In this document: positions 1 to 64,000 of the stretch, one piece after another | Layout of the letters: each line of letters begins with the position of its first letter | Numbering within the stretch: position 1 is the stretch's first letter | Sequence record: PQ374922.1 | Origin: a phage | DNA: 64,000 bases | Direction: 5' to 3' (one strand) | Translations under genes and position numbers: made by a program | Notes under the pieces: generated by a model | The model's input: only the letters and a program-made list of their open reading frames with translations | Database searches by the model: none | Told to the model about the DNA's origin: nothing

Positions 1-666
1 AAACATTATCACCTGGAAAAGACTGAAATATGTGAAACTCAGGGTATCCAGTTGATCCACATCTGGGAAGATGAATGGGTTGAGAAACAGGAAGTGGTAA
101 AATCTCTTCTGAAAGCTAAACTTGGAATTAAAACGCCTGCGTCATATGCTCGCCAACACAAAGTCGTTTGGGGAAATATAAGCGGCTTGAGGGAGTTTTT
201 AGACAACCACCACATACAAGGTTCCGTTTCTTCCACCCACCATTTGTCGTTAATTGACAAGAGTGGGGCCATACAAGCCGTGATGCTATTCACTAAAAGG
301 AAAGATGGCCTGGAATTAGTCAGATTTGCCTCTAATGATTGCCACGGGGCATTCAGTAAACTTCTTTCACACTTCAGAAGAAAATTTACCGGCACCAAAA
401 TCTATTCCTTTGGGGATAGGTGTGTTGTAAGCAGGTTGTCCAACATTTACCTATCCCACGGATTCGTAGAAGAGGAAGTACAGAAGCCAGACTACAAATA
501 TCACAAGCCTGGCACATTTATGCGTGAGCACAAATTCGGTTTCAGAAAAGGTTCATTTGCTCGCATGGGGTATGACGTAGAAGGCAAAACAGAAAGCCAA
601 TTAGCAACCGAAGCCGGGTTGGTCAGGATTTGGAATTGTGGACTGATCAAATATGTCTTGAACTAA
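1..666 (+). CDS. hypothetical protein, 5'-truncated by window edge (C-terminal >=221 aa)
   Basis: Frame 1 is open from nt 1 to stop at 664-666; AT-richer codon usage than neighbouring genes; no catalytic motif recognised. Confidence 0.45.
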   Translation, partial: KHYHLEKTEICETQGIQLIHIWEDEWVEKQEVVKSLLKAKLGIKTPASYARQHKVVWGNISGLREFLDNHHIQGSVSSTHHLSLIDKSGAIQAVMLFTKRKDGLELVRFASNDCHGAFSKLLSHFRRKFTGTKIYSFGDRCVVSRLSNIYLSHGFVEEEVQKPDYKYHKPGTFMREHKFGFRKGSFARMGYDVEGKTESQLATEAGLVRIWNCGLIKYVLN

Positions 667-673
667 AAGAACA

Positions 674-721
674 TTTCAATAACGGGGCGAAAGGTATCAT
701 TACCCTCTCTATTAATCGAGG
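674..721 (+). repeat. promoter-like repeat element copy 1 (tttcaataacgggg...tattaatcgagg)
   Basis: ~48-bp element ~80% identical to copy at 935-982, each just upstream of a small ORF. Confidence 0.6.
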
Positions 722-729
722 AAATCGCA

Positions 730-930
730 ATGAGCCTGAAAGAAGATTCTGTAAACACCACAGTCGCCAACTCCACCTTCCGTGAGTGGCACGACGTATT
801 ATGTAAAGTCGCGAAAAGCCAGGGTGGTTCAGCCGCCGACGCCGACGCCTGGCGTGATGACTACGAAGCGGGCAAGACACCTCGCCAGTCTTGGGAAGAT
901 GAATGGGGTTGGGAAGAACAAGAAGGATAA
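730..930 (+). CDS. hypothetical small acidic protein (66 aa)
   Basis: ATG with upstream GAGG; preceded by ~48-bp promoter-like repeat element. Confidence 0.45.
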   Translation: MSLKEDSVNTTVANSTFREWHDVLCKVAKSQGGSAADADAWRDDYEAGKTPRQSWEDEWGWEEQEG

Positions 931-934
931 CAGT

Positions 935-982
935 TTTCAATAACGGGGTGAGAGGTATTATTGCCCCGTCTACTATCCGAGG
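935..982 (+). repeat. promoter-like repeat element copy 2
   Basis: See copy 1. Confidence 0.6.
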
Positions 983-990
983 GTTGTACC

Positions 991-1215
991 ATGTACTTGA
1001 AAAAGATCGTGAAGAAGCCGAAAGCCGGTGTTGCCGAGGTGCGCCTCATCGAGGTTTACGTTGATTCTTGTAACAATGAGCAGTGTTACTTCATGGTCGA
1101 CACGATGGTGTATGTGCCAGCCTCTCACCTGAACCGTGATTTCGTCACAACCGAAAATGTCGTCCGCTGGGAGATTGCAACGCAGTCCGATATCGACGAA
1201 CACAACATTCTTTGA
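991..1215 (+). CDS. hypothetical protein (74 aa)
   Basis: Internal ATG of ORF 961..1215 chosen; preceded by second copy of the promoter-like repeat. Confidence 0.4.
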   Translation: MYLKKIVKKPKAGVAEVRLIEVYVDSCNNEQCYFMVDTMVYVPASHLNRDFVTTENVVRWEIATQSDIDEHNIL

Positions 1216-1232
1216 AAGGAAGGATCTATATC

Positions 1233-1676
1233 ATGTGTAACAAGAATTTCATTTTCATTAGTCCCGCCAAGAAACAGTTCTTCCGTAGCTCCGTTGGGGA
1301 CAAGGTGGAAGGTTTCCGTAAATTCAAAGATTATCGCCTGGCATGTGGTGATGTTGATTTTCAGAGTTTCGACAATGATCGCCAGGATTTGAACGATGAG
1401 GGTTGGACAGAAGTTCCATCCCCTCAGTATATCCATATCAAGCTGTACTACATGAAGGACAGCGGGAAGTATTATTCTGAAGGTGAACTCGTCCTCAATC
1501 GTGGAGAGGCTGAAGCTGAACCTGCTAAGTCCTGGATGGACACTATGGATAAAATCCGATATCTACTCGACTCAGGCAATTTGCCCGGTTTGGTTAAAGG
1601 TGCCCGGTACGAGGTCTTCGTGACCGGAGAAGGGCATCCAGGTGGTTATCCACAACTGTTCCGCATTAACAACTGA
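1233..1676 (+). CDS. hypothetical protein (147 aa)
   Basis: ATG in conserved context ctatatcATG; ORF 1212..1676. Confidence 0.5.
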   Translation: MCNKNFIFISPAKKQFFRSSVGDKVEGFRKFKDYRLACGDVDFQSFDNDRQDLNDEGWTEVPSPQYIHIKLYYMKDSGKYYSEGELVLNRGEAEAEPAKSWMDTMDKIRYLLDSGNLPGLVKGARYEVFVTGEGHPGGYPQLFRINN

Positions 1677-1684
1677 GGTTAAAC

Positions 1685-1921
1685 ATGATTATCAAAAAGA
1701 TCGGCGCAAGTCCTCTCACTGGTACTATATTCCAGGGCAGGTTGAACACCAAAACCAGCATGTGGGTTGGTGAGAAGACCGACGTGACAGATGACTGCGT
1801 GGCAGCTGTAGCTGAACACTTGCGTCACATCAAGAAAGACTATTGCTTCCCAACGACGGATGGTAAGTTTCTGGTGCTGAGCGCCGAGGTTCACGACACC
1901 CTTCCTGATCGCTTCAAATAA
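1685..1921 (+). CDS. hypothetical protein (78 aa)
   Basis: ATG 5 nt after previous stop, upstream GAGG. Confidence 0.5.
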   Translation: MIIKKIGASPLTGTIFQGRLNTKTSMWVGEKTDVTDDCVAAVAEHLRHIKKDYCFPTTDGKFLVLSAEVHDTLPDRFK

Positions 1922-1969
1922 ATTTTAAATTTATTCAATAAACGGGGTTTAATTCTTCAATAAACCCCG

Positions 1970-1990
1970 TATACTTCATTCCATAAGCAG
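1970..1990 (+). repeat. exact 21-mer tatacttcattccataagcag (copy 1), contains -10-like TATACT
   Basis: Identical 21-mer at 37625-37645; both follow a hairpin. Confidence 0.8.
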
Positions 1991-2123
1991 CACAACACTG
2001 ACTCTGAAATGAAGGGACTATCACCAATCTCGTTACAAAGTAACATTGCAGCAATTTGTTCTAAACCTTTGAACAGGGTATGTTAACCGCATACCCTATC
2101 CCCTACAAATAGAGGACTTTACC

Positions 2124-2468
2124 ATGGCAGCAGACACCAAACTGAACAAATCCGTGGAGATCCCCCACATCGTCAAATTCGAAAAGCCGAGTGAGCGCAA
2201 GCCACGCAAAACGCGCCGCCTGGTCACCAAGCTGGATCTTCTGAAACAGAAGTTCGGCGACCACAGCGTGTTCACTCGCATTCGAAATGCAATAAAGGAA
2301 GGGCGAACTGAGCTGGAGCTATATCGACCGAACGGTTCGACACGCGCGTATCAGACCACTGACGGCTTACTGGAACTGATCCGCCTGAGCGGGATGACGA
2401 TCGAACCGCGTTCGTCAGGCACTCCTCTGTGCTCCCTGTACGTAATCGGCAATCTTGGGGCGCTGTGA
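2124..2468 (+). CDS. hypothetical basic protein (114 aa)
   Basis: ORF with AGGA upstream; Lys/Arg-rich N-terminal half. Confidence 0.5.
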   Translation: MAADTKLNKSVEIPHIVKFEKPSERKPRKTRRLVTKLDLLKQKFGDHSVFTRIRNAIKEGRTELELYRPNGSTRAYQTTDGLLELIRLSGMTIEPRSSGTPLCSLYVIGNLGAL

Positions 2469-2473
2469 GTTCT

Positions 2474-2896
2474 ATGAAGAAGTATATCGTTCTCATTACG
2501 GGTTCCCGCTCAATCACCGAGCGGGATAAGGTATTCGCCAAGCTGGACGAACTCCTCGATCCTCATGAGGTCTATACACTGATTGAGGGTGAAGCCTCTG
2601 GTGTGGACAAGATTTGCCGTGACTGGGCTGAAATCAATTATGTTCATATCACTCCTATGCCAATACCTCCGAGCTATTATGAAAAGTATGGGAAAGGGAT
2701 GGGCAACAAACGCAATCAGGACATGTTAGACAAGGCATTGGATCTCGTCAGGCAGACCAAGCTGGAAGTGTATCCGATTGCGATGTGGGATGGTTCGTCC
2801 ACTGGCACCCTGGACATGATCAACCGTTGCAAGAAAGCTGGCCTCCCTGTGGATATCACTCTAATGGGTAAGCCGAAGACCAAGCGCCTTTTGTAA
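2474..2896 (+). CDS. DUF2493-like SLOG-superfamily protein (predicted nucleotide-binding Rossmann fold)
   Basis: Motifs ITGSR, GEASGVDKICRDWAE, NKRNQDML, WDGSSTGTLDMINRCKKAGLPV match the pattern I recall for DUF2493/SLOG proteins. Confidence 0.5.
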   Translation: MKKYIVLITGSRSITERDKVFAKLDELLDPHEVYTLIEGEASGVDKICRDWAEINYVHITPMPIPPSYYEKYGKGMGNKRNQDMLDKALDLVRQTKLEVYPIAMWDGSSTGTLDMINRCKKAGLPVDITLMGKPKTKRLL

Positions 2897-2937
2897 CATA
2901 TCATAAATAATTTGAGTATACACAGCGGAGATACATC

Positions 2938-3108
2938 ATGTTTGTCGTCATCAATCTGTTCTGTTACATCTTCACGGCGTACTTCTTGGGCGCGGTAGGG
3001 ATTGAGACCTACAATGACCTGAAGGATGGGGAATACGCCAACCGAATGGTTTATGTCAAGAAGTTTGTTCGTAAGTTCTGGTCCAACTTCGTTTACAAAC
3101 TACCATGA
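2938..3108 (+). CDS. hypothetical small membrane protein (56 aa)
   Basis: Not in ORF track (<60 aa); ATG after GGAGA; hydrophobic N-terminus; stop overlaps next start (ATGA). Confidence 0.35.
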   Translation: MFVVINLFCYIFTAYFLGAVGIETYNDLKDGEYANRMVYVKKFVRKFWSNFVYKLP

Positions 3109-3875
3109 TCCCTAAATACCCCCATCATCCATGGGGGTATTTTCTTATGAACACACAGATCTATGACGCCCTATCACAGGGCAACGCCTTTACCAATCCT
3201 CTCCCGTCCCTCAGCAGCGCCTCACAGGGGTTAATCACCAGTGGTAAGGCGACTACAGCGTCACTGGCTAACACCGGAAATGCGCAGATTCAGGAAGCGC
3301 TGACGGCAGGTGGGTTGACTACAGCCAAACTCAACGAATCTACAGCAATGTTCAACTCAGCCAACAACAGCATCACTACTTTGAACAACTATGGCGACCA
3401 GTCAGTGAACGAGGCATATTCCCGCATCGGTACATCTGTGTCGTATAAGTCCGCCCTGAAGTCTATAGGTCGAGAACCGAACAACTGTGATCTGATCAAT
3501 AATGCATTTGGGGTTATTCAGAACCTCGGCAAACAGTGGATCAACACCATGCAAAGTGTTCTCACAACTATCACAAACAAGATGAATGAGCTGGCTGAGT
3601 TGGTAGCTCAGGGTGTCAGTGCTGGTCTTGATGCTATTCGGGCACTGGCTGCTGAAGTTACTCAAGCCATCGACACTGCTGTCGCATCAGTAGCCTCTAT
3701 TGCTCAGGACATCACGAACGGTATTGCAGCAGAGTTAGCCCATATCCAAGACATGGTTGGTAAGTGTCTTAACTTCTCTTTTGCCAACGTGATCTCAGAG
3801 TGGGCGAAAGATATCTGCGCCGGAGGTGTCATCAACAGCATTGGTTCCGATAATCTGAAGAACGCGCTGAAGTAA
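3105..3875 (+). CDS. hypothetical protein, Ala/Ser/Thr-rich (256 aa)
   Basis: Long ORF, alternative start at 3147; no motif recognised. Confidence 0.5.
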   Translation: MIPKYPHHPWGYFLMNTQIYDALSQGNAFTNPLPSLSSASQGLITSGKATTASLANTGNAQIQEALTAGGLTTAKLNESTAMFNSANNSITTLNNYGDQSVNEAYSRIGTSVSYKSALKSIGREPNNCDLINNAFGVIQNLGKQWINTMQSVLTTITNKMNELAELVAQGVSAGLDAIRALAAEVTQAIDTAVASVASIAQDITNGIAAELAHIQDMVGKCLNFSFANVISEWAKDICAGGVINSIGSDNLKNALK

Positions 3876-4283
3876 TCAGTGCTCCCGCGCCGGAAGAACT
3901 CCCACTGGTTCGATGCCATCCAACAGCAGGGAGTTCACACCCACATTACTCAGTCTGATCAAGATCGTTCCCCCTGGGTTAACTTCAAAGATACTCATCC
4001 CATTTCCAACCGCGTCGTTGTTAACGAACACACCCTGAGTTGCGATTCGTACTGGTTTATCTGAGTCATTCATGATCTTGAACGTCACGATTATATCTGA
4101 TGTTGTATCCAGTCGCCCAACCATGTGTTGCTTCAGCTTGGCATGGAATGATGGATTAAAAGTGATAATGATGCTGTTATTCTGAGAGTAATAAATACTT
4201 GCTGATAGGTATGGAATCTTCCCTTCATCGCCATGCCGCAGGAGAGGAATTGTGGTCTTCCAGTATGGCTTGAGGGTGCTCAT
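3876..4283 (-). CDS. hypothetical protein (start uncertain)
   Basis: Only long ORF over 3876-4250; C-terminal part looks protein-like, N-terminal extension to 4691 is Arg/Leu/Ser-rich and likely antisense artefact; no convincing RBS. Confidence 0.3.
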   Translation of the reverse strand: MSTLKPYWKTTIPLLRHGDEGKIPYLSASIYYSQNNSIIITFNPSFHAKLKQHMVGRLDTTSDIIVTFKIMNDSDKPVRIATQGVFVNNDAVGNGMSIFEVNPGGTILIRLSNVGVNSLLLDGIEPVGVLPAREH

Positions 4284-5067
4284 GTTCTCATCAAAGCAAC
4301 CTAAAGGTACGAGCTTCTGGAAGGGCTGGAACTCTTGCACGATGATGTCCAGCATACCCTTGTTACAAGTGGGAACGCTGGCCGACAACGTCACAGGTAC
4401 AGTGCGCACTTCTGGGTTCCAGAGTTCGGAAACAGAAATTATTGGCGTGACAAAGATGCGACAGCTCGTAAACAAGAGCATCGAGCATGCCAACAACAAT
4501 CTACTGATCCCGCGCATCAGGGTCACAAAATATCTCCACAGCAAAGGTGCTATTATGTCCAACGTACAATTTAAGAACGAAAACCCTAATTTCGCGGCGT
4601 CCGATAAGTGGCGTCTGACTATCGGAGACCTTGTACTCCTAACCCGTAACATCCACGACTTCAGTATACCAGGGGTGTACTCCGAAGGCATCGATGGTCC
4701 GTCTCCTGGTGACGTGTTGGTTTCTATACCTTCAGAGCGTTTAACCTATGATCCCGTCGTATTTACTTTCGTTATAGACGAGGACTGGAAATCATGGTTA
4801 CAGATCCACCAATGGATTACCAGCAACGTCGGCAAGGATTTGCCTGTCAGCAAGGACATTACCATTGAATTGCTGGATAACCTCAACCGACCGATTGGCC
4901 TCACTCTCGTGCTGGAGGAAGCCCGCCCGACTGCTTTGGACAACGTACTGGTGGACGTAGACGCAGCTGTACCTCAGCTGGTGACGACAGTGACCTTCAA
5001 GTTCCAACAGCTGGTTCCACTATCTGGTGGGAAGGCGATTGATTCTAATCCGCGAAATGCGGTATAA
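4252..5067 (+). CDS. hypothetical protein (271 aa from GTG; alternative ATG at 4555)
   Basis: GTG start preceded by AGGAGAGG at proper spacing; TAATAAATAC late-promoter-like element ~55 nt upstream. Confidence 0.45.
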   Translation: MVFQYGLRVLMFSSKQPKGTSFWKGWNSCTMMSSIPLLQVGTLADNVTGTVRTSGFQSSETEIIGVTKMRQLVNKSIEHANNNLLIPRIRVTKYLHSKGAIMSNVQFKNENPNFAASDKWRLTIGDLVLLTRNIHDFSIPGVYSEGIDGPSPGDVLVSIPSERLTYDPVVFTFVIDEDWKSWLQIHQWITSNVGKDLPVSKDITIELLDNLNRPIGLTLVLEEARPTALDNVLVDVDAAVPQLVTTVTFKFQQLVPLSGGKAIDSNPRNAV

Positions 5068-5097
5068 TTCTATGACATTGACAAGCTGGGATATTTT

Positions 5098-5550
5098 ATG
5101 AAAGAACAACTACAGACAATGGCTACCGAGGACATCATGAACGAACTGGAGCCGCTGATCACAGTGGACCCAGAAGACATGAACCTTGACCAGATCTCAC
5201 TGAAAATCGGGCGCTCTTGGATGGCTGTACAGCGGCATTATCTGCGCGAGGGGCGTTATCTTGAATTTCTCAACGGGCGCTTCCGCCAGATCGATCTCTA
5301 TCTGCGCCGCTACTATGCAGGGGAGTTACCCCCTAACATCTACGCAGAGCGCCCCCTGAAGGTTCGCCCCCTGAAGTCTGACCTAGATACATGGGTCAAA
5401 GCAGACGATGACTATGTGGAGTTGTCTGTTCTGTTACAAGAACAAAAAGCAAAAGTCAAGTTCATAGAGACTTGTTTGGATCGCCTGAACAAACTGGGAT
5501 ACGAAGTGAAAAATGCTATTGAGTGGAGAAAATATATTGATGGTGTATAA
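5098..5550 (+). CDS. possible UvsY-like recombination mediator (150 aa)
   Basis: Size, position next to UvsW-like helicase, and weak pattern similarity (RYYAG, acidic C-terminal helix) to T4 UvsY as recalled. Confidence 0.4.
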   Translation: MKEQLQTMATEDIMNELEPLITVDPEDMNLDQISLKIGRSWMAVQRHYLREGRYLEFLNGRFRQIDLYLRRYYAGELPPNIYAERPLKVRPLKSDLDTWVKADDDYVELSVLLQEQKAKVKFIETCLDRLNKLGYEVKNAIEWRKYIDGV

Positions 5551-5565
5551 CGAGGATCACACATA

Positions 5566-6312
5566 ATGGCATCCCTCCAAGATCTACGCAAGCTGAACGA
5601 CTTCGAAAACCGTCATTACACATTCCAGCAATACGAACTTCCTTACAAGGAACTGGAGTGTGTTACGACGGAGAATGGTCGTCATTACGTTTCACCGTCT
5701 GGTGTAAAACTGACATCCGTCACGACTATGCTGGGACGCACTGGAGATCATGAATGGCTTGAGTCTTGGAGGAAGAAGCTGGGCGCAGAGGCCGCTGACC
5801 TTGAGACCATGCGCTGTGCTGACCGAGGGGAGAAGCTGCACCTTGCGTGTGAACTGTATCTAAAGAACCGCCCAATGAAAGAAGTGTTGGAAGCGGCTGG
5901 CGAATACATGTTCATGTTCAAGCAGCTGTTCCCTTACCTGAACAAGATGACAAAGATCTATGCTCAGGAGATCCCATTATATAGCGAGGTGCTTGGTCTT
6001 GCAGGTCGTGTAGACCTTATCGGGGTTTATGAGGGTAAACCTGCTGTCATCGACTTCAAGACATCGAACACCATGAAGACGCGGGGCATGATCGAGGATT
6101 ACAGTATCCAGCTATGCTTATATTCGGTCATGTTCCAGCAGATGTTCGGCGTCAAGATCACCCGCCTCATCAACGTGATCGCCAACGAGTCTTCCCCTCT
6201 ACCAACCGTCATTGAGTTCAACCGTGATGACATTCTGACAAAGATGTTTGAGCGTGTTCGTCTGTATCATCGCATGGATAAAGAACAAAACGGAGTCTGG
6301 CCGGATCACTAA
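5566..6312 (+). CDS. PD-(D/E)xK family exonuclease (RecB/Cas4/lambda-exo-like)
   Basis: Motif GRVDLIGV...VIDFKTS (D...D/E.K core); AGGA RBS. Confidence 0.55.
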   Translation: MASLQDLRKLNDFENRHYTFQQYELPYKELECVTTENGRHYVSPSGVKLTSVTTMLGRTGDHEWLESWRKKLGAEAADLETMRCADRGEKLHLACELYLKNRPMKEVLEAAGEYMFMFKQLFPYLNKMTKIYAQEIPLYSEVLGLAGRVDLIGVYEGKPAVIDFKTSNTMKTRGMIEDYSIQLCLYSVMFQQMFGVKITRLINVIANESSPLPTVIEFNRDDILTKMFERVRLYHRMDKEQNGVWPDH

Positions 6313-6340
6313 ATACCCCATAATCCTTGGGAGATTTTGT

Positions 6341-7849
6341 ATGGTAGACATTCAGATTGTTAAGGTTAACGAAGTCCGCATGCGTTGCATCGCAGATCTT
6401 TCTATCAGGGAAGAACTTAATGACTACTTCAAATTCGAAGACCCGAACTTCGTTCCCAACCCCTTTTCTAAATGGGACGGGGTTGTCCGCCTATTTACCA
6501 AGTCATCTGGTCTAATCGATATCGGTCTGCTGTTTGAGGTATTTAAGTTCTGTAAGAACAACGGATACACCATTGAACTGGATCCGGCACTGAAGTACAT
6601 TCAGGACATCCCAGATGAAGAAATCCGTGACTTCATCGACAGTCTGCATCCAAAGATCCGCACCGAAAATCACGAATATATCGATGCCGAGACTCGTGAC
6701 TACCAGTACGACACCATCGCCAAGGCTATGCGTCAAACCAGATGCGTCTGTGAACTGGCTACGAGTGCCGGTAAGTCCTTTATTCTGTATGTCATGGCGC
6801 GGTACTACAGGCGGCGCAGAGAAGCTCTCGAAAGTCCTCTGAAGACGCTTATCGTGGTGCCGTCAATCCACCTAGTCACTCAGCTGTACGACAACTTCGA
6901 AGAGTATGCACATGGCAGTGATTGGAAGCCCGTTGTTAACACCCAGCTGATTTTTGAGGGCGCGACAAAGGATATCAGCAAACCAATCGTCATCAGTACA
7001 TGGCAAGGCATTCAAGACCAGCCGAAGGAATGGTTCCACCAGTTCGGTGATATCGTGGTGGATGAAGTGCACACCTCCAAGTCTGAGAAACTGTCTTACA
7101 TCCTAAACAACTGCATCTATGCCGACCAGCGCCTGGGGGTTACAGGTACGCTGGCGAATACCAAAGTTGCCGGGCTTCAGGTGGTGGCTCACTTCGGGGC
7201 GTACCATAAGATCATCACGGCTCGCGATCTTATCAATCTCGGGTACGCCACTGACATCAAAGTGAAGATGATCCAGCTGAAGCACACTCCGGCGGATGCT
7301 GTTGGTCTGGACGGGGATTATTCCAAGGAAATAGAATACCTTATCACACACCAGTCCCGCAACGAACTGATCGCCAAGATGGCACTGAATCTGAAAGGAA
7401 ACGTGGCCATCATGTTCGAACGTATTGATGGTCACATGATGGTCGTGTATGATATGCTGAGCGCGGTCAAGCCCAACGTGTTTGTCATCAACGGGGAAGT
7501 AAAGATCGAAGACCGCCGCCGCATACAGAAAGCGATGGAGGATGGAGAGGACATCACCCTGTTGGCATCATACGGGACAATGCAGCAGGGAGTGTCGATC
7601 AAGAAGCTACACCACCTTGTACTGGCACACCCGAGCAAGTCATATATCCGCGTCATACAGACATTGGGTCGTCTGATGCGTCAGCACTCCTCTAAGGACG
7701 TCGCGTGGATATGGGACTTAGTGGATGATGCATCGTACAACGCCAGCACGAACCACGCTCTTAGGCACTCTCACGAGCGTTACAAGTTTTACCTGGCAGA
7801 GCGCCACCCTGTGGAGTTCATGAAGGTGGCGCTGGGTAATCACGATTAA
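6341..7849 (+). CDS. uvsW: SF2 DNA helicase, UvsW-like
   Basis: Walker A ATSAGKS, DEVH box, helicase C-terminal motifs; start at internal ATG with GGGAGA RBS (ORF track starts at 6248). Confidence 0.7.
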   Translation: MVDIQIVKVNEVRMRCIADLSIREELNDYFKFEDPNFVPNPFSKWDGVVRLFTKSSGLIDIGLLFEVFKFCKNNGYTIELDPALKYIQDIPDEEIRDFIDSLHPKIRTENHEYIDAETRDYQYDTIAKAMRQTRCVCELATSAGKSFILYVMARYYRRRREALESPLKTLIVVPSIHLVTQLYDNFEEYAHGSDWKPVVNTQLIFEGATKDISKPIVISTWQGIQDQPKEWFHQFGDIVVDEVHTSKSEKLSYILNNCIYADQRLGVTGTLANTKVAGLQVVAHFGAYHKIITARDLINLGYATDIKVKMIQLKHTPADAVGLDGDYSKEIEYLITHQSRNELIAKMALNLKGNVAIMFERIDGHMMVVYDMLSAVKPNVFVINGEVKIEDRRRIQKAMEDGEDITLLASYGTMQQGVSIKKLHHLVLAHPSKSYIRVIQTLGRLMRQHSSKDVAWIWDLVDDASYNASTNHALRHSHERYKFYLAERHPVEFMKVALGNHD

Positions 7850-8217
7850 TCTTGATTCACATAGGCGGGGGTGGCCTCGCCTTCATCAGTTACTACACCG
7901 AACAATTTGTCCAGAGAAGCCAGACATTGTGCGTTCAGGTGTTCACTGATCGTATCCTTCAGCATTTGTTCGCTGTTCAATTGGAATGGCAGAACCTTCG
8001 CTTCGATGCCGTTATCAAACGTCACAACGCCAACATACAGACCAACTTTCAGGCCTGTCATCAAGCCAAGGGGGACAAATCGCGGCTCCGATGGTAAGTT
8101 CTTGTCTGACGCCAGCTGTGTCAGATAAACTGGGGTGCCTGTGATAAATTGACCTGTGGTGAGGTTGGCGTCTGGCTTACTACACCCGACTGCGTATAAT
8201 CCTACGAACTGTTTCAT
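7846..8217 (-). CDS. hypothetical small protein, possible lipoprotein
   Basis: Minus-strand ORF with GAGAG RBS; N-terminus MKQFVGLYAVGC resembles a short lipobox; convergent with uvsW. Confidence 0.45.
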   Translation of the reverse strand: MKQFVGLYAVGCSKPDANLTTGQFITGTPVYLTQLASDKNLPSEPRFVPLGLMTGLKVGLYVGVVTFDNGIEAKVLPFQLNSEQMLKDTISEHLNAQCLASLDKLFGVVTDEGEATPAYVNQD

Positions 8218-8380
8218 ATATTACTCTCGTGTGTTGGTTAACATGACATACATATTATTTCGCGTGCATGTTTAGACCAAATAAATTATTTTTGTTGTTG
8301 AATAAAAACTGCTTTCTTGTTGAACAATGGCGTGGTATTATACGAGTTGTGAGCGTTAGCGAACAACGAGTATTTGTTTT

Positions 8381-8400
8381 ATGAGCGAAGCGAATAGGAT
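8381..8400. repeat. 20-mer atgagcgaagcgaataggat (copy 1), preceded by 12-mer tatttgttttat
   Basis: Exact reverse complement present at 53886-53905; 12-mer tatttgttttat also shared (8371-8382 and 53871-53882). Confidence 0.85.
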
Positions 8401-8408
8401 TAATAAAA

Positions 8409-8443
8409 GTTATTATCTTTAATAAGGTTATTATCTTTAATAA
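8409..8443. repeat. tandem direct repeat, 17-bp unit gttattatctttaataa x2
   Basis: Two identical 17-mers separated by 1 nt in the 360-bp intergenic region upstream of the clamp gene. Confidence 0.85.
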
Positions 8444-8449
8444 AGTCCA

Positions 8450-8470
8450 TAAATGCCGAAGGCATTTATT
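8450..8470. repeat. inverted repeat ataaatgcc-gaa-ggcatttat
   Basis: 9-bp perfect stem next to the tandem repeats. Confidence 0.7.
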
Positions 8471-8577
8471 AATAACGCGTAGCGCAATTTGCCACTTGTT
8501 CTATAAGCAAAACACAGCGATACTAGATTTCGTCAAACATGACTTGAACCACCACTATATTTTGAGGATACATACAA

Positions 8578-9246
8578 ATGCAAGAGATCACTCTCTCCGA
8601 ACGTACACTTCAGTTGCTGGCCAACTTTGAGACCATCAACCCATCTATCGTTCTGACACCGGGCAAGATGCTGCGCAGTATTAATGATTCTTCTACTGTG
8701 ATCGCCGTGGCGCAGATCGAAGAAGACTTCCCGTTTGAGTTCCCGATTCTGGACCTGACCAAACTTCTGGCCATCCAGCGCCTACCTTCCTTCAAAGGTG
8801 CCAAAGCCGAATTCCATCAGGACTACATCCTGTTGAAAGGTGAAAGTTCTCAGCTGCAATTCTGGCGTTCTGCTAAAGAACTCACGGTTGTCCCGGCTGA
8901 TACTATCGAACTGCCGTCTGTTGACTTTGAAGCGATCATCACTCCAGAGAAGATGAAAGAACTGACCCGCGCCTGTTCTACCCTCGGACATAAGACTGTG
9001 CGCCTGGTTGCTCAGGGTGGCAAAACTCGCCTGGTTGCAACCACCACTACCCTGGACAACTCCAACAACTACACTGTTGAGCTGGGTGAAACCGCGCTGC
9101 CGGACTTCGTAATGCCGCTGGATGTTGCCAACCTGAAAATGATCGAAGGCAACTACACTCTGCGTGCCTGTGCTGATCTACAGATGGTGAACTTCCAATC
9201 ATCCGACGCGACGATCAATTACTTCGTCGGCGCACAGATTGAGTAA
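8578..9246 (+). CDS. sliding clamp, T4 gp45-like
   Basis: 222 aa, E. coli-optimal codon usage, immediately upstream of clamp-loader ATPase; order 45-44-62-regA as in T4. Confidence 0.8.
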   Translation: MQEITLSERTLQLLANFETINPSIVLTPGKMLRSINDSSTVIAVAQIEEDFPFEFPILDLTKLLAIQRLPSFKGAKAEFHQDYILLKGESSQLQFWRSAKELTVVPADTIELPSVDFEAIITPEKMKELTRACSTLGHKTVRLVAQGGKTRLVATTTTLDNSNNYTVELGETALPDFVMPLDVANLKMIEGNYTLRACADLQMVNFQSSDATINYFVGAQIE

Positions 9247-9274
9247 TCAATCTCCAGCCTGATGCTATAATGTG

Positions 9275-9300
9275 TGGGCGGGGCGTTCCCCGCCTATTTG
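9275..9300 (+). terminator. hairpin plus T-rich tract after clamp gene, preceded by TATAAT
   Basis: gggcgggg-cgtt-ccccgcc then tatttg; TATAAT at 9265-9270. Confidence 0.45.
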
Positions 9301-9327
9301 AAATGATTCTTCTACACGAGGCTGAAA

Positions 9328-10317
9328 ATGTCTAATATCACAATTGTAAAAGACCAGTATGCATGGGAAAACCGCTTCCGCCCTGACAACCTGGACGAGA
9401 TTATCATCCCTCAAGACGTCCGCGCTAAAATCCATGGCTACATCACCAGCGGCAACGGCAACATCCCGTCTATGCTGTTCTACTCCCCTCAGCCTGGTAC
9501 TGGCAAGACTACCTCCGCCCTGGCCGTGTGTAACGAGATCGGTTGTAAGCAACCACTGATGATCAACGCATCCCTGGACAACAGCATCGACGTTATCCGT
9601 GACCGCGTGATTCAGTACTCTACTGGTGTGAGCGTATTCGGTGGTCGCAAAGTCGTTATCCTCGACGAAGTAGAGCGTCTGTCTATGGCGGCACAGGAGT
9701 CGCTGAAGGGTATTGTGGAGAAGGTCTCCAAGAACTGTTCATTCATCCTGACCACCAACGCCAAGCAACGTGTGAACGAACCTCTGCGCTCTCGTTGCCG
9801 TGAAATCGACTTTATCTGGAATGAGACCGAGGCTGATGAGGTCAAACTTCAGTTCATGCGCCGCTGTGCTGAAATCCTTCGCTGCGAAGGTGTTGAGTAT
9901 GACCCTCCTGTGTTGGCTGCTATTGTCAAGCGCCATTTCCCTGATAACCGCCGCATCATGGGTGTTCTACAGGATAACGTCACCACTTACGGCAAGATCG
10001 ACGAACGTGCACTGGCTGTGTTAAAATCGGCCGATATGGGCATGTTGGTGAATATGTTGAAGGATAATGACTGGGCTGGGATGAAGCAGTGGGTGACCGA
10101 CAACCAGAACTATATCACTGAAGACTTCTATTCCCGCTTCTTCCAGTTCTGTGTACCACAGGATAAAGAGAAGCAAATGTTGGTTCAGAATGAGTCTATC
10201 CCTGATCTGGTATGTGTATGTGGTCAGTCTCAGATTGAACACCGTCAAGTCGGCGATGTCTGGCTGCATGCTGTGTTTTTCCTGACCAATGTCATGCTCA
10301 ACATCAAGTGGAAGTGA
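9328..10317 (+). CDS. clamp loader large subunit, T4 gp44-like AAA+ ATPase
   Basis: Walker A PQPGTGKTT, Walker B VVILDEVE, sensor motifs; 329 aa. Confidence 0.85.
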   Translation: MSNITIVKDQYAWENRFRPDNLDEIIIPQDVRAKIHGYITSGNGNIPSMLFYSPQPGTGKTTSALAVCNEIGCKQPLMINASLDNSIDVIRDRVIQYSTGVSVFGGRKVVILDEVERLSMAAQESLKGIVEKVSKNCSFILTTNAKQRVNEPLRSRCREIDFIWNETEADEVKLQFMRRCAEILRCEGVEYDPPVLAAIVKRHFPDNRRIMGVLQDNVTTYGKIDERALAVLKSADMGMLVNMLKDNDWAGMKQWVTDNQNYITEDFYSRFFQFCVPQDKEKQMLVQNESIPDLVCVCGQSQIEHRQVGDVWLHAVFFLTNVMLNIKWK

Positions 10318-10321
10318 TATT

Positions 10322-10744
10322 ATGGCCGCCCTTGGATTGTTCGATTACCTGGCTGCTCTGAACAGCAGCAAAGAAAACCTTTTGCGGTCTGATGACCCAG
10401 AAGTGTTGAAAGGATTCGACCCGTTTATGACGCGGCGTGGTTTAGCTCAGAGCAAAGACACTCTAGTGGCTGCGCAACAGATGAATAAGCTACATGCTAT
10501 CACTCCATGGATGCAATGGTCATATGCCTTTTACACCATTCCGGCTCGGAAACGCTACGACAAATGGTCTAAGAAAGGTCCGATTGATCCTGACGTGAAG
10601 TTACTCTCAGAGTACTTCTACATCAGCATGGAGAAGGCATCGGAGTACGTCCGTTTCTTGCCGAAGGAAGTCCTGGCCGAGATACGCGAGAAGATGAGAC
10701 GCACTGAGCTGAACGCCAAAGCGAAACCGCGCAAGGCTAAGTAG
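10322..10744 (+). CDS. clamp loader small subunit, gp62-like (by synteny)
   Basis: ATG overlapping gp44 stop region; position between gp44 and regA. Confidence 0.55.
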   Translation: MAALGLFDYLAALNSSKENLLRSDDPEVLKGFDPFMTRRGLAQSKDTLVAAQQMNKLHAITPWMQWSYAFYTIPARKRYDKWSKKGPIDPDVKLLSEYFYISMEKASEYVRFLPKEVLAEIREKMRRTELNAKAKPRKAK

Positions 10745-10773
10745 TTCAAACTATTGTAAAAGGGGAATGAGTC

Positions 10774-11238
10774 ATGGCGCGTAATACGCTAGACATATTG
10801 AATATTTCAGCAGTCAACGATGAGGCCAGCATCGTTGATTGTATGGTTGAAGTTCAATTGAACCAAGATCGGCCAGGTATATTCCTGGGGATCAAGGAAA
10901 CACTGAGTCGAATTGGGGTAAACACGCGCCAAGAGCCGAATACTCTGTATCAGACTTGCCATATTCTTCATAAGTGTGGTAAGTATTATATCGTCCACTT
11001 CAAGCATCTATTTATGCTGGACGGGCATTATAACGGATTTAACCGCGAAGATGTCCTGAGGATGAACCGAATCATCAAGCTGCTGGAGCAGTGGAACATG
11101 GTGAAGGTCATTCATCCTGAGCAGGTCACTGAAGCAGCCGATATGTCTCGCATTAAAGTGGTTAAACACGATCAGGTTCCTGAATGGAAACTGGTTCCAA
11201 AATACATCATCCGGCCTACGAAGGCAAAAAGCGAATAA
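10774..11238 (+). CDS. regA: translational repressor RegA
   Basis: Similarity to T4 RegA as recalled: LYQTCHILHKCGKYYIVHFKHLFMLDG vs T4 LYQSCHILQKKGLYYIVHFKEMLRMDG, C-terminal EWKLVPKY. Confidence 0.85.
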   Translation: MARNTLDILNISAVNDEASIVDCMVEVQLNQDRPGIFLGIKETLSRIGVNTRQEPNTLYQTCHILHKCGKYYIVHFKHLFMLDGHYNGFNREDVLRMNRIIKLLEQWNMVKVIHPEQVTEAADMSRIKVVKHDQVPEWKLVPKYIIRPTKAKSE

Positions 11239-11254
11239 CTGGAGTCGCTAAATC

Positions 11255-12127
11255 ATGACAACTACATTTTCCAAGAACGTGAATCTGAATCTGGCTTTCG
11301 GTAATGCAAAGGGCGACGTCACATCGCCCGACTTTGGTAAGATCCGCAATCAGGCGAAACTGGTGCTGGAAGAAACCCGTGAACTGCTGGAAGCGGCGTA
11401 TTTCGACCACGAGGTGAAAATTGAGTTCACTGCATCTCCGCGAGTCCTGAAAGAACCCGTTGTTGTCGACATCAAAGACATTATGCGCCAGATCATGGAT
11501 GCTCAGGGCGACATCACAACAGTCAACGACGGCGTGGCTCATATTGCTGGTTTCGACGGTGACGAATGCCTACAGCGCGTGTATGCCTCTAACATGAGCA
11601 AGTTCATCCGTAATGAAGGTGAAGTTGTGCCAGCACTGGATTACTACTACAACAAAGGATTCCCACGCGAAAGTCTACGCATCGAAGGGGAATTCCCTCA
11701 GGCGTGCATCAAAGTGGTAGACACCATCACCGTCGACGGCAAAGAATACCCGGCTGGCAAGTTCCTGAAGAACATGGCAACCTTCAAAGAGCCTGACTTC
11801 TCTGATATGTTGACCGCCGAGCCTAAGCGCCAGATCACCGAAATCATTCTGACAGGTACGGCTACCCCAGGTCGACTCGGATGCAACGAACACGCTGGTG
11901 TTGCCTACGCACCGTTCGATTTTATTGACGAGATCGTGGGATACACCAAGATGGGCTTCCAGGCGTTCTCTGGCGAAACAGTCGAGAGCTACATTCCCGT
12001 GTTTGTTTTCAATGAAGACAACTTCCCAACTCTACCGTTGATCTGGGGTGAATGGAAAGCCAACGTCCGTATCTATGTGGCCAGCCCAGTGCAATCATCT
12101 ATCACCCAACTGACCCGTATCGATTAA
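11255..12127 (+). CDS. hypothetical protein (290 aa)
   Basis: Occupies the slot where T4 has DNA polymerase; optimal codon usage; no polymerase motifs. Confidence 0.6.
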   Translation: MTTTFSKNVNLNLAFGNAKGDVTSPDFGKIRNQAKLVLEETRELLEAAYFDHEVKIEFTASPRVLKEPVVVDIKDIMRQIMDAQGDITTVNDGVAHIAGFDGDECLQRVYASNMSKFIRNEGEVVPALDYYYNKGFPRESLRIEGEFPQACIKVVDTITVDGKEYPAGKFLKNMATFKEPDFSDMLTAEPKRQITEIILTGTATPGRLGCNEHAGVAYAPFDFIDEIVGYTKMGFQAFSGETVESYIPVFVFNEDNFPTLPLIWGEWKANVRIYVASPVQSSITQLTRID

Positions 12128-12149
12128 GATATACAGTTGTTCACTAAAC

Positions 12150-12177
12150 AACAGAGGCTATAATGGCCTCTGTTTTC
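12150..12177 (+). terminator. terminator hairpin with TATAAT in loop
   Basis: cagaggc-TATAATg-gcctctg followed by ttttcg. Confidence 0.55.
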
Positions 12178-12195
12178 GTATTCTAAGAGGATACC

Positions 12196-13416
12196 ATGAA
12201 AGATAAAGCCCTGGACGTCCCGTACTGCGGTGTCCGTGAAGAAAAGATAAAGTCGGCCAAACCGGTTCTCAGTCCGACCCATACCTGCCTGTCTTACGAA
12301 TGGATGCGCGATCGTTATCAGATCCACGTCAAGAAGGACGTCCAGCGCCTTCCTGCTCCTTGGACTGATAATCCCATATTACGGCAGGTCAAGTTCTGTA
12401 ACGTCCGGAGAGAGCACGACAGGCAGTCTCTCAACCTGATCAACAACATCGTCAACAACGATGCTCTGGGTATGGCCGACAAGATGTTCAACTGCGTGTT
12501 GTTCCGCATGTTCAACCTCTGGGATCCAATCCAGGCTATCGGCGGCGCGATGACGATCAAAGAATTCGCCGAGATCAACCTCGATGCAACCCGCGAACGA
12601 CTTAAGAAGTTCGAGGCCGACGGCGGTAAGGTATTCACCAATGCCTTCAACACGGGCGGCCTGAAACAATGCCTGGCTTTCCCTGAGATGGTTGTCAACC
12701 ACAAGGAGCAGCGCTTCGGTGGGATGATGGTGAATCTGATCTGTAAAGATGGTTCAACCCAGAACATGGATTATAAAGAAGCCAAGGCGATAGCCGAAGC
12801 AGAACCGGACTTCTACACCATCGAAGGTTGGGAACCGTACATGCCAATGCGTGTCATCCGCTCCCTGAAGGCATTCGTCAACAAGTATCCAAATTACTTC
12901 CATGACCTGCTGCGCCTTGGTACTCCTTTGGAAGTATACCAGCGCATGTACGACGACATCGAAGGGCTTGGTCCATTCCTGGCCTATCAGATCTGGGTAG
13001 ACTTCACTTACATTCCTGAATATCCTTTCAGTGAGAACCACTTCACGGTTGCTGGACCAGGCTGTCGCGCAGGGATCGACCTGATGTTCCAGGACAAAGA
13101 TGGCATGACGCATGAAGAATGCATCTTCTGGTTGCGGGACAATCAGGACGCGGTTTATGGCCCTCTTGGGTATAACAGGGAAGAATTTTGGTCTGCGGAA
13201 GAGCCTTGGGATCAGTGTATGAATGTGATGAGCATCGAGAATATGGCATGTGAATTGTCGAAATATACTCGTTGTGTAGAGGCCATACAGCAAGGTAAAA
13301 AACCGCGCGGGAAGGTTGGATATGACGGCGGTGGGGAATACAAAAAGCGCTGTGATGAAGTCGTGCTCAAACGTGGTTCCGTCAATTTGCTGGACCGTTT
13401 GAAGAAACCTGAATAA
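12196..13416 (+). CDS. hypothetical protein (406 aa), candidate nucleic-acid modification enzyme
   Basis: Long ORF after terminator-promoter hairpin; no motif confidently recognised. Confidence 0.6.
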   Translation: MKDKALDVPYCGVREEKIKSAKPVLSPTHTCLSYEWMRDRYQIHVKKDVQRLPAPWTDNPILRQVKFCNVRREHDRQSLNLINNIVNNDALGMADKMFNCVLFRMFNLWDPIQAIGGAMTIKEFAEINLDATRERLKKFEADGGKVFTNAFNTGGLKQCLAFPEMVVNHKEQRFGGMMVNLICKDGSTQNMDYKEAKAIAEAEPDFYTIEGWEPYMPMRVIRSLKAFVNKYPNYFHDLLRLGTPLEVYQRMYDDIEGLGPFLAYQIWVDFTYIPEYPFSENHFTVAGPGCRAGIDLMFQDKDGMTHEECIFWLRDNQDAVYGPLGYNREEFWSAEEPWDQCMNVMSIENMACELSKYTRCVEAIQQGKKPRGKVGYDGGGEYKKRCDEVVLKRGSVNLLDRLKKPE

Positions 13417-13530
13417 AGATTCCCTTTACTTCGTTCTTCAATAACTCAATCCAGCGTATATTGACCTCACTTAAACGAAGCGCCCTGGCAAACGGGGCGC
13501 ACATTTGAACTGAAACAGGAAGATTACACC

Positions 13531-15549
13531 ATGTCAGATTTTAAGCCCTTCGCAGTAGCTGTCAACAATAACGTGCTGGCCATGTCAGCAACTGGTCTGT
13601 TCATGACCAACATCGATAAAGATGCTCTGTGGGATCTGTATCTGTCTTCTTTCCCTGCTGGCACTAACCCGCTTTATCGTGAGCGTACCGAGCACGACTG
13701 TACCTGCTGCAAACAATTCATCCGTAACATCGGCGGTGTAGTCACCATCGACTCCGATCTGAACGTGATCTCTATCTGGGATAACATTCAGCTGGGTAAC
13801 GAATACGACGTTGTCGCTGCGGCGCTGTCAGCATATGTTAAGCAGCACGCAATCGTCGACGTGTACTTCAACGACACCAAGAAAGTTGGTGTTGAATCGA
13901 ATCACGAAATGAAAGACGGTATTGTCCGCACCTACAACCACTTCCACACCGACCTGCTGGGCAGCTATGTTCTGCGGGCAGATACCATCGCTTCTAAGAA
14001 GGGTGAAATCCGCCAGGCGATTGAAGTGTTTGAGCGCGGCCTGCGTGAACTGTCTCTGGAATCGGCTGAAATCGTTCTGGAATTGATCGACCAGAATTCT
14101 CTGTATCGCGGTGAAGAGCACAAAGCGGCAGTGCAGGCGTTCGTGGTGAACAAGACCCTGTACGAACAAACTGCAGAAGAGAAACGCGCTCTGTGGGCTT
14201 GGCGCACTGGCTACCGTGCAAACGGTCATACCCCTCACGGCATTCGTAATACCGTGATTGGCTCTCTGCTGGTAGACCTCAATGAAGGCCGGGATCTGGA
14301 AACCGCCGTGAAGTCCTTTGAAGCCAAAGTCGCTCCGACGAACTACAAGCGCCCAACCGCGCTGGTCACGAAATCCATGATTGAAAACGCGCAGAAAGAA
14401 GTCGAAGCGCTGGGTCTGACTGATTCACTGGGTCGCCGTTATGCCGTGTATGACGATCTGACCATCAACAACGTTCTGTTCGCCGACCTAGCAGCTCAGA
14501 AGAAGATGGACCCGTTTGCTCAGCTGGCGTCTGAAGTGAAGACTCCGACCAAGTCCCTGGACAAGGTTGAAGAGATCACGATCGACGACTTCCTGACCAA
14601 CGTGTTGCCAAAGGCGCATTCCCTGGAAGTGCTGGTCGAAAACTCTCACATTGGCAACCTGATGTCCCTGATCGCTCCGGCCACCGCAGGCGCTCCTAAC
14701 CTGTTCAAGTGGAACAACGGCTTCAGCTGGTCGTACAATGGCGAAGTGGCCGACTCCATCAAAGAGCGCGTGAAGACCGCAGGCGGCAATGTCGACAGCT
14801 TCCTCCGTGTGTCACTGGCTTGGCATAACAACGACGACCTGGATCTGAGCCTGAACGATCCTCTTCACAACCACGTGTATTATCACAACCGTCGTTCGAC
14901 AACTGGCGCAACTCTAGACATCGACATGAACGGTATGGACGGCATTGATCCAAACCGCCGTCCGGTGGAGAACATCTTCTTCAGCGATGAACGCAAGCTG
15001 CGTGATGGTCTGTACGAGTTCTATGTCACTAACTTCAGCCAGCGTGAAACCTGTGATATGGGCTTCGAAATCGAAGTTGAATACAAAGGCCAGACCAAGC
15101 GTTTTTCGCATCCTGGCCTGAAGCACAAAGATCGCACTCTGGCTGTTGTGATTGATGTCCGCGCTGGACAAGTGGTAGACATCCGTTCTACCCTGAAAGA
15201 CGACGCTCGCTCTCAGGAAATCTGGGGCATCAAGACCTCCGTCTTCCAGAAGGTACAGCTGGTTCTGAACTCACCAAACCATTGGGACGGCGAGCAGACT
15301 GGCAACAAGCACGTGTTCTTCATCCTGGAAGGTTGTGCTAACCCTGTCGGCACCCGTGGTTTCTATAACGAATATCTGAAGCCGGAACTTGATAAACACC
15401 GCAAGGTTTTTGAAATGTTAGGTGGTAAGATTAAAGTACAGCCAAGCACTGAGCAGCTGTCCGGTCTGGGCTTCTCTACCACCCAACGCAACCACGTGTT
15501 CGTGAAGGTGAGCGGTTCGTTCAACCGCACTGTGAAAGTTGTGTTCTAA
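13531..15549 (+). CDS. hypothetical protein (672 aa), highly codon-optimised
   Basis: Long ORF with strongly E. coli-optimal codons; no Walker or polymerase motifs seen. Confidence 0.65.
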   Translation: MSDFKPFAVAVNNNVLAMSATGLFMTNIDKDALWDLYLSSFPAGTNPLYRERTEHDCTCCKQFIRNIGGVVTIDSDLNVISIWDNIQLGNEYDVVAAALSAYVKQHAIVDVYFNDTKKVGVESNHEMKDGIVRTYNHFHTDLLGSYVLRADTIASKKGEIRQAIEVFERGLRELSLESAEIVLELIDQNSLYRGEEHKAAVQAFVVNKTLYEQTAEEKRALWAWRTGYRANGHTPHGIRNTVIGSLLVDLNEGRDLETAVKSFEAKVAPTNYKRPTALVTKSMIENAQKEVEALGLTDSLGRRYAVYDDLTINNVLFADLAAQKKMDPFAQLASEVKTPTKSLDKVEEITIDDFLTNVLPKAHSLEVLVENSHIGNLMSLIAPATAGAPNLFKWNNGFSWSYNGEVADSIKERVKTAGGNVDSFLRVSLAWHNNDDLDLSLNDPLHNHVYYHNRRSTTGATLDIDMNGMDGIDPNRRPVENIFFSDERKLRDGLYEFYVTNFSQRETCDMGFEIEVEYKGQTKRFSHPGLKHKDRTLAVVIDVRAGQVVDIRSTLKDDARSQEIWGIKTSVFQKVQLVLNSPNHWDGEQTGNKHVFFILEGCANPVGTRGFYNEYLKPELDKHRKVFEMLGGKIKVQPSTEQLSGLGFSTTQRNHVFVKVSGSFNRTVKVVF

Positions 15550-15593
15550 ACCTGATTTGAAATTGTAACCCATTCATCATTGAGGATAGTAAA

Positions 15594-15965
15594 ATGTTTG
15601 ATAAAGCAACCCGTATGAAACTGCGCTTCGAGTCTAACAAAGGTCTGCTGTCTGTTGAGCAGGTCTGGGACCTGAGCCTGACTGCCCTGAACGAAATGGC
15701 GAAAGGTCTGAGCCGTCAGGTGAAAGCAGCAGAAACCGATGAAGAAGATTTCATTGGTACCAAAAGCAACGTTGACTCCGAACTGCAGCTGCGCTTCGAC
15801 GTTGTCAAGCACATCATCGGCGTTAAGCTGAAAGAACGTGACGACAGCAGAGAAGCGGCAGAGCGTAAGGCGAACAACCAGGTTATCCTGGAGCTGATCC
15901 AGCGTAAGAAACAGCAAGAGCTGGAAAGCAAATCTGTTGAAGAACTGGAAGCGCTGCTGAAATAA
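15594..15965 (+). CDS. hypothetical charged alpha-helical protein (123 aa)
   Basis: AGGA RBS; followed by strong rho-independent terminator. Confidence 0.55.
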   Translation: MFDKATRMKLRFESNKGLLSVEQVWDLSLTALNEMAKGLSRQVKAAETDEEDFIGTKSNVDSELQLRFDVVKHIIGVKLKERDDSREAAERKANNQVILELIQRKKQQELESKSVEELEALLK

Positions 15966-15987
15966 CCCTGTTGGCCTCGGCCTGAGC

Positions 15988-16016
15988 AACCCCGCCATGT
16001 GCGGGGTTTCTTTTGG
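15988..16016 (+). terminator. rho-independent terminator
   Basis: aaccccgc-catgt-gcggggtt followed by tcttttgg. Confidence 0.7.
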
Positions 16017-16025
16017 ACAAAGAAT

Positions 16026-16436
16026 ATGAAACTTGTCATCTGTGATTACTGCGGCCTCCTAGCCGAATTCGTCGGTGGTGATGTTCTCTACCCTCATCGC
16101 CCTGACCTCCGCAATCTGAAGTTCTGGGTTTGTACCCCATGTGATGCCCGTGTCGGTTGCCATGCCCATGGCGACGGCAGACAACCTCTGGGAAGGATGG
16201 CGAATGCCGCTCTCCGTGCCGAGAAGCAAAAAGCCCATAGATCGTTTGACCCATTATGGAAAGGCGGAGAGAGGAGCAGGAGCGACGCTTACAGTTGGCT
16301 GGCGCATAAGCTGGGGATAAAGAAGCGTGAGTGTCATATTGGCTTGTTCGATATCGACATGTGCCGTAAAGTAGTTGTTGTCTGTCAACAATACGAGGCA
16401 CATATCAATGTCAAAGGAAATACAAGAAGCGTTTGA
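16026..16436 (+). CDS. Cys-rich zinc-binding protein (136 aa)
   Basis: CDYCG...CTPCDARVGCHAH cysteine pairs; internal ATG of ORF 15999..16436. Confidence 0.5.
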   Translation: MKLVICDYCGLLAEFVGGDVLYPHRPDLRNLKFWVCTPCDARVGCHAHGDGRQPLGRMANAALRAEKQKAHRSFDPLWKGGERSRSDAYSWLAHKLGIKKRECHIGLFDIDMCRKVVVVCQQYEAHINVKGNTRSV

Positions 16437-16713
16437 GAATCTAACTCAGGCGCTCACCAACTGCAACCGTCTCAACTATTGCAACGACCCATTGCAAAAG
16501 CTGAAGTCCCTGGTAGAATCAGAACTGGCTAAACTGGCCGAATACAACGCCATCCAAGAAGACGTGGCGTTCATGTCGGACACGGTCGTAGACACCCTTC
16601 CGCGCGAAGTGTACAATGTCTTGGACCGCATCGCAAAGGTGGGTTTCCGTGAACCACAAGACGCCAAACCCACCCCCGAAATTCTTACATCCATCGTTGA
16701 CTCGTTTAAGTGA
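16408..16713 (+). CDS. hypothetical protein (101 aa)
   Basis: Starts MSKEIQ; overlaps upstream gene by 29 nt. Confidence 0.45.
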   Translation: MSKEIQEAFENLTQALTNCNRLNYCNDPLQKLKSLVESELAKLAEYNAIQEDVAFMSDTVVDTLPREVYNVLDRIAKVGFREPQDAKPTPEILTSIVDSFK

Positions 16714-16720
16714 GACCACC

Positions 16721-16954
16721 ATGTCTAAAGAGATTATCTTTACCGGGGCGGCGCTTGACACCATGTATGCCCTGTACAATCGTGGTCCACTGAGCATTGG
16801 CGATATCCCGTCTAAGTCAGGTCTGGACTTCCTGTTGCGACATAAGCTGGTTGTGGCTGTGGTAGTCAGGGGTGAAACGCAATACGCCGGGTCGATGGCC
16901 ATGGCTTCCCACTACAAACGTCAGACATGGAAGGGCGCTTCCTCCAAATCCTGA
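16721..16954 (+). CDS. hypothetical protein (77 aa)
   Basis: Starts MSKEII, similar N-terminus to preceding gene. Confidence 0.45.
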   Translation: MSKEIIFTGAALDTMYALYNRGPLSIGDIPSKSGLDFLLRHKLVVAVVVRGETQYAGSMAMASHYKRQTWKGASSKS

Positions 16955-17062
16955 GTTTGTCAAAACCTTTTCAATATCAATAACGTCCAGCGTAAATGCT
17001 GGGCGTTTCAATTTGTGCATCACAGTATAATACGGCTGTACAATACACCATGAGGCTACATT

Positions 17063-17917
17063 ATGTTTCGTTTGAAATTGAACGACCAAGATGTGTTCTA
17101 CAAACACTTCACCTTCCCAGGTGGTGAGGAACATATCAAGATTCAAAAGTCTGGTATCCCTATCGGCCACGTTCAGAACGTGGCGATTGATGCTCACATC
17201 AAATCATCGGCTGACTTCATTGAGCTGGCGCTTCTGGTAAACGCCGTTCGTGGTCTGGGTAACGTGGACCGTCTGACGACATTCCATGCGTATATCCCTT
17301 ACTTCCCGTATGCTCGCCAGGACCGCCATTGTGACTTCGGTGAGCCTCTGTCTGTGAAGTGGGCGGCTGAGTTCATCAATAGCATGAACTTTGACCGCGT
17401 GGCGATCAAAGATCCTCACAGCCATGTTGTGTCTTCTCTGATCAACAACGTCCATGTTGTCCCGCAAGATTACATCGTGCGTCAGTATCTGGGCTGGTTC
17501 ATCCGTGGGAACAACGCTGTGTTGGTAGCCCCTGACGGCGGCGCGGCTAAGAAGACCGAAGCCCTCAGTCTGTCGTTGGACGGTGTTCCTGTTGTCTACG
17601 GTCACAAGAACCGTGACACCAAGACTGGTGAGATCATTGGGGTGAGTATTACGAACCCTGAACTGATCAAAGACCGCTATCTGGTGGTGGTCGATGATAT
17701 CTGCGACGGTGGGCGCACGTTCGTTGAGTTAGGCAAAGAGCTTCAGAAGCACAAGCCTAAGCACATGACGCTCTTCGTTACCCATGGCATCTTCAGCAAA
17801 GGTCTCTCTGTTTTCGACGGGATCTATGATGCTGTGTATGCCGACACTGTCTGGTGGGAGAACATCACCGCCGACGGGCTTCCTTTCAAAACTGAAAATA
17901 CAGGACGTGTAAAATGA
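17063..17917 (+). CDS. ribose-phosphate pyrophosphokinase (PRPP synthetase) family; Prs or ADP-ribose pyrophosphokinase (Adps)-like
   Basis: IPYFPYARQDR and PRPP-binding VVVDDICDGGRTF motifs; 284 aa, shorter than cellular Prs. Confidence 0.85.
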   Translation: MFRLKLNDQDVFYKHFTFPGGEEHIKIQKSGIPIGHVQNVAIDAHIKSSADFIELALLVNAVRGLGNVDRLTTFHAYIPYFPYARQDRHCDFGEPLSVKWAAEFINSMNFDRVAIKDPHSHVVSSLINNVHVVPQDYIVRQYLGWFIRGNNAVLVAPDGGAAKKTEALSLSLDGVPVVYGHKNRDTKTGEIIGVSITNPELIKDRYLVVVDDICDGGRTFVELGKELQKHKPKHMTLFVTHGIFSKGLSVFDGIYDAVYADTVWWENITADGLPFKTENTGRVK

Positions 17918-19578
17918 GCATGCGCCACTTAGACCCAATCCATGCGATCGACTTCTACAAATCGGGGCACATCTATCAGTTCCCTGAAGGCAGTGAGCTG
18001 GTGTTCTCCAACGGAACTCCGCGCTCTAACAAACTGTTCAACTCTCACCTGCCGAAGAACGGCGTGGTGGTCTGGGGCATCCAGGGCTTCATGACCTGGT
18101 TCCACGAACTGTTTGACGAAGCATTCTTCCAGCGCCCGAAGGCCAAGGTGCTGAAGAAGTATGCCCGTCGCATGAACAAAGTCCTGGGTCCAGGCCGCGT
18201 CGGCACAGAGCATATTGAAGCCCTGCATGACCTCGGCTACCTGCCTATCGAAGTCCGTGCGCTGCCTGAAGGCACCATGTGTCCGTATGGCGTTCCGGTG
18301 TATGTGATGTTCAATACCCTGCCGGAGTTCTACTGGCTGACCAACTATCTGGAGACTGTGTTCAGCTCTGAGATCTGGAAGCCGATGACGAACGCCACCA
18401 TAGCTCTGCATTACAAGGCACTGATGGTGAAAGCTGCCCTCGCTACGGGAGTATCACCAGACCATTGGTTCATCGACTACCAAGGTCACGACTTCTCCTT
18501 CCGTGGTATGAGCGGGTGGCATGACGCCGCGTCTTCCGGTTCCGGTCATCTGGTGTTCTTCAAAGGCACCGACACCAACCCTGCCCTGGACTTCGTAGAA
18601 GAGTATTATGGCGCAGACATCGACGAAGACTATGTCGTTGCTGGGTCGGTTGCCGCAACGGAACATGCGGTGATGTGTATGGGCACGAAGGATGGTGAAT
18701 TCGAAACCTTCCGCCGCCTGGTGCAGGACGTGTATCCTGATGGCATCGTCAGCATCGTGTCTGATGCGTGGGATTACTGGCAGGTCATCGACGACTATCT
18801 GCCTCGCCTGAAAGACATTATCATGGCGCGCAATGGTAAAGTCGTGATCCGCCCCGACTCGGGCGACCCTGTACACATCGTCGGCGGCTACCGCATCGAG
18901 GGGTTCAAAGACCGCGCTACGCTGAACATCAGCGGCGTGTCTAGCAGCACCGAAGTTATCCACATCGAAGAGACGAACACCTATCACCTGATCACAGGCG
19001 AAGGCACGATCAACTCTCTGATGGCAGATGACCGTAATATCATCAGCCGTTCAGAAGCGGTCGGCTCTATCCAGCGCCTGTGGGAGATCTTTGGTGGCAC
19101 CCAGACTGAAACTGGGCACTTCCTGTTGGATGAGCACATCGGCCTGATCTACGGTGATTCTATCACCCTGGCGCGTGAAGACCAGATCTTTAGCCGTCTG
19201 GCTGACCGGAACTTCGCTTCCATCAACGTGGTGTTCGGTATCGGTTCCTACACCTACCAGATGAACACCCGTGACAGTACTGGCACAGCAGTGAAAGCCA
19301 CGGCTGGTAAAGTGAACGGTGAATTCCGTGAGATCTTCAAAGAGCCGAAGACCGATAAAGGCGGGACTAAAAAGTCTGCGCGTGGTTTCCTTAAAGTCAT
19401 TAAAGACCCTCAGGGTAAACTAGTGTTGGTTGACGGTATCACTTTTGATCAGGTGCAAGACGCCGACAACCAGCACCAGCTGGTGTATCGTGATGGCGAG
19501 TTCTTCAATACTCAAACACTGGAAGATGCGCGTGTTCGTGCTGCTCCTCTGGTGACGGAACTGGCATCACAAATCTGA
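17914..19578 (+). CDS. nicotinamide phosphoribosyltransferase family (NadV/NAMPT or Namat-like)
   Basis: 554-aa ORF translationally coupled to Prs-like gene (ATGA overlap); recognised as NAMPT-type phosphoribosyltransferase by overall sequence pattern. Confidence 0.8.
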   Translation: MSMRHLDPIHAIDFYKSGHIYQFPEGSELVFSNGTPRSNKLFNSHLPKNGVVVWGIQGFMTWFHELFDEAFFQRPKAKVLKKYARRMNKVLGPGRVGTEHIEALHDLGYLPIEVRALPEGTMCPYGVPVYVMFNTLPEFYWLTNYLETVFSSEIWKPMTNATIALHYKALMVKAALATGVSPDHWFIDYQGHDFSFRGMSGWHDAASSGSGHLVFFKGTDTNPALDFVEEYYGADIDEDYVVAGSVAATEHAVMCMGTKDGEFETFRRLVQDVYPDGIVSIVSDAWDYWQVIDDYLPRLKDIIMARNGKVVIRPDSGDPVHIVGGYRIEGFKDRATLNISGVSSSTEVIHIEETNTYHLITGEGTINSLMADDRNIISRSEAVGSIQRLWEIFGGTQTETGHFLLDEHIGLIYGDSITLAREDQIFSRLADRNFASINVVFGIGSYTYQMNTRDSTGTAVKATAGKVNGEFREIFKEPKTDKGGTKKSARGFLKVIKDPQGKLVLVDGITFDQVQDADNQHQLVYRDGEFFNTQTLEDARVRAAPLVTELASQI

Positions 19579-19585
19579 TAACCGA

Positions 19586-19609
19586 AGGGGAGGCAACTCC
19601 CCTGTTTTG
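19586..19609 (+). terminator. rho-independent terminator after NAMPT-like gene
   Basis: aggggag-gcaa-ctcccct followed by gtttt. Confidence 0.7.
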
Positions 19610-19680
19610 AGGGAAACCTGATGTCTGTGAAGACCGTTATTAAATCCCAACAGGGCTTCGTCTCTGTTAAGTGAGATCAA

Positions 19681-19896
19681 ATGATACTGAAAGAATGTTT
19701 TACCGACCTGAAGGCGACGTCTGAAAGTATTCCGGCTTGCATTCAGAACTATGCTCCAAAGGATGTGCTCTTGGCTCAGCTGGAGCAGTCTCGTGAATTT
19801 ATCAACAATATGCTGGACTCTGTAAAGACGCGCATCGAAGCCGCTGATGAGTCTGAACTTAACCCTTACGCACAAGGCGAAGAAAACAATGATTGA
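19681..19896 (+). CDS. hypothetical small protein (71 aa)
   Basis: ORF after terminator; weak RBS. Confidence 0.3.
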   Translation: MILKECFTDLKATSESIPACIQNYAPKDVLLAQLEQSREFINNMLDSVKTRIEAADESELNPYAQGEENND

Positions 19897-22090
19897 ATCA
19901 TTAGAATTTAAGAATGCGGTTGCGACTGCTGCCCCGTCCAACCATGTAATCGTTGTAGACATTTCCGGCTCTATGTACCGTGCGCTCCCTGAAGTCCGCA
20001 AGCACCTGAAGGAGAACCTGCCATCCCTGGTGAAACCGGAAGACACTGTGAGTGTTCTATACTTCTCATCCAAAGGCGACTTTGGTACTGTGTTCGCTGG
20101 CCGTCAGATCAATGCAGCATCCGACCTGAGCGAAATCAACAATCTGATTGACCGCTTCCTGAAACCGTCTGGTTGCACTGGCTTTGTTGAGCCGTTGAAA
20201 CTGGCGATGGACACTGCTCGTGGCCTGAAGAAGCCTGGCTATGTCAACAACCTGGCGTTCATGACTGACGGGTATGACAACTGCTGGCGTACCAACGAAA
20301 TTCTACTGGTTGCTGAGACCCTGCCATTTGCTTTCGATAACATTACATTTATTGAATATGGCTGGTACTGTAACCGCGAACTGCTGGCGCAGATGGCCGA
20401 ACGCTCTGGTGCTACTCACGTGTTTGCCGAAGGTCAGACCGAATACCAGACCGAACTGGAAAACGTGCTGAAGTCATCAGTGCCGAAGGTGAAAGTTGAT
20501 GTCCCAGTCATCTACACCCATGCCATCTACGTCGAAAACGGTGTGGCAACAGTACTGGCGGTGCAGGACGATGACTCTCACCCGGTCGGCTATGTGAGCA
20601 TCCCTGAGAGCATCACCAAGCTGTGGGTTGTAAACCCTAACATGATCGACCAGCTTGATGCGCTGGCGGATATCCAGGCGGCATACGTGCTGGCGTTCTA
20701 CGGCGTACACATCATGGACGCGGACCTGGTGTGGGCTGCACTGAAGAAAACGGGTGACGTTCGCTTCATCAAACAGTACAGCAACTGCTTCACCAAGCAG
20801 GACTACTCCAACATCAAGAACGATCTGGTTCAGGCGATTGTTGACGACCAGCTGCGCGGCGTTGACGGTATTGACTATGACCTGGTTCCGGCTGAAGATG
20901 CGACCACCGTCGTTGATGTGCTGACGTACCTGGCTGAAGCTGGTGTGCCTGTTGCTACCAAGCATCCGATGTTCTCCTATAAGAGCATCGGGCGCGGTAC
21001 TGTGCAGAAAACCGACGACACCGAAGACAAGCTGGCAGAACAGATCGCGAATGCTCAGTCCAAAGAAGAGCGTAAAGCCCTGGCTCTCAAGCTGGCAGAA
21101 CACGAAGAGTGGAACCCGACGTTCGAACCTACCAACGACCTGGGTGTTGTGCCAATCAGCGATTTGGTCTATAACTCCGAGCGCCCGAACATCAGTGTGC
21201 GTACAATTCAACACGGTACTGTGGCTGTGCCTGAATTCGCACAGAAGAAGTTTGGCCTGCCTGAAGAACTGGACACTTTCCAGTGGCGCAACTACACCAT
21301 CGTCAAAGACGGCATCATCAACGTGAAGACTCTGCCGTTCAAGGCTGATATCGAAGTTGTACAGAAGCTGATCGAAATGGGCGTCCACGTGTTTGGTGGT
21401 CCGGAAGTGTTCATCCTGAACCTGGAAAGCGTACCACTGGTCAACCGCGCCATGGTCAAGAACATCAGTGCTGCTCAGTTCTTTGCGGATAATGTCCGTT
21501 TGGAAGCCCTGAAAGGCAAGCAGAAGGTGCTGAAGTTCTATCGAGACGCCCTGGTTGGTAAGGGTAACGCCAAAGGCCTGGCAGTACAGTACGGTGCTGA
21601 GGCGGCCGAGTTCCTGTCCTCCTACGGTATCCGCGATTACGGCTTCTCACCGAAGACTGAGACCAAAGAGTCTACCGACTTCTACATGAGCCGTGAGCTG
21701 AACGTTAAGATCGCCGGGGCGTCTTCACTACCGAGCATCGCGGCAGTACAGAAGAAGATCGCAGAGAATAAGAAACTCAATGCTGGTGACTTGTTTATCG
21801 CCAATGCTCTGAAAGAGTACGAAGCATTCGTGAAGTCTCCTATGATCACTGCCGTGCCTGAAGCCTTACAGAAACAGCTGATCGAAAACTGGATCGACGC
21901 TGCTGCCAAGGCGGCCATCACCGAAGTCCGTGCCCTGAACAAGACACTGTCTAAAGTGGTGTATGGTATCGTTGCTGGCCACGGCTGGTTCACCGACCTC
22001 GACCTGGAAGAGTCCACCATGGAAGTTGAAGTGGATGGCGTGAAGTACAAGGTCACTGCCGAACTGACAGAGAAAGAAATCAAAATCTAA
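19889..22090 (+). CDS. von Willebrand factor A (vWA) domain protein (733 aa)
   Basis: MIDAS motif VIVVDISGSM...FMTDGYDN near N-terminus; internal ATG 19889 chosen. Confidence 0.7.
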   Translation: MIESLEFKNAVATAAPSNHVIVVDISGSMYRALPEVRKHLKENLPSLVKPEDTVSVLYFSSKGDFGTVFAGRQINAASDLSEINNLIDRFLKPSGCTGFVEPLKLAMDTARGLKKPGYVNNLAFMTDGYDNCWRTNEILLVAETLPFAFDNITFIEYGWYCNRELLAQMAERSGATHVFAEGQTEYQTELENVLKSSVPKVKVDVPVIYTHAIYVENGVATVLAVQDDDSHPVGYVSIPESITKLWVVNPNMIDQLDALADIQAAYVLAFYGVHIMDADLVWAALKKTGDVRFIKQYSNCFTKQDYSNIKNDLVQAIVDDQLRGVDGIDYDLVPAEDATTVVDVLTYLAEAGVPVATKHPMFSYKSIGRGTVQKTDDTEDKLAEQIANAQSKEERKALALKLAEHEEWNPTFEPTNDLGVVPISDLVYNSERPNISVRTIQHGTVAVPEFAQKKFGLPEELDTFQWRNYTIVKDGIINVKTLPFKADIEVVQKLIEMGVHVFGGPEVFILNLESVPLVNRAMVKNISAAQFFADNVRLEALKGKQKVLKFYRDALVGKGNAKGLAVQYGAEAAEFLSSYGIRDYGFSPKTETKESTDFYMSRELNVKIAGASSLPSIAAVQKKIAENKKLNAGDLFIANALKEYEAFVKSPMITAVPEALQKQLIENWIDAAAKAAITEVRALNKTLSKVVYGIVAGHGWFTDLDLEESTMEVEVDGVKYKVTAELTEKEIKI

Positions 22091-22095
22091 TCCAA

Positions 22096-22120
22096 CGGGC
22101 GGGGCAACCCGCCTTTCTTT
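22096..22120 (+). terminator. rho-independent terminator after vWA gene
   Basis: gggcggg-gcaa-cccgcc followed by tttcttt. Confidence 0.7.
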
Positions 22121-22132
22121 GGGAGAAGTAGC

Positions 22133-22456
22133 ATGAGCAGTAAACCAACATATGTTGAAGTCATGCGTCATCTGGCTCAGTACGCCACTGACAATCTGAA
22201 TATGGATCTGTGGCGTGACGATGACAAGCGCAAATTGCTGGACGACGTGGCATCTCAGAACGAGGACGCCCTGGACAAGCTGGCTGGCCTCCGTACCAAG
22301 AAAGACCTCGGCGGTGATGAACTGGATGCCATCGAAATTGTAATGGAACTAGAAGAAGAGTTCAACGTCGAAATCGACGACGGTTGGCTGGGTAGTAAAG
22401 GTGATGACCCGACCATGGGTGAACTCGCTGAACTCGTGGTTGCCCTGCGCAAATAA
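22133..22456 (+). CDS. acyl carrier protein homolog lacking phosphopantetheine-attachment serine
   Basis: KDLGGDELDAIEIVMELEEEFNVEI aligns with ACP [24 protein letters not shown], with Ser replaced by Glu. Confidence 0.7.
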   Translation: MSSKPTYVEVMRHLAQYATDNLNMDLWRDDDKRKLLDDVASQNEDALDKLAGLRTKKDLGGDELDAIEIVMELEEEFNVEIDDGWLGSKGDDPTMGELAELVVALRK

Positions 22457-22579
22457 CAGAAGCCCCCAACAAACGTTGGGGATTTTTACTTTTAGGGGTT
22501 TACTTCCTCTAAGGAATGTCCTATTATTCAATAACTGGCGAACGATGGCGTTCACCAGATTGAGATGAAGGATTACATT

Positions 22580-22819
22580 ATGAAACTGCCTGGTTACGTT
22601 GACATCTATGCCCGCCTCGATAAAGACGGCAATCTGAAAGCCAAAGAATTGACGCACATGATTATCAAGTACGGCGTCGACACTGTGGTCGAAGTTGAAA
22701 ACGAACAAGTTAAAGGTGAGTATGTCAAAATTAAAGGGTGTGGCCTCAGAACAAACCCGACTTACTTTGTGGGAGTTCACCTTGACACAGGTAAAGAAGT
22801 CGTGGAGATGGTGGCATAA
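22580..22819 (+). CDS. hypothetical protein (79 aa)
   Basis: ATG with GAAGGA RBS. Confidence 0.5.
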   Translation: MKLPGYVDIYARLDKDGNLKAKELTHMIIKYGVDTVVEVENEQVKGEYVKIKGCGLRTNPTYFVGVHLDTGKEVVEMVA

Positions 22820-23064
22820 TGTCAAATAAGAACAAGATGGTAGAAACCTCAGTAGAGATTGATCGCAATTGGGGATTGCTCCGCGCTAAAGGGTTCCGCC
22901 GTGTGTATGCGACCAAAGAAGTCTACGCACAGCGTCGTGACGTTATCATCAGCAAGAAAGGCAAAGAGTGGGTTGCTGAAGAAGTTGATGTCGAGACAGG
23001 CATCGTGGGAAAGGTAAAGGCCAAGGCCGCGATCCTCTTCGCTCTTCTGAAGCACATCAGTTAA
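22819..23064 (+). CDS. hypothetical protein (81 aa)
   Basis: ATGA overlap with upstream gene. Confidence 0.5.
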   Translation: MSNKNKMVETSVEIDRNWGLLRAKGFRRVYATKEVYAQRRDVIISKKGKEWVAEEVDVETGIVGKVKAKAAILFALLKHIS

Positions 23065-23079
23065 TTCTATAACTTTGGG

Positions 23080-23107
23080 CGGGGTATGATTACCCCGTCT
23101 ATTTGAA
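23080..23107 (+). terminator. hairpin plus T-rich tract
   Basis: cggggta-tgat-taccccg then tctatttg. Confidence 0.45.
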
Positions 23108-23123
23108 ACCAAGAGACTATATC

Positions 23124-23498
23124 ATGAAAAAGTTAATCCTCGCTGTTGCCCTGCTGGGCGCTTCCTTTGCTGCTGTTTCCGCCCCTCCTGTCATCACCGG
23201 AGTGTCTACCAACGGTGTTTATGCTTTCAAGGCGTATGGCCAAGACCTCGTTCTGTATAAGAACGGGAAGATGATTGAGCGCTGCGTATCAGACGACGTG
23301 AATCGTGGGATCGACAATCAGGGCAGCCCATACGTCCTGGACATCTATTCCTGCTCTAACGGGACGAAGTCCTTTGGCGTCAAGACCTTTGGCAACGTCG
23401 CCGACGGTGGCTGGGGCTTCATGTTCGAAACCCGCAACCACCACCCGGTCAAGACCATGCAAGAAGAGTTCTTGATCTCTGTCGGGGGTACGTTATGA
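23124..23498 (+). CDS. secreted protein with signal peptide (124 aa)
   Basis: N-terminus MKKLILAVALLGASFAAVSA; conserved ctatatcATG start context. Confidence 0.55.
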   Translation: MKKLILAVALLGASFAAVSAPPVITGVSTNGVYAFKAYGQDLVLYKNGKMIERCVSDDVNRGIDNQGSPYVLDIYSCSNGTKSFGVKTFGNVADGGWGFMFETRNHHPVKTMQEEFLISVGGTL

Positions 23499-23782
23499 CA
23501 CCATCAGAGAGAAGTTCTATCAAGGAGATGATCAGAGACAAGGCGTGTGTTGACCATACTCAGTCAGAGAACATCTTGCGCCTGATGGTAATAAAGAACG
23601 ATATCGATAACAGCCGATTCCAATCAGCGCTCTACGGGCTTCTCGAGTTCGTTCTCCGCCAGGCTGATCTTGGTCCTGTCGGTACTCTTGATGATCTAAC
23701 CAAGCTGTTGAACACGGGCGGGGAAACTTTCGACGCCGCTCGTATCCTGATTGACGGTAGACCTGAAGAAGACGAGGTATAA
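23495..23782 (+). CDS. hypothetical protein (95 aa)
   Basis: ATGA overlap with upstream gene. Confidence 0.5.
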   Translation: MTPSERSSIKEMIRDKACVDHTQSENILRLMVIKNDIDNSRFQSALYGLLEFVLRQADLGPVGTLDDLTKLLNTGGETFDAARILIDGRPEEDEV

Positions 23783-23783
23783 T

Positions 23784-23942
23784 TTGGATAAAGAATTGGT
23801 TTGGGAAATTGTGAAGGGTGTCCTAGTAATAATCGCGGTGGTTTTCATCTTGGGTGGGAACTTCTTCTATTGGTTATTCCGATCCGACCAGAAACGTCGC
23901 GAACGCAAGGAGAAAGAGAGAAAGGATCGATGGATGCGCTAA
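23784..23942 (+). CDS. possible small membrane protein (non-ATG start)
   Basis: No ATG in ORF; TTG at 23784 or GTG at 23811 possible; hydrophobic segment then Lys/Arg-rich tail. Confidence 0.25.
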   Translation: MDKELVWEIVKGVLVIIAVVFILGGNFFYWLFRSDQKRRERKEKERKDRWMR

Positions 23943-23974
23943 CTAAGGGATAACCCTATATCCCGAGGTGTGTC

Positions 23975-24424
23975 ATGTTCCTTACATCTTTTATTGACTG
24001 GTTGAACATCATTAACGGCCTGAGGATTCCTGTTGGGAACCTCGGGCTTTCGCGTTCTTCTATGCCACAAATCGATGCCGACAAACAAGAAGATTTTCAC
24101 AAATATCTTGAAGACAACGGCGTGTCCATAGATGCTGTACAAGTGCCCATCAAAATGCTTCGTCTCACCCAGAACGAAATCAACAAGATGAAGGTCTGGA
24201 AGATCATGAAGAACATCAGAAATAAGAAACCTATGGGTCGAGTTTGGGTGTCTTCTGACAATTACGTTGTTGACGGTTCTCACCGATTTGTCGCTGCGTT
24301 GAACATGGACGGCAAACAGCGCATGAAGGTCTACAAAGTTGATTTGCCAGCGATGGAATTTGTTAAACTCGCTAAACAGTTTCAGGGTGTGCGATACAGA
24401 ACGGTCAGCGATACTCGTTTCTGA
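23975..24424 (+). CDS. ParB/Srx-like nuclease domain protein
   Basis: Motif VPIKMLRLTQNEIN ... VVDGSHRFVAA resembles ParB N-terminal domain. Confidence 0.5.
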   Translation: MFLTSFIDWLNIINGLRIPVGNLGLSRSSMPQIDADKQEDFHKYLEDNGVSIDAVQVPIKMLRLTQNEINKMKVWKIMKNIRNKKPMGRVWVSSDNYVVDGSHRFVAALNMDGKQRMKVYKVDLPAMEFVKLAKQFQGVRYRTVSDTRF

Positions 24425-24503
24425 ATACGATAGTTTATTGAATCCCTTTACTCATCATGGTGAGCCGCCTATCATTTCATCCAATGAAATAAGGAGAATC
24501 ACC

Positions 24504-25190
24504 ATGAAACGTTTAATCCTCGGGGTTGTGCTGGCTGGTCTGGCATTACCCGCCGCTGCCAAGCTGAACTCCACAGGTGATAAACTGTGGTCCGACCTTT
24601 CCTATTGTGCTGGGTTCTCCCAGGCGGTTGCCATCGACAAGTCTGGTTCCATAGAGAACTTCGCTGAACTCTGGAACACAGGCAACGTCTCCACTGCTGT
24701 CATCAATGCCGGAATTGAGTTCAACCGTTACAAACAGGGAGCCTATAACCTCAAAGGCTACCTCAATGACGACGAATTTAACCGTGGAGGCATGGAGGCT
24801 GGCGATTTGATCATGACTGGGCGTATGGGCACCCAAGGCCGAATGACCGTAAGACAGTGCCGTTCGCTCCCTTCTCCGGCATTACAGAAGGGTGTGCAGG
24901 TTGGTCGCCGCCACCTGAACCTTATCAACGATGGCAACCAGTGCATCAAAGTATTCGAATACAGCGCTACGCAGACCTCTGATCGCGTCCTGAAGAAGGA
25001 ATGGCGCACCCGCGCTCTTGGTCTCAGAGCCTGGCTGGTTGAGAACGATTATTACTTTGAAGACAGGGTTCAGAACGGTCTGAAAGACCTGGCCACGAAT
25101 CTGAGCGTGAACCTTGATGATCCCCGCATGTCGCGCGAACTCCAGCAGACTCGTGTTGACTGCGACAATATGATGAAGGAGAACGAGTGA
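24504..25190 (+). CDS. secreted protein with signal peptide (228 aa)
   Basis: N-terminus MKRLILGVVLAGLALPAAA; AAGGAG RBS. Confidence 0.55.
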   Translation: MKRLILGVVLAGLALPAAAKLNSTGDKLWSDLSYCAGFSQAVAIDKSGSIENFAELWNTGNVSTAVINAGIEFNRYKQGAYNLKGYLNDDEFNRGGMEAGDLIMTGRMGTQGRMTVRQCRSLPSPALQKGVQVGRRHLNLINDGNQCIKVFEYSATQTSDRVLKKEWRTRALGLRAWLVENDYYFEDRVQNGLKDLATNLSVNLDDPRMSRELQQTRVDCDNMMKENE

Positions 25191-25516
25191 TGAAATGTAA
25201 AATCCTGCTCTTGTTGGTACTGATAGCCGGGTGTGTAAATGCCGCGCCACCGTCTAAACTGAACACATGTGTGGCATGGATGGAGACGTATCAGCAGTTC
25301 CACCCAGATGACAAAGACACATCTATCCTCCTGTCCGACTTCGAGGGGGAGCTGAAGCGCCTTGATCTGTTCAGTGTTGATCAGATAGAGAATGCGCTGG
25401 ATCTTCCCATGATGCTGACTGCGGCTGACAACAGTACACAAACGAAGAAAGACCTGATGTATTGCCGGGGGATTGCCCAGGACTTTGTCGGATTTCAAAA
25501 TAAAGTTTCGGGTTAA
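25190..25516 (+). CDS. predicted lipoprotein (108 aa)
   Basis: Signal peptide with lipobox LIAGC; coupled to upstream gene. Confidence 0.55.
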   Translation: MKCKILLLLVLIAGCVNAAPPSKLNTCVAWMETYQQFHPDDKDTSILLSDFEGELKRLDLFSVDQIENALDLPMMLTAADNSTQTKKDLMYCRGIAQDFVGFQNKVSG

Positions 25517-25555
25517 AATTTAGCCCTACAATGTGAACTGAAGGAATACACTGTG

Positions 25556-26422
25556 ATGCTCCTGACCAAAACAATCGCTGCGGCGATTATCGAAAAGAAT
25601 AAGGCTTTTGCCCCCAACGCAGCCAAAGTTATGTTGGTACACGAAGACGCTCGCGTGATCTTCGCCGAGAAGTTCGAGATGGGCGCGAAGTTCTGGTATG
25701 CCGACAACTTGCGTGAGAGCAAACTTCAGGGTATCATCCACAAACTGACTCTGGTCGCCAAGCGTAATGACCAGGGTGACTGGGTCGGCGTTTCTGACTT
25801 CAGTACGAAGATCACCCCAAAGGCTCCGCTTTCTCGTCAAGAGCGCATTCTGGAAGCCCAGGAAAAGCTGCGTGCGGCTCGGAGTACCCCAAAGGCGAAA
25901 CCAGATGCAAGCCCTGTCATCAAGCCAGCGGTTGTTCCTAAGTCCAAATACCTCCCGCCCGTGAGTCAAAAGGCTGTGGAGCAATTGGTCGAGAAGCGCA
26001 AGGGTGACGTTGTGATGAAGTCTGACTCTTCAGTGGAGCCGTTCAAGCCGGATCCAGCAGAAGTACAGGCGCTGGCAGAAAAGGTAAAGAATTCACAATT
26101 CATTTCCTTGCGTGAACTTGAACCGCCTACTCGCCGTCGTGTCGCCAACGAGCTGTTTGTGTCGTTCAGGTCGGATGGCAAGATCGTCCTGTGCAAAGCC
26201 CTGCGCGATGCAATCCCTTGGACAACTCTGAACATGATGGTCACTCGCGACTTCAAGCGTTTTGGTATCATGCAAGGCAAGGACTACAACGTCAACCAGA
26301 GCGGGACTTATGTTAATCGCGCCATGTGTGACAAACTGACCTTCCCAGAAGATACCGGAACGATCCGTGTCGTTCTGAACTGGGACGACAAGCTGAACAT
26401 GTATGTTGGCGATTTCCAATAA
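25556..26422 (+). CDS. hypothetical protein (288 aa)
   Basis: AAGGA RBS; Lys/Pro-rich central linker. Confidence 0.55.
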   Translation: MLLTKTIAAAIIEKNKAFAPNAAKVMLVHEDARVIFAEKFEMGAKFWYADNLRESKLQGIIHKLTLVAKRNDQGDWVGVSDFSTKITPKAPLSRQERILEAQEKLRAARSTPKAKPDASPVIKPAVVPKSKYLPPVSQKAVEQLVEKRKGDVVMKSDSSVEPFKPDPAEVQALAEKVKNSQFISLRELEPPTRRRVANELFVSFRSDGKIVLCKALRDAIPWTTLNMMVTRDFKRFGIMQGKDYNVNQSGTYVNRAMCDKLTFPEDTGTIRVVLNWDDKLNMYVGDFQ

Positions 26423-26478
26423 TCAATAACCTCGGGCGGCTTATCATAAAGCTGCCCTTTCATTTGAGTGACTATATC

Positions 26479-26940
26479 ATGGAAAAACTTTATTCTATTA
26501 TCGTCGGTCCTGATCCTGACGGATTATTCTTCGCCCCGTTGTCTTATATTGCCCACGCCCGTATCGGTAGCCATTACGCATATTGCACACGTGGCCACGA
26601 CGGTTCCAATATCCTCCATTATAGCCGCCTGAACGATTTCCTGGCACTTCAACCAGAAGATGTTGTGTTGGCGCGTCGCGTGTTCATCGACTTCAACGCG
26701 ATGCACAACAACGAAATCGACGCTCGCTATCATGCCATGCGTTCTATGGAAGGGGGAGACTGCATTTATCGTATCGACCATTTTAGTGAGTTTACCCAAT
26801 CTATTGATTGGTTCGTTTCAGAAAAGACGTTGGGTGAAAGAATCGTCACAACTCCGTGGGCACATGCGGACAACTTCGTGTGTCTACCGATGCGTACAAA
26901 GAAGTCGACAATCTGTGCAACAAGTTCCGCATCTCGGTGA
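26479..26940 (+). CDS. hypothetical protein (153 aa)
   Basis: ATG in conserved gactatatcATG context. Confidence 0.5.
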   Translation: MEKLYSIIVGPDPDGLFFAPLSYIAHARIGSHYAYCTRGHDGSNILHYSRLNDFLALQPEDVVLARRVFIDFNAMHNNEIDARYHAMRSMEGGDCIYRIDHFSEFTQSIDWFVSEKTLGERIVTTPWAHADNFVCLPMRTKKSTICATSSASR

Positions 26941-27140
26941 CCTGTAATCAAGACCTGGGCGAAGAGATACAATGGACAGCTGAGTCTCCTCATTTCAGTG
27001 GCCTGGTGATGACGGCCGAAACCCGTTCCCGTGCTGTTGTCCAGTTAGTACTCTGGGCGTTCTACCAGCGCACCCCGTTCTCATACATGGGACAGAAAGA
27101 GATTGATGAACTCCTGAAGTCTCACGCGGTGGAGGTATGA
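26936..27140 (+). CDS. hypothetical protein; GTG start or frameshifted continuation of upstream gene
   Basis: ORF 26856..27140 overlaps 3' end of previous ORF in another frame. Confidence 0.3.
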
Positions 27141-27141
27141 C

Positions 27142-27420
27142 ATGGCTGGTGTATGGTGTGATGTCTTGCTGGTTCGTTACAGCGTAAATGGGAGCACGCA
27201 AGTGTGTTCTGCTTTCTATCCGGTCCCGTTCTCTTCCGGTGGCCTGACGGTTCAGCGAGTTCTCAATATTGAGGCAGAACTGAACAAAAAGTCTTTTGGT
27301 GTACAAGTCCTGGGGTACGATCTTCTGAATGAAATGATGGTTGAAGAAGACAAAGTTGAGACTGTCATTGGTCGTCAGGAGATGGAATCGTTAATCTCCA
27401 AATCGGAGGTCAAATCATGA
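27142..27420 (+). CDS. hypothetical protein (92 aa)
   Basis: GGAGG RBS. Confidence 0.5.
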   Translation: MAGVWCDVLLVRYSVNGSTQVCSAFYPVPFSSGGLTVQRVLNIEAELNKKSFGVQVLGYDLLNEMMVEEDKVETVIGRQEMESLISKSEVKS

Positions 27421-27668
27421 GTCCCAACATGGCAATAATCTGGGTTGGTGAATCGTCAATGCGTTGTCCTCACAAGACGATCACCTTCTTGGACGATGAG
27501 CGCCTGGCCGAACAACGGGTTGAAGTCCGCGAAATGCAGGTTTCTTCAAAGGCGGTGAACGTTCCTGTGACTAATATTCAGACTTTTAAGCCTTGCGTTA
27601 GAGTGATTTGTGAACGCTGTGGATGTTATGGCACGATGACGACTGAAGACGTGGCGAAAGGCTATTAA
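27417..27668 (+). CDS. Cys-rich small protein (83 aa), probable zinc binding
   Basis: CPHK...CERCGC cysteine pattern; ATGA overlap. Confidence 0.5.
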   Translation: MSPNMAIIWVGESSMRCPHKTITFLDDERLAEQRVEVREMQVSSKAVNVPVTNIQTFKPCVRVICERCGCYGTMTTEDVAKGY

Positions 27669-27758
27669 TTCCGCTTTATTCAATAAAATTTGTTAGTTAA
27701 ACTGTAGTCCTCTTGTAGTGAACATGAAAGTAAACATTAACCCAACGGAGAAATCCAG

Positions 27759-28037
27759 ATGAATCGTACTGAATTTGTTGCCCACATTGCTTCGACCCAG
27801 AATATCACCAAAGGCGAAGCGGAGAAAGTAGTGGCATCCTTTATCGACGGTGTTAAAACTGCAGTTGCTGCAGGCGCATCTGTACAGCTGGTCGGCTTCG
27901 GTGCGTTCGAAGTGAAACACCAAGAAGCGCGTGAAGGCCGCAACCCTCTGAACGGCCAGACTATTCAGATCGCGGCGAAAAACGTTGTGAAATTCAAAGT
28001 GGGCGAAGGTCTGAAGAACGCTGCCAACGGCAAGTAA
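27759..28037 (+). CDS. HU/IHF family DNA-binding protein
   Basis: MNRTEFVAHIA...GFGAFEV...RNPLNGQTIQIAAKNVVKFKVG matches HU family; followed by strong terminator. Confidence 0.85.
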   Translation: MNRTEFVAHIASTQNITKGEAEKVVASFIDGVKTAVAAGASVQLVGFGAFEVKHQEAREGRNPLNGQTIQIAAKNVVKFKVGEGLKNAANGK

Positions 28038-28088
28038 TTCTATCTGACGCGCGGCCAGGCTCTGCAATCAGGGCATGGCAAAAGAGAA

Positions 28089-28118
28089 AGCCGGAGTACA
28101 ATGCTCCGGCTTTTTCGT
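28089..28118 (+). terminator. rho-independent terminator after HU gene
   Basis: agccggag-tacaatg-ctccggct followed by ttttt. Confidence 0.75.
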
Positions 28119-28165
28119 TCTTGGGGATCGGGTAAACTATAGGCGAATCCCATAGGAGGAAGAAA

Positions 28166-29884
28166 GTGACAGCATTCAACCAATATACCAAGGCGCTTGA
28201 CGGCGTCGGACCAGTCAGCATAGACCGCATCAAGTCTCTTGCCACTGAGTTCTTCCCGTATGACACCGCCAACCCCGGCCAGATGGAATGCATCGTTGAA
28301 GCCATTGATGCCCTTGTGAATAAGAAATTCAAACACGTGATCATCGAGGCTCCGACTGGTGTGGGTAAATCCCTCATCGGCACTACCATCCATAACGTGC
28401 TTCGCCATTTGGTTCTTGAGCACAACCCGTATGGTCAGTTCCGCACGTCTATCACGACGCCGACCAAAGGTTTACAGGATCAGTATGCAGCAGAGAAAGC
28501 CGTGACGATAGACATCCTGAAGGGCAAGAAGAACTACCGTTGCCACATCAGTCCCGACCTATACTACAACGCCATTCAGTGCCGTATGGCATGCCGTGAT
28601 GGCCACTGTAGTAAGAATCGTTGCCCATATGTTCAGGCGCGTAGACAGTGGACCGACGTCTCCTCCCTGCGCTGCACCAACGCCGCCATGATGGTGGAGA
28701 TGTGTACGACGATTTGTATGAAGCCGGAAAACCGTGCCGATATGCTGATCCTTGACGAGTGTCATAAGATGCCCTCTACGCTCCTAGAGCATACTATCAT
28801 GGAATACAACATAAAGGCTGTGGAAGGGTTGCTTACGATCCCCGAGGGAGTGCCTATCGTGGAGACCATCAAGGATATCATCATCCGCACAGATAACTAT
28901 GAATTGGGCAAGCTGTATTCCCTGTCTGGTGAGATGCATGCGATATTTGATGAACTGCACGGCAAGGTTGAAGCCCTGTTGGAAACTCTTGAGGAACTGG
29001 TAGAGGACGAGCGCCTGACTGAAGCCCAGGTGATGAAGCTGTCTGATATTATTGATACTCTTCACAACCTCAGCGACTACTGTGGTATCATGGGGCAGAC
29101 CAACGCCAGCACTTTCATCGTACAGGAGAAGGACAAGGGTATGATTCAGTTCAAGCCTGTCATCGCCTCTGATGTATCCCAGTTCGGCCTGTTCCGCAAG
29201 GGTGACTACCACGTTCACATGTCGGCTACCATTTGCGGGATTGACTCGTACGCCCGGTCACTGGGTATCCGCGAGGGTGAGTACCACAAGATACAGATCG
29301 GCAACCCTATCCCGATTGAGAACCGGAAAGTCAACTACATGCCCATCATGAAGATGACAGCGAACATGGGTGACTACGAGATGAAGAAGCTGGCTGAATA
29401 CGTGGATGAAATTATCGCGTTCCACCCTGGGCAGTCTGGCATCATTCACACAGTCAGTTATGACCGCGCCCTGGCTCTACAAAAGTTCAGTAAGTACCGG
29501 AATATGATTCACGTTCCTCGTACTCGTAAGGCTCTGATGGACATCATGGAACACGCGTTCAGGACGAAGACACCTTGTGTCATCGCCAGTCCGTCCATGG
29601 AAGAGGGGTATGACTTCAAAGGCGATTATAGTCGATTTCAGATCTTGATCAAGGTGCCATATGATTACCTTGGTGATCCTCTGGTGGCCCACGTCAACAG
29701 TGTGGACCCATCGGCGTACTTCAGGATGGCGGTACTGCGTATCGTTCAGATGTGTGGGCGTTCGGTCAGGGGCGTGAATGACTGGGCTGCGACGTACATC
29801 CTTGATTCTTCTTTTGAATCACTGATGATGCGCAACCCAGAGTTCTTCCCCGCTTGGTTCACTGATGCCGTGTTTGAGGTTTAG
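28166..29884 (+). CDS. DinG/XPD-like Fe-S cluster SF2 DNA helicase
   Basis: GTG start after AGGAGGA; Walker A EAPTGVGKS, DECH box ILDECHKM, four-Cys cluster between them. Confidence 0.7.
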   Translation: MTAFNQYTKALDGVGPVSIDRIKSLATEFFPYDTANPGQMECIVEAIDALVNKKFKHVIIEAPTGVGKSLIGTTIHNVLRHLVLEHNPYGQFRTSITTPTKGLQDQYAAEKAVTIDILKGKKNYRCHISPDLYYNAIQCRMACRDGHCSKNRCPYVQARRQWTDVSSLRCTNAAMMVEMCTTICMKPENRADMLILDECHKMPSTLLEHTIMEYNIKAVEGLLTIPEGVPIVETIKDIIIRTDNYELGKLYSLSGEMHAIFDELHGKVEALLETLEELVEDERLTEAQVMKLSDIIDTLHNLSDYCGIMGQTNASTFIVQEKDKGMIQFKPVIASDVSQFGLFRKGDYHVHMSATICGIDSYARSLGIREGEYHKIQIGNPIPIENRKVNYMPIMKMTANMGDYEMKKLAEYVDEIIAFHPGQSGIIHTVSYDRALALQKFSKYRNMIHVPRTRKALMDIMEHAFRTKTPCVIASPSMEEGYDFKGDYSRFQILIKVPYDYLGDPLVAHVNSVDPSAYFRMAVLRIVQMCGRSVRGVNDWAATYILDSSFESLMMRNPEFFPAWFTDAVFEV

Positions 29885-30648
29885 TAACCCGCAACGAAGG
29901 ACAGATGGCACTTGACATTCGGTTCCAACGACGTCACAGAAACCGTCATATTGTCCGTATCTTGGCTGAAGTCAATGGTGGCGAGAGGTTTGGTCTGAAT
30001 ATGGTTGTATACACTGTAGATCAGATCCTCGCCACGATACCCTACCTTCCCGTCTGTGTCTTGCCAATGACCCAGTGTCTCATCGTAGACATGCACTCTG
30101 AACTCGATCATATGGAAGAGTGCCTTGGGGATGTCCTTGAGTACGCTGGTGCCAACCACGGGAATCTCTATGCTGGAATCATTAGAGTTCCCTTCATAGA
30201 CCGAAGCCCATGCAAAGGTAGGATCACCCCCAGCAACAGGGGTTCGCTTCCAGTATTGGAATTCTGGGTTGCCTGAAGCGTTCTTCTGAAGTAGAATGAC
30301 CTCACCACCTTTGAAGTTCGAGGTATCGATGTCGCCTCGCTGAAGTTCATCTGCTGGAGATCCAATAAATTTCCAGCCTTCGCGATCCAGTAAAGACTTA
30401 TAATAGTCGGTGAACACGTTGCTGTCTTCTGCATCGTTGATGGCATCTTTGAGACCTTGGCCTGTCACCATCTCGTTGAGCTTCAACCACATGTTCTTGA
30501 CAGCAGAAGCTGCTGCGACTTGTCCAGCAGTCCCACCTGCAGCATAATCATAGATGATATCTTCTGACTTGATAGCATCATAGATAGAGAGGAGCAATTG
30601 CTCAATCTGCGGGGCGGTGAGACTGAAACGATATGCGCGGGGTGCCAT
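29881..30648 (-). CDS. hypothetical protein (255 aa), minus strand
   Basis: Internal ATG with GAGGAATG RBS; convergent with helicase gene; ORF track extension to 30807 would overlap RNase H start. Confidence 0.5.
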   Translation of the reverse strand: MAPRAYRFSLTAPQIEQLLLSIYDAIKSEDIIYDYAAGGTAGQVAAASAVKNMWLKLNEMVTGQGLKDAINDAEDSNVFTDYYKSLLDREGWKFIGSPADELQRGDIDTSNFKGGEVILLQKNASGNPEFQYWKRTPVAGGDPTFAWASVYEGNSNDSSIEIPVVGTSVLKDIPKALFHMIEFRVHVYDETLGHWQDTDGKVGYRGEDLIYSVYNHIQTKPLATIDFSQDTDNMTVSVTSLEPNVKCHLSFVAGY

Positions 30649-30693
30649 AGTTTCATTCCTCTTTCTATAAAACCAGTTTGGGATATTTATATC

Positions 30694-31221
30694 ATGATAG
30701 AAATTTATTCTGACGGGGGTTCTAACCCGAAGACCAACCAGGCCGCAGGCTGGGCATTTGTCATCAGGCCAATAACGGGTATGCAATGGAAGGTGTTCTT
30801 CGGTCATCTACCTCCCCCGTCCACTAACAATATCGCCGAGTTGTTGGGTGTGACCAACGCATTGAAGCTACTGTGGGCATTCTCAGGAAAGGGTGAGCGC
30901 AGAATACCAAAGGCAACAATTTGGTCTGACAGCCAATATGCCATCAAGAGTGTCACCGAATGGCGAACGAAGTGGGAGTATCAGGGTTTCCCAGAAAAGA
31001 ACGTTGAACTCATCAAAGATCTGTTCAGAATCTATGATCTCGTTTGTTCAATTTGTGATGTTGAACTAAAATGGGTTAAGGGTCATGCGGGACACGAAGG
31101 CAACGAACTTGCCGATGACTGGGCTACAGCAGCCAAAAACGACAGCAACTTCCTGATTGAGAATGACAAGATCTCGGTGAAGAAGGTTGTTGGATCTTTT
31201 GATGAATTTATCGGTATCTGA
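30694..31221 (+). CDS. ribonuclease HI
   Basis: IYSDGGS, TNNIAEL, SDSQY, KWVKGHAGHEGNELADDWA motifs as in E. coli RNase HI. Confidence 0.85.
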   Translation: MIEIYSDGGSNPKTNQAAGWAFVIRPITGMQWKVFFGHLPPPSTNNIAELLGVTNALKLLWAFSGKGERRIPKATIWSDSQYAIKSVTEWRTKWEYQGFPEKNVELIKDLFRIYDLVCSICDVELKWVKGHAGHEGNELADDWATAAKNDSNFLIENDKISVKKVVGSFDEFIGI

Positions 31222-31232
31222 GGACTATCATA

Positions 31233-32024
31233 ATGGGAATGAACTTCGTGGACAGAGGGGAGAATGTCGTCAAATATTTCACGGACGAAGACAACGAGCG
31301 TGTCATTAGTATCCTTCGTGATTGGATCCCTGCTCGCAAGAAAGCACTTGCTGAGGGCACCAGGCTTCCAAAGATCCCCAACTATGTTGCTCTGCAGGTC
31401 CAGCGCATCATCACCAAGATGAGTACCCGCTACAACTATCGCGATTATCCCTTCCGTGAAGACATGGTCTCTGAAGCAATAGTCAACATCTTGCGCTACC
31501 TCCACACATTTGACGTCGAACACATTGGAAAGAAAGGGAAGATCAACTTCTTCTCTTGGGTGACCATGTGTGCTGATCGATCATTCGCTCGTAAACTGAA
31601 TATCGAAGAAGAGCACACGTACATTAAATTGCGCTCATTTGAAGAGGCGGGTGGGTTCGCAGGCCTGGCAGACGATCCCGACTTCCAACAAGAGGTCTTT
31701 GTTGATGCTACAGGAATTGGCATGGACTTCCGTGAACGTATCGGCAACTTTGAGAACAAAAAGGACGCTCAAAGGCAGAAGGAGCGAGAGAAGGTGGAGG
31801 CAGCTCGTCTCGCAGAATCGAATAAAAAGATTGCGAAAGGCATACTTCAATACATGGCGCAGGCTAAGAATACGGTAACAGCGCAGGCCGAAGACAATTC
31901 AGATCAAGACTTCGGCAAAACCCAATTCAATCTGGAAGATGATATCTGTGCGATGGAACCAGATTGGGAAGCCCTCAAACAAAGATTAGAAGAACGGGAG
32001 AAAAAGAACAATGGCGATTGCTAA
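31233..32024 (+). CDS. late-transcription sigma factor, T4 gp55-like
   Basis: Pattern similarity to T4 gp55 as recalled (ISILRDWIP, central helical region); precedes gp47/gp46 as in T4. Confidence 0.65.
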   Translation: MGMNFVDRGENVVKYFTDEDNERVISILRDWIPARKKALAEGTRLPKIPNYVALQVQRIITKMSTRYNYRDYPFREDMVSEAIVNILRYLHTFDVEHIGKKGKINFFSWVTMCADRSFARKLNIEEEHTYIKLRSFEEAGGFAGLADDPDFQQEVFVDATGIGMDFRERIGNFENKKDAQRQKEREKVEAARLAESNKKIAKGILQYMAQAKNTVTAQAEDNSDQDFGKTQFNLEDDICAMEPDWEALKQRLEEREKKNNGDC

Positions 32025-33126
32025 AATTGGCGATCTGCATATCGGGAGCCGTAATGGTTCTCGATACGTTCGCGACTTCATCAAGAACTATCTCATCAAT
32101 TATTTCATTCCTGAACTTGCCGACTCTGATATCAAAGAGGTCTGGCAGTTCGGTGATACGTTTGATGTCCGCAAATTCATGTACGGTCGTGACAAAGACT
32201 GGCTGAAGGATGAACTCACCCCTGCGTTGAAAGCGGCTGGTATCAAGTGGAATGGCATCGTGGGCAACCATGATATCACCCTGGAAGAGTCCAACCGCAT
32301 CAACTGGCCATCCTACCTGAACGAACTCGACCCGGATGTGTACTGCTATTACAGCGAACCGACCGAAGTGATGATCGAGGGTGTCAAGACTCTGCTGCTG
32401 CCTTGGATCAACAAGGAGAACTATGATGCGTCTATTAAAGCGATACAAGATACAGACGCCGAGTACTGTTTTGCGCATCTGGAGCTGGCGGGGTTCAAAA
32501 TGTATCAGTCTTCTACTTGTGATCACGGTCAGATCGACGTTGCTCTGCTTTCCAAGTTTACCAGAGTCGACACGGGTCATTTCCATACCCGTTCGATGGA
32601 AGGTAACATTCAATATATTGGGACTCCATATCACCTGAACTGGGAAGACTACAAAGACGGTACCAACCGTGGCTTCTATGTGGACGACATGCGTGGTGGT
32701 GAGATCTTTATCCCGAACGCCGAGCACCAGACGCTGTTCCGCTATGTGGAATATGATTACACCAAGTTGTCCTCTGATGAAGAAGGTAATTGGATCGACC
32801 CGGAATGGTTGAACACAGGCTTGGGTATTGAAGGGCAAATTGTTAAGGTTATTGTACAGAACCGTGACAATGCTAAGCATTATGAAAAGTTCTATGATGC
32901 CATGAAGCGCTGTAAGTGCATTGACTACAACTTCATCGACCGGACGATTACTGTTGCTGCCGAGAAGGTTGAGGTCACCGAAGAGATGGTGGCGACCGAT
33001 GCGGTGGAAGTCCTGAAGAAGGATATCCGCGCCGGGAACAACATTCAGCGCCCCGACAATGTCTGTAAACTGGCAGAGCACTTCTATAATGCTGCCCAAC
33101 AACGCCTGAACAAACTGGATGCATAA
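32011..33126 (+). CDS. recombination nuclease subunit, Mre11/SbcD-like (T4 gp47-like)
   Basis: Calcineurin-like phosphoesterase motifs GDLHIG, GNHD, GHFH. Confidence 0.85.
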   Translation: MAIAKIGDLHIGSRNGSRYVRDFIKNYLINYFIPELADSDIKEVWQFGDTFDVRKFMYGRDKDWLKDELTPALKAAGIKWNGIVGNHDITLEESNRINWPSYLNELDPDVYCYYSEPTEVMIEGVKTLLLPWINKENYDASIKAIQDTDAEYCFAHLELAGFKMYQSSTCDHGQIDVALLSKFTRVDTGHFHTRSMEGNIQYIGTPYHLNWEDYKDGTNRGFYVDDMRGGEIFIPNAEHQTLFRYVEYDYTKLSSDEEGNWIDPEWLNTGLGIEGQIVKVIVQNRDNAKHYEKFYDAMKRCKCIDYNFIDRTITVAAEKVEVTEEMVATDAVEVLKKDIRAGNNIQRPDNVCKLAEHFYNAAQQRLNKLDA

Positions 33127-35464
33127 CATGACTCAGAGCACAGATATCTTGACCAAATTTGGTAATCTTTTGAAGGAAGCCGACGCCCCGGTCGAGGTTG
33201 AAGTCCCATTTGAAGTGCGTAACGTTGTTACACACAAACTGACCTTCCGCAAAGGCCGCGCCAAGAACTTCCGCTCCATCGGCAATCAGTTCATGGAGAT
33301 TGATTATCAGCGCAACCCGGCCACCCTTGTTACGTCTGATGACAACGGCGCGGGTAAATCCACGATGCTGGTATGGCTGCTGTTTTTCGTACTGTACAAC
33401 GACACATACAGCAAGAAGGAGAAGAAGGCAGGTCTGGTTAACTCACAGAGCCGCAAGGAATGTGTGGGTGAGGTGGAGTTTGCCTGCCGTGGTAGCGAAT
33501 GGAAGGTTCGCCGTGGCATTAAACCTGACTTTGTTGAAGTCTACCAGATGGTGGACGGCAAGTGGTTGCAGATCGATAACGAAGCAGCCAAAGCCGACAT
33601 GAACAAGTACATCGTGAACCTCATCGGCGTGGACCAGAAGATGTTTGAGAACTCTCTGGTGCTGGGCAAAGAGAAGTTCATTCCGTTCACGGAGATGTAC
33701 ACAGCCGACCGCCGCGCCATGGTGGAGACTATCTGGGACTTGGGCTTCTTCAGCCTGATGAACGAAGATGTCAAGGCTGCCATCAAGAAAGCGAACGAAA
33801 AGCTGGACACGATAGCGAATGAATGTGCGTTGAAGGTTGTTGACCGCACCAACAAGAAGACGCAGCTACAGCAGATAGAGCGGTCCAATGCCCTTATCCA
33901 ACAGCAGTCGGCCGATATCCTTGTACAGCAACAGGAAGCCCTGACTTCCCTAGACGCTGACATCGCCGCCCAGAATGAAGAGCGCACCCGCCTCACGGCT
34001 GTGGAGTTTGAAGCCACCCAGGAAATGAAGACGGTAGAAAGCCGCCTGCATGATGAATCCATGGTGGAGATCGAGGCTGTCAAGAAAGACTTTGATGCCA
34101 AGATCCAGGCGGTGAAGGACGCCGCGCAGGACAAGGCTGACGATTATGAGCGCATCGAAGTGTCTACTGCGGAGCATGATCTTCAGGTCTTGCGTGACCG
34201 CGCCTTTACAGTGGCCGAACGCAAGAACACCCTGCTCACCGAGCGCAACACAAACCTGGACACCCTGAACGCTGCTATTCAGCGCCGCCAGCAGGGTGAG
34301 AACTTCCGTATCAAGTTCCAGACTGAAATGGAGGGGCATCAGTCGGCCATCAAGCGCTTCCACGATATGGGGACTTGCCCAACATGTACCCAACTGGTGT
34401 CTGATGACACCAAGGCGCGGATTGAGAGTGAGTACAATCCTCGGATCCAGGAACTACAGTCGAAGTTAGATCAACTGGACAAAGTTACCGCCGATATCAA
34501 TGTCCTGATCGATGATCACAAGGCTCAGGACGACAAGCTGGTTGCTGACATTGCTGTGTTGGATGCTGAACTGGATGCCATGCGCAAGCAGGCCGACGAA
34601 ATCGTTGACAACATCAAGCAGCTGCGCCGTGATATTCAAGGTTTTCATGATGCCGCCACGATTGAGTGTAATTCGCTGAACCGTGAATGCCAACAGAAGA
34701 TCCTTGACATCCGTAAGGCACTGAACGTTCGTTTTGAAGATATCACTGCTTCGCTGCAACAGACGCGAGAGAATGCCGTCAGCGGGATTAAAGCCGTCGA
34801 TGATAAGATCGCCGAGCTGAAAGTCCGTCGTGCTCCTCTCGTGGCGTCTATTGCCGATCTGGAGCGTAAACTGGCTGTACAGCCAACACCTACCACCGAC
34901 CTGGAGAACTCTATCGCTGCGTTGGAAGGTGAACTGGAGGCTCTGTATGAACTCCGTGAAGATGCAGATGAGGAACTCCAGGACTTACAGCACCTGCTGT
35001 TCTTCTTGAAGGATGACCAGACCAAGGCGCGTATCATCTCCCTGTACTTGCCATTCCTCAATAGCAAGATCAACGAGTATCTTGAAGCCCTCAACATGTT
35101 CTTGGACATCGTTGTTGACGATACCTTTGAGATCACCATGAGCGCAGCAGGTCGCAAAGGACAGAGTATCTTCTCCCTGTCTACTGGCCAGCGCAGTCGT
35201 CTGAACCTGGCTGTAACATTAGCTCTGCGCGATGTGGCTAACCTCAAGGCATCGGTGCAATGTAACCTGTTTGTCCTGGACGAAATCCTTGAGAACATGA
35301 GCGAGCGCGGGGTGCAGGAATCGGTTGAGATGTTGAAGCATAAGTTCGGCGGGAACAACCTGTTTGTTATTAGCCAGCGCGAACAGGAGTTCCAGGAATA
35401 CTTCCAACACAACATTCGCTACGGCCTGCGAAACGGCCTGACTGAAGTCATCAAGAAGGATTGA
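33119..35464 (+). CDS. recombination ATPase subunit, Rad50/SbcC-like (T4 gp46-like)
   Basis: Walker A DDNGAGKST, long coiled coil with CPTC zinc hook, signature LSTGQRSRL, Walker B LFVLDE. Confidence 0.85.
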   Translation: MHNMTQSTDILTKFGNLLKEADAPVEVEVPFEVRNVVTHKLTFRKGRAKNFRSIGNQFMEIDYQRNPATLVTSDDNGAGKSTMLVWLLFFVLYNDTYSKKEKKAGLVNSQSRKECVGEVEFACRGSEWKVRRGIKPDFVEVYQMVDGKWLQIDNEAAKADMNKYIVNLIGVDQKMFENSLVLGKEKFIPFTEMYTADRRAMVETIWDLGFFSLMNEDVKAAIKKANEKLDTIANECALKVVDRTNKKTQLQQIERSNALIQQQSADILVQQQEALTSLDADIAAQNEERTRLTAVEFEATQEMKTVESRLHDESMVEIEAVKKDFDAKIQAVKDAAQDKADDYERIEVSTAEHDLQVLRDRAFTVAERKNTLLTERNTNLDTLNAAIQRRQQGENFRIKFQTEMEGHQSAIKRFHDMGTCPTCTQLVSDDTKARIESEYNPRIQELQSKLDQLDKVTADINVLIDDHKAQDDKLVADIAVLDAELDAMRKQADEIVDNIKQLRRDIQGFHDAATIECNSLNRECQQKILDIRKALNVRFEDITASLQQTRENAVSGIKAVDDKIAELKVRRAPLVASIADLERKLAVQPTPTTDLENSIAALEGELEALYELREDADEELQDLQHLLFFLKDDQTKARIISLYLPFLNSKINEYLEALNMFLDIVVDDTFEITMSAAGRKGQSIFSLSTGQRSRLNLAVTLALRDVANLKASVQCNLFVLDEILENMSERGVQESVEMLKHKFGGNNLFVISQREQEFQEYFQHNIRYGLRNGLTEVIKKD

Positions 35465-35466
35465 TC

Positions 35467-35631
35467 ATGAACTACGAACAAATTAAACTCGCAATCCTGG
35501 TCTTTGCATGCATCATTGACATCGTTGCGTTTTCTCGTGAAGTCGAAAGGAAAAACTACCTGAAATCACTGGGGTATCTCGGGTTCTCTGTCTGTTTCTG
35601 TTATCTACTTGCAGGTCAAATCCTGAAATGA
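35467..35631 (+). CDS. hypothetical small membrane protein (54 aa)
   Basis: Not in ORF track; hydrophobic. Confidence 0.3.
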   Translation: MNYEQIKLAILVFACIIDIVAFSREVERKNYLKSLGYLGFSVCFCYLLAGQILK

Positions 35632-35957
35632 AAGTCGTCCACTTCAAGAAGGAGCCATACGACGTCTACATCGGTCGTCCCGGTAAATGGGGGAACCCAT
35701 TTGAGGTCAAAGACCATGGACGAGGCGTCTGTATCGAACTGTTTGAGGACGACCTGTATGTGCGCCTGATTGAAGGGGATATCACTGAGGATGAACTCCT
35801 TGATCTTGACGGGAAGGTATTGGGGTGCTGGTGTAAGCCGCGCCCCTGCCACGGAGATGTTTACGTCAAAGTCGTCGGGCGTATTAAACTATTCCGCAAG
35901 CTGGGTAAATCCTTTACTGAACATCTGAGACAAACGTATGTCAGAAAACAAAGATGA
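35628..35957 (+). CDS. DUF4326-like protein
   Basis: Motifs YIGRPGKWGNPF and CWCKPRPCHGD as I recall for DUF4326. Confidence 0.5.
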   Translation: MKVVHFKKEPYDVYIGRPGKWGNPFEVKDHGRGVCIELFEDDLYVRLIEGDITEDELLDLDGKVLGCWCKPRPCHGDVYVKVVGRIKLFRKLGKSFTEHLRQTYVRKQR

Positions 35958-36222
35958 AATTCAGGAATCCTGTGACATTGCTGTGGAGATATGGAATCGC
36001 AGGAATCCTCATTACCAAGTGACCGTCACTCCGAATCGTTATCTTGAGCAGGGTGGTCTGATTGTGGTTGATGCTGTACTCGCTTTCAACAAGTACCAAG
36101 ATATGCAGATCCTGGACGGCAACTTTACCGTCGCGACCAAGACGGCATGGGATGACCCTCTACAGTTCGTCTACGGCTGGCTGGAGTGCATCGAGGAATC
36201 CTACCACCTCATCTACGAATGA
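35938..36222 (+). CDS. hypothetical protein (94 aa)
   Basis: Followed by terminator hairpin. Confidence 0.5.
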   Translation: MSENKDEIQESCDIAVEIWNRRNPHYQVTVTPNRYLEQGGLIVVDAVLAFNKYQDMQILDGNFTVATKTAWDDPLQFVYGWLECIEESYHLIYE

Positions 36223-36227
36223 GGCTG

Positions 36228-36261
36228 AAGGGCACTAAATACCACGTGCCCTTTATCTTTT
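36228..36261 (+). terminator. terminator hairpin with late-promoter-like TAAATAC in loop
   Basis: aagggcac-TAAATACCAC-gtgccctt followed by tatctttt. Confidence 0.6.
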
Positions 36262-36318
36262 AACCCCTGTCAGGAGGCTCAATCGAGCTGCAAGTCGACA
36301 AACATAAGGAACGCCATC

Positions 36319-36933
36319 ATGACGATGACAACGTTGAAGGTCATGGCCTTGTCCGTGACCTTTACCATTGCCAGCGGGAATGTGCACGCTTCCCAAAGTA
36401 CCACCCAATGTGTTTATAATTTCTCCGAGCAACAACTTAATACGATGGCAACCGCCTATCACGTGGGCAAGACACAAGATCTTGGCTACACTCTGGCCGC
36501 CATATCTTGGCGTGAGAGCCGCGCTGGCGAAGATGTAGTGTCAATGCGATACGGCCTCAAGGCGGCCAACATGGGAGCCTTTCAGAACAAGGTGAAGACA
36601 GTTGGTGATCGCGAAGGTTGTAAGAATCGCAAGTGCTATGCCAATGTCGCTATAAAGTTGCTGACCGACCAAGAATATGCCGCGCAAGCCGCCCTCGATG
36701 AGATGCAGTTCTGGCTGACCTATCACAATCAGAATATCCGCAAATCCCTCTCCTCTTACAATGCTGGCTTCGCCCGTAATCCTGCATCGAACGCTTATGC
36801 TGCCGACGTCGTGAAGAAAGCTAAATATCTTCAGAAATGTGTGTCCTTCGAAGGCCGGACCATCTCCGAGGTAGATCCTCAGGTGATCGCCATGAACAAG
36901 CACACAATAGAGAAACTGAAGAGGACAAGATAA
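36319..36933 (+). CDS. secreted lytic transglycosylase (SLT domain) with signal peptide
   Basis: Signal peptide MTMTTLKVMALSVTFTIASGNVHA; SLT-like motif AISWRESRAG...MGAFQ. Confidence 0.5.
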   Translation: MTMTTLKVMALSVTFTIASGNVHASQSTTQCVYNFSEQQLNTMATAYHVGKTQDLGYTLAAISWRESRAGEDVVSMRYGLKAANMGAFQNKVKTVGDREGCKNRKCYANVAIKLLTDQEYAAQAALDEMQFWLTYHNQNIRKSLSSYNAGFARNPASNAYAADVVKKAKYLQKCVSFEGRTISEVDPQVIAMNKHTIEKLKRTR

Positions 36934-37571
36934 TGAACATCACTCCATCTCAGGCCGGATATGAACATATCTTGGTCTTCATTGCTCTACAGGGTGCGAA
37001 GGAAGGCATCATCGTATCCGAGTACTCAGGTACGGTTCGCCTTGCTGATTATGTCGCACCGGAGGCATTTATCAAGAAGTGTATTGACGCATGGTGCCTC
37101 TATGCCCTCAGCACATACCCTGCTCCTCCTGAGGGTGAGCTGTTGTTTACTGTGCCGACTCCGGCTGTTGGCGATACAGACGCGATCTTTGCCGATATGC
37201 TGGCCAAGGGGTATTTGGTGTATGACCTCACCCACGATGTCTACTCCTTTACTTCGCTGAACACCGTGTTTGGATTCACCATCACATCTGAAGCCAACAT
37301 CCCTGACTGGGGTATTTTGGCGTGGGGCGTTGACGGTCTGGGTGCAACCTACGCATCGTCTGACGTCGGTGCGGTTCTGATTGATGAGGGTGTCACCATG
37401 GAGCAGTACCTTGCCCAGTTCCCTCAGCACAATATCACAGGCAGCGACATCATTTTGGTCCAGCCTGGCGCTATCGCTCTCCCCCGTTTGGTGGATGGAT
37501 TGAAGCCTCAGCTGAAGGACATCATCGCAGGTATTCGATCCCACATTCCGGTTGTGAATCTGACGCCGTAA
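36933..37571 (+). CDS. hypothetical protein (212 aa)
   Basis: Start overlaps previous stop. Confidence 0.5.
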   Translation: MNITPSQAGYEHILVFIALQGAKEGIIVSEYSGTVRLADYVAPEAFIKKCIDAWCLYALSTYPAPPEGELLFTVPTPAVGDTDAIFADMLAKGYLVYDLTHDVYSFTSLNTVFGFTITSEANIPDWGILAWGVDGLGATYASSDVGAVLIDEGVTMEQYLAQFPQHNITGSDIILVQPGAIALPRLVDGLKPQLKDIIAGIRSHIPVVNLTP

Positions 37572-37624
37572 AAATAATTCAATAAAAGGGGCTTTCGCCC
37601 CTTTACTTCTTCAATATCCTTCCC

Positions 37625-37645
37625 TATACTTCATTCCATAAGCAG
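37625..37645 (+). repeat. exact 21-mer tatacttcattccataagcag (copy 2)
   Basis: Identical to 1970-1990. Confidence 0.8.
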
Positions 37646-37678
37646 TACGACACCAACTTGAATAGCAGGAACTATATC

Positions 37679-38014
37679 ATGACACAACTCAAGAACTTCA
37701 CCGCCGATGACATGTTTGCCTTCCAGGGTGCTGAGCACTTTGCTGACGGCTCTGTACCTCGCATCTACTACTTCTCCGACGAAGAGATGGAAGCGTTCTT
37801 CGACCTGATGGAAAAGGACTACGAATCGAGCGACTTCGTTTATATCATCCATCACGCTGAAGGACTGACCTTGGGTTGGACGGCCAACAACGAACCAGAA
37901 GAAGTAAACTTCCCTGAAGGTATCATGTCAGAGCGCGTCGAATATCTACTGGAAGCCCTGGACCCCCACACCCTCCCGCTCTGGGCGATGTCTGTAGCCC
38001 AAGTTCAAAAATAA
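37679..38014 (+). CDS. hypothetical acidic protein (111 aa)
   Basis: Conserved ctatatcATG start context. Confidence 0.5.
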   Translation: MTQLKNFTADDMFAFQGAEHFADGSVPRIYYFSDEEMEAFFDLMEKDYESSDFVYIIHHAEGLTLGWTANNEPEEVNFPEGIMSERVEYLLEALDPHTLPLWAMSVAQVQK

Positions 38015-38089
38015 GATAAGGGGGCTGACGCTCCCTTTTGGTTTCGCTAATTAGAAGAAACCGCCGTTAATTCAGTCAGGAGATATAAA

Positions 38090-41008
38090 ATGTCAAAGCT
38101 AAGTTTCCTCCAGTTCATGCAGGAAAGAGATCAGTTGGACGAAGCGTTCAACTCCGCTCCGTATGAGCTGACCATGGGCAAGAAGAACGCAGGCGATGTG
38201 TTCTTCACCTTCATCGACGAAGATGAAAAGGAATACCGTATTCAGTTCTATACCCCTCAGGGGCTGGGTAAGAGTGTTCGTCAGGTTTTCATCGGCCAGA
38301 AGCGCGGCTCCGTCTATCCTGACGCCATCGCTCGCTTCAAGAACCCAATGCGCGTTATCGCTTCCATGATCGAAGCGACCAAACAATTCATGGCGACTCC
38401 TCTGGGCAAGACCATCGATGGCTTTGCTGTCAACTTCTCTAAGAAAGCCCTGGATCGCGGTATGACCCTGATTCCTAAGATCATCCGCCAGTCCGGCCTG
38501 AAGCAGAAACTGAACGTCATGGACCTGACCTACGCGCCTGTTCCTGACCGTGGTTATGTGTGGCTAGTTCGTAAGGGTAAAGATCCGGCTCAGGTATTCG
38601 ACGGTCCGAAGATGCAGGGTATCACCTGGGATGATCCAGACAAAGTCGGTGACGTTCCGGTTCAGAACAATACTCCGGATGTGGGAGTTGGGGCTGGTTC
38701 TTCTGAAATCGAAGTCAACCGCGAGTGGTACAACAGCTCGGACACTGGTCTGGAGTTGAAGAGCGGGCGAGACCCGATTCGTGGAAATTACGTCCGTCTG
38801 ATAAGCGGTTCGAAAGAAGTAGCCACATTCTATGGTTATGATTTTGACAAATATCCAGACGGGACTGAGGTATCTTGGAATATGAAGCGCGGCTTCACCA
38901 ACCAAGACTTGGTCGGTGCGTCCATGACCAAACAGAAGAAAGGTATGTACGATCAGTACACTTTCAAGAAAGGTACTCAGATAATTCTGGTGGTGGACGT
39001 TGACACCAGCAATGACACCAGCAATGACACCAGCAATGGCAACGGATGGAAATTAACTTCAAACGGGGATCAGCCCATGTTGTTATGGGCTGGTAAGGAG
39101 AGAGGCCGCACGAACACGGCAAATATCGCTCCCCACTACAATGAGCCGGGCGTGTATGTTGGCGCATACATGAATGAGAAACCTGTGCGTGGGCAAAGTG
39201 CTGATTTCATTGCTCGTCAGTTGAAATTACCGCAAGTCCCTATCAATATCCTGAATGATTTCACCATGGCGTCTACAAAATTTTGGAAAGGTTCTCAAAA
39301 CAGTTCAGACAGAAATAACCCAGCCAACATTATCGGTTCTGGAACTGCTGTTATTGATGCCAAACGACTTGGTGCTCGAGAAGTAAACGTTGAACGATTC
39401 AAAAACGGTGTTCGCATGCGTTCTCAAAACGGTGACGTCGACATCAGTATTTCTGACCCAGACTTTTCAAATGCAGCAAGTGCGACTGATGCTGCTACTG
39501 CCTCTGTTGTGGTCAAGAACGGGCGTTACGAAGGTGCCATCAATTCAAAGCGCAAGATTGCCCGCACCTCGTACGAGCAGGGTACTGAATGGGATATCAT
39601 CGGTGTCAACGGGGAAACCCTTGTCTCTATCAAGTTGAACAAAGTGTCTAAATCCGCATCGGATTCGACCGAGGGTGCAACCAGTGTTGATCAATTACGT
39701 GACAGTGGTTTCATCGCTCGTGTTCTGGGTATCATTGATACCAACGTTGGGCTGGACACTTCTATTCTTCCTGGTGAAAACATCCGTCGCGTGGGCGCTG
39801 GTCGTTACACGACGGCAGGCGGGTTGGTTATCGTTGTCAACTTCACAAACGTCCTCGCTGGTTTCGTTCAATACTCAGTTTTCAGCGAAATTGCTGAAGA
39901 GGAGAACGTGGCCAAAGGTAGCGCCCGTGACGTCGCCAATGCGGTAATTGCGTCCATCTTTGAGGTTGCCAAGACCCAGTACACTGGGAAATGGGAAATT
40001 AGCGCAGTGCCAACAAGCGCTCCATATCCTATCAAAGCCATTCGCCGTTCTCGGGGCTGGGGTTATGTGGAAACCGCAAACTGGACTCTGACAGTGTCCG
40101 ACGCTGTCCTGAATCGTGTGAAGCCAGGGAAAACTGCCCTACTGGAACTCATCAAAGAACCTCCGCGTGGCAAGCACCCGCTGGAAATCATCCCAGAGAA
40201 GGGCGACAAGACCCTGATGCTGAAAGATCGTATTACCGGGGCCATCTATGGTTCTATCGACCTGAATGCCCAAGGCGCTGATCTGGTCAACTCTGGAACC
40301 CTGAAGATGCCACGCAACGCCATGGTGTTTGGTGAGACTGTCAACGGTATGTCCATTCGGTGGGATGTCAATTTCCCCGAAACGGGAAAATACGCCGGTG
40401 CTTCTATGATAACCAACGTGACCTATTACTACGACAAAGGTAAAGTTGCATTCACCCCAATTGTCTCTCAGAAAGGGCGTACCCTGAACAATCCGAAGAC
40501 ATATGAACTTCCTTTAAACAAAGATATGGTCCAGAGTGTGATTGATGAGATTTCATCAAAAATGGAATATCTTTCCAGAAACCTCCAACAGTTGAAAAGT
40601 CAGTCATACAACCCAAACCAGGTGTTCTTGAACGATATAACCATCACGGATAAAGGTGAAGTGATTTGGAATGATTACAACTTGTCTGACGGCAAAGTTA
40701 CACAAATTATGCTGTCCATGATAAGCGCAGAAAATAAACGTCTAGAGAAAGTGGCAAACAAGCCGGATATCAATATCACATTGCCAAAGAAACAAGCTGA
40801 AGTGATAGAATTTATAAACCGGATGATCGACATTGATCTCACCCCTTATGTGAGAACCCCCAAAAAACGTGATGTGGTATTATTTGACTCTTCTGAATTG
40901 TCGATGAACCAACTCAACAACATAGAACGCCTGGGAAGAGAAACAGGAAAATGGTCTCTTCAGTCAAACGGCGGTATGGGTCATGCACTATTTCTGAATG
41001 TTTGGTGA
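38090..41008 (+). CDS. large hypothetical protein (972 aa) with internal SNDT tandem repeat
   Basis: Uninterrupted 2.9-kb ORF; 12-bp x3 tandem repeat at 39002-39037; 3' ~500 nt markedly AT-richer. Confidence 0.7.
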   Translation: MSKLSFLQFMQERDQLDEAFNSAPYELTMGKKNAGDVFFTFIDEDEKEYRIQFYTPQGLGKSVRQVFIGQKRGSVYPDAIARFKNPMRVIASMIEATKQFMATPLGKTIDGFAVNFSKKALDRGMTLIPKIIRQSGLKQKLNVMDLTYAPVPDRGYVWLVRKGKDPAQVFDGPKMQGITWDDPDKVGDVPVQNNTPDVGVGAGSSEIEVNREWYNSSDTGLELKSGRDPIRGNYVRLISGSKEVATFYGYDFDKYPDGTEVSWNMKRGFTNQDLVGASMTKQKKGMYDQYTFKKGTQIILVVDVDTSNDTSNDTSNGNGWKLTSNGDQPMLLWAGKERGRTNTANIAPHYNEPGVYVGAYMNEKPVRGQSADFIARQLKLPQVPINILNDFTMASTKFWKGSQNSSDRNNPANIIGSGTAVIDAKRLGAREVNVERFKNGVRMRSQNGDVDISISDPDFSNAASATDAATASVVVKNGRYEGAINSKRKIARTSYEQGTEWDIIGVNGETLVSIKLNKVSKSASDSTEGATSVDQLRDSGFIARVLGIIDTNVGLDTSILPGENIRRVGAGRYTTAGGLVIVVNFTNVLAGFVQYSVFSEIAEEENVAKGSARDVANAVIASIFEVAKTQYTGKWEISAVPTSAPYPIKAIRRSRGWGYVETANWTLTVSDAVLNRVKPGKTALLELIKEPPRGKHPLEIIPEKGDKTLMLKDRITGAIYGSIDLNAQGADLVNSGTLKMPRNAMVFGETVNGMSIRWDVNFPETGKYAGASMITNVTYYYDKGKVAFTPIVSQKGRTLNNPKTYELPLNKDMVQSVIDEISSKMEYLSRNLQQLKSQSYNPNQVFLNDITITDKGEVIWNDYNLSDGKVTQIMLSMISAENKRLEKVANKPDINITLPKKQAEVIEFINRMIDIDLTPYVRTPKKRDVVLFDSSELSMNQLNNIERLGRETGKWSLQSNGGMGHALFLNVW
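39002..39037 (+). repeat. in-frame tandem repeat, 12-bp unit gacaccagcaat x3 (encodes DTSN x3)
   Basis: Three perfect copies inside the 972-aa ORF. Confidence 0.9.
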
Positions 41009-41082
41009 AACCAGCTGGACTTGAGAACAGAATAAAGCCCCTCCGGGGGCTAATTACATCTAAATCCCCGAGGAGAGATCCA

Positions 41083-41388
41083 ATGAAACCGTTTATCGAA
41101 TATTTTAAAGAACAAGCCGCTAAACCTCAGACCCATGCTGGTGTCCAGGGTAAGACCGTATCCATCACCAAGCAAGCTGACGGCACTCAGTGGTGTTCCG
41201 GCGCTACCGTGACCCAGATCACTCCTGACAATCAGGCGGATATCTACAACCTGGAGTTAACCAACGGCAACACCATCAAGGTGAAGCTGACCCCAGACCA
41301 GACTCACGGTATCTCCCAAGGTCAGGAAGTCGTTGCTGTCCATGACGGTTTCGAATTCTTCTTTGGCAAGTCTGTCGACAAAGACTAA
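41083..41388 (+). CDS. hypothetical protein (101 aa)
   Basis: GAGGAGAG RBS. Confidence 0.5.
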   Translation: MKPFIEYFKEQAAKPQTHAGVQGKTVSITKQADGTQWCSGATVTQITPDNQADIYNLELTNGNTIKVKLTPDQTHGISQGQEVVAVHDGFEFFFGKSVDKD

Positions 41389-41428
41389 GTGAAACCATCA
41401 AGATGACCCTGGTCAAGCCGTGATTACA

Positions 41429-41460
41429 ATCCCCCTAAATACAGGGGGATTTCTTTTTCT
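41429..41460 (+). terminator. terminator hairpin with TAAATACA loop
   Basis: atccccc-TAAATACA-gggggat followed by ttctttttct. Confidence 0.65.
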
Positions 41461-41472
41461 GAGGACAACATC

Positions 41473-41826
41473 ATGGTCAATGCGAGTATTTTCATCAACC
41501 GTGGACTGCTTGCTATAGCCCACTCTCATGCCTTACACTTCGTTACAACGTCCTATGCCAAGCACAAGGCACTCGGGGAGTTCTACGGGGATCTAGAGGA
41601 CTTGCTGGACACGTTTACCGAAGCATACATCGGTGCGGGTGGTCAGTATGTTCCATCATTCGAGAATATCAAATTGTACAACCCAGACCCTATCTCCTAT
41701 ATTAACAGTGTGGTGATAGACGTCGATGGCATCTACAAGCAGTGTGACTCCCACCTTCAGAGCACTCTTGACGATATCAAGACACTGTGCTATCAGACGA
41801 TCTACAAACTGAAGCAGCTGTCGTAA
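41473..41826 (+). CDS. hypothetical protein (117 aa)
   Basis: Downstream of hairpin carrying TAAATACA loop. Confidence 0.5.
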   Translation: MVNASIFINRGLLAIAHSHALHFVTTSYAKHKALGEFYGDLEDLLDTFTEAYIGAGGQYVPSFENIKLYNPDPISYINSVVIDVDGIYKQCDSHLQSTLDDIKTLCYQTIYKLKQLS

Positions 41827-41883
41827 GTCAATACGAAATAAAGGCATATAATTTTGCTCATTATTCACCGAAAGGAAAGGACA

Positions 41884-42495
41884 ATGAGCAAAATCTTTAT
41901 CCCGTCACACCGCGAAGGATGTGAAATCGCGGCCAACTACCTGCGCGGTCGCATGAACTGCGGCGCTGTCTTCATCGAGCCAAATTCGTTTGACAACAAA
42001 GAATCACCTGATGCCATCGGGTTCCGTTCCGGCGGTTGCTCTATCCTGATGGAAGTGAAGGTGTCTCGCTCTGATTTCCTTACCGACAAGAAGAAGCCCC
42101 ATCGGATGGACCCCACAACAGGTATGGGCGCATACCGCTTTTATGTCTGCCCTCAGGAAGTAATCAGGGTTGAAGACCTACCACCAAAGTGGGGGTTGTT
42201 CTACTTCACACCCCGCAAGTCCCTGATGCCAGTTCATGTGCCAGACATGCAGTACTCTTCATTGTCATCACCGGAGCATTATCAGAAGTACCTTGATGAA
42301 CAGATCAAGAGAGGAAGAACCGTTACCCGGCATATGCGCAGCTACATGGAACTCCTCGACGGCTTCGCCCACTTTGAGCGCAACATGGCTGGGGAACAGA
42401 ATATCCTGTATGGGGCTTGGCGTCAACTGTGTATAGCTCAAAGTCGTGGTGTAGACTATACTGTGACCGAAGTGTTCCAGAGGCCGAAGATCTAA
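41884..42495 (+). CDS. PD-(D/E)xK nuclease-fold protein
   Basis: Core motif SPDAIGF...ILMEVKVSRSD; AAAGGAAAGGA RBS. Confidence 0.5.
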   Translation: MSKIFIPSHREGCEIAANYLRGRMNCGAVFIEPNSFDNKESPDAIGFRSGGCSILMEVKVSRSDFLTDKKKPHRMDPTTGMGAYRFYVCPQEVIRVEDLPPKWGLFYFTPRKSLMPVHVPDMQYSSLSSPEHYQKYLDEQIKRGRTVTRHMRSYMELLDGFAHFERNMAGEQNILYGAWRQLCIAQSRGVDYTVTEVFQRPKI

Positions 42496-43151
42496 TGAAC
42501 TATCAAAAAATTCATGACGCTATAATAACCAGAGCCAGAGATAGAATTTTAACTGGTTACAAGGAAAAACACCACGTCATCCCTCTATCTCTTGGTGGTG
42601 AAGACAGGAACTACAATAAAGTTTCTCTCACAGCATCTGAACATTATATTATTCATCTTCTGTTGGCCAAAATTCACGGCGGGGTAATGGTCAGCGCATT
42701 TAAAAAGATGCGCCACTTGACCTCTAATCCTCCAAACAATAAAGAGTTTGCCGTCAGGAGGGAATTGTTGTGTACAACAGCCGGGGAGAAAGCGAAAGAT
42801 CCACAAAAACGGAAAAGGCATTCTCTGAAAATGAAGGGTAGAAACCATACAGAATCTGCCAAATTATCAATATCCAATTCCATGACTGGGGAGAATAACC
42901 CAATGAAGGGGATACCTGCATGGAGGAACCCGACCAACATCAGCCGAGGAACTCATAAAAATTGGTTGGCGGCTGGAGAAATTTATGACTTGTACGTCAC
43001 AGGGAAATTTTTAAGAGTTATCGACCTCTTCAATGCTTGCAAATTGCCGACATCATACGGAACGGTTTCCACCATAAAAACAAAATTGGAATTGGGTTGG
43101 GAGCCAAGGAAAGACGCGGATTGGTTGCAATTCTATGAGGAACACAAATGA
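42495..43151 (+). CDS. HNH homing endonuclease
   Basis: HNH motif KEKHHVIPLSLGGEDRNYNKVSLTASEHYIIH; AT-rich codon usage unlike neighbours. Confidence 0.75.
   Translation: MNYQKIHDAIITRARDRILTGYKEKHHVIPLSLGGEDRNYNKVSLTASEHYIIHLLLAKIHGGVMVSAFKKMRHLTSNPPNNKEFAVRRELLCTTAGEKAKDPQKRKRHSLKMKGRNHTESAKLSISNSMTGENNPMKGIPAWRNPTNISRGTHKNWLAAGEIYDLYVTGKFLRVIDLFNACKLPTSYGTVSTIKTKLELGWEPRKDADWLQFYEEHK
42495..43151 (+). mobile_element. free-standing homing endonuclease gene insertion
   Basis: Compositionally distinct HNH gene wedged between nuclease gene and primase with overlapping start/stop codons. Confidence 0.5.
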
Positions 43152-44206
43152 AATTTCTCGACGAACAATTCATAAATTACGTTGCTCCCAGACTCGATAA
43201 ATTCAAGTGGGAACGCGTTGGGTCTGTCGCAAATTTTAGATGCCCGCTTTGTGGAGATTCTCTCAAAAGTGCTAATAAACGACGCGGTTATTTTTTCTTC
43301 GATCGAGATAATGACTGCTTTCGGTTTAAATGTCATAATTGCCATAACATGAATGGCTGGTCATTTGAGTTCTGGCTGAAGAAGTTCGACGAACGCCTCT
43401 CAACAGAGTACAACATGGAGAAGTTCCGTCTGCTGGGTGATACGTCGGGCAGACCACTTCCTTCCCTGAAGCCGCTGCCAAAGCTGACACAGACCGCCCG
43501 TATTGGCTCAGTGGCGGCGAAACGCGACGAGAGCCTCCTCGGCAATATGCTACGGCTTGATCTGCTACCGCCTGACCATAAGGCTCGACAGTACGTACAG
43601 TGGCGTGGACTGCCGGAGAGCACTTTGTCCCTCCTGTATTACACACAACACTTCCGCCAGGATCTACTCCAGTTCGAAACGAACCCTGAGAAGCAACTGA
43701 AAATTCCCGATGACGAGCGCCTGGTAATCCCATTCTGGACGCAAGATGGGCGGATGAAGATCGTTCAGGGGCGTGCATTCGACAAGAATGCGACACTGCG
43801 CTACGCAACAGTCAAGCCCAAGGATGAAGACACTAAGGTGTATGGTGAAGACCGGGTAAACATTCACAAGACCAAGCTGGTTGTGGAAGGTCCGATTGAC
43901 AGCCTGTTCCTACCCAACTGTCTTGCATCGGCCGACGCTGATCTACTGAGCGTGAAGGGTGACATTTATATCCCTGATAATCAGTACCGGAACCCGCAGG
44001 TGTGTGACGGTATTCAGAAGATGATAGATAAAGGTGTCAAGGTTGTACTGTTCCCACCAGACGTTCCTTGGAAGGATATCAACGACATGGTCATGCCATC
44101 AAAGGGCAACATGTCCATACAAGACCTCCTGAAGCTGATCGCCAAGAACGTTTACCAAGGTATGGCCGCATCATTACAATTCGCTGAACTGAGGAAAGTG
44201 CGATGA
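43148..44206 (+). CDS. DNA primase, T4 gp61-like
   Basis: Zinc-binding CPLCGDS...CHNCHN and Toprim motif VVEGPIDSLFL (T4 gp61 has LEGPIDSLFI). Confidence 0.85.
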   Translation: MKFLDEQFINYVAPRLDKFKWERVGSVANFRCPLCGDSLKSANKRRGYFFFDRDNDCFRFKCHNCHNMNGWSFEFWLKKFDERLSTEYNMEKFRLLGDTSGRPLPSLKPLPKLTQTARIGSVAAKRDESLLGNMLRLDLLPPDHKARQYVQWRGLPESTLSLLYYTQHFRQDLLQFETNPEKQLKIPDDERLVIPFWTQDGRMKIVQGRAFDKNATLRYATVKPKDEDTKVYGEDRVNIHKTKLVVEGPIDSLFLPNCLASADADLLSVKGDIYIPDNQYRNPQVCDGIQKMIDKGVKVVLFPPDVPWKDINDMVMPSKGNMSIQDLLKLIAKNVYQGMAASLQFAELRKVR

Positions 44207-44409
44207 CGTTAGAAGAACTGAACAAACTGGACGACGGAGAGATCGTGCGGGGGTACTTGAAATCTCGTGAGGGGTATGTCTTATCTGGGGAAGAATCTCT
44301 GAGTTTCATCCACGGCTGGAAGAATGGTCAGGCGGACTTCCATGGGGTTCCCATCAGTGATGAGCAGGCCGAATTGGCTCGCGAGTTTGTAAGATTTCGC
44401 CCGAACTAA
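44203..44409 (+). CDS. hypothetical protein (68 aa)
   Basis: ATGA overlap with primase. Confidence 0.5.
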   Translation: MTLEELNKLDDGEIVRGYLKSREGYVLSGEESLSFIHGWKNGQADFHGVPISDEQAELAREFVRFRPN

Positions 44410-44606
44410 AACTTTTTACTTCACATCACTTCCCTCTAGGCCTCATTCGACGAGGCCTTTTAAAATACTTCAAAAATAATTTTTTAAAAATTATTGAAAA
44501 AGACTTTACTCTTCAATAATGATGCACTATTATAGTTCACATAGGGCGGCAACACACCGCCGAATGAAAAGTGAAATGAACCAACTACATTATGAGGAAT
44601 TACATC

Positions 44607-45095
44607 ATGGCTACCACCAAAACTCTGATCACCAACGGCACCATCTCTTTCGAACTGAACACCGAAGTTGCTAAAGTTGAAATGTTCCGCATCGCTCAGG
44701 CAGCTGGCTTCACTGGTGGTAAAACTTCCTTCATGAACCTGCTGAACGGTAAAGTGAAATCGACAAACGGCTTCACCCTGGTAGAGCAGGTTGTGGTTGA
44801 CAAAGCTGTGGTTGATAAGACTGCCGACAAAGTTGGTATGCTGAAAAACCTGGGTCACGACATCCACATTGTCGAAGCAAACACCGAAACTTACGGCACC
44901 ATCGTAGTCGGTAAAGGTCGCATCCAGCTGAACCCGCTGAACAACGGTTCCTTCTCTGTGATGGTCTTCCCTAAGAAGGGATATGACAACACCGACATCG
45001 TGAAAGCTGTTGGCGGCGAAGCAAAAGCTCAGTACGTCAAAATGGGTAAACTGAGCGCCGACGCAGTTGAAGCTCTGGTGAGCAAACTGGCCTAA
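44607..45095 (+). CDS. hypothetical protein (162 aa), likely highly expressed
   Basis: Near-ideal E. coli-optimal codon usage; GAGGAA RBS. Confidence 0.6.
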   Translation: MATTKTLITNGTISFELNTEVAKVEMFRIAQAAGFTGGKTSFMNLLNGKVKSTNGFTLVEQVVVDKAVVDKTADKVGMLKNLGHDIHIVEANTETYGTIVVGKGRIQLNPLNNGSFSVMVFPKKGYDNTDIVKAVGGEAKAQYVKMGKLSADAVEALVSKLA

Positions 45096-45244
45096 TCCAG
45101 ACGTATAACATAGGGGAGGCAACTCCCCCTATCAGGTCTTGGGAGGAGATCACAGTCATTCAATCCTCTTTAGGCGCTCTCTGGGTTGCTGACACATTCA
45201 GAACAAAGTCTCCCCCAGCTCCTCGAGTAGTTCACTTTCACTTT

Positions 45245-45275
45245 AAATACCTCTGCATTCATTGTGGAGGTATTT
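45245..45275 (+). promoter_or_regulatory. hairpin pairing TAAATACCTC with the endolysin Shine-Dalgarno region
   Basis: aaatacctc (45245-45253) is reverse complement of gaggtattt (45267-45275), 5 nt before the endolysin ATG. Confidence 0.45.
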
Positions 45276-45279
45276 TCTT

Positions 45280-46074
45280 ATGGCCATTCTAAAACTTGGC
45301 AACCGTGGCACTGAAGTGAAGGCACTTCAGGATAGCCTCAACAAAATCGGCTTCACCCTCGTCGCTGATGGTATCTTTGGCAAGGCAACAGAGAACGCCG
45401 TCAAGACTGTTCAGGCGGGTGCGGGGCTTGTCATTGATGGTATCGTGGGTCCAAAGACCTCCTATGCTATTCGCAACGCCGGAGACGCCCATCAGGATCA
45501 TCTAACTGAGTCAGACCTGATTGATGCTGCTAACGATCTGGGTGTTGACCTTGCCTCTGTCAAGGCGGTGAATCAGGTTGAGTCGCGCGGCACGGGCTTC
45601 ACCAAGTCAGGTAAGATCAAGACATTATTTGAGCGCCACATCATGTATAAGAAGCTGATGGCGAAGTTCGGACAGGCTCGGGCGAATGCCATGGGGCATA
45701 TGTACCCGACGTTGGTCAGTCCTTCCGCAGGCGGGTACACGGGAGGCGACGCGGAGTTGGATCGACTTCATGCGGCCATCAACATCGATGAGGATTGTGC
45801 GTACGAGAGCGCCTCTTACGGTCTCTTCCAGATCATGGGATTCAACTGCCAGGTCTGTGGATATGCCAACGCCAAGGAGATGTTCAACGACTTCCTGACA
45901 GGAGAACGTGCTCATTTGATGGCATTCGTGAAGTTCATCAAGGCTGACGCCAAGCTCTGGCAGGCTCTGAAGGACAAGAACTGGGCTGAGTTTGCGCGGC
46001 GCTATAATGGTCCGGCGTATGCCAAGAACCAGTACGACACGAAGCTCGTAGCAGCATACAAGAGTTTCAGTTAA
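45280..46074 (+). CDS. endolysin with N-terminal peptidoglycan-binding domain
   Basis: PG_binding_1-like N-terminus (LKLGNRGTEVKALQ...GIFGKATENAVKTVQ) plus C-terminal glycosidase-like domain. Confidence 0.65.
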   Translation: MAILKLGNRGTEVKALQDSLNKIGFTLVADGIFGKATENAVKTVQAGAGLVIDGIVGPKTSYAIRNAGDAHQDHLTESDLIDAANDLGVDLASVKAVNQVESRGTGFTKSGKIKTLFERHIMYKKLMAKFGQARANAMGHMYPTLVSPSAGGYTGGDAELDRLHAAINIDEDCAYESASYGLFQIMGFNCQVCGYANAKEMFNDFLTGERAHLMAFVKFIKADAKLWQALKDKNWAEFARRYNGPAYAKNQYDTKLVAAYKSFS

Positions 46075-46080
46075 CTCAAA

Positions 46081-46102
46081 GGCCGGAAACGGCCTTTTCT
46101 TT
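46081..46102 (+). terminator. rho-independent terminator after endolysin
   Basis: ggccg-gaaa-cggcc followed by ttttcttt. Confidence 0.7.
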
Positions 46103-46176
46103 ATCCAATCCTCAGGTATGCTGGGGTTGTCACCTTAATTAGAGGTGATGACACCCTGAGATATAGGAAGGTTCCC

Positions 46177-47019
46177 ATGCAATCTGCCACCAAAGTTGTA
46201 AGTAAGAAGCCAGCGGGCAAGACCAAGTCAGCACGTAAGAAAGAGACAATTCAGAAAGAAGATGACTGGATGAAGTTCTCTAAAGGTGACTTCAGAATCG
46301 CTCCGTTCAATGGCCTCTCAGAAAATCAGAACCTCGCGTATCAATCTGCTCTTGAAGAAAACCTCACCATCGCAATCGGTCCGGCAGGCACAGGTAAATC
46401 GTACTGTGGTGCCTCAGCCGCCGCCAAGCTCCTGATCGATAAAGTGGTCAGCAAGATCGTCATCACGCGTTCTCCGTTGCCAACAGGCCAGACTGCAGGC
46501 TTCCGCCCTGGCGACACATACGAAAAGTTGATGCCATATCTGATGCCCCTGATTCAGACGCTGAAGAAGGTGCTGAAGACTGACACAGGCAGCGACGGTT
46601 TCTTCAACTATCTGTGGGAGAAGCGGATCATTGAGATCCAGGATCTGGAGACCATCAAGGGAATGACCTTCGACGACACCTTCCTGATCATTGAAGAAGC
46701 GCAGGAATGTGATATGGAGCAGCTGAAGAACCTACTGACCCGCGCATCCGACTCGACTTACATCTTCGTCAACGGTGACATCAAACAGTCCAACAAGCGC
46801 CTGCGCGACAGCGCCCTTGAAAAGTACGTCAGTTCCTTCCGCGACTTCAACGCCAAGCTGGAGGCCGGAACCCTGAAGATCGATGGTGTTGGCGTCAGTG
46901 ATGAGTACCCTGAATGGGTTCAGCCGTTCAGTATCATCGAGTTCGACAAGTCTGACCGCAACGGGCGCGGCGACTTCACCCGCCTGATGCTGGAAGTCAA
47001 CGATCTGTACGACATTTAA
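46177..47019 (+). CDS. phoH: PhoH-like ATPase
   Basis: Walker A GPAGTGKS and PhoH-family overall pattern. Confidence 0.8.
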   Translation: MQSATKVVSKKPAGKTKSARKKETIQKEDDWMKFSKGDFRIAPFNGLSENQNLAYQSALEENLTIAIGPAGTGKSYCGASAAAKLLIDKVVSKIVITRSPLPTGQTAGFRPGDTYEKLMPYLMPLIQTLKKVLKTDTGSDGFFNYLWEKRIIEIQDLETIKGMTFDDTFLIIEEAQECDMEQLKNLLTRASDSTYIFVNGDIKQSNKRLRDSALEKYVSSFRDFNAKLEAGTLKIDGVGVSDEYPEWVQPFSIIEFDKSDRNGRGDFTRLMLEVNDLYDI

Positions 47020-47102
47020 GTAACTCGCCAACCCTCCCCGCCGCCTTCAATCTACGAGGGCGGCGTATAATAAAACCTGCGTAAACAAACCCGAGGAACA
47101 CC

Positions 47103-49385
47103 ATGATTAACGTTATAAAACGTGACGGATCTTCTGTCCCATTTGATATTGAGAAACTACACGCAGTCGTAGACCGCGCATGTGATGGCCTGTCTGGTGT
47201 GTCAATGTCAGAGGTGATCGCTGCATCGAAGATTCAGTTCACCGACAACATGAGAACAGATCGCATTCAGGATATCCTCATCCAGGCTGCGGCTTCACTG
47301 ATCTCTGTAGACAAACCCAATTACCAGTATGTGGCTGCTCGTCTGAAGTCGTATGATCTGCGCAAGGCTGTCTACGGTCAGTATAAGCCGCCTCACCTGC
47401 TGGATATCTTCGTCAAGAACATCAAACAGCGCGTGTATGATCGTGAGTTCCTTGATCTCTACACGACAGAAGAGTTCAACGAGCTGAACGATGTCATTAA
47501 CCACAAACGCGATAAGAACTTCACGTGGGCGGCCATGGGCCAGCTGACAGAGAAGTATCTGCTGCGCGACCGTTCCAAGAAAGACAGCAAGATCTTCTAC
47601 GAAACCCCACAGGTCATGTACATGGGAATCGCCATGGCGTTGTTCTCTAACTGGGACAAAGACAGCCGCCTGGAGATGGTGAAGAAGTTCTATGAATATG
47701 CCAGCACAGGCAAGTTCAGTCTTCCCACCCCGATTATGGCAGGTGTTCGTACTCCTACCCGTCAGTTCAGTTCCTGTGTGTTAATCAAGACTGATGACAC
47801 CCTGAACTCTATCAACGCAACAGCCAAGACCATCGTTGACTATGTGTCCAAACGTGCGGGTATCGGCTTCGATGTCGGGGCAATCCGTGGGATTGGTAGT
47901 CCTATTCGCGGCGGAGAGATGGTTCACACAGGCCTGATCCCGTTCATCAAGTATCTCACTGGGGCACTCAAATCGTGCTCTCAGGGCGGCATTCGTGGTG
48001 GTGCAGCAACAGCGTACATCCCTCTGTGGCATTACCAGTTCGATGACGTTGTTGTTCTGAAGAACAACCGTGGTACTGAAGAAAACCGCGAACGCCGTAT
48101 CGACTATGGCATTCAGATCAACCGCGTGATGTTTGAGCGCCTTGTTGCCAAGCAGCCTCTGTATCTGTTCGACCCGAAAGACAACCGCGAAATGTATGAA
48201 GCATACTTCGCTGACGTTGACAAGTTCCGTACTCTGTATGAGAACATGATCAAGGCCGCTGATGCTGGTTTGGTTCGTGCTAAAAAGTTGCAGGCAGAAG
48301 AGGTGTTCCAGATGCTGTTAGACCAGCGTTCAGACACAGGCCGCATCTACATCGCGTTTGTCGATCACATGAATGAATACAGTCCATTCAACCTAGACAC
48401 GATTTATTCTTCAAATCTTTGTTTAGAAATCGCCCTGCCGACCCGTGAGTTTGAGCAGTACAACGATGAAAACGGGCGCGTGGCTCTGTGCACCCTAGCT
48501 TCCTTCAACCTGACGGCGTTCGAAGATCCTACGGAAATGGAAGACGTGGCGTTCGTGTTGGTATCTGCGCTGGACATGCTGTTGGAATATCAGGACTATC
48601 CAGCGATTCAGGCTCGTAAAGCTGTTGAAGACTATCGTCCTCTGGGTGTTGGTATCGTGAACGTGGCTCACTTCTTGGCCAAGAACTTCACGGGCTATGG
48701 CTCACCAGCTGGTCTTGAAATGCTGGATGCGTGGATGGCACACCTGCACTTCTATCTGGTCAAGGCGTCCAACCGTCTGGCTATGAAGTTCGGGGCGTGT
48801 AAACGCAGAACCATCCACAATAATGGGCAGGTCACCGCCGACCTTCAGCCGCTTCCACTTGATATCCTACCAAATGGCAAGAAGCCAGAAGGGATGGCAT
48901 ATGGGCTGGATTGGGATGAGTTGAAGGATAATCTGAAGACCTATGGTATCCGCAACGCCACTCTGCTGGCAGTAGCCCCTACCGAAAGCTCCTCACAGGT
49001 CCTCAACGCAACGAACGGCATTGAGCCACCGAAGGGCTTGGTGAGCATTAAGGGTAGCAAGGACGGCACTTATAAGCAGGTCGTCCCGGACGTTGAGACC
49101 CTTGGACCGATGTATGACCTCAAGTGGGACCTGGACTGTATTGAGTACCTGAAGACCGCTGCTGTCATCCAGCGCTGGGTTGACCAGTCCATCAGTACCA
49201 ACACGTGGTATGATCCAGAGAAGTACCCTGACAGCAAGATCCCTCGTGCCAAGATGATGCAGGATATCCTGTCGTTCTATATGTGGGGTGGCAAGACTCT
49301 GTATTACAACACAAACAAGGACGCCAAGGAAGACGAAGAGCTGAAGCAGGCTGAGGAAACTCAGTGTGATAGTTGTGTTGTATAA
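47103..49385 (+). CDS. nrdA: ribonucleoside-diphosphate reductase large subunit (class Ia)
   Basis: N-terminal ATP-cone (VIKRDGSSVPFDIEKL), 760 aa, C-terminal Cys pair. Confidence 0.9.
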   Translation: MINVIKRDGSSVPFDIEKLHAVVDRACDGLSGVSMSEVIAASKIQFTDNMRTDRIQDILIQAAASLISVDKPNYQYVAARLKSYDLRKAVYGQYKPPHLLDIFVKNIKQRVYDREFLDLYTTEEFNELNDVINHKRDKNFTWAAMGQLTEKYLLRDRSKKDSKIFYETPQVMYMGIAMALFSNWDKDSRLEMVKKFYEYASTGKFSLPTPIMAGVRTPTRQFSSCVLIKTDDTLNSINATAKTIVDYVSKRAGIGFDVGAIRGIGSPIRGGEMVHTGLIPFIKYLTGALKSCSQGGIRGGAATAYIPLWHYQFDDVVVLKNNRGTEENRERRIDYGIQINRVMFERLVAKQPLYLFDPKDNREMYEAYFADVDKFRTLYENMIKAADAGLVRAKKLQAEEVFQMLLDQRSDTGRIYIAFVDHMNEYSPFNLDTIYSSNLCLEIALPTREFEQYNDENGRVALCTLASFNLTAFEDPTEMEDVAFVLVSALDMLLEYQDYPAIQARKAVEDYRPLGVGIVNVAHFLAKNFTGYGSPAGLEMLDAWMAHLHFYLVKASNRLAMKFGACKRRTIHNNGQVTADLQPLPLDILPNGKKPEGMAYGLDWDELKDNLKTYGIRNATLLAVAPTESSSQVLNATNGIEPPKGLVSIKGSKDGTYKQVVPDVETLGPMYDLKWDLDCIEYLKTAAVIQRWVDQSISTNTWYDPEKYPDSKIPRAKMMQDILSFYMWGGKTLYYNTNKDAKEDEELKQAEETQCDSCVV

Positions 49386-49455
49386 ATTGGTCTAAACATA
49401 CTACCGTTATATCATCAGGGGTGAGAGATCACCCCTTATTAATCAGGAAAGAAAC

Positions 49456-50559
49456 ATGAGCGAACAGAAACAATTCTCCGTATTCGACCCAAGCTCGGAC
49501 AACACTGGTCTACCGTTCTTCGGTGACCCAGTGAGCATCCAGCGTTACGATGTCGTGGCCTGGCCATTCGTACAGAAGTGGTATGAGAAAGGTCTCAGCC
49601 AGTTCTGGCGTCCTGAAGAGGTGGACATCACCAAGGACAAGGCAGACTTCGCTACTCTGAACGAAGCAGAGAAACATGTCTACTTCAGCAACCTGAAGCG
49701 CCAGACCATGCTGGACTCTATCCAGGGTGCGGCTCCGTTCGAGGCGTTTGGTCCGTGGGCGTCTACCCCTGAAATGCAGTTTGCTGTCCTTGAATGGACG
49801 CGCCAGGAAGCCATTCACTCTTTATCGTACACCCACATTTTGCGCAATACTGTGAACGATCCAGGTATCGTGTTTGACCACGTACTGGATGTTGTGGAGA
49901 TCGTGGACTGTGCTCACCAGATCAGTGTGTACTACGATGACATGGTACAGTACAGTGGCATGCGTATGGCCGGACGCATCTTCACCCGAGAAGATCTGAT
50001 GAATGCCAAACGCGCATTCTGGCGTGCTCTGTTTGCTGCCAACACACTGGAAGGCATCCGCTTCTACGTGTCCTTTGCATGCTCTTGGGCATTCACACAG
50101 TTCCAGAAGAAGATGGAAGGCAATGCCAAAATCATTCGACAGATCGCCCGTGATGAGCAGGATCACCTGATCCTGACCCAGACGCTGCTAAACCGCCTGC
50201 CTGGTATGGACCCCGACTTTGCAATCATCCGTGAGGAACTGCGTGGTGAGATGACCCAGATGTTTCTGGACGTAGTTCATCAAGAGAAGGAGTGGGCGAA
50301 CTACCTATTCAAAGACGGTTCCATCCTGGGGCTGAACGCCAAGATCCTTCATCAGATGGTAGACTGGCTGGCAACCCACCGAATGGGCGCTATCGGGCAT
50401 CCATATCCCGGTGAACCTCGCAAGGAGAACCCAGTCCCATGGATTAATGACTGGCTAGATAATAAGGCAATGCAGTACGCGTTGCAGGAAGCGGAAGCTC
50501 CTGATTATCTGATGGGTGTACTGACTGGTTCGGTATCCGATGGCCTCAAATTCGCTTAA
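49456..50559 (+). CDS. nrdB: ribonucleoside-diphosphate reductase small subunit
   Basis: 367 aa immediately after nrdA; di-iron ligand pattern with conserved Glu/His. Confidence 0.85.
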   Translation: MSEQKQFSVFDPSSDNTGLPFFGDPVSIQRYDVVAWPFVQKWYEKGLSQFWRPEEVDITKDKADFATLNEAEKHVYFSNLKRQTMLDSIQGAAPFEAFGPWASTPEMQFAVLEWTRQEAIHSLSYTHILRNTVNDPGIVFDHVLDVVEIVDCAHQISVYYDDMVQYSGMRMAGRIFTREDLMNAKRAFWRALFAANTLEGIRFYVSFACSWAFTQFQKKMEGNAKIIRQIARDEQDHLILTQTLLNRLPGMDPDFAIIREELRGEMTQMFLDVVHQEKEWANYLFKDGSILGLNAKILHQMVDWLATHRMGAIGHPYPGEPRKENPVPWINDWLDNKAMQYALQEAEAPDYLMGVLTGSVSDGLKFA

Positions 50560-50568
50560 AGGTGAGAA

Positions 50569-50793
50569 ATGATTACGATCTATTCCAAACAAGGTTGCGC
50601 TCAGTGTGTAACAGCCGAAAATCTGTGCAAAATGAAAGGGCTGGAACACAAGATCCTCAAGCTGGACAAAGATTACCGGCTGGAAGAACTTCAGCAGTTG
50701 ACGGGTAAGCCGCGCGTGTCGATGCCTGTAATCGTCCTCGCTGACCAGACCGTGACCGACGTTAATGGACTCGCCGCCAGCCTTAAACGCTGA
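50569..50793 (+). CDS. glutaredoxin-like protein (NrdH/NrdC-type)
   Basis: 74 aa with CAQC redox motif right after nrdB. Confidence 0.65.
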   Translation: MITIYSKQGCAQCVTAENLCKMKGLEHKILKLDKDYRLEELQQLTGKPRVSMPVIVLADQTVTDVNGLAASLKR

Positions 50794-50800
50794 CAAGCCA

Positions 50801-50833
50801 AAGCCCCTCATTGAGGGGCTTTACTTCTATAAT
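50801..50833 (+). terminator. hairpin followed by TATAAT (terminator-promoter unit)
   Basis: aagcccctc-att-gaggggctt then tacttcTATAAT. Confidence 0.45.
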
Positions 50834-50898
50834 CCCTGCGCTTATACTTCCCAGTAATTCATTGGCATTCGCCACAAATTGAAAGCGGGAACTATATC

Positions 50899-51360
50899 AT
50901 GACAAACAAAGTACTCACCAACCCACTGCACAACTTCGGTTACATTCAACTCCCTCTGGTGATCGACACCCTGTACGCCGACGACAAAGAAGAGATCTGC
51001 TGGTCACCCACCGCACTGATTGAACGCGAAATCTTCAAGTCTGTTGTTGATGTCATGTTCCGTATCGGTCGCAATGGACCTCTGGTCTACCTCGGCAAGG
51101 TGACTGAGTTGAAGACAAGCCACAACGAACGCTTCCTTCGTATCGATACAACGGGGTGCTCTCATCAGGACTTCAACACATTGCGCAATTATGTTCTGGT
51201 CAACCGCCCGGTCAGTCAACACCGCCCGTATCTGACTTCAATGCACATCGACAATTTCATCACCGACGTACACCTCCGCGCCGAAACCCTCCATGAAGAG
51301 GAAACAGGCCGAGCTATCGACACAGTCTTAAATATGGTTGTGATCACCCTGGCGGAGTAG
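50899..51360 (+). CDS. hypothetical protein (153 aa)
   Basis: Conserved gaactatatcATG start context. Confidence 0.5.
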   Translation: MTNKVLTNPLHNFGYIQLPLVIDTLYADDKEEICWSPTALIEREIFKSVVDVMFRIGRNGPLVYLGKVTELKTSHNERFLRIDTTGCSHQDFNTLRNYVLVNRPVSQHRPYLTSMHIDNFITDVHLRAETLHEEETGRAIDTVLNMVVITLAE

Positions 51361-51365
51361 TCCTC

Positions 51366-51716
51366 ATGCAAGATTACAAAGAGTTGAGAATGCAGCTGGC
51401 AGTCCCCATACCAGACAAAGGTTTATACCAAAACCTGCATCATCTGATGTCTGAAGGGCATATGCTGCCCTTGCGGTCTGAGGATGGATCTCAGATCGGT
51501 TATGCCACCAGTTGCGTGGTCTATGACAAACCAGGAGACGAAGAGCGCGGAAAGGTCAGTGTCGGTTCCAGATTTATGTTGAACAAGAAGCTGGAGGGAT
51601 CAGTGGTTGACGTCAGGCCGATGATTATCCTCTACCACTTCAACGGCAAAGAAATGTTCAGGCTATTGAGCCACTTCATGTTAGTCGTGGCTCCGGCATT
51701 CAGGACGAAATTCTAA
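51366..51716 (+). CDS. hypothetical protein (116 aa)
   Basis: 5 nt after previous stop. Confidence 0.5.
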   Translation: MQDYKELRMQLAVPIPDKGLYQNLHHLMSEGHMLPLRSEDGSQIGYATSCVVYDKPGDEERGKVSVGSRFMLNKKLEGSVVDVRPMIILYHFNGKEMFRLLSHFMLVVAPAFRTKF

Positions 51717-52093
51717 TTCGTCCTTTTCAACCACACGGTGTCTGTTATTGGATCTGGATTGTTGACCACATAGAATGTGATGGTAACGCCCAGAGAATGG
51801 TAATCCTCTGACAGACTCACCGTGACTTCTTCTACCTCTGCTCTGGGTTCATACAGGGCGATGGCGTCCTCTACTTTGTTCTTCACATCTACCTGGATAG
51901 TCGGTGTCGTGTTTTCACCCAGCAGCCCATAAAGCCCCGCGCCGATCCCAGGATAAGTGGGCCAGTCCCCGACTGAAGACATGACGATATTCCGCACGGA
52001 TTGTAAGACAGCATACACACCTGATTTCATGGTGACATCTTTGGTCACTGGATGCATGCCGAACTTCAGATCGACATCTTTATACTCTTTCAT
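51713..52093 (-). CDS. baseplate wedge protein, gp25/GPW-like
   Basis: Motif VLQSVRNIVMSSVGDWPTYPGIGAGL typical of gp25 family; GAGAGGA RBS. Confidence 0.7.
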   Translation of the reverse strand: MKEYKDVDLKFGMHPVTKDVTMKSGVYAVLQSVRNIVMSSVGDWPTYPGIGAGLYGLLGENTTPTIQVDVKNKVEDAIALYEPRAEVEEVTVSLSEDYHSLGVTITFYVVNNPDPITDTVWLKRTN

Positions 52094-52166
52094 TTCGCGA
52101 TCCTCTCAGGATGCCTATAAGGAGCAGAGAGACGTGCTGTCCCTCTGCCACTAAACTTATACCAAC

Positions 52167-53777
52167 TTACTCTTTGGTGCCGAAATTACCACCATTGTCT
52201 TTTAATTCTGCCTTGATGTCAATCTCACCCGGACCCGTAGGGGATGCAGGGGTTGCACCTGACAGAGAAGAAGCACGACCAGCACCTTCGGCATATATGA
52301 TGTTACCATTGATCGTCTGAGCGACAGTCAGTTTGTCAGCGATGATCTCAGTCGTTAGAATCTTAGGAACCTTCAATGTCCCACCGACCTCCAGAGTCTC
52401 GCAGATAATGCGCAGAATATTCTGCGCTTGCATTTCCGCTAGGTCACTGAATTTCATCAGCGCTGTGCCCGCAACCACATTTGAGTAGTTGTTGGAATGC
52501 AAATGATAGACCTCACCTGTCTTGCGCTGGACTTCAGTTCCTTTGACCGTCAGGTTGTGGTCCCCGCCGACATAATAACGCTTGTTGAACATCGTCAGGT
52601 CATAGTGGTCTTTGACGGACTTGTTGACCACATCACCATCCGGCAACATTTGCTTGTAAGACCCAGACTTATGCATCCAATGAAGACGTTCACCACCAGG
52701 GGTGTCATCCACTTCCATAATATGCCCAGCTCGGGACACCATGACGTTATTGTACGGGTATTTAGATCCACCCGCAGCCGGAACCATGGTTTCTCCAGTG
52801 TTGTCAATATCCTGTACTCGCCCAGTAGGAGCCGGAGTCGGTTGTTCCTTTGGAGTACGATCTGGGATAGGTTCTGACCATTTACCATTCTGCTGCGCAG
52901 GCGCGGCTGTGGCTGTGTTAGCAGGACCAGGCCAACGATATCCCAAGACCGAAGAACGTCTGAAACGACTGACCTTCACTGAATCGGATTGGTTGCCACC
53001 AATACACCAGACATAGTTTGCATCGAACTTCTGCACAAACGCTACGTGTCCAAATGTAGGGTTGTTACCACGCCGGAAGACTACGATAGCGCCATATTGT
53101 GGTGCTGACAGTGGAGTGCCCCATGTAAGGTAAGATCGGGCAAGAGCGGAGCGTGTAGACGTGTATCCAGCCTGTATCATAACCCAACCCACGAACGCCG
53201 CACACCACGACACTTCATCTTCAGAAGCACCAAGGGAGGTTGTCTTGTGATATTCTATAATGCGCGGGTTGTTGTTGAACTTTCCGGCATACTCCTTGAT
53301 ACCTAATTCGCCACGAGCGATTGTCATCCACTTCTCTGGATCATACCCACCAACAGGTGGTTGTGGATCTGGTTGTGGTTCGTCTTCTTGTTTCACAGGA
53401 ACGTCAGTGACGGCGTTGTACGCCTGACGTTCCACAGATTGAACGACCTGCCCGAGAGCCAGTGGGTTTGTGTCGGCACCATCAGTAGGACTTGAACCAG
53501 TCCAAGTCCAGGTGATGCGTAAATTCTGGTATGCTTCGTCAAGGGCGAACCCCATAACCTCAGTGCCAGGAATGATACCCGTTGGAGACCAACCTAAACC
53601 AGCAGAGGAGGCGTTAGAAGCAGGCATCAGTACCTTCGCCCATGGGAGTTTGTCCGTAGGCAGGAGGACGGGATCGTCGGTGTGTACGCCATATATGCGA
53701 ACAGCAACTCGCCCATTTTGGTCTGGATCGTTGACATCTTCAACGGTGCCGTAAAACCATCTCATATTGTCTAACAT
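52167..53777 (-). CDS. baseplate central hub/spike protein, gp5-like, with CHAP peptidase domain
   Basis: N-terminus MRWFYGTVEDVNDP like T4 gp5 OB domain; Cys/His CHAP signature SWCAAFVGW...FGHVAFV; CATAAATA late-promoter-like element upstream. Confidence 0.6.
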   Translation of the reverse strand: MLDNMRWFYGTVEDVNDPDQNGRVAVRIYGVHTDDPVLLPTDKLPWAKVLMPASNASSAGLGWSPTGIIPGTEVMGFALDEAYQNLRITWTWTGSSPTDGADTNPLALGQVVQSVERQAYNAVTDVPVKQEDEPQPDPQPPVGGYDPEKWMTIARGELGIKEYAGKFNNNPRIIEYHKTTSLGASEDEVSWCAAFVGWVMIQAGYTSTRSALARSYLTWGTPLSAPQYGAIVVFRRGNNPTFGHVAFVQKFDANYVWCIGGNQSDSVKVSRFRRSSVLGYRWPGPANTATAAPAQQNGKWSEPIPDRTPKEQPTPAPTGRVQDIDNTGETMVPAAGGSKYPYNNVMVSRAGHIMEVDDTPGGERLHWMHKSGSYKQMLPDGDVVNKSVKDHYDLTMFNKRYYVGGDHNLTVKGTEVQRKTGEVYHLHSNNYSNVVAGTALMKFSDLAEMQAQNILRIICETLEVGGTLKVPKILTTEIIADKLTVAQTINGNIIYAEGAGRASSLSGATPASPTGPGEIDIKAELKDNGGNFGTKE

Positions 53778-53811
53778 ATTGAATTCCGGTTGTCAAACAA
53801 GGATTTGAAGG

Positions 53812-53819
53812 TATTTATG
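53812..53819 (-). promoter_or_regulatory. late-promoter-like CATAAATA upstream of gp5-like gene
   Basis: 7/8 match to TATAAATA on minus strand, 35-42 nt upstream of ATG at 53777. Confidence 0.4.
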
Positions 53820-53885
53820 CGCAGCTGTTTTTGCCTTATATACTATAGGAAGCTCTGCTTCCGTTCATTTTATTTGTTTTATTCG

Positions 53886-53905
53886 ATCCTATTCGCTTCG
53901 CTCAT
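53886..53905. repeat. 20-mer copy 2 (inverted orientation)
   Basis: atcctattcgcttcgctcat is the reverse complement of 8381-8400. Confidence 0.85.
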
Positions 53906-54112
53906 CAAACCGCCCTATGCGGGCAGCACCATTCCAATGCCATGGAGGCATAAGGGCGAGGCAATAACTGTACACCCCAGAACACTCCTTGAAAAATGGT
54001 ATTTTACTGACAATCTGATTCAAAACAGACAAACACCAACAAATGACTCGGGAACAAGCCCATTATAGCAATTTCAGGTAAAGAGAGTGCGTGTTAACCG
54101 ATTTTACAGTTA

Positions 54113-54141
54113 AGCCAATAAAAATCCCGCCGAAGCGGGAT
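54113..54141 (-). terminator. rho-independent terminator for minus-strand gene 54290-55096
   Basis: atcccgc-cgaa-gcgggat with A-run on + strand (T-run on - strand). Confidence 0.6.
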
Positions 54142-54289
54142 TACTGTTTCTTAGACAACCTGACCTTGAGGGCTTCGGTTAACAAGTCAAGATGCCATGG
54201 CATCGACTCGTTGATTTCAAATATGCTATAGCCGTGTAACTTCAATTCATCACACATCACGAAGTAGGATAATAAATCAGTTTCAAACA

Positions 54290-55096
54290 TTAAATGAAAA
54301 TTTCATTAATACTATTGAATTCGATTTTGTGCTCCTTACCACATTTCGGACACTTGATCGAACTCTTGTAGTGGATGCGCGGTATTTTGTGGAAGAAGTT
54401 CTTCGTAATGCTGTCAATAACATCTGATTCGATGTTATCCTTCACCCACTCAACAAACGCTTCTTTCACACGGCGGCGCTCAGTAGCCTCTTCCGGAGTG
54501 ATTCCGATTTCTTCAGGATTCTCAACCTTCCACACCTGACCGTCATCATCGTACAGACAGTCGATAAAGGTGGCCAGCATCATCTCAACGCTTGCAGCAT
54601 CAGACAGTGCCGTAGCGTCCGAGAAGGAAGGTTGGCGCATCTTGAGGTGATATCCACCTGGCAGGTCAAACGTCTCCCGGAAGCCGTCCTGAGCAATGCA
54701 TTTGACGTTGTTCAACGGGATAGGTAGAGTCAGTTCCTGCTCACAGGGAGCTATCTGGTGCTTTTCTTGACCATCTCCCAGATCGATCGTTTCTTCAATC
54801 TGATTATTGCACTTATAGCGAATCTTCATCAATTCACCGATGGAGATCATGCGCATGCGGATGAACACTTCCTCAACAACGCCGATTGGCAGTTTACTGA
54901 AAGGTGCACCTGCATTTACACATTCGCTAAAGAGACTCTCCATCATGGCTGCGCGTTCTTCAATCGGCGTTTGCGGATCTGACACCTGAAGTAACAAAGT
55001 TTGTTGCCCCGCAGTAAAGGCGCGATATTTGATCACAGTAGGCCAAAAGTCGCTTTTATATGTCTTTTCTGTTCTGGGCAATGATGGTAAATTCAT
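54290..55096 (-). CDS. hypothetical protein with C-terminal zinc ribbon, possibly baseplate-associated
   Basis: GGAGATACATT-ATG RBS; CPKCGKEHK; AT-rich codon usage; followed by minus-strand terminator. Confidence 0.5.
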   Translation of the reverse strand: MNLPSLPRTEKTYKSDFWPTVIKYRAFTAGQQTLLLQVSDPQTPIEERAAMMESLFSECVNAGAPFSKLPIGVVEEVFIRMRMISIGELMKIRYKCNNQIEETIDLGDGQEKHQIAPCEQELTLPIPLNNVKCIAQDGFRETFDLPGGYHLKMRQPSFSDATALSDAASVEMMLATFIDCLYDDDGQVWKVENPEEIGITPEEATERRRVKEAFVEWVKDNIESDVIDSITKNFFHKIPRIHYKSSIKCPKCGKEHKIEFNSINEIFI

Positions 55097-55145
55097 AATG
55101 TATCTCCACGGTATATTGTAAGAGTAATTATAACGAGGAATGAAA

Positions 55146-55670
55146 ATGCGCGGATTTTGTTTTAGTGAAATAGGCAAAGAACTGTCTATACAATATCCCG
55201 ATCCCAACACAGACTTCTTTATCTTCCTGACCGATTATGCCAAGAAAGAGAATATCCTCCATGTGGCAATGAAACACGAAGATTATAAGTTCTGTCGGCT
55301 GGGTGTCAAAGACCTGCTGCGTTATGGTCTACAAGTGGTCATCGTAGACCCATACTACAGCCCTATCGACGATGAAGAAGTTCTACCCGTGTATGTTCAC
55401 CGCAACATCAATACATTGGACAAGCATTATCCAGATTGTATTGTCATCGGCGAACTCATCTCGTATTATCATCGTGTGCGAAAGCTGGAACAGATTAAAA
55501 GTTATTTTCAAGAGGGTGTTGGTCAATATAAGATGAATGCCCTTAGTAGTGGATGGATGGTGCTGTCTTCAGCAGGCAGTGCTGACTATATTAAGATGCG
55601 TGTCTACCAATACGTTGTGGAGCGCGATTATGAACTGGAGAAAAGTAATGCAAAACGAAAAACCCGTTGA
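55146..55670 (+). CDS. hypothetical protein (174 aa)
   Basis: Second ATG chosen for RBS spacing; AT-rich. Confidence 0.45.
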   Translation: MRGFCFSEIGKELSIQYPDPNTDFFIFLTDYAKKENILHVAMKHEDYKFCRLGVKDLLRYGLQVVIVDPYYSPIDDEEVLPVYVHRNINTLDKHYPDCIVIGELISYYHRVRKLEQIKSYFQEGVGQYKMNALSSGWMVLSSAGSADYIKMRVYQYVVERDYELEKSNAKRKTR

Positions 55671-56139
55671 ACGTGCTCCGATTGAGGAAGTACAACAACA
55701 CGTCCTGGACCTTATGAAACACACAGTTTCTGATGCCGAAGGTAAAGTGCCGGATGAGTTCATCGGTGCGTTCGATCAGGTGGCTTTCGATACCGAGGGA
55801 GTTCCTTTGATCCAGACGATCGCTGGTATGGTTTTGTTTGAACCGAAAGCAGTAGAAAATGGCGTAATCGTCTACTCAGCCAACATTGGTGTGGACGGTG
55901 AGTCCCTGTCTCTCGAAGTTAGCAACATTGCTAAGTACCTGATCAAGTGTGGTTATGATCTGCAGGTTGTGACAGCCCACTACATCGATCCTCAGGGGCA
56001 GATCTCCTACGGTGATGAAGCGCGCAAAGTGAAACGCCACATTGACACTACCGTGATCCTGCAGAGTATCCAACAGATGCAGAAGAACCTGGACCACCCT
56101 GGTCTGATCCTGCCTGATAGCAAAATCATCACCCGTTAA
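55648..56139 (+). CDS. hypothetical protein (163 aa)
   Basis: GGAGAAAAG RBS. Confidence 0.5.
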   Translation: MQNEKPVERAPIEEVQQHVLDLMKHTVSDAEGKVPDEFIGAFDQVAFDTEGVPLIQTIAGMVLFEPKAVENGVIVYSANIGVDGESLSLEVSNIAKYLIKCGYDLQVVTAHYIDPQGQISYGDEARKVKRHIDTTVILQSIQQMQKNLDHPGLILPDSKIITR

Positions 56140-56190
56140 CCCGGCATAAATAGCCCATACACCAATGAAACTTCGTTATGGGCTATTTAC

Positions 56191-56781
56191 ATGAAATATT
56201 GCGGAATCGACTACTCCTATGGCTGTCCATCCCTGTGCTTCTGGGATGATAAAGACCCTCTTGATTTTGATCATCTGCGCTTCTACGCATATTATACTGT
56301 GGAGAAGTGCTGCACTCAGATTCGTCAGAACATCCTTATCATGAAGCAACCGAAGTGGGAGACCCCAGAAGAACGCTTCTATAACATCTGTAAATGGGCT
56401 GAGGCTGTCCTGTTGACTGAGAAGCCGGATGTGATCACTCTTGAAGGGTATGCTATGGGCAACTCTAAGAACTCCAACAACATATGCCAGACCGCAGAGA
56501 ATACCTCACTGTTAAAGCAAGCCCTGCGCCGTAACAATTTCGACTTCCAGATCGTAACGCCATCACACGTGAAGAAGATGTTCACCGACAAGGGCAACGC
56601 GGATAAACACGCCATGATCGCTCACTTCGAGTCGCTGTTCAATGTTAGCATGCGCGGTATAATGGATATGTTGGAAGTTAAGGATCCTAAGCCAATCGAT
56701 GACCTCGTGGATTCGTTTGCGATAATGGCTTGTGGCTCTTACTTCATTGAGAATAATCCAGACTTCAACAGAGGTATATGA
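56191..56781 (+). CDS. RuvC-like Holliday junction resolvase
   Basis: MKYCGIDYS (catalytic Asp), ITLEGYAMG (Glu), IDDLVDSFAIMA (Asp pair) in RuvC order. Confidence 0.55.
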   Translation: MKYCGIDYSYGCPSLCFWDDKDPLDFDHLRFYAYYTVEKCCTQIRQNILIMKQPKWETPEERFYNICKWAEAVLLTEKPDVITLEGYAMGNSKNSNNICQTAENTSLLKQALRRNNFDFQIVTPSHVKKMFTDKGNADKHAMIAHFESLFNVSMRGIMDMLEVKDPKPIDDLVDSFAIMACGSYFIENNPDFNRGI

Positions 56782-57092
56782 TGGTCGATTATTGGTTGTT
56801 GGCGAACTTCCTGACGTTCGCTTTGTTGTTAGTGGTTGTCTTGGTCTGGGTGAAGTCGTTCTTCACTCTGGTTCATGCGTATGTGTACCAGATCAACTTC
56901 TACACACTGTCCCCACATCGTGACACGAACGTTCGTGCCGATCAACAGGCCGAGGCTATCCTCTCATATCAGTTCATCCACATGCGCGATAAAATGATCA
57001 AGCGTGTAATGTTTTCTACAGTGATGTTGCTGGTTATCATTATGGTACGTTTCGTGCTGACAACCGTGGGGGTGTTCCATGCCGCTGTATGA
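56778..57092 (+). CDS. membrane protein with two predicted TM helices
   Basis: Hydrophobic N- and C-terminal segments. Confidence 0.5.
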   Translation: MMVDYWLLANFLTFALLLVVVLVWVKSFFTLVHAYVYQINFYTLSPHRDTNVRADQQAEAILSYQFIHMRDKMIKRVMFSTVMLLVIIMVRFVLTTVGVFHAAV

Positions 57093-57324
57093 TTATCAAT
57101 GCAAGGGCTGTGGTAACGCGATGACACTGCGTAAATCTATTGCAGATCGCCATGAGCCTGAATCCAACCCCTGCACTGAGTGCGGAGGGGAGATTAAAAT
57201 GGTCGTGGGTGCTCCCAAGATTGTCTCTGGGGTGAAGGGACCACAATCAGCTCCAGACGGCTTCAAGGACGTCTTGCGTACGATAAAGAAGGGTTCGGGT
57301 AAGGGGAACACAATCGATGTCTGA
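57079..57324 (+). CDS. FmdB-like zinc-ribbon protein
   Basis: MPLYDYQCKGCG ... CTECGG. Confidence 0.55.
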   Translation: MPLYDYQCKGCGNAMTLRKSIADRHEPESNPCTECGGEIKMVVGAPKIVSGVKGPQSAPDGFKDVLRTIKKGSGKGNTIDV

Positions 57325-57562
57325 CGAAAAACAGCCAGCGCTTGTGATGACACCAGAATTATTTTCTGAAATCGTCCTACTACGCGCCGCCCAAACCAAG
57401 GATAGTATCCTTGAGACTCTGGCAGCTGTCTGTGAAGAGAACGACATAGACGAGACCAAAGTCAAAAAGATGATTACAGCACCATTGTTGTCACGACTGA
57501 CAGCTGAGTGCTCCGATGCGCGCCTGATAAAAGACGCGCTAAAGTCCAAGAAATTAGTGTAG
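57317..57562 (+). CDS. hypothetical protein (81 aa)
   Basis: ORF overlapping neighbours by a few nt. Confidence 0.5.
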   Translation: MSDEKQPALVMTPELFSEIVLLRAAQTKDSILETLAAVCEENDIDETKVKKMITAPLLSRLTAECSDARLIKDALKSKKLV

Positions 57563-57569
57563 GTCTATT

Positions 57570-57809
57570 ATGAGCAAAGAATCAATTTACAGCGCAATGA
57601 AAGCCTCCGAGTTCCTTCCTGGCTCTATGCGCTGGCGTGTGGGTAGCCTCAACGAGCATGCCGACCAGACGGATCGTATTCGTTACGTTACCCCTGATGG
57701 TCGCTCATACGTCGTTGAGTATCACACGCACGACGAAGGCAAGAAGACGTTTTCGGACGTGTTCGACATTATTGAAATTGACCCAGCAAATCAAGTGCTT
57801 AAAGGTTAA
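57570..57809 (+). CDS. hypothetical protein (79 aa)
   Basis: ORF followed by hairpin. Confidence 0.5.
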   Translation: MSKESIYSAMKASEFLPGSMRWRVGSLNEHADQTDRIRYVTPDGRSYVVEYHTHDEGKKTFSDVFDIIEIDPANQVLKG

Positions 57810-57821
57810 TTCAATGTAAGA

Positions 57822-57848
57822 TCGGGGTATAATTACCCCGCTTTGTAG
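57822..57848 (+). terminator. hairpin with TATAAT spanning the loop, upstream of SSB gene
   Basis: cggggta-taat-taccccg then ctttgtag. Confidence 0.5.
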
Positions 57849-57908
57849 TAAACTGAAAATACATGTAACAGAATAGCCCTGAGGGGCGGAAACATAGGAA
57901 ATTAAGAA

Positions 57909-58931
57909 ATGGGTAATTTATTCGATCGTCTGAAAGCATCCCGTGGCCAGCAAACTGAAGCTATGCAGGCGCGTCTTGCACAGCAAGGCCAGAAGTCCGG
58001 TTTCCAGAAGGATCCTCGCATCTGGAAATGGACTTGGAACAAAGATGGTATCTCTGAGAACATCATCCGCTTCCTGCCAGTCCCGCTGGTAGACCTCAAG
58101 GCACAGGAAGAAGGAACGATCGATAAAGATCAGATCCTTACCCCTTGTGCCATGATCATGAAGCATCAGTTCCAGGGACCTGGTGGCTGGTACATTGAGA
58201 ACTCACCTCAGACGTTCGGCAACGACGATCCGGTGCGCGACCATGACCGTCCGCTGTGGGCGCAGCAGAAAGAAACGAACGACGAAAAGCTGAAGGACAT
58301 CCTGAAGAAACGTCTACCCGACACCAAATACTACGCTAACATTCTGGTGATCAAAGATGTCAACGTACCGGAAAACAACGGCAAGGTCTTCCTGCTGGAA
58401 TTTGGTAACGCCATCAAGAAAATCCTGGATCAGGCGCAGAATCCTAAGTTCCCAACCGACCCTAAATTCGATCCGTTCGATCTGTGGGAAGGTGCCAACC
58501 TGAACCTGAAGCTCTTTGGCGAGCAGAAGAAGTTTGGGAACTGGGAAGGTCTGGTGGCAAACTTCAGTAAGGTGGTGTGGGAGAACCCTGCCCCGCTGAG
58601 TGATGACGAAGCGTATATGGAAGACGTCTGGTCTCGCGAGCACAGCCTGTTTGAATTCTTCAATCCGGCTAACTTCAAAGACTACGACTCCCTGGAAAAG
58701 CGCCTGCGCAAAGTTCTGGCAATCCCTGATGACCAGCCTCTGGTTGAAGGTGGTGCAGCCACGATGGCTCATGCTCCTAGCACCCAGACCACACATCAGC
58801 CAACTGCTCAAGACAGCCTGAAACAGCAACAGGCCGCGCCGTCGCAGGCTCAGACTCAGACTCAGTCTCAACCGAATGCCAGAAACACGGCTTCCATTGA
58901 CGAATTCGAGCAGTATCTCAAGTCTAACTGA
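57909..58931 (+). CDS. single-stranded DNA-binding protein, T4 gp32-like
   Basis: IRFLPVP and KYYANILVIKD match T4 gp32 (IRFLP, KYYVNILVVKD); acidic Gln/Ser-rich C-terminal tail. Confidence 0.85.
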   Translation: MGNLFDRLKASRGQQTEAMQARLAQQGQKSGFQKDPRIWKWTWNKDGISENIIRFLPVPLVDLKAQEEGTIDKDQILTPCAMIMKHQFQGPGGWYIENSPQTFGNDDPVRDHDRPLWAQQKETNDEKLKDILKKRLPDTKYYANILVIKDVNVPENNGKVFLLEFGNAIKKILDQAQNPKFPTDPKFDPFDLWEGANLNLKLFGEQKKFGNWEGLVANFSKVVWENPAPLSDDEAYMEDVWSREHSLFEFFNPANFKDYDSLEKRLRKVLAIPDDQPLVEGGAATMAHAPSTQTTHQPTAQDSLKQQQAAPSQAQTQTQSQPNARNTASIDEFEQYLKSN

Positions 58932-58936
58932 TCAAC

Positions 58937-58965
58937 AAGCCATCTTCGGATGGCTTTTTATTTTC
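58937..58965 (+). terminator. rho-independent terminator between convergent genes (possibly bidirectional)
   Basis: aagccatc-ttcg-gatggctt followed by tttattttcc; A-run on the other side. Confidence 0.7.
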
Positions 58966-59902
58966 CCATCACGTCTTGCAATATTCCCAACAGGCTTGTC
59001 TTCTCCGCCGCCGTCAGGTTATCGTTACCCATGATGTCACGAGAGATACCTACCGAGATGCGCTCGAAGTCCTGTATGCTTATCCCAGCCAGGTTGTTTA
59101 CAAGTTGGTCAAGCTGTTTGTAAGCCAGGAGAGCCTCTCCTGTGAAGTTCCCTTCTTTCAACTTGCGATAAAGCTGTCCAGCTTTTGAGGCCGCAGTTTC
59201 CCAGTCACCACTGGTAAGAGCGTCAGCAATGCCGAGAGGAAGAAAATCGCTGGAAAGGCTGCGTGTTTCATATTCTGTCTCCGAAAGCACTTTGTTGTAA
59301 GAGAAAGAAATGTTGTACTGGTTGAACTGGTCTGTGGCACCTTTATCTAGCTCAATAGAACTGAAATTTATTGGGTGAGCCTCGACGATGTAGACGCGGT
59401 GGACCACTTGATCTTCGGTGTCAAGCTGTTCAATGCATATGTCAGTCACGAAGTCTTCGTAATATCCCATTTTGGTGGTGTGTGGATCAAAGATCAGACT
59501 CTTCCACTTGTCCATCACAGACTTCTCATAATAGTCATTGGCTAATAAGAATGACAAGTCGAGGTCGACGTTGGACTTGTTGTTCGGCATCTTGATGTGA
59601 TTACCGTTGTTTGTCATTGGAGTGGTGTCGATACCAACCCCTGGCAATGAGGCAACCATACACATCATCTGAAGGGAACGGGACGTCTGGTTTGTCCCTC
59701 CAAAGAAAGCGTTTACAATACGGGCTGACTGCTTAAACAAGTCACCAAAAGATGAATTGGTTCTGTACGCCTTTCCGTCATTAGCCAGAGTGGCATTGGA
59801 GTCAAAGATCCCTGGTGGTAGAGGGATGGTCACTCTGAAGCGGTTCTTGCGCGACAAGCCCCGCTGTAATATCTGTGTGATAAAATTGCGATAGTCTTCC
59901 AC
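58958..59902 (-). CDS. putative virion structural protein (late gene)
   Basis: GTG start with GGAG RBS; exact TATAAATA 35-42 nt upstream on minus strand. Confidence 0.55.
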   Translation of the reverse strand: MEDYRNFITQILQRGLSRKNRFRVTIPLPPGIFDSNATLANDGKAYRTNSSFGDLFKQSARIVNAFFGGTNQTSRSLQMMCMVASLPGVGIDTTPMTNNGNHIKMPNNKSNVDLDLSFLLANDYYEKSVMDKWKSLIFDPHTTKMGYYEDFVTDICIEQLDTEDQVVHRVYIVEAHPINFSSIELDKGATDQFNQYNISFSYNKVLSETEYETRSLSSDFLPLGIADALTSGDWETAASKAGQLYRKLKEGNFTGEALLAYKQLDQLVNNLAGISIQDFERISVGISRDIMGNDNLTAAEKTSLLGILQDVMGK

Positions 59903-59936
59903 GGTGAGGACTCCACTTAAATAAAATAACTGTTAT

Positions 59937-59944
59937 TATTTATA
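59937..59944 (-). promoter_or_regulatory. T4-type late promoter core TATAAATA
   Basis: Exact TATAAATA on minus strand 35-42 nt upstream of structural-gene GTG start at 59902; phage encodes gp55-like sigma. Confidence 0.5.
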
Positions 59945-59955
59945 GGAGTTGACAA

Positions 59956-60660
59956 ATGGCAAAGAATGCAGCTGGCGAAGAAGATCCGTTGCTGTTTCCG
60001 GCCGAGATGGACGCCCCCGAGCTGGTCAAGCGTTACATCCGCAAGTACCGTCAACACTTCGGTCCAGAGGCGAAGCGTAACATCCGCCGTTCGCATGTGT
60101 GGTTCATGGAGCGTGTGTCTAAGGACGCCAACCTGAGTCCCAACCATATGAAACAGGCGTTTGCTGATCACAAACGTCCGGTACAAGGTGTGCGGTATAT
60201 AGTCGGGCGTATGTTCTATTTCAAATATGATGCTCTGACGAAGAATGAACTACCCTACTGGGATATGTACCCTCTGGTGTTCTTCTTCAACTTTGTCAAG
60301 GGTGATGGCATCACCTTTGGAGAGAAGGGTGTGACATACCTCTGGGGGCTCAACATGCACTACCTGCCACCGAAGCTCAGGCTGTTGGTGTTTGAGGATC
60401 TGATCAAGTTGCGTAACGAACGGGCATACCGCTCAAAGACGCGTCTGAAGCTCACCTGGGAAGCCCTGAAGCGCTTCGCCAACCATCCGCTGTACAATCA
60501 CTGTGTGAAGCTGTACCGTGCCGATCAGTTCCGTTCACAGCTTTACGAGATTGAGCCACAGTACTGGGAGATCGTTCTCTTCATGCGCACTGCCCGCTTC
60601 CAGAAACAGAGCCAGATGTCTGTGTGGAAAGATGCACGTCGTATGCATAAGAAGAAATAG
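59956..60660 (+). CDS. hypothetical protein (234 aa), probable late gene
   Basis: TAGGAG RBS; TTAAATAA element ~35 nt upstream. Confidence 0.55.
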   Translation: MAKNAAGEEDPLLFPAEMDAPELVKRYIRKYRQHFGPEAKRNIRRSHVWFMERVSKDANLSPNHMKQAFADHKRPVQGVRYIVGRMFYFKYDALTKNELPYWDMYPLVFFFNFVKGDGITFGEKGVTYLWGLNMHYLPPKLRLLVFEDLIKLRNERAYRSKTRLKLTWEALKRFANHPLYNHCVKLYRADQFRSQLYEIEPQYWEIVLFMRTARFQKQSQMSVWKDARRMHKKK

Positions 60661-60722
60661 TTCTATAACCCGTTCCGAGGGATAATTCGTGAACAGGTAA
60701 TCCTAAATGATGAGGCTATAAC

Positions 60723-61472
60723 ATGTCACAAATTTATCGTATGTTCGGGTTAGAGTTTACCCCAGCTCGCCTTGATATGAAACTCCCAAATTTTGAAAAG
60801 AGTGGATTCGAAGTCGGTTGTGTTCTGGGTTTCGATCGAAACGGCAGATTCGTTCGCGAACAAAATATTTTCGATGTTCTGGGTGTGAAACCGGACAGTG
60901 AAACAGCAATCCGCTTCGAAGAGGACATCCGTTTTGGTCATTCCGACCTGTACGATTATGTCCGTGATGTGATCGCTGGTTATGAACAAGCTAAAGCACA
61001 CATGAAGATGGCCACCGATGCATGCCTGAAACTGGCGCATTGTCTATACTTCTTTGGTCGCAAGCGTCAGAATCTCGATATGGTATTCCCATCGGAACTG
61101 CTTGAACGCTTCTCTGAAACCGAATTCCTGCTGAAGCAAGCCGACGGAGTTGCTGTCAAATCTAGTGAAGTATTCAAATACCCGATAAATCTGGTGTCTG
61201 GGCATCTGCTGGTAGGGCGTGATCAGGTCGACCTGGCGATTCATCCGGATATGGAGTATGATCAGAACTCCTGTCGTGCCATCCACAACTACGTAGGTGT
61301 CATTCTAGAAAACTTGTACTCAGCCATGGAAGAAGTGATGGCAGCAGAACAACAGGAAGAAGTGATTCGTCGTATCCGCGAAGATATCGAAGGGAAGGTG
61401 AAACAGGATGTTCTAGGGGAATATCCACCAGAGTATTTCCCTGAAGTTCCAAACTTCTACTTGTCCAAATAA
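60723..61472 (+). CDS. hypothetical protein (249 aa)
   Basis: Long ORF, no motif recognised. Confidence 0.55.
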   Translation: MSQIYRMFGLEFTPARLDMKLPNFEKSGFEVGCVLGFDRNGRFVREQNIFDVLGVKPDSETAIRFEEDIRFGHSDLYDYVRDVIAGYEQAKAHMKMATDACLKLAHCLYFFGRKRQNLDMVFPSELLERFSETEFLLKQADGVAVKSSEVFKYPINLVSGHLLVGRDQVDLAIHPDMEYDQNSCRAIHNYVGVILENLYSAMEEVMAAEQQEEVIRRIREDIEGKVKQDVLGEYPPEYFPEVPNFYLSK

Positions 61473-61492
61473 CTCCACTGTGAGAGGTGTGT

Positions 61493-61768
61493 ATGAAACG
61501 TTATCTGAAGCTGACGACTGTCCTTGAGTCGATCATAGAGTATTTCATCATGCAACACCTCCGCGCTGACAACATGCATTTAGACGGTTGCCTGACGTAT
61601 GACCACAAGATCATTGTCCATTCTGTTGAAGTGGTGGATGATGATCTGATGATTGCAAATGTAGAACACTGTCTGTTTGATGAGTCGGTTGATGCGTACT
61701 GCCAACCACGGTTCGCAAAAGTCGAGCTAACAAATTGTTGGCCGCCGGAAATGGTTTTTCTATATTGA
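61493..61768 (+). CDS. hypothetical protein (91 aa)
   Basis: GAGAGG RBS. Confidence 0.45.
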   Translation: MKRYLKLTTVLESIIEYFIMQHLRADNMHLDGCLTYDHKIIVHSVEVVDDDLMIANVEHCLFDESVDAYCQPRFAKVELTNCWPPEMVFLY

Positions 61769-61860
61769 CGTAGAAAGTTAATATTCACGCAAGTTCGCGC
61801 TCCGCTTGGTCGCGCACCTTATAACACTAAGGTGTTAACTTTCTTTTCAATAAAAAGTAG

Positions 61861-61889
61861 TTTACATCTATGAAAATGCAGTATATTAT
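61861..61889 (+). promoter_or_regulatory. sigma70-like early promoter TTTACA-N17-TATTAT
   Basis: Near-consensus hexamers with 17-nt spacer, AT-rich upstream including TTCAATAA, ~70 nt before gene 61958. Confidence 0.5.
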
Positions 61890-61957
61890 GTTCTCACTAC
61901 ACAGTCAGAACAACAATATGCCGCGGATACGGTCTTAATAACGAAAGGGTTTTTATT

Positions 61958-62794
61958 ATGTCATATATTCTTCATGTGGATTCTGGAACCAAAATTGAAA
62001 TTGAAGGCAAAGACGTTGCGGCTATCCAGGCTGAAATCAAAGAAGCAGGTCTGATCATCGGAAACGTTACCCTGCGCCGTATGGTTGAAGGTGTTCTTCA
62101 GGCTGCCAACGGCTTCGAACTGATTGAAGGTCTGAGCGCTGAAGAGAAGGAAGAAACTCAGCAGGCTCTGGCGCAAGCCCAAGAGCAAGCCCAAGCTGAA
62201 GTATCGCTGAAAGTCGCTGAAACTATTGATGCTGAAGCACCGATCTCTGCCGATGCATGTGAAGCCCCAGTGTCCGACGCCCCGGTAGACGCGGTTGAAG
62301 ATGCAGTCAACGCGGCGCTGGAAGAAGGTAATCAGCCGTCCGACGCGAAAATCGGTTCCTTGGCGTCTTCTATGCTGAAAGAAGCATCGAAGGGTAAGAC
62401 CCTGACCCCGCAGGCAGCGCTGGTAGAGCGTAAACGCCGTCACACCAAACGTGAGGAAATGGTTGACTTGGCTCGCGCTTCTAATCACGGTCCGGTCTTG
62501 GCGGCGATTGAAGCTGGTGTTGTCCCCGGCGTGTTCCTGAGCTACGTGAACCCAGACATGCGTTGGTTCCAGTTCCCGGTCACCGAACTGGCTAACCCTG
62601 AAAACCTTCACGCTCGCACCAATACGTATGTCGACGTTGCGCCTATCGTTTCCGGTGGCTGGGGCTTCAGTCTGTACGTGAACGGCAAGTCCTTCACCAA
62701 ACGTCAGAAGATCAAAGAGTCTGATGCTGAGTCTCTGGTTAAGGCGATCAATGAATGGCTTCCACAGGCTCTGGCTGAAGCGAAAGCTGTGTAA
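61958..62794 (+). CDS. hypothetical acidic protein (278 aa), probable early gene
   Basis: Sigma70-like promoter TTTACA-N17-TATTAT ~70 nt upstream; optimal codons; Glu/Ala/Gln-rich central region. Confidence 0.6.
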   Translation: MSYILHVDSGTKIEIEGKDVAAIQAEIKEAGLIIGNVTLRRMVEGVLQAANGFELIEGLSAEEKEETQQALAQAQEQAQAEVSLKVAETIDAEAPISADACEAPVSDAPVDAVEDAVNAALEEGNQPSDAKIGSLASSMLKEASKGKTLTPQAALVERKRRHTKREEMVDLARASNHGPVLAAIEAGVVPGVFLSYVNPDMRWFQFPVTELANPENLHARTNTYVDVAPIVSGGWGFSLYVNGKSFTKRQKIKESDAESLVKAINEWLPQALAEAKAV

Positions 62795-62824
62795 ATTTAA
62801 GTTCAGAAACTGTTCAAAAGATGA

Positions 62825-62858
62825 AGGGGCTGCTATAATAGCAGCTCCTTTTGTTTAT
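62825..62858 (+). terminator. terminator hairpin with TATAAT in loop
   Basis: ggggctgcta-taat-agcagctcc followed by ttttgtttatt. Confidence 0.55.
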
Positions 62859-62869
62859 TGGAGCAGTTT

Positions 62870-63529
62870 ATGTCCTACTCCCTGAAGGGGTTGATGAAGC
62901 GCCCCGTCCACACATTCTTTAAACCACCAGTCGTAAAGGGGATCTATCCAGCACGAGGGCAAATCTACTACGTCAAAGGCTCCAATGGTAGCGGTAAATC
63001 CACTGTACCGTCTCAGCTGGCGGAGAGGGATCCTCAGGCGTATGTCGTGACCCATAACGGCAAGGTAATGCTGACTGTCTGTCCTTCGTTCAACGTGGTC
63101 TGTATCGGTAAATATGACAAGTCGAAGTCCAAGGGGGTTGATTCCCTGAAGGACACTGAGCAGATGTTGTTCGCGTTGTCTATTGCTGACCAACCAGAAT
63201 ACTTGAAATATGATGTGATTTTCGAAGGTATCATTCCATCCACATTATTGAGTTCTTGGATCCCCCGCCTGACGCGCCCACCACGTGAATTGGTTGTGCT
63301 CTTTATGGACACTCCCCTTGAAACGTGTATCTCCCGCGTTAAATCACGTAACGGTGGTGTGGAATTCAATGAAAGTCTGGTGGTCGAGAAGTGGGAGAGA
63401 GTTCATGACCATCGTCAACGACATAAAGACTTGTTCCCTACGGTAGCTGCGGGTATGATGAAGTCTCACGGCCTAACGGTAGACCAGGCTGTGATGGCAT
63501 TCCTCTGTCGTGATTTTGGGAGTATCTGA
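62870..63529 (+). CDS. P-loop kinase (candidate nucleotide or 5-hydroxymethyl-pyrimidine DNA kinase)
   Basis: Walker A GSNGSGKST; GGAG RBS; coupled to downstream ThyA-family gene. Confidence 0.55.
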   Translation: MSYSLKGLMKRPVHTFFKPPVVKGIYPARGQIYYVKGSNGSGKSTVPSQLAERDPQAYVVTHNGKVMLTVCPSFNVVCIGKYDKSKSKGVDSLKDTEQMLFALSIADQPEYLKYDVIFEGIIPSTLLSSWIPRLTRPPRELVVLFMDTPLETCISRVKSRNGGVEFNESLVVEKWERVHDHRQRHKDLFPTVAAGMMKSHGLTVDQAVMAFLCRDFGSI

Positions 63530-64000
63530 TGGAAATCAAAGCAATTAACAACAATGACATGTTGAAGCAGGCTGTCTTGGCTATCCGTGAATTCGGGATC
63601 GAATCTGATCCTGGTAATGCTGAAATCAATACTGATAGCACCCGCTTCCTTGATGGTGTGACTATCACTGTTTCCGATATTCGTGACCGCTGGCTCTCCG
63701 TTGAAGGTCGCAACTCATCGGCTATCGCTGCCATCGGCGAGACCTTCTGGGTGTTGTCAGGTCGCAACGACATAAAGTTCCTGTCACGCGTATTGCCTCG
63801 CGCTGCTAACTTTTCGGATGATGGGGTAACATGGCGAGCTGCTTATGGTCCGCGTCTGTACGCCCATGGCCAGCTGGATAGCGTTATCAACCGCCTGCGC
63901 AAGAACCCAAACACTCGCCAGGCGTACCTCACTATTTATGATCCGGCTTTGGATTCGGATGCTGGTCTGGCGAAGTTCAGCGAGAGCGGCGAAGCGAAGA
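63529..64000 (+). CDS. thymidylate synthase family enzyme, divergent (candidate pyrimidine hydroxymethylase), 3'-truncated by window edge
   Basis: ETFWVLSGRND, AAYGPRL, GQLDSVINRLRKNPNTRQAYLTIYDP align with ThyA motifs but N-terminal region lacks canonical substrate-binding motif; ORF runs off window. Confidence 0.65.
   Translation, partial: MEIKAINNNDMLKQAVLAIREFGIESDPGNAEINTDSTRFLDGVTITVSDIRDRWLSVEGRNSSAIAAIGETFWVLSGRNDIKFLSRVLPRAANFSDDGVTWRAAYGPRLYAHGQLDSVINRLRKNPNTRQAYLTIYDPALDSDAGLAKFSESGEAK

Follow-up and report, generated by a model that had tools for sequence, protein, structure and literature searches.

The large vWA gene of the phage DNA analysed here (record PQ374922.1; "the window" denotes the whole stretch of 64,000 nucleotides) encodes a two-part protein, in which a vWA head with an intact MIDAS site is joined to a C-terminal part of about 480 residues. 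From its structural model, the latter is predicted to be a compact module with a previously unseen fold; neither Pfam nor the PDB contains a relative of it, and the label "vWA protein" covers only a third of the molecule. Neither the existence of the gene nor its vWA label is new: weak vWA matches in RB43 ORF119c and Aeh1 ORF154c were tabulated in 2006 (PMC1524935), and members of the same family are annotated in GenBank as "VWA domain-containing protein" in EspM4VN, pertopsoe, Gloob and ISTP3. As far as our searches show, three points seem to have gone unnoticed until now: that two-thirds of the protein make up a distinct unclassified domain, that the fusion is fixed over such a breadth of genomes, and that a partner gene is absent.

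The phage family whose core genome includes this gene is widely applied against Salmonella, E. coli O157, Klebsiella and Dickeya, both in biocontrol and in therapy. The fused head and module, present in about 1,300 clusters, in phages of unrelated hosts and probably in giant viruses, present a clearly delimited subject for structure determination and for a new Pfam entry, and the analysis removes a misleading inference of functional coupling to the ACP-like or NAD-salvage genes nearby.

The gene and its genomic setting

Over this region the window DNA is 96% identical to Escherichia phages YX22, LHE287 and AV101, and it shares about 90% identity with Shigella phage Ag3 and with Enterobacter phage EspM4VN, the last of which is classed as Ackermannviridae, Agtrevirus; the window derives from an Agtrevirus-like Ackermannviridae phage. 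The genes, all on the plus strand, follow the order clamp loader, RegA, MazG, a 406-aa and a 672-aa protein, a DUF3268 zinc-finger protein, a Prs-like and a Nampt-like protein, a 71-aa ORF, the vWA gene and the ACP-like gene, and helicases, SbcC and ribonucleotide reductase (RNR) are encoded farther downstream. The vWA gene sits in the genome segment devoted to replication and nucleotide metabolism, outside the structural module.

The longest reading of the vWA ORF extends from 19847 to 22090, and the ATG at 19889 is Met15 of that ORF. We preferred this internal start because most homologues are 733–734 aa in length, conservation begins at "MI", and the ATG overlaps the stop codon of the 71-aa ORF, an overlap that is annotated identically in EspM4VN. 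The 71-aa ORF is conserved in Ackermannviridae only (lineage groups 6 and 7) and is probably co-translated with the vWA gene. No sigma-70-like promoter was found directly upstream of the vWA gene, and the T4 late-promoter motif TATAAATA had two matches in the 64 kb, which was uninformative. The predicted product has a pI of 5.1 and few Cys or His residues (4 Cys only), and no hydrophobic segment, signal peptide or membrane segment was detected in it (maximum 19-residue Kyte-Doolittle score of 1.45). Being acidic, devoid of hydrophobic segments and so poor in Cys, the protein is therefore soluble and cytoplasmic, and without zinc fingers. The features of the locus are collected in Table 1.

Table 1. 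Features of the vWA locus and of the encoded protein (positions in the window)
Feature	Position	Strand	Remarks
Terminator-like hairpin after the NAMPT-like gene	19586-19609	+	7-bp stem, GCAA loop, GUUUUG tail; -14 kcal/mol, z -2.1
71-aa ORF	19681..19896	+	stop overlaps vWA start by 8 nt; phrog_20065
vWA-plus-novel-module gene	19889..22090	+	733 aa, stop codon included; member of phrog_2426
vWA (Rossmann-like alpha/beta) domain	19937..20482	+	residues ~17-198
MIDAS loop 1, D24-I-S26-G-S28	19958..19972	+	read from sequence
MIDAS threonine T97 (in GCTGF)	20177..20179	+	invariant column
MIDAS loop 3, T126-D127-G-Y-D-N131	20264..20281	+	aligns to LLTDG motif of ArnB 8s05
Beta-sandwich after the vWA domain	20483..20635	+	residues ~199-249, five beta-strands in model (200-248)
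C-terminal family-specific module	20636..22087	+	residues 250-733; no relationship to known domains or folds detected
Terminator-like hairpin between vWA and ACP-like genes	22097-22122	+	7 nt past vWA stop; terminator scan; -15.8 kcal/mol, z -3.0
Stable GC-rich hairpin and U-tract	22464-22481		third of the three bracketing hairpins

The MIDAS head and the C-terminal module

The sequence-only reading had described the protein as a vWA protein with an intact MIDAS motif, and both stretches that it quoted, DISGS at residues 24–28 and TDGYDN at residues 126–131, are present. This observation was confirmed far beyond chance. PF00092 (VWA) matched residues 20–184 with 27.7 bits, above its curated cut-off of 23.8 (E 3.6e-6), and the full MIDAS set (D24, S26, S28, T97 and D127) is invariant in 45 homologues with identities down to 33%, as are G128, D130 and N131 of loop 3 in the same alignment. 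Of the 39 lineages, which come from viral and genome collections, 35 have a complete N-terminus, and every one of these has kept DxSxS and [ST]DG. The three marks of the vWA superfamily, namely a profile match, a Rossmann-like fold superposable on solved vWA domains and a complete MIDAS, were all found.

A full-length AlphaFold2 model built with the 45-sequence alignment (pLDDT 86.4, pTM 0.68) displayed, in this order, the vWA domain (~17–198), beta-strands, a helical stretch (250–318) and a mixed alpha/beta region reaching the C-terminus; a strand at residues 3–6 probably joins the beta-sandwich from the N-terminal side. Comparison of the model with solved structures gave 4fx5 (23.0, 288), ITIH1 (22.0, 275), ArnB (8s05; 21.8, 265) and Sec24 (15.9, 299). 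Since Foldseek agreed with these structure comparisons, the head is assigned, as modelled, to the kind seen in ArnB, Sec23/24 and ITIH, a vWA trunk with a beta-sandwich.

The remainder of the protein had been left as some 500 unassigned residues, and it stayed so after domain searches. Pfam, NCBIfam and PADLOC matched nothing in the C-module of the window protein, Pfam gave no consistent match at E up to 1 with 30 diverse C-modules, sequence profile searches of the PDB found nothing in the C-module (A1 was matched through the vWA head only), and fold searches with the full-length model returned vWA matches only. The C-module resembled no catalytic family of Pfam, NCBIfam or the PDB, and no nucleotide- or metal-binding motif was recognisable in it. 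The module is nonetheless compact and confident in the model, and a set of its polar residues (R432, N434, S436, D474-G475, K546, D597 and Y599, held in the motifs RPNxS, RNYTIxKDG and DFY) is invariant or nearly so in very distant members. Such conserved polar residues could equally mark a catalytic site; the term "adaptor", used below, may understate the function.

Distribution, neighbours and expression

A word-indexed search retrieved 188 full-length relatives of the window protein, and a profile of the C-module alone identified 1,323 clusters, 831 of them at E <= 1e-30, among 1.84 billion cluster representatives (50% identity). Nearly all of these clusters are 680–820 aa in length with the module beginning at residue ~250–300, and in ten of the more distant members the N-terminus was matched by VWA models only; the fusion is therefore fixed, and the module essentially never occurs without the head. 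By tblastn, the C-module was located in 502 of 50,697 phage records, once per genome, the carriers being Ackermannviridae, T4-like phages of the RB43/KP15/Miller/JC221 type, and Pseudomonas pf16, Ralstonia RP13 and Rhizobium phages. The hosts and contexts of the family comprise phages of Proteobacteria and of Bacillus and a Bacteroidota genome contig. Carriers in IMG/VR include jumbo contigs of 300–450 kb and a giant-virus MAG (29% GC) in which the neighbours of the gene include a eukaryotic-type protein kinase; on a 166-kb contig related to this MAG (35% GC), an LRR protein adjoins the vWA copy. The family is probably present in giant viruses of eukaryotes. A scan of 185,579 bacterial and archaeal species genomes yielded only 6 loci; one of these (L010) has an ordinary chromosomal context that gives no hint of function.

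To describe the neighbourhoods, ORFs were called in 81 loci (~10 kb on each side) and clustered by BLASTP, and the loci were grouped into 39 lineages at 60% identity of the vWA protein. The ORF calling was crude: the ACP-like ORF of the window was missed and then checked by tblastn. No neighbouring family was present in more than 6 of the 39 lineages. The commonest across lineages were dCMP deaminase, topoisomerase II subunits, a primase-like protein and the clamp loader, and ligase, DHFR and thymidylate synthase were also encountered outside the window. The earlier statement that no AAA+ gene is adjacent held both for the neighbouring genes of the window and for the relatives, in which none is conserved. 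A ClpB-like AAA+ gene was seen in three lineages only, about 3.5 kb off and on jumbo contigs, and the other 36 had no conserved AAA+ gene within 10 kb. With no family exceeding six lineages and the ClpB-like gene confined to three, the vWA gene therefore has no conserved partner and, specifically, no AAA+ partner. The neighbourhood analysis is blind to an AAA+ partner encoded by the host or at a distance. The 672-aa protein encoded upstream was considered as a partner and rejected, as it shows no relationship to the 664-aa protein encoded close to the Thanatos-1 homologue and has a different phyletic spread (phiCbK, Bcp1, and Vibrio and Alteromonas phages).

The position of the gene had also been taken to mean that it shares a terminator-delimited block, and hence an accessory function, with the ACP-like gene. 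Three hairpins (Table 1; 19586-19603, 22097-22114 and 22464-22481), each GC-rich, stable and trailed by a U-tract, contradict the first part, in that they bracket the 71-aa ORF plus the vWA gene, and the ACP-like gene, as separate units, the hairpin at 19586 being the upstream boundary of the former. The word "accessory" had to be abandoned as well, the vWA gene being part of the 114-gene core genome of Vi01-like Ackermannviridae (PMC10892097). Functional coupling by adjacency fared no better: the two genes are neighbours in only 2 of the 39 vWA lineages, and enteric Ackermannviridae and Serratia 3M-like phages have preserved this adjacency. The ACP-like protein is limited to Ackermannviridae-type records (275), whereas the 502 records with the vWA family include many T4-like phages, and it is lacking in the vWA-carrying phage records outside Ackermannviridae, approximately 230 in number. 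On this distribution the ACP-like protein was rejected as the vWA partner, and the link between the two is lineage-specific synteny. In the ACP-like protein itself, Glu (E63) or Asp replaces the phosphopantetheine serine. The Prs-like and Nampt-like pair, which corresponds to the NARP1 counter-defence operon in gene order and in Pfam families, lies within 10 kb of the vWA gene in 7 of 20 fetched Ackermannviridae loci, and a review described the NAMPT/RPPK pair as variable among Agtrevirus phages (PMC11721090).

Evidence of expression came from a published proteome of CsCl-purified Sajous1 particles, in which gp185, a "VWA domain-containing protein", was represented by 1 spectrum, as were thymidylate synthase, dUTPase and the clamp loader, against 196–311 spectra for tail proteins; the authors regarded proteins with low spectral counts as possible contaminants (PMC10892097). 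With a single spectrum, like the replication enzymes, the vWA protein is therefore expressed but probably no major component of the virion. One spectrum is also compatible with a low-copy packaged protein. We found no paper that gives the vWA family a function, and a 2024 review of Ackermannviridae does not mention it. Nor was any paper found that ties a vWA domain protein to phage anti-defence, and the window protein had no PADLOC match; literature searches on RNA-seq and early genes and on the KP15/KP27 virion proteome turned up nothing useful. A host-interaction role for the vWA protein is possible.

Candidate functions and known systems

We tentatively favour, at somewhat less than an even chance, a soluble, non-structural protein of the infected cell that works on its own, binding proteins in a metal-dependent manner as an adaptor or scaffold. 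By analogy with other MIDAS domains, the putative MIDAS site would hold Mg2+ or Mn2+, and an Asp or Glu of the target protein would complete the coordination. The C-module would add a further activity specific to the family, which could be another binding surface or a catalytic site that has gone unrecognised, and no AAA+ motor would be needed. The target may be something that large dsDNA viruses or their hosts have in common, because the gene lies among replication and nucleotide-metabolism genes and its carriers are phages with widely differing hosts and, probably, giant viruses; a lineage-specific host protein is a less likely target than a component that is intrinsic to the virus or universally conserved. 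A bolder proposal, which we hold to be doubtful but worth stating, is that the protein is an unrecognised core factor of large dsDNA viruses (Ackermannviridae, T4-like phages, jumbo phages and giant viruses), with a Sec23/24-ArnB-like MIDAS head, permanently fused to a new fold of ~480 residues, serving a virus-intrinsic task without an AAA+ motor. Such a task might be, for example, to organise the machinery of replication or dNTP synthesis, or to capture a host factor that is conserved.

It is unlikely that the C-module is instead an enzyme of a new fold, with the vWA head only targeting or regulating it and with, for example, a protein or a nucleotide-metabolism compound as its substrate. 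The near-invariance of a handful of polar residues across very distant members, the compactness of the confidently modelled module and the frequency of nucleotide-metabolism enzymes among the neighbours would all suit an enzyme; however, the searches of Pfam, NCBIfam and the PDB connected the module with no catalytic family, it has few Cys or His residues and no recognisable nucleotide- or metal-binding motif, and the conserved residues could equally be structural or belong to an interface. Many prokaryotic MIDAS-containing vWA proteins work as adaptors for AAA+ motors, and the phage protein could likewise recruit substrates, as CbbO, NorD, ViaA and BchD/CobT do, to an unlinked motor of the MoxR/CbbQ/NorQ type encoded by phage or host. 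To this known mode of action may be added the ClpB-like genes ~3.5 kb off in three jumbo-contig lineages. We consider such a partnership quite improbable all the same, given the 36 of 39 lineages without a conserved AAA+ gene within 10 kb and the lack of one among the window neighbours. The known adaptors carry the vWA domain at the C-terminus, whereas in the phage protein it occupies the N-terminus, ahead of an unrelated module to which it is fused, and hosts ranging from Bacteroidota to probable eukaryotes make a single host motor unlikely.

Adhesion offers another role, as vWA domains act as adhesins in pili. If the protein were present in virions at low copy, associated with the tail or ejected, and used its vWA domain in this way, that would explain the spectrum in the Sajous1 particles and the labels "tail protein" and "minor tail protein" attached to a few GenBank homologues (H50, H57 and H63). 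These labels come without cited evidence, however, and the spectral count is that of the obvious contaminants thymidylate synthase and dUTPase, compared with hundreds for real virion proteins. The location of the gene in the replication and nucleotide-metabolism region rather than the structural module, and the lack of a signal peptide or membrane segment, likewise make a virion role very improbable. Least probable of all is an accessory host-interaction module formed with the ACP-like protein, the NAD-salvage pair or both. The adjacency kept in enteric Ackermannviridae and Serratia 3M-like phages and the match of the Prs-like/Nampt-like pair to NARP1 would fit such a module, and the Glu or Asp at the phosphopantetheine site of the ACP could in principle be a MIDAS ligand. 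Against it stand the terminator-like hairpin between the vWA and ACP genes, an adjacency restricted to 2 of 39 lineages, the ~230 vWA records outside Ackermannviridae that lack the ACP-like protein, the presence of NAMPT within 10 kb in just 7 of 20 loci together with its reported variability, and the core, rather than accessory, status of the vWA gene.

Among known systems, the structural-genomics entry 4fx5 from Catenulispora acidiphila and the archaeal ArnB (8s05 and 5a8j), the latter called an orthologue of the Sec23/24 core in the title of its PDB entry, share the vWA trunk and beta-sandwich head with the phage protein at 11–16% identity, but these proteins are 380–426 aa in length and are without the ~400-residue remainder of the phage C-module. 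ArnB works with the FHA/zinc-ribbon protein ArnA, whereas no such gene lies near the phage vWA gene. Sec23 and Sec24 also have a beta-sandwich following the trunk; the phage protein, with its 4 Cys, lacks their zinc finger as well as the gelsolin-like domain, and, unlike for these COPII coat subunits, no evidence of a membrane role was found for it. In comparison with ITIH1, ITIH4 and bacterial VIT-vWA proteins, the phage protein has no VIT domain by Pfam and its vWA domain starts at residue ~17; the window protein scored 28 bits against TIGR03788, for which the cut-off is 552. ITIH proteins are secreted, whereas the phage protein has no signal peptide, and the C-terminal parts are unrelated. 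CbbO, NorD, ViaA and BchD/CobT carry the vWA domain at the opposite (C-terminal) end, are unrelated in the remainder and have an AAA+ partner, in contrast to the phage gene with no conserved AAA+ nearby. In Ku70 and Ku80 the vWA domain is followed by the Ku core beta-barrel, which the phage protein does not have. Finally, phrog_2426, which the window protein matched over its full length (E = 0), and the GenBank vWA proteins of Ackermannviridae and RB43-type phages do not differ from it and constitute the same family.

The vWA family and the upstream ORF

Within the C-terminal module of the 733-aa vWA protein, the charged helical segment DTEDKLAEQIANAQSKEERKALALKLAE is, as judged from the alignment of vWA-family proteins (A4), an optional insertion, because some lineages carry it and many others cleanly lack it. 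Immediately upstream is a 71-aa ORF, and the 8-nt overlap between its stop codon and the vWA start codon suggests that the two genes are translationally coupled. This ORF is kept alongside the vWA gene in Ackermannviridae only (lineage groups 6 and 7, defined at 60% vWA-protein identity).

AT-rich contigs (GC of 29% for L086, a GVMAG contig, 35% for L085 and 27% for L002) carry distant members of the family whose MIDAS motif is intact, and the L002 member occurs on contigs of up to 1.36 Mb. The genes around these three members encode, among others, a eukaryotic-type Ser/Thr kinase, a protein with LRR_6 and many proteins with ankyrin repeats; together with the AT-richness, these neighbors suggest that the contigs belong to giant viruses or to symbionts living inside eukaryotic cells. 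In a few Klebsiella phage records (H50, PP889490.1; H57, PP889503.1; H63, PQ657798.1), homologues carry the label 'tail protein' or 'minor tail protein'. No support for this label was found in this analysis, so it appears to have been assigned in error by automatic annotation.

Neighboring genes

Positions of features around the vWA gene (window coordinates unless a locus is named)
Feature	Position	Strand	Remark
672-aa protein gene	13531-15549	+	phrog_1735
DUF3268 zinc-finger protein gene	15999-16436	+	Pfam E 1.4e-35
DUF3268 zinc-finger protein, other loci	L006 432-989; L047 ~7155-7541
Prs-like and Nampt-like genes	17063-19578	+	mutual 4-nt overlap
Terminator-like hairpin	19586-19603		3' of Prs-like/Nampt-like pair
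71-aa ORF	19681-19896	+	phrog_20065
Segment DTEDKLAEQIANAQSKEERKALALKLAE	~21026-21100		vWA residues ~380-404; A4 columns 131-180
ACP-like gene	22133-22456	+	Pfam PP-binding match
Glu63 of ACP-like protein	22319-22321	+	phosphopantetheine-serine position (DSL motif)

The ACP-like protein, found in Ackermannviridae-type records only (n = 275), passed the PP-binding model (26.7 bits; cut-off, 20.8). At the DSL motif it reads GGDELD, with Glu63 replacing the phosphopantetheine-bearing serine, and all Ackermannviridae homologues examined carry Glu or Asp there; because of this replacement, its sequence indicates that it cannot be a conventional acyl carrier.

In three separate lineages, a DUF3268 zinc-finger gene lies <10 kb from a vWA-family gene; one of these is a metagenomic contig of 218 kb, which has ParM-like and PcfJ-like genes as well. 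The 672-aa protein had no match in Pfam, NCBIfam or PADLOC and occurs in 558 phage records of very diverse kinds, among them Ackermannviridae, Caulobacter phiCbK, Bacillus Bcp1, Vibrio and Alteromonas phages and one cyanophage. A few records label it 'putative DNA-directed RNA polymerase'. Under that label, gp179 and gp180 of the Ackermannviridae phage Sajous1 gave 3 and 1 spectra, respectively, in a virion preparation (PMC10892097).

The Prs-like/Nampt-like pair

The pair matched PF14572 (weakly), PF04095 and PF18127 (weakly). Its products may be Adps and Namat rather than a true PRPP synthetase and NAMPT, since both gene order and Pfam families are the same as those of NARP1, the two-gene NAD+-reconstitution operon of phage Bas63 (bioRxiv 10.1101/2024.02.11.579819).

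Follow-up and report, generated by a model that had tools for sequence, protein, structure and literature searches.

A phage acyl carrier protein homologue fixed without its attachment serine, a possible mimic of host AcpP

What role can a phage gene play that is labeled "acyl carrier protein" in GenBank and PHROGs and that encodes a glutamate at the position of the attachment serine? The gene lies at 22133..22456 on the plus strand of the window (i.e., the whole 64,000-nucleotide stretch of phage DNA analyzed here; sequence record PQ374922.1). It encodes a protein of 107 amino acids with an acyl carrier protein (ACP) fold and no attachment serine, starting at an ATG and ending at a TAA that is included in the end coordinate. 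A Shine-Dalgarno-like GGGAGAAG (22121..22128, plus strand), read from the sequence, is located 5 to 12 nt 5' of the ATG. The phage belongs to the Ackermannviridae; over 1.6 kb around the gene, its identity to Enterobacter phage EspM4VN (Agtrevirus) and several phages of Escherichia and Salmonella is 91 to 98%. Elsewhere in the window, a gene for a 5-hydroxymethyl-dU DNA kinase (12196-13416; PF18723, E 3.7e-81) marks the thymidine hypermodification typical of ViI-like phages.

Homology to ACPs, which an earlier note on this DNA had claimed, held in every comparison and well beyond chance. Pfam PF00550 (PP-binding) matched residues 58-101 with 26.7 bits against a gathering cutoff of 20.8 (E 6.7e-6), and PHROG 4154 ("acyl carrier protein") aligned with the whole protein (residues 1-107 versus profile positions 1-108 of 108; E 2.6e-57). 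In a phmmer search of the PDB, in which matches were taken up to an E of 10, the best 60 of 100 matches were all ACPs (top E 2.3e-6), and hhalign against an AcpP-type alignment gave a probability of 98.4% (E 9e-15). Structure prediction, which had been proposed as a check, returned an ACP fold: the AlphaFold2 model (pLDDT 78) has predicted helices at residues 7-21, 30-40, 44-51, 66-77, and 95-105, in agreement with the four-helix ACP/PCP fold. The NCBIfam AcpP equivalog model TIGR00517 reached 35.8 bits against a cutoff of 70.45, and did so over residues 54-83 (i.e., helix II) only. By sequence profile and predicted fold, the window protein is thus an ACP homologue, and its score below the TIGR00517 cutoff indicates that it is no bona fide AcpP.

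The predicted AcpP-type recognition helix II (residues 58-81; 22304..22375, plus strand) reads DLGGDELDAIEIVMELEEEFNVEI, exactly as quoted in the earlier note. The replacement of the serine of the DSL motif was likewise confirmed, since query residues D62-E63-L64 fall on the D-S-L motif in the PDB alignments and Glu63, encoded by GAA at 22319..22321 (plus strand), aligns to Ser36 of Escherichia coli AcpP.

This replacement is a property of the whole family. A tblastn search detected the protein in 275 phage records, 271 of them covering at least 80% of the query, in the genera Kuttervirus, Agtrevirus, Limestonevirus, and Taipeivirus and their relatives. The motif L-G-G-D-[E/D]-L-D is invariant in 26 diverse homologues that are 56 to 96% identical, and the forms from Serratia phages 3M/phiMAM1 and Erwinia phage Bue1 read DELD. 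Full-length relatives at 33 to 50% identity came from a profile search of 1.84 billion representative proteins, as did short forms without the N-terminal extension described below, and all of these have Glu or Asp. When 39 members (19 to 96% identical to the window protein) were pooled, the position equivalent to the serine was Glu in 33 and Asp in 6, and Ser in none. The pattern indicates that the serine was lost long ago and that its absence has been strictly maintained. Several metagenomic Glu-type relatives (P0053, P0055, P0110, and P0074) sit on short contigs. Longer proteins of 235 to 425 aa (P0074, P0076, and P0103, which are metagenomic, and that of locus L010) contain two or three tandem ACP-like domains, mostly with Glu or Asp in place of Ser; one domain of P0076 has Trp.

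With Glu or Asp in place of Ser, a phosphopantetheinyl transferase would be unable to load the canonical site, and no acyl shuttling would be expected. An alternative conserved Ser was sought across the family and none was found; the serines of the window protein (positions 2, 3, 41, and 88) are all variable. No AcpS-like gene was detected in Ackermannviridae by tblastn (E ≤ 0.01) with an approximate AcpS query, which did detect cyanophage acpS. No fab, PKS, or other acyl-handling genes were detected near the ACP-like gene; its neighbors are a gene for a von Willebrand factor A (vWA) protein, NAMPT, PRPP synthetase, and small hypothetical genes. The missing canonical Ser, the lack of a conserved alternative, and the lack of an AcpS-like gene together make a classical carrier role of the window protein very unlikely. 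A carrier of another kind is conceivable, in which a noncanonical residue would be modified or a noncanonical group would be attached to the Glu/Asp carboxylate. LysW, a carrier protein of unrelated fold, uses a Glu carboxylate, and Thr94 of the window protein is conserved (Ser in a few members). However, Thr94 occupies a structural position in a T-x-x-E helix-capping box, no further Ser or Thr is conserved, and searches of the neighborhood and of the family detected no gene for a phosphopantetheinyl transferase, a ligase, or an acyl-handling enzyme, so that we regard a carrier of this kind as extremely improbable.

The part of the protein that is kept most faithfully is the surface by which AcpP recognizes its clients. 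Among the 39 family members, the equivalents of AcpP D35, L37, E41, and E47 are conserved in all, those of D38, M44, and D56 in 38, and those of E48 and E49 are acidic (Glu or Asp) in 36; the helix II equivalents of F50 and I54 are likewise invariant or nearly so. These counts indicate that the acidic recognition-helix residues of AcpP have been retained, invariant or nearly so, under purifying selection. In AcpP, D35 and D38 are required for the binding of clients such as IscS (PMC13343975). Our preferred reading, to which we assign a probability of roughly 0.4, is that the window protein mimics host AcpP, cannot be acylated, and binds client proteins of AcpP.

The abundance of acidic residues (pI 4.26; 27 acidic versus 13 basic residues, with no cysteine) also brings to mind a DNA mimic or an anti-restriction-type protein for which an ACP scaffold happens to have been used, the more so as the gene lies in an early/accessory region and T7 gp5.9 provides a precedent for DNA mimicry by a small acidic phage protein (PMC7617805). 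Yet E. coli AcpP, computed alongside, is equally acidic (pI 4.05), so the charge appears to be inherited rather than acquired. The conserved residues lie on the client-binding helix of the ACP and form no spaced carboxylate array, and PDB searches detected no similarity to known DNA mimics. A DNA mimic is thus a very unlikely identity for this protein.

Outside helix II, the identity of the Ackermannviridae protein to E. coli AcpP is only ~26% overall, and two regions set it apart. Alignments with ACPs (Plasmodium falciparum ACP and E. coli AcpP) start near residue 28-30, which gives an N-terminal extension of ~27 residues (22133..22213, plus strand) and shortens the figure of ~45 residues given in the earlier note. 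The extension contains a predicted amphipathic helix (residues 7-21), and its residues Y7, V10, L14, A18, N21, and L22 do not vary among the close family members. The second region is a loop, D-x-W-x-G-x3-D-D-P-T (residues 83-94; 22379..22414, plus strand), which stands in place of ACP helix III and of which the main clade conserves W85, G87, and DDPT. Through this N-terminal helix and loop, the protein might serve as a structural subunit or assembly factor of another phage or host complex, with no competition with AcpP, and ACP-like subunits in mitochondrial respiratory complexes and ribosome assembly intermediates provide a precedent. Both regions, however, are missing in the Serratia-phage and Erwinia-phage forms and in the unrelated viral Glu-type forms described below, and the extension is also missing in the short metagenomic forms. 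The universally kept feature is instead the AcpP recognition helix, and the gene context indicates no partner, which leaves a structural role of this kind unlikely.

The gene context does include one conserved neighbor. A 747-aa vWA protein is encoded directly upstream in the window (19847..22090, plus strand), in all close relatives, and in three more distant loci (L002, L004, and L005) whose ACP-like proteins are 33 to 44% identical. The earlier note had placed the ACP-like gene after both the vWA gene and an NAD module. This is true of the window, in which a PRPP-synthetase-like gene overlaps the start of the NAMPT gene and forms an NAD salvage pair with it (17063-19578). The vWA part of the claim extends to the relatives, whereas the adjacency of NAMPT and PRPP synthetase is gone in L004 and L005, and we rejected a functional tie to NAD salvage for this reason. 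The vWA protein itself (PHROG 2426) occurs in 504 phage records, which include Ackermannviridae, Straboviridae (Slopekvirus and RB43-like phages), Bacillus phage PBS1, and Rhizobium phages. Its MIDAS motif (D38-x-S40-x-S42, T111, and D141) is invariant in 28 homologues down to 34% identity. The N-terminal ~290 residues are similar to proteins combining vWA and beta-sandwich domains (4fx5 and archaeal ArnB), and no structural match was found for the C-terminal ~450 residues.

Two hairpins frame the ACP-like gene. A G+C-rich hairpin (22097..22114, plus strand) that lies past the vWA stop codon and ahead of the ACP-like start codon is kept in L001, L002, L004, and L005 with differing stem sequences, and the 18 nt from this hairpin to the start codon leave no room for a promoter. 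Directly 3' of the open reading frame (ORF), a second hairpin (22464-22481) followed by a T-run resembles an intrinsic terminator (22464..22486, plus strand) and is also conserved in relatives with stems that differ in sequence. The conservation of both hairpins with changed stems suggests a single transcription unit whose end lies just past the ACP-like gene. A conserved promoter-like box with TTTAC is located at ~22499-22527, 3' of the second hairpin. The vWA and ACP-like ORFs of the window are in the same frame, with a single TAA and 14 sense codons between them, and readthrough of the stop codon was considered. The frame is common to both ORFs in the window and in EspM4VN (offsets of 2286 and 2274 nt), but not in L004 and L005 (2284 and 2261 nt); the common frame thus looks coincidental and not like programmed readthrough.

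This arrangement raises the alternative that the ACP-like protein is a dedicated partner of the vWA protein, in which the Glu/Asp that is exposed where helix II begins would complete the metal coordination of the MIDAS. In integrin I-domains and anthrax toxin receptors, the MIDAS metal is bound by acidic ligand residues. In addition to the close linkage, which persists down to 33% identity of the ACP-like protein, the two genes look cotranscribed (the hairpin between them offers no space for a promoter, and the terminator after the ACP-like gene is stronger), and the MIDAS residues of the one protein and the acidic residue of the other are both invariant. The numbers of records are also nearly equal (270 with the vWA protein at 60% identity or more versus 271 with the full-length ACP-like gene in the phage collection), and of the 23 IMG/VR loci whose vWA protein is 51% identical or more, 22 have the ACP-like gene. 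On the other hand, the vWA protein as a whole is far commoner than the ACP-like protein, and no ACP-like gene was found within 4 kb of a distant vWA gene (≤50% identity) at any of 52 IMG/VR loci. Linkage is also loosened or broken at closer range: locus L039, with a vWA protein 67% identical, has no ACP-like gene within 4 kb, and ~870 nt separate the two genes in the Serratia phages. The Glu-type ACPs of other viruses (see below) have no vWA neighbor, and the gene order of Ackermannviridae is generally conserved (PMC10892097), so the adjacency may simply be inherited. An ACP-like partner was also sought for the vWA protein of Straboviridae, and the 106-aa gene upstream of the KP15 vWA gene proved dissimilar (hhalign probability of 0.2%). 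The vWA gene thus appears to be a conserved neighbor within Ackermannviridae only; a functional link between the two proteins is possible but unproven, and coordination of the MIDAS metal by the ACP-like protein is improbable on this balance.

Evidence that bears on the AcpP mimic came from other viruses. A scan of IMG/VR with the pattern D[ED]LDx[IV]ExxM recovered the Ackermannviridae genes and 11 other, unrelated viral contigs of 27 to 265 kb. Ten of the latter carry DELD look-alikes of AcpP of normal length (78-90 aa), and one carries the domain inside a 695-aa ORF. These non-Ackermannviridae look-alikes reach 59.7% identity with E. coli AcpP, and their neighbors include genes for a terminase, DNA methyltransferases, a homing endonuclease, and a spore-photoproduct-lyase-like protein; no vWA or fatty acid genes were found near any of the 11. 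Glu-type genes that have no phage neighbor in common point to a conserved host partner. At one locus (5884-6466 of IMGVR_UViG_3300021426_000130), a Glu-type look-alike is followed at once by a Ser-type ACP gene, possibly a decoy next to a working carrier. The best BLAST match was a Ser-type ACP for 11 of the 14 Glu-type sequences compared, and a neighbor-joining tree of 89 domains implied at least 10 Ser/Glu changes, although the sequences are short and the tree has no support values, so the case for multiple independent changes is indicative only.

Glutamate is clearly the exception among viral ACPs. A scan in which the Ser position was left free (DL[GH]ADxLDx[VI]; 381 confirmed viral ACP genes) gave, for the best 80 of the 381 genes, 81 motif matches with 79 Ser, 2 Glu, and no other residue, and a Ser-pattern scan of viruses confirmed at least 185 loci among the first 600 matches listed. 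Ser-type ACPs thus appear to be the majority in viruses. Glu codons are at least two nucleotide changes away from every Ser codon, so glutamate is not reached by a one-step neutral loss, and its repeated appearance in viral contigs that are unrelated suggests that Glu itself has been selected, and not simple decay. Cultured phages outside the Ackermannviridae were considered as further carriers of the Glu type, and all six that were read carry Ser. A bacterial source was also considered: 185,579 bacterial and archaeal species genomes were scanned and no Glu-type relative was found. The 10 loci recovered, all from Planctomycetota/Omnitrophota, comprise 8 with DSL, 1 with Leu at the position, and 1 without a clear motif. 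Within the genomes covered, the Glu type thus appears to be restricted to phages.

An ACP fold without the serine, a preserved docking helix, strong purifying selection, and a phage-only distribution argue for a binding role and not a carrier role. The retained acidic residues of helix II and the recurrence of the Ser-to-Glu change in unrelated viral look-alikes both fit the suggestion of the earlier note that the protein could be a decoy or a scaffold. In a mimic of AcpP, the acidic face of helix II would be the surface for docking onto the basic patches of AcpP clients. The Glu/Asp carboxylate would bar the host AcpS from making a working ACP from the phage protein and would retain a negative charge at the site of the holo-ACP phosphodiester. 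The mimic could then occupy or co-opt one or more host AcpP clients in infection, and the most accessible clients would be those that bind ACP without the prosthetic group, with sn-glycerol-3-phosphate acyltransferase, MukB, and AcpS as candidates. The acyltransferase is inhibited by apo-ACP, which also stops growth (PMC3896788). For MukB, it makes no difference whether AcpP is apo or holo, since both forms bind and both stimulate its ATPase equally (PMC8602292), and MukBEF is targeted by phage T7 gp5.9 (PMC7617805). That the protein is made is indicated by the homologue of phage Sajous1, a peptide of which was detected by proteomics in phage preparations (one "retrieved" count; PMC10892097).

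Several points weigh against the mimic. With an identity of only ~26% outside helix II, helix III lost, and an N-terminal helix gained, the protein may have drifted to another, phage-specific partner. Helix N termini intrinsically favor acidic residues, so the choice of Glu/Asp could be partly structural and not a matter of phosphate mimicry. Host AcpP is among the most abundant E. coli proteins (PMC3896788), and a competitor would need high expression or a much higher affinity. In addition, SpoT and IscS are among the many ACP clients that require the prosthetic group for binding (PMC3896788 and PMC13343975). The argument that the Ser-to-Glu change arose independently is also limited by the shortness of the sequences and by the lack of branch support in the tree.

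A broader proposal is that unrelated phages have repeatedly captured a host AcpP gene and subjected it to the same Ser36-to-Glu change, yielding a phosphate-mimicking decoy that cannot be loaded. This would be a general device of host takeover or counterdefense, of which the Ackermannviridae family would be the largest and most elaborated case. We consider this broader proposal doubtful. If it is true, phages would aim ACP mimicry at an AcpP-dependent hub (membrane lipid synthesis, MukBEF, or AcpS) in a way previously unrecognized.

AcpP is a highly connected protein in bacteria, serving lipid, lipid A, biotin, and lipoate synthesis and also binding MukB, SpoT, and IscS. A phage protein that keeps its docking surface and can never be loaded would therefore serve as a natural dominant-negative probe of the AcpP network and could show which ACP-dependent process is a liability or an obstacle in infection. 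Essentially all Ackermannviridae carry the gene, among them phages of Salmonella, E. coli O157, Klebsiella, and Dickeya that are used or proposed for biocontrol, and its label, "acyl carrier protein," implies a metabolic function that the protein would be unable to perform. Our literature search found no paper on the missing serine or on the function of this ACP-like protein. What appears to be new is a phage-carried ACP-fold protein fixed in a non-loadable, acidic state.

Among the nearest known systems is AcpP of the type II fatty acid synthase (PF00550 and TIGR00517). AcpP has Ser where every phage family member examined has Glu or Asp, and the phage protein has an extra N-terminal helix of ~27 aa and the D-x-W-x-G...DDPT loop for helix III. 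It also scores half the equivalog cutoff, and its context contains no fab or phosphopantetheinyl transferase genes. A second comparison is with the Ser-type phage ACPs (e.g., PHROG 5934; Vibrio phage eugene 12A10, Yersinia phage fHe-Yen9-04, and Brevundimonas phage Bajun), which also stand alone among small hypothetical genes. These keep DSLD in all six cases read and are thus loadable in principle, whereas the Ackermannviridae and the 11 IMG/VR contigs have DELD. The six Ser-type phages (loci L288-L293) are Vibrio P018-4 and eugene 12A10, Yersinia fHe-Yen9-04, Brevundimonas Bajun, Burkholderia BCSR5, and Olleya Harreka_1; several of their ACPs have additional stretches of 60 to 110 residues fused at the N or C terminus, and no fatty acid or polyketide genes were found near them.

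Outside the phages, mitochondrial ACP-like subunits (Trypanosoma brucei mt-SAF32 and the Tetrahymena "acyl carrier-like" COX subunit) have in common with the phage protein the ACP fold as a putative protein-binding module, but they are eukaryotic and organellar, and no closer sequence relationship to the phage protein was detected. Apo-ACP and the laboratory S36T and S36A variants of E. coli AcpP are ACPs that cannot carry the cofactor and yet bind some clients. They are, however, unmodified or engineered host proteins, whereas the non-modifiable state of the phage protein appears to be genetically fixed, specific for Glu/Asp, and conserved over long divergence.

Follow-up and report, generated by a model that had tools for sequence, protein, structure and literature searches.

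The 64-kb window analyzed here, the whole stretch of the phage record PQ374922.1 that was examined, encodes side by side a small DNA-bending protein of the HU family and a compact helicase with the architecture of the iron-sulfur (Fe-S) helicases DinG and XPD. The two are best explained as independent, vertically inherited genes. We think it likely that one specifies an HU protein working on its own and the other an Fe-S accessory helicase for recombination-dependent replication. The positions of both genes, of their motifs, and of the elements around them are collected in Table 1.

The phage is an Agtrevirus-like, Vi1-like member of the Ackermannviridae. Its nearest relatives are Escherichia phage YX22 (99% identity) and Shigella phage Ag3 (93%), and hypermodified thymidine is predicted for its DNA. 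An earlier note on this DNA placed the two genes inside a T4-like replication module. As far as gene content goes, this is right: UvsW, gp44, gp46, gp47, gp55, RNase H, and gp32 are all encoded in the window; a relative, AV101, has a sliding clamp (gp45), gp62, regA, and a primase (gp61) annotated in its syntenic region; and the surroundings of the HU and helicase genes are T4-like replication and recombination genes. The phage itself, however, belongs to the Ackermannviridae and is not T4-type. The surprise implied by the earlier note was overstated as well, since both genes are conserved in Ackermannviridae genomes generally and had been annotated before, the helicase as "DNA helicase," once as "dinG" (Klebsiella phage PWKp5), and in haloviruses as "Rad3-related DNA helicase," and the HU gene as "HU-beta" or, in some records, "transcription factor 1." With such annotations present in hundreds of genomes, the value of our reading for annotation lies in refinement, not discovery. 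A composition scan revealed no anomaly and no sign of recent horizontal acquisition, and we therefore conclude that neither gene was acquired recently. An Rfam scan of the window returned no RNA family.

Table 1. Features of the HU and helicase genes and of the region between them (positions are those of the whole window)
Feature	Position	Strand	Basis or comment
Candidate -10-like (TAnnnT) promoter element TAAACTGTAG	27698..27707	+	61 nt 5' of the HU start codon
GGAG ahead of the HU start codon	27747-27750	+	8 nt 5' of ATG
HU-family DNA-bending protein, 92 aa	27759..28037	+	Pfam, PHROG, and PDB matches
Second, smaller hairpin 3' of HU	28052-28079		
Intrinsic terminator 3' of HU	28084..28121	+	Stem GCCGGAG/CTCCGGC, extended by A/T pairs, then TTTTTCGTTCTT
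Candidate separate promoter element TAAACTATAG	28133..28142	+	Second copy of the 10-mer, 33 nt 5' of the GTG
Shine-Dalgarno AGGAGG	28154..28159	+	6 nt before the GTG at 28166
DinG/XPD-family SF2 helicase, 572 aa	28166..29884	+	GTG start; profile and structure matches
Walker A (motif I) APTGVGKS, residues 62-69	28349..28372	+	T64, G65, G67, and K68 in 81/81 homologs
Predicted [4Fe-4S] module C126-X12-C139-X8-C148-X4-C153-P-Y	28541..28630	+	Cysteine conservation
Walker B (motif II) DECH, residues 197-200	28754..28765	+	Read from sequence and alignments
Arch-like insertion, residues ~212-335	28799..29170	+	Between motif II and HMSATICG (351-358); boundaries approximate
Motif VI QMCGRSVR, residues 528-535	29747..29770	+	Q528, G531, R532, and R535 invariant in a 25-homolog alignment

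The helicase gene and its family

The earlier note described a 572-aa helicase translated from a GTG start behind a strong ribosome-binding site. Comparison with relatives agrees with this: the start codon is GTG in 8/8 relatives inspected, preceded by GGAGG or GGAG. No alternative start codon occurs before M40, and conserved N-terminal motifs, FP[FY] and GQ, lie upstream of that residue. The superfamily 2 (SF2) core (Walker A, DExH, and QxxGRxxR) is intact, its key residues being invariant in sets of 25, 81, and 137 homologs; within Walker B, D197 and E198 were found in 81/81 and 137/137 sequences and H200 in 136/137. The Arch-like insertion contains a long helical hairpin in the secondary structure of the AF2 model (helices 255-279 and 286-311) and in a profile alignment takes the position of the Arch region of DinG.

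Profile and structure searches gave a consistent picture. The helicase matches Pfam, NCBIfam, PHROG, and PADLOC generic-DinG profiles, among them phrog_2488 (E 9e-260) and Pfam Helicase_C_2 (PF13307; 48 bits against a cut-off of 25.3), and the Pfam models ResIII and DEAD match too. When aligned with E. coli DinG by hhalign, it gave a probability of 99.3% (E 1e-20) over 508 columns, and E. coli DinG ranked first in a phmmer search of the PDB. The AF2 model (pLDDT 88.4, pTM 0.87) was compared with the PDB by Foldseek; the top 44 matches were all DinG, XPD, CasDinG, or Hna (best match, DinG 6fws, E 2e-26, TM 0.65), with RecQ and others appearing only beyond E 1e-10. The DinG/XPD architecture that the earlier note had read from the letters is thus found by profile and by structure, and we conclude that the protein is almost certainly an SF2 member of the XPD/Rad3/DinG family.

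Within this family, the helicase shows no match to Pfam DEAD_2 (PF06733), which usually marks the N-terminal part of Rad3/XPD helicases and is present in one homolog, P0062. Its scores on the NCBIfam DinG/YoaA equivalogs (PRK11747, 69 vs 598 bits; NF053712, 57.9 vs 680) and on TIGR00604 rad3 (23.5 vs a cut-off of 247) are far below the cut-offs. Hence, judged by sequence, the helicase is part of a divergent clade within the superfamily and not a DinG/YoaA ortholog.

The best match in structure and in sequence is E. coli DinG (PDB 6FWR/6FWS; paralog YoaA). The two proteins have the same SF2 XPD/DinG fold and share motifs I, II (DExH), and VI together with the CP[YF]xxxRR hallmark. Identity is just about 16-22%, however, and DinG, with 716 aa, exceeds the phage protein by 144 aa; the latter is also encoded by a phage and belongs to a clade that is almost absent from cellular genomes. 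With XPD/Rad3 (T. acidophilum XPD, 9p55/2vsf, and human XPD in TFIIH; Foldseek E 8.5e-24 to 1e-18) it shares HD1, FeS, Arch, and HD2 as well as the Helicase_C_2 match, but it differs in the missing DEAD_2 match, in its cysteine spacing, and in the absence of TFIIH/NER partner genes.

CasDinG (Csf4) of type IV-A CRISPR systems is likewise compact, similar in length, and borne on mobile elements (Foldseek E 7e-20). The PADLOC profile PDLC01439, named "typeIV_DinG," matches the phage helicase at full length (174 bits, E 1e-51), and the defence helicase Hna is among the structural matches, as would fit a CRISPR type IV DinG (Csf4-like) or some other component of defence or anti-defence. We consider such an assignment extremely unlikely. 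The chromosomal DinG of E. coli scores 515 bits on PDLC01439, three times higher than the phage helicase, which makes this a generic DinG profile and led us to reject the type IV reading. Genuine Csf4 models in PADLOC gave at most 25 bits, the neighboring genes had no PADLOC matches and none is cas-like, no tandem repeat arrays were found at 20-36 kb, and the gene context is one of replication and recombination.

The predicted iron-sulfur module

What defines the XPD/Rad3/DinG family is a set of four cysteines located between the two Walker motifs, A and B (PMC3378879). The phage helicase has eight cysteines in this interval, from Walker A to DECH, and four of them are conserved family-wide. 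We followed these residues in 81 viral IMG/VR loci and in an alignment of 137 sequences (the query and 136 cluster representatives at 25-39% identity). C126 is present in 81/81 loci and 137/137 aligned sequences, C139 in 75/81 and 128/137, C148 in 80/81 and 128/137, and C153 in 79/81 and 137/137, whereas the remaining cysteines are kept in only 7-73 sequences of those sets. Over more than 200 homologs with 24-99% identity, conservation of the four amounts to 93-100%. The four-cysteine cluster that the earlier note saw between Walker A and DECH is therefore present at that position and maintained in homologs.

As in E. coli DinG, where the Fe-S cysteines also lie between Walker A and Walker B, three of the four can be paired directly: hhalign matches C126, C148, and C153 with DinG C120, C199, and C205. 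Assignment of the second ligand is ambiguous: C194 of DinG falls on C143, a non-conserved cysteine inside the module, while the cysteine conserved in the family is C139; from the alignments, the ligand has probably shifted to C139. An insert of ~55 residues that separates ligands 1 and 2 in DinG is missing from the phage helicase, and the cysteines span 28 residues compared with 86. This region has the lowest confidence of the AF2 model (pLDDT 75-77). Given the conservation pattern, we predict that C126, C139, C148, and C153 most likely hold a real [4Fe-4S] cluster.

The close spacing of the four cysteines, far tighter than the 120-205 stretch of E. coli DinG, may also be read in another way, namely that they bind zinc or are purely structural and form a metal knuckle that merely shapes the wedge. 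Loss of the cluster has indeed occurred in some family members, as in CasDinG with its vestigial FeS domain (PMC10450177); the phage helicase differs from CasDinG in retaining all four cysteines. A knuckle of this kind is improbable in our judgment. The module has no CxxC pairs as typical of zinc ribbons, and its place, between motifs Ia and II, is the homologous one (PMC3378879). Its first and last cysteines, moreover, are embedded in the flanking sequences GKxNYxC (G[KR]xNYxC in the family) and CPYxxxR, hallmarks common to DinG and FANCJ, which are proven Fe-S helicases. The observation of a DinG/XPD-type helicase with a predicted Fe-S module is correct but fairly ordinary.

The HU gene and its relation to the helicase gene

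The upstream gene encodes the phage HU homolog announced in the earlier note. It matches Pfam Bac_DNA_binding (PF00216) over positions 1-90/90 (103.8 bits, cut-off 22.4, E 6e-30) and phrog_379 (E 4e-36), and the beta-arm residues R58, R61, N62, and P63 (an R-x-x-R-N-P motif) can be read directly in the sequence. The full-length HU fold signature and these arm residues are common to bacterial HU/IHF proteins, which were matched in the PDB with E 1e-21 to 1e-18; the 92-aa protein differs from them in being phage-encoded and in having its own terminator. It falls below all NCBIfam equivalog cut-offs for HU-alpha, HU-beta, and IHF, the best scores being 72.9 for IHF-alpha (111 needed) and 69.7 for HU-beta (157 needed). 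Within enterobacterial Ackermannviridae, identity is 75-100%. The protein is an ordinary phage homolog of nucleoid proteins; it would be a dimeric DNA-bending protein and probably serves the phage DNA in a general architectural capacity.

SPO1, a phage with hmU in its DNA, encodes an HU homolog, TF1, and the name "transcription factor 1" given to the phage HU in some records recalls it. We rejected orthology with TF1, which is a weaker match (E 4e-11) than any bacterial HU; every one of these is at least as close to the phage protein. The phage protein also has 92 aa compared with the 99-aa TF1 chains with their C-terminal extension, and R61 in the arm where TF1 has F61.

TF1 is part of a broader proposal, that the helicase, and perhaps HU, is specialized for hypermodified phage DNA. 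The helicase could open the duplex for post-replicative thymidine-hypermodification enzymes or unwind 5-NeOmdU-DNA that host helicases handle poorly, and HU could be a TF1-like protein preferring modified DNA. A 5-hmdU DNA kinase is indeed encoded in the window (12196-13416; PF18723, 273 bits), in PhiW-14 (locus L022) and in locus L021 the helicase gene lies a few kb from a 5-HMUDK homolog, and in Ackermannviridae about 40% of T is exchanged for 5-NeOmdU (PMC11721090). Five ViI genes, however, rebuild the modification in vitro, and none of them encodes a helicase (PMC5889632). The helicase clade is also found in haloarchaeal tailed viruses, Bacillus phage G, Lak phages, and Rhizobium phages; HU is missing from PhiW-14, in which T is hypermodified; and the comparison with TF1 given above speaks against the HU variant. 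Taken together, specialization for hypermodified DNA appears quite unlikely, and we retain the reading of HU as a general architectural protein.

Downstream of HU, the terminator credited to this gene in the earlier note is well supported. A hairpin at 28084-28116 is followed by a T-run and was also recovered by a consensus scan. The 93-nt RNA from 28038 to 28130 folds with -40.4 kcal/mol (z = -4.3), and 0/200 shuffles folded as well. In relatives the stem co-varies (GCCGAGG/CCTCGGC, GCCGGGG/CCCCGGC, CCCCGC/GCGGGG), with compensatory changes, and the T-run is kept.

Upstream, each of the two genes is preceded by a copy of a rare 10-mer, TAAACTNTAG, which occurs twice in the 64 kb (0.18 expected). 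The block around the HU-upstream copy, CGCTTTATTCAATA..TTTGTTAG[G/T]TAA[A/G]CTGTAGTCCTCTTGTAGTGAA, is kept down to 65% helicase identity, and the helicase-upstream copy is kept as GG[G/T]TAAACTA[T/A]A in Agtrevirus-, Kuttervirus-, and Taipeivirus-like loci. Both copies are read as candidate promoter elements. As a genome-wide phage promoter motif, TAAACTNTAG was rejected, with just two copies present and the looser TAARCTNTA, at 3 vs 1.6 expected, not enriched; we retain it as a local observation only. A sigma-70 promoter scan gave nothing convincing directly 5' of either gene, and the T4 late-promoter motif TATAAATA was not found upstream of HU or helicase. With a promoter-like element that is probably its own and a conserved intrinsic terminator downstream, HU would be transcribed independently of the helicase.

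These features bear on the suggestion that HU and helicase act as a functional pair, in which replication restart, R-loop removal, or packaging would rely on HU to bend or mark DNA structures and to load or direct the helicase. In its favor, the enterobacterial Ackermannviridae loci examined (12/12) all have the two genes side by side on one strand, and the shared 10-mer could mean co-regulation. The conserved terminator, in contrast, separates them, and their adjacency is confined to these 12 close loci. In the 69 more distant helicase loci, HU was never found within 6 kb (0/69); the whole genome of PhiW-14, which encodes the helicase, contains no HU; and Vibrio phages, which bear the helicase, are absent from the ten most frequent organism names among HU matches. 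We therefore reject the two genes as a conserved module and regard a functional partnership as highly unlikely. As a role of the combination, the replication restart or R-loop handling that the earlier note suggested is not supported. Nor did anything point to genome packaging, the other role proposed: neither gene is linked to terminase or packaging genes, which are far off in the relative AV101.

Proposed role of the helicase and spread of its clade

With HU set apart as an independent gene, the helicase can be considered alone. Its predicted layout comprises two RecA-like domains, the Arch-like insertion, and a small Fe-S module, and the Fe-S/Arch region would act as a strand-separating wedge. 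All characterized Fe-S helicases unwind 5'-3', and DinG, described as an accessory helicase, clears R-loops or RNA polymerase from the path of forks (PMC3378879). By analogy, the phage helicase would move 5'-3' on single-stranded DNA and would have an accessory role like that of E. coli DinG. We propose that it serves as an accessory helicase in T4-type, recombination-dependent replication, where it would unwind D-loops, R-loops, or forks, or clear proteins ahead of the fork; alternatively, it may help gp46/47 process DNA ends. A general role in replication or recombination is likely.

In T4 an accessory position of this kind belongs to Dda, a non-replicative SF1B helicase with 5'-3' polarity and no Fe-S cluster. 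Dda belongs to a different superfamily and has no homology to the phage helicase; we propose it as a functional analogue only. Searches for a Dda homolog found none in the 64-kb window, none in the whole genome of AV101, which is 97% identical (best E 0.89), and none in PhiW-14, an independent helicase-bearing phage (best E 0.95). The contrast that the earlier note drew with the Fe-S-free helicases of T4 is in line with this result. The absence of Dda means that the niche is free and is no proof that the helicase fills it. That the helicase specifically substitutes for Dda is thus a tentative suggestion, to which we give somewhat less than even weight.

In the literature searched, we found no biochemical or genetic data on any member of the clade and no dedicated study of a DinG-like or Fe-S helicase of phages or Ackermannviridae, or of the HU protein. 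A 2024 review of the Ackermannviridae mentions neither helicase nor HU, and in a 2026 review covering Fe-S proteins of viruses and of nucleic-acid metabolism the sole mention of bacteriophage is a reference on tail-tip proteins related to lambda gpL. Should the cluster prove real, the phage helicase would offer a small, easily expressed viral Fe-S helicase and thereby a minimal model of the Fe-S/Arch wedge. It would also link replication in a phage family that is used in therapy with the iron-sulfur assembly of the host and show how T4-type replisomes manage without Dda.

A more far-reaching reading starts from the spread of the clade. It holds that in large phages, among them Ackermannviridae and PhiW-14-like phages, T4-type replisomes have exchanged Dda for minimal Fe-S helicases of an essentially virus-only clade, which would now supply the accessory 5'-3' activity. 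To this it adds a dependence on host Fe-S assembly, which would be the first shown for a phage helicase; a dependence on redox state and an adaptation to hypermodified DNA are further possibilities. Taken as a whole, we consider this reading unlikely. The clade itself is large and essentially viral: it comprises ~4,200 clusters at 50% identity (E <= 1e-30), and peptide patterns that are specific to the clade, and silent on cellular DinG generally, were found in 8 MAG contigs among 185,579 species with cellular genomes. In Vibrio phages the helicase is present at about 45% identity, and its distant homologs adjoin gp47-like, UvsW, gp44, gp32, and primase genes.

A DinG/XPD-type helicase with four conserved cysteines

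The two open reading frames described in the earlier note, for an HU homolog and a helicase, lie exactly at the positions it gave. The GTG start of the helicase is common to 8/8 relatives inspected; there is no alternative start before M40, upstream of which lies a conserved N-terminal FP[FY]...GQ segment. The protein contains Pfam Helicase_C_2 (48 bits against a cut-off of 25.3), the C-terminal domain of DinG/Rad3 helicases (Pfam), as well as ResIII and DEAD matches, and its matches to NCBIfam DinG, YoaA, and rad3 are weak, far below the equivalog cut-offs. The top PDB sequence match is E. coli DinG, with which a 25-homolog profile aligned over 508 columns (99.3% probability, E = 1e-20). An AlphaFold2 model built on the 25-homolog alignment was confident (pLDDT 88.4, pTM 0.87). 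Its 44 top PDB structure matches were, without exception, DinG, XPD, CasDinG, or Hna, led by E. coli DinG (E = 2e-26, TM 0.65) and T. acidophilum XPD (E = 8.5e-24); RecQ and other SF2 helicases entered only beyond E = 1e-10. The predicted layout, HD1 with a small cysteine module (residues ~116-160), an Arch-like helical insertion (~212-335), and HD2, is the architecture of the DinG/XPD family. Profile search and structure matches agree on the DinG family named in the earlier note, and the assignment is solid. A 174-bit PADLOC match had suggested a link to CRISPR type IV; this was dropped because E. coli DinG scores 515 bits on the same model.

Coordinates of genes and elements in the window
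Feature	Coordinates	Strand	Remarks
UvsW	6248-7849		Pfam
gp44	9328-10317		Pfam
5-hmdU DNA kinase	12196-13416	+	PF18723, 273 bits
HU ORF	27759-28037	+	92 aa; GGAG 8 nt upstream
Hairpin of predicted terminator (T-run follows)	28084-28116		between HU and helicase genes; RNA fold
Helicase ORF	28166-29884	+	572 aa; GTG start, AGGAGG 6 nt before
Gene after first TATAAATA copy	29881-30648	-	virion/putative structural protein in some relatives' records
gp55	31233-32024		
gp46	33119-35464		Pfam
gp32	57909-58931		Pfam
Gene after second TATAAATA copy	58958-59902	-	matches AV101 gp54-like baseplate hub gene

Between Walker A (62-69) and the DECH box (197-200) the helicase has eight cysteines. Conservation was determined in two independent sets, 81 proteins from IMG/VR loci (24-99% identity) and 136 representatives of 50%-identity clusters (25-39% identity), which with the query make 137 sequences. 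C126 was present in 81/81 and 137/137 sequences, C139 in 75/81 and 128/137, C148 in 80/81 and 128/137, and C153 in 79/81 and 137/137; Y155 was kept in 80/81 proteins of the first set. The cysteines at 42, 143, 170, 180, 184, 306, 357, 471, and 530 were kept in 7-73 sequences only. C126, C148, and C153 align in the profile comparison with positions 120, 199, and 205 of E. coli DinG, which, together with C194, we take to be the ligands of its cluster. DinG C194 aligns with C143, and C139 lies one helical turn upstream; since C139 is conserved in the family and C143 is not, C139 is probably, though not certainly, the second ligand. The cysteines of E. coli DinG span 86 residues, whereas the phage module is unusually compact, at 28 residues. 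The site is unlikely to be a zinc-binding or a purely structural one, because the segments flanking the cysteines, G-K-x-N-Y-x-C and C-P-Y-x-x-x-R, are hallmarks common to DinG and FANCJ. What defines the family is a set of four cysteines, placed between Walker A and B, that bind a [4Fe-4S] cluster; unwinding requires this cluster and runs 5'-3' in every member characterised so far (PMC3378879). The earlier note had proposed such a site between Walker A and DECH; a lack of conservation of its cysteines among homologs was looked for in the 81 and 137 sequences and not found. Because the cysteines are conserved, the prediction of an Fe-S cluster stands.

A viral clade and its genomic setting

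By megablast, the 4-kb region produced 181 matches, among Salmonella, Klebsiella, Dickeya, Escherichia, and Shigella phages of ~150-160 kb; identity was 99% with Escherichia phage YX22, 98.5% with vB_EcoM-RPN242, and 93% with Shigella phage Ag3. From these relatives and the classification of RPN242 (Ackermannviridae, Aglimvirinae) we conclude that the source phage is Vi1-like, not T4-type (Straboviridae), the frame in which the earlier note set it. Even so, its genes for replication and recombination resemble those of T4 by sequence, and that part of the description holds: in addition to UvsW, gp44, gp46, and gp32, sequence matches confirmed RNase H, gp55, and gp47 in the window, and the annotation of AV101, a complete Escherichia phage genome of 97% identity, adds gp45, gp62, regA, primase, gp41, gp59, UvsX, UvsY, gp43, ligase, and topoisomerase.

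A tblastn search with the helicase matched 498 phage records, including all enterobacterial Ackermannviridae, 157-kb Vibrio phages (45% identity), Aeromonas phiA8-29, Acinetobacter SH-Ab 15599, and Delftia PhiW-14 (40%), and Rhizobium and Agrobacterium phages. Distant matches to the C-terminal half only came from haloarchaeal tailed viruses, Bacillus phage G, XacN1, and Lak phages. An HMM scan of 1.84 billion cluster representatives gave 4,245 matches at E <= 1e-30, and the best 150 were nearly all 500-650 aa long. When one genome from each of 185,579 prokaryotic species was scanned with clade-specific peptide patterns, only eight loci were found, all on MAG contigs; the clade is therefore essentially viral. 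In existing records homologs carry the names "DNA helicase" or "ATP-dependent helicase"; Klebsiella phage PWKp5 has "dinG" and haloviruses have "Rad3-related DNA helicase". Among the predicted structures in BFVD are those of related viral proteins, one of them titled "DinG Rad3-related DNA helicases". A helicase of this kind in such a phage is thus less surprising than had been implied, its homologs being widespread and already annotated. Our literature search found neither characterisation of any clade member nor comment on its Fe-S site; a 2026 review of Fe-S proteins mentions bacteriophage once only, in a reference on lambda gpL-related tail-tip proteins, and a 2024 review of Ackermannviridae mentions neither the helicase nor HU. 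The helicase adds a new, uncharacterised and virus-specific member to a well-known family, and the HU beside it is an ordinary phage one. The helicase is of value mainly as a candidate, easy to work with, for an Fe-S helicase encoded by a phage; the search returned no characterised example.

The HU gene and its relation to the helicase

The identification of the smaller protein as an HU homolog is borne out by an end-to-end match to Pfam Bac_DNA_binding (103.8 bits, E = 6e-30); it also matches phrog_379 and has the beta-arm residues R58, R61, N62, and P63. It scores below every NCBIfam HU/IHF equivalog cut-off and is, as judged by sequence, an ordinary divergent HU. The label "transcription factor 1" in some records is unsupported, bacterial HU/IHF (E = 1e-21 to 1e-18) being closer than SPO1 TF1 (E = 4e-11). 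AV101 has a second gene (24960-25460, 166 aa), in a genome part outside the window, annotated "putative histone-like protein"; Ackermannviridae phages may thus have more than one nucleoid-type protein.

The 93-nt spacer between the two genes folds at -40.4 kcal/mol (z = -4.3). The stem varies among relatives by compensatory substitutions (GCCGGAG/CTCCGGC, GCCGAGG/CCTCGGC, GCCGGGG/CCCCGGC, CCCCGC/GCGGGG), and the T-run is kept despite these changes, and together these make a good comparative case that the intrinsic terminator belonging to HU, as proposed earlier, is real. The 10-mer TAAACTNTAG has only two exact copies in 64 kb, at 27698-27707 (+), 61 nt before the HU ATG, and at 28133-28142 (+), 33 nt before the helicase GTG (expected count 0.18; two copies reached in 1/100 shuffles). 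Both lie inside blocks conserved across Ackermannviridae genera and could represent -10-like TAnnnT elements, one per promoter, or an operator common to the two genes. That HU and helicase are expressed independently is suggested by the conserved terminator and by the possible promoter-like element ahead of each.

HU adjoins the helicase in 12/12 close loci, and no HU gene lies within 6 kb of it in more distant loci (0/69). Vibrio phage YC keeps the order helicase, convergent gene, RNase H, gp55, gp47, gp46, with a gp32 homolog ~3.4 kb upstream and no HU within the 6-kb flanks. PhiW-14, whose helicase is 40% identical, lacks HU throughout its 157 kb (best E = 0.52). With the conserved terminator between the genes, this evidence speaks against HU as a partner of the helicase, contrary to the combination put forward in the earlier note.

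At its 3' end the helicase gene has a stop codon (TAG, 29882-29884) that overlaps the stop codon of a convergent gene (TAA, 29881-29883, minus strand); because the genes overlap by 4 nt, there is no room for a terminator between them. The convergent ORF is listed as 308 aa, and relatives annotate 255 aa from ~30648 (phrog_3833).

Possible role of the helicase and other features

T4 has three DNA helicases: gp41, UvsW, and Dda. Homologs of gp41 and UvsW are annotated in AV101, and Pfam finds UvsW in the window. No Dda homolog was detected in the window or in AV101 as a whole, the best score (E = 0.89) being a Walker A match to PhoH, nor in PhiW-14 (best E = 0.95). Dda unwinds 5'-3', as do Fe-S helicases. 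Given the absence of Dda and this shared polarity, we propose that the helicase could serve in Dda's place as an accessory 5'-3' helicase of the phage's recombination-dependent replication. We infer this role from the two lineages and from gene context; genes near distant homologs likewise belong to replication and recombination, namely gp47-like SbcD (three loci), UvsW, gp44, gp32, and primase. DinG is believed to free the path of forks from R-loops or RNA polymerase (PMC3378879).

A gene for a 5-hmdU DNA kinase, the enzyme that marks thymidine-hypermodifying phages (PMC5889632), is present in the window, and 5-NeOmdU-type bases are predicted in the phage DNA on that basis; in Ackermannviridae ~40% of T is replaced by 5-NeOmdU (PMC11721090). 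This context suggests a helicase role tied to hypermodified DNA, as do two helicase loci with adjacent kinases: the PhiW-14 homolog gp070 (11702-13312 of genome L096) lies ~500 nt upstream of a weak 5-HMUDK-like match (E = 3e-5, locus L022), and a further locus, L021, has a strong 5-HMUDK homolog (E = 1e-66) ~3.5 kb downstream of the helicase. A link between the clade and hypermodification loci is possible, but such a role is weakened by the presence of the clade in many phages without known thymine modification and by reconstitution of the modification in vitro without a helicase (PMC5889632).

No T4 late-promoter motif was found upstream of HU or the helicase. The exact motif, TATAAATA, has only two copies in the window, at 30684-30691 (-) and 59937-59944 (-), each ~35 nt upstream of a minus-strand gene, a placement that fits gp55-dependent late transcription. 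The RNase H ORF as called (30598-31221, plus strand; 207 aa) starts with TTG at 30598; relatives annotate 175 aa, matching a start near 30694, which would also clear the divergent late promoter.

In a 747-aa protein (19847-22090, plus strand), "hypothetical" in relatives' annotations, the only assigned part is a von Willebrand factor A domain at the N terminus (residues 34-198). The ORF at 17914-19578 (+) matches Pfam NAPRTase (111.9 bits); by synteny, it and 17063-17917 (+) correspond to the AV101 nicotinamide phosphoribosyltransferase and ribose-phosphate pyrophosphokinase genes, an NAD+ salvage pair thought to counter NAD-depleting defence systems (PMC11721090).

Follow-up and report, generated by a model that had tools for sequence, protein, structure and literature searches.

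Stem-loops with a late-promoter-type motif in the loop: probable composite terminator/late-promoter modules in an Agtrevirus-like phage

The two stem-loops and their gene neighbors

Two stem-loops with TAAATAC in the loop are found on the plus strand of the window, by which we mean the whole 64,000-nucleotide stretch of phage DNA that was analyzed. Their immediate surroundings are as follows.

35938-36222, plus strand: upstream gene, phrog_4165, function not assigned, predicted to be ended by hairpin 1
36228-36253, plus strand: hairpin 1, putative terminator stem-loop of the upstream gene, with an 8-bp GC-rich stem and a 10-nt loop
36236-36242, plus strand: late-promoter-type motif (C)TAAATAC in the loop of hairpin 1; predicted +1 near 36247, in the 3' arm
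36254-36261, plus strand: T-rich tail of hairpin 1, TATCTTTT
36319-36933, plus strand: gene 3' of hairpin 1, encoding a signal-peptide protein with a weak SLT transglycosylase match
41083-41388, plus strand: gene before hairpin 2, a truncated member of phrog_4048
41428-41451, plus strand: hairpin 2, putative terminator stem-loop with a 9-bp stem (AATCCCCCT/AGGGGGATT) and TAAATAC at its apex
41436-41442, plus strand: late-promoter-type motif (C)TAAATAC, 31 nt before the ATG at 41473; predicted +1 near 41447, in the 3' arm
41452-41459, plus strand: T-tract of hairpin 2, TCTTTTTC
41473-41826, plus strand: gene 3' of hairpin 2, encoding a DUF5856 protein, homologue of T4 rI.-1/MobD.6

The 9 kb around the hairpins are 99.3% identical to Escherichia phage YX22, and for Agtrevirus phages such as Ag3, SKML-39 and vB_CECAV_050 the identity over this region is 92-97%. 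By nucleotide identity, then, the window comes from an Agtrevirus-like phage of the Ackermannviridae, the former 'ViI-like' or Viunalikevirus group. Genome-wide statistics were run on a near-identical stand-in, the complete YX22 genome (154,890 bp, 186 CDS).

Hairpin 1 begins 5 nt past the TGA stop at 36220-36222, and its arms, aagggcac (36228-36235) and gtgccctt (36246-36253), enclose the loop TAAATACCAC (36236-36245). The arms of hairpin 2 are (a)atccccc (41428/9-41435) and gggggat(t) (41444-41451), with TAAATACA as the loop. Folded as RNA, hairpin 1 has a free energy of -15.0 kcal/mol (z = -3.95) and hairpin 2 one of -14.7 kcal/mol (z = -3.75); in neither case were any of 200 shuffled sequences equally stable, and hairpin 2 holds the top rank in a terminator scan of the 30-50 kb region. 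A preliminary description of this DNA had placed both hairpins, with T-tracts after them, where we find them. The stop codon that belongs to hairpin 2 is an ancestral one: a TGA at 41421-41423, where the upstream gene of relatives ends, lies 5 nt before the hairpin, and truncation of the 41083-41388 gene in this phage has left a gene remnant in between. The Shine-Dalgarno (SD) sequences of both downstream genes, AAGGAA at about 36306-36311 and GAGGA at 41460-41464, lie outside the stems.

Both elements thus have the anatomy of intrinsic terminators, that is, a GC-rich stem-loop just past a gene end with an immediate co-oriented T-tract, and termination at both is predicted. Since the opposite strands have no T-tract, the elements would be unidirectional. 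Are they then plain intrinsic terminators, with AT-rich loops that resemble a late-promoter motif by chance and with downstream genes served by read-through or by other promoters? The full terminator anatomy is what such a reading asks for. The size of the loops speaks against it: 22 of 26 stringent terminator-like hairpins in YX22 have loops of 3-5 nt, and the focal hairpins are outliers that account for the 7-nt loop and for one of two 10-nt loops. In view of this, and of the further evidence given below, we consider plain terminators unlikely.

The downstream genes have features of their own. The leader of the 36319-36933 gene is 65 nt long and unusually conserved. We looked in it for a hidden early promoter of the form TTCAAT-N14-TATAAT, with no match, and for a structured RNA, for which the fold z of +0.9 gives no encouragement. 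Rfam returned no match at gathering thresholds over the whole window, and none at E <= 1 within 36150-36400, so neither the hairpins nor the conserved leader belong to a known RNA family. As for the DUF5856 gene, its T4 homologue rI.-1 is part of a cluster that has an intergenic TATAAATA ahead of it, and a homologue in Dickeya phage XF4 is annotated as 'unknown structural protein'.

The TAAATA motif upstream of genes

A T4-type late promoter would require a T4-type late transcription machinery, and the window has a gene for a homologue of each of its three factors.

31233-32024, plus strand: homologue of the gp55-type late sigma factor (phrog_234, E = 3e-52)
57317-57562, plus strand: homologue of the gp33-type late transcription co-activator (phrog_254, E = 3e-20)
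8578-9246, plus strand: homologue of the gp45-type sliding clamp (phrog_223, E = 1e-64)

TAAATAC occurs 10 times in the window against 3.6 expected, a count reached by none of 100 shuffles. In an unbiased k-mer test of the regions from -50 to -12 of all YX22 genes, with copies counted on both strands, TAAATA is the most enriched upstream hexamer: 26 of its 58 copies fall in these regions, a 22.7-fold enrichment (p = 2.5e-26). For the longer forms the upstream fractions are 13/18 (CTAAATA) and 12/21 (TAAATAC). Twenty-six copies are 23-42 nt from a co-oriented start codon that follows them; within the window this is true of 10-11 of 22 copies, where 0.38 would be expected (p about 1e-12). The genes that follow include three tail-spike-region genes, the tail sheath gene, scaffold-region and neck-region genes, and those for a gp5-like hub, a tail-tube-like protein, a gp2-like DNA end protector, a virion structural protein and the endolysin. 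Minus-strand examples are:

53812-53819, minus strand: cATAAATA, 34 nt before the gp5-like baseplate hub/tail lysozyme gene (52167-53777)
59937-59944, minus strand: TATAAATA, 34 nt before the tail-tube-like gene (58958-59902, GTG at 59902)
30684-30691, minus strand: TATAAATA, 35 nt before a virion structural protein gene (start at 30648)

The second of these forms an inverted repeat with a plus-strand TAAATA at 59918-59923, itself 32 nt before the gp2-like gene.

The 26 aligned sites give the consensus aCTAAATAcCyc..A, in which the core is invariant by construction because the sites were selected on TAAATA. Upstream of it the information content is below 0.4 bit at every position, and there is no conserved upstream or -35 element among the 26 sites. 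CTAATTA appears to be an alternative form, with 5 of 10 copies upstream of genes, among them the portal and tail tube genes; in a distant relative, moreover, TTAATTA exchanges with TTAAATA upstream of the PhoH-like gene. A sigma70 scan of the 30-50 kb region found 20 sites against 19.6 in shuffles, i.e., no excess. Both focal loops contain CTAAATAC.

The preliminary description had proposed TAAATAC as a late-promoter-type motif and had pointed to TATAAATA-like sites before minus-strand structural genes at 59937-59944 and 53812-53819. The enrichment, the co-orientation, the narrow range of distances to start codons and the presence of gp55, gp33 and gp45 homologues bear out the first proposal, and the second is correct, with a distance of 34 nt in each case. 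The genome-wide enrichment that it suggested as a check gave the motif first rank upstream of YX22 genes. That TAAATAC is a gp55-type late-promoter element of the Ackermannviridae is, we think, well supported on sequence grounds.

The motif itself is already in the literature. Adriaenssens et al. (2012, in Arch Virol) are reportedly the original source of the Viunalikevirus signature motif. The family signature CTAAATAcCcc is published and has been cited as a 'unique regulatory motif' (PMC7283392). Kutter in 2011 wrote that no late-promoter sequence had been identified for the ViI-like phages (PMC3184105), and the search in the Ag3 paper was made only with T4's TATAAATA (PMC3121705). In the literature on the motif we found no description of its placement in hairpin loops or arms, and a search on Ackermannviridae and Kuttervirus found no transcription start sites, transcriptomes, transcript 3' ends or timing data.

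How do the two focal copies compare with the rest? The 31 nt that separate the 41436 motif from its ATG are in the middle of the normal range, and of the two copies this is the stronger candidate for a promoter. At 36236 the distance to the ATG is 77 nt, outside the 23-42 nt of the other sites, which makes this motif the weaker candidate. The long distance is one of the points that would favor a plain terminator at hairpin 1. Another is the nature of the downstream genes: neither the one for the SLT-like secreted protein nor the one for the DUF5856 protein belongs to the canonical late genes, and this counts against a promoter role for either loop.

Association of the motif with hairpins

The stem of hairpin 1 is conserved in 18 relatives, whose loops read TAAATAC/TCAC, TAAATACTAC, TAAATATCAA, TAAATATCTC or TAATTATCTG. 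In these loops TAAWTA is kept, with a single A/T change that gives the alternative form, and all four 3' loop positions vary; one variable position among the first six versus four of four gives a hypergeometric p of 0.024, a value drawn from few independent lineages. Read as TAAWTAY, the kept part is one base longer and the drift is confined to the last three bases. In Kuttervirus-like relatives the loop is TAATTAT. One might take this drift as a further argument for a plain terminator, but TAAWTA survives it, and the variant CTAATTA shows an enrichment of its own before genes, those for the portal and the tail tube included. Because of that enrichment we dropped a reading of TAATTAT as loss of the motif, which is also countered by the TTAATTA/TTAAATA exchange upstream of PhoH. 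Substitutions in the stem among these relatives are A to G changes in the 5' arm. The resulting G·T(U) wobbles pair in the plus-strand RNA; in the complementary arm of a cruciform they would be A·C mismatches.

Hairpin 2, with its motif and T-tract, is almost invariant at 19 of 20 Ackermannviridae loci. Since this holds even beside entirely different upstream genes, hairpin 2 seems to travel with the downstream gene. In six relatives the 5' edge of hairpin 2 is precisely where the homology starts, the genes before it being unrelated, a pattern that equally fits a hairpin belonging to the downstream module. One relative, L003, has no stem and unrelated flanks, yet it has CACTAAATAC 30 nt before the same ATG. 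The upstream neighbor in L003 is a divergently transcribed 201-aa gene, which needs no terminator, and this would account for the lack of a stem. Because CACTAAATAC is kept without a hairpin, the motif appears to be maintained independently of the hairpin. With L003 set aside, the near-invariance of hairpin 2 carries no independent signal for loop versus stem. A terminator loop that resembled the motif by chance would not lead one to expect that L003 retains the motif, at the same spacing, where there is no terminator.

L003 also bears on the idea that the loop sequence UAAAUAC has its function in the RNA, where a phage RNA-binding protein might bind it, for example, or a phage RNase cut it. 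Such a site would be displayed in every read-through transcript, and RegA and RegB-like proteins are annotated in this phage group. The motif of L003, however, sits in an unstructured context. For most copies, the transcript that follows would begin after the motif or have the motif at its very 5' end, and the fixed distance to the start codon and the lack of structural context suit a promoter. We find an action of the loop in RNA barely credible.

Is the association of motif and hairpin more than accidental? The 34 promoter-like CTAAWTA sites of YX22 were put to a site-specific flank-shuffle test, in which a loop had to be closed by 6 bp or more and an arm had to belong to a stem of 8 bp or more. 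Five of the sites are enclosed in loops, against 0.9 expected with shuffled flanks (P = 0.001), an excess that plain terminators do not predict. Eight more serve as the 5' arm of a stem whose other arm runs almost up to the start codon, against 0.05 expected. Hairpins thus take in 13 of the 34 sites, and 29 of the 34 are outside loops. When overall structure is compared, motif-bearing and other upstream regions do not differ significantly (median z of -1.69 versus -1.07, p = 0.11-0.4), because the regions lacking the motif are full of terminators and early-promoter hairpins. Further hairpins with the motif in the loop or in the 5' arm, all in the window, are:

46123-46156, plus strand: third hairpin, with the variant motif TTAATTA (46135-46141) at the apex; z = -4.0
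38039-38063, plus strand: weak 7-bp hairpin with CTAATTA (38047-38053) in the loop, 36 nt before the ATG at 38090
45244-45279, plus strand: TAAATAC as the 5' arm of a 13-bp hairpin before the endolysin gene (ATG at 45280)
3113-3146, plus strand: CTAAATACCCCCAT as the 5' arm, with a 3' arm, ATGGGGGTATTT, that abuts the ATG at 3147; z = -4.5
56147-56189, plus strand: TAAATAGCCCATA as the 5' arm of a hairpin that ends 1 nt before the ATG (56191) of a RuvC-like resolvase gene; z = -4.7

The 46123-46156 hairpin has its motif 35 nt from the PhoH-like gene and has no T-tract, so that terminator logic fails to explain it. The weak hairpin at 38039-38063 is directly 3' of a terminator at 38018-38037. 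In hairpins of the 5'-arm class the Shine-Dalgarno G-run is in the 3' arm; in the endolysin hairpin that arm is GGAGGTATTT. The endolysin hairpin, two of whose pairs are G·T(U) wobbles, is conserved across genera with compensatory changes in the stem, the N-terminal 60 residues of the endolysin being 60% identical in the farthest relatives. If +1 is placed about 6 nt past TAAATA, as in T4, all 13 hairpin cases have their predicted start 3' of the 5' arm, and dropping the sequence 5' of the predicted +1 abolishes the fold (for example, -15.8 to -1.9, -16.1 to -1.1 and -21.0 to -0.9 kcal/mol).

Hairpin apexes are also occupied by another promoter class. Early-type promoters of the form TTCAAT-N14-TATAAT are the other published signature of the family. 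Several of those in this phage have TATAAT, TATTAT or TATGAT at the apex of a strong hairpin, and many of these hairpins have a T-tract.

It had been proposed in the preliminary description that the loop keeps the -10 element single-stranded when the hairpin extrudes. In such a scheme, a DNA hairpin or cruciform would present a single-stranded -10 element in its loop and so help gp55-RNA polymerase to open the promoter. The recurrence of -10-type elements of both promoter classes at hairpin apexes, the apex motif without a T-tract at 46123-46156 and the perfect Watson-Crick stems of both focal hairpins in the window are all in keeping with extrusion. Against it, 29 of the 34 sites are outside loops, eight of them base-paired in a 5' arm; the motif of L003 has no stem; the wobbles of the relatives would be mismatched on the other strand; and the T-tracts and the adjacency to stop codons suggest terminators acting as RNA. 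Short arms with loops of 6-10 nt, moreover, extrude poorly. We regard extrusion as improbable, and the proposal is not supported. A broader version is that loop placement of -10 elements, be they the late CTAAATAC or the early TATAAT, works at the DNA level, either by extrusion or because the non-template strand is left unpaired during upstream termination. To this we give little credence; if it were true, termination would be coupled to the next initiation, and late initiation might be clamp-independent or supercoil-sensitive.

One might instead regard the inverted repeats as operators, to which a dimeric DNA-binding protein would bind so as to keep the late promoter occluded up to a set time. 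A palindrome over a -10 element is classic operator geometry, the repeat at 46123-46156 has no terminator tail, and there are genes for an FmdB-like protein and other small regulators in the neighborhood. From one hairpin to the next, however, the stems have no half-site sequence in common, G·U-type substitutions suit RNA folding better than protein recognition, and T-tracts follow both focal hairpins. Operators are, in our estimation, very improbable.

Taken together, the G·T(U) wobbles, the T-tracts, the adjacency to stop codons, the L003 arrangement and the mostly non-loop placement of the motif favor an RNA terminator that overlaps a DNA promoter, with hairpins that fold at the RNA level. 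Our preferred reading, which we hold to be rather probable, is that both elements are composite terminator/late-promoter modules; most likely they are compact stop-and-restart signals. At the RNA level, the GC-rich stem and U-tract would end transcripts that arrive from the upstream gene. At the DNA level, the loop would carry the family-specific gp55-type late-promoter element (a/c)CTAAATAC. The T4 late promoter TATAAATA spans -13 to -6 relative to +1. If the same geometry holds here, the last A of the motif is followed by +1 at a distance of about 6 nt, which puts the predicted late start sites in the 3' arms, near 36247 and 41447. The 5' arm would be missing from such late RNAs, so that no terminator could form and transcription would read through into the downstream gene.

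Why should the promoter be in the loop? A GC-rich stem cannot hold an AT-rich -10 element, and the loop would be the most upstream position that lets the promoter's own transcripts escape the terminator. Such a placement would therefore save space and insulate neighboring transcription units. Promoter activity, the start sites and late timing are in both cases predictions made from the DNA sequence.

Significance and comparison with known systems

No experimental map of late promoters is known for the Ackermannviridae, ViI-like phages with broad use in biocontrol and therapy. The present analysis yields a genome-wide, position-constrained set of candidates, namely CTAA(A/T)TA at 23-42 nt from the start codon that follows. 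Hairpins incorporate more than a third of these sites, and late transcripts from such sites would escape a terminator or a stem that masks the SD. The precise predictions of starts and stops should help in the annotation of these phages and in the engineering of timing-specific expression in them.

One paradigm for the promoter element is the T4 late promoter, TATAAATA, which is served by gp55, gp33 and gp45. The likeness consists in a single AT-rich -10-type element with the core TAAATA and no conserved -35, located upstream of and co-oriented with virion or lysis genes, in a phage that encodes homologues of all three factors. The family element differs in having C for T4's A (cTAAATA versus TATAAATA), in tolerating TAATTA and in being extended by cCyc. 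The Viunalikevirus/Ackermannviridae signature, CTAAATAcCcc, is the same sequence as the consensus found here, aCTAAATAcCyc.

Loop-borne promoter elements call to mind the phage N4 virion RNA polymerase promoters, where an element on an extruded DNA hairpin is recognized and the hairpin is needed for recognition. The motif in the present phage, in contrast, is mostly without a hairpin and persists after hairpin loss.

T4 genes e, 49, soc and I-TevI have an RNA hairpin in which the ribosome-binding site is sequestered, and the DNA for its 5' strand includes a late promoter (PMC3014915). The hairpin is complete in transcripts that come from upstream, and late transcripts start inside it and lack the 5' strand, as we propose here. 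The same arrangement is found at 45244 (endolysin), at 3113 and at 56147 (RuvC-like Holliday junction resolvase), and the endolysin and RuvC-like resolvase genes are functional analogues of T4 e and 49. The focal hairpins differ from this class in that the SD is outside and the motif is in the loop, so that the escape would be from termination rather than from translational masking.

Along with these T4 hairpins, the closest known counterparts of the focal hairpins are the PeSLs, composite early promoter/stem-loop terminator cassettes of the T4-like phages RB49, phi1, T4/PST and KVP40/nt-1, for which both promoter and terminator activities have been shown experimentally (PMC2839356, PMC4122927). 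Shared with them, on our reading, are an intergenic stem-loop terminator fused to the promoter of the next gene and G·T pairs in the stems. The 5' edge of hairpin 2 is a mosaic junction in relatives, which would suit the part of PeSLs as recombination sites in modular gene shuffling but would equally suit a hairpin that belongs to the downstream module. The PeSLs carry strong sigma70-type early promoters, with a -35, a -10 and AT-rich DNA upstream, whereas the focal elements have the late-type motif; the focal loops contain no TATAAT, and there is no TTCAAT or TTGACA at an appropriate spacing. The PeSL design in its early form is found in this phage too, as TTCAAT-N14-TATAAT with the -10 at a hairpin apex. 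The focal elements are thus best described as the late-promoter counterpart of the PeSL design, and with them both PeSL cassettes and e/49-type hairpins are extended to another phage family and to the late promoter class. No new principle is involved: these modules are an ordinary, though neat, variation on elements known from the T4-like phages.

Early-type promoters in hairpins

At six sites in the window, the apex of a strong hairpin holds the -10 box of an early-type promoter, TTCAAT-N12-14-TATAAT/TATTAT/TATGAT. The sites are as follows.

Early-type promoter hairpins with the -10 box at the apex
943-969
12150-12174
23077-23099
26434-26457
57823-57840
62826-62848

One example reads GGGGCTGC-TATAAT-AGCAGCTCC-TTTTGTTT, and a T-tract follows several of these hairpins on the 3' side. 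They look like PeSL-type cassettes, the composite early-promoter/stem-loop-terminator units of T4-like phages, and are probably what the preliminary description counted as a first class of hairpins.

Surroundings of the two focal hairpins

The two terminator-type hairpins with TAAATAC, a putative late-promoter motif, in the loop lie here:
36228-36253, plus strand, hairpin 1
41428-41451, plus strand, hairpin 2

The gene 5' of hairpin 2 is truncated, encoding 102 aa in the window versus 189 aa in relatives (loci L002-L020), and has left a remnant of its former 3' end; gene and remnant together span 41083-41423. Six of the relatives have unrelated genes adjoining the hairpin, and homology begins exactly at the hairpin's 5' edge, a mosaic junction that resembles PeSL-mediated shuffling. 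On the 3' side is a DUF5856 gene (41473-41826), a homologue of T4 rI.-1/MobD.6 with about 40% identity (NC_000866, 58819-59205), which in T4 sits downstream of the lysis-inhibition gene rI. Homologues are carried by more than 1,400 phage records, and in other annotations the gene is called a 'starvation-inducible transcriptional regulator'.

The 65-nt leader (36254-36318) that separates hairpin 1 from the SLT-like gene is 94% identical to its counterpart in Kuttervirus-like relatives, whereas coding DNA identity to the same relatives is only 78%. The leader has no match in Rfam, and its folding is not significant (z = +0.9).

A 9-mer, GTCGACAAA, is found beside both focal hairpins, at 36294-36302 in the leader 3' of hairpin 1 and at 41374-41382, 46 nt 5' of hairpin 2; the two copies may be due to chance.

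Late-type motifs at other loci

The divergent gp2-like and tail-tube-like genes have in common a 53-nt intergenic region, where TAAATA on the plus strand and TATAAATA on the minus strand are the two arms of one imperfect inverted repeat (59918-59944). This repeat is a putative pair of back-to-back late-type promoters, and Escherichia phage YX22, 99.3% identical to the window, has a comparable motif pair at 18355/18377. Upstream of regA (10738-10743) the window reads GGCTAAGTAG versus GGCTAAATAG in YX22, and because of this single-base difference the motif is missing there in the window phage.

Three further hairpins precede genes:
46123-46156, 14 bp (z = -4.0), TTAATTA at the apex, 35 nt before the PhoH-like gene
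45244-45279, 13 bp, TAAATAC in the 5' arm and the SD in the 3' arm, endolysin ATG at 45280
56147-56189, TAAATAGCCCATA pairing with TATGGGCTATTTA, ATG of the RuvC-like Holliday junction resolvase at 56191

The hairpin before the PhoH-like gene has no T-tract, and a separate tetraloop terminator (46078-46097) lies just 5' of it. Its TTAATTA is conserved across genera, with TTAAATA instead at one locus (L066), but its stem is conserved only in part.

Motifs in the 5' arm of leader hairpins

The endolysin arrangement is kept across genera, with compensatory changes in the stem (loci L046-L067), and its conservation reaches relatives with only 60% identity over the N-terminal 60 residues of the endolysin. 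For the resolvase gene, pairing extends up to the start codon (-19 kcal/mol, z = -4.7), and since the repeat is perfect the opposite strand at 56184-89 also reads TAAATAG. Both hairpins have likenesses in T4, that of the endolysin matching the arrangement at lysozyme gene e and that of the resolvase paralleling gene 49 (endonuclease VII).
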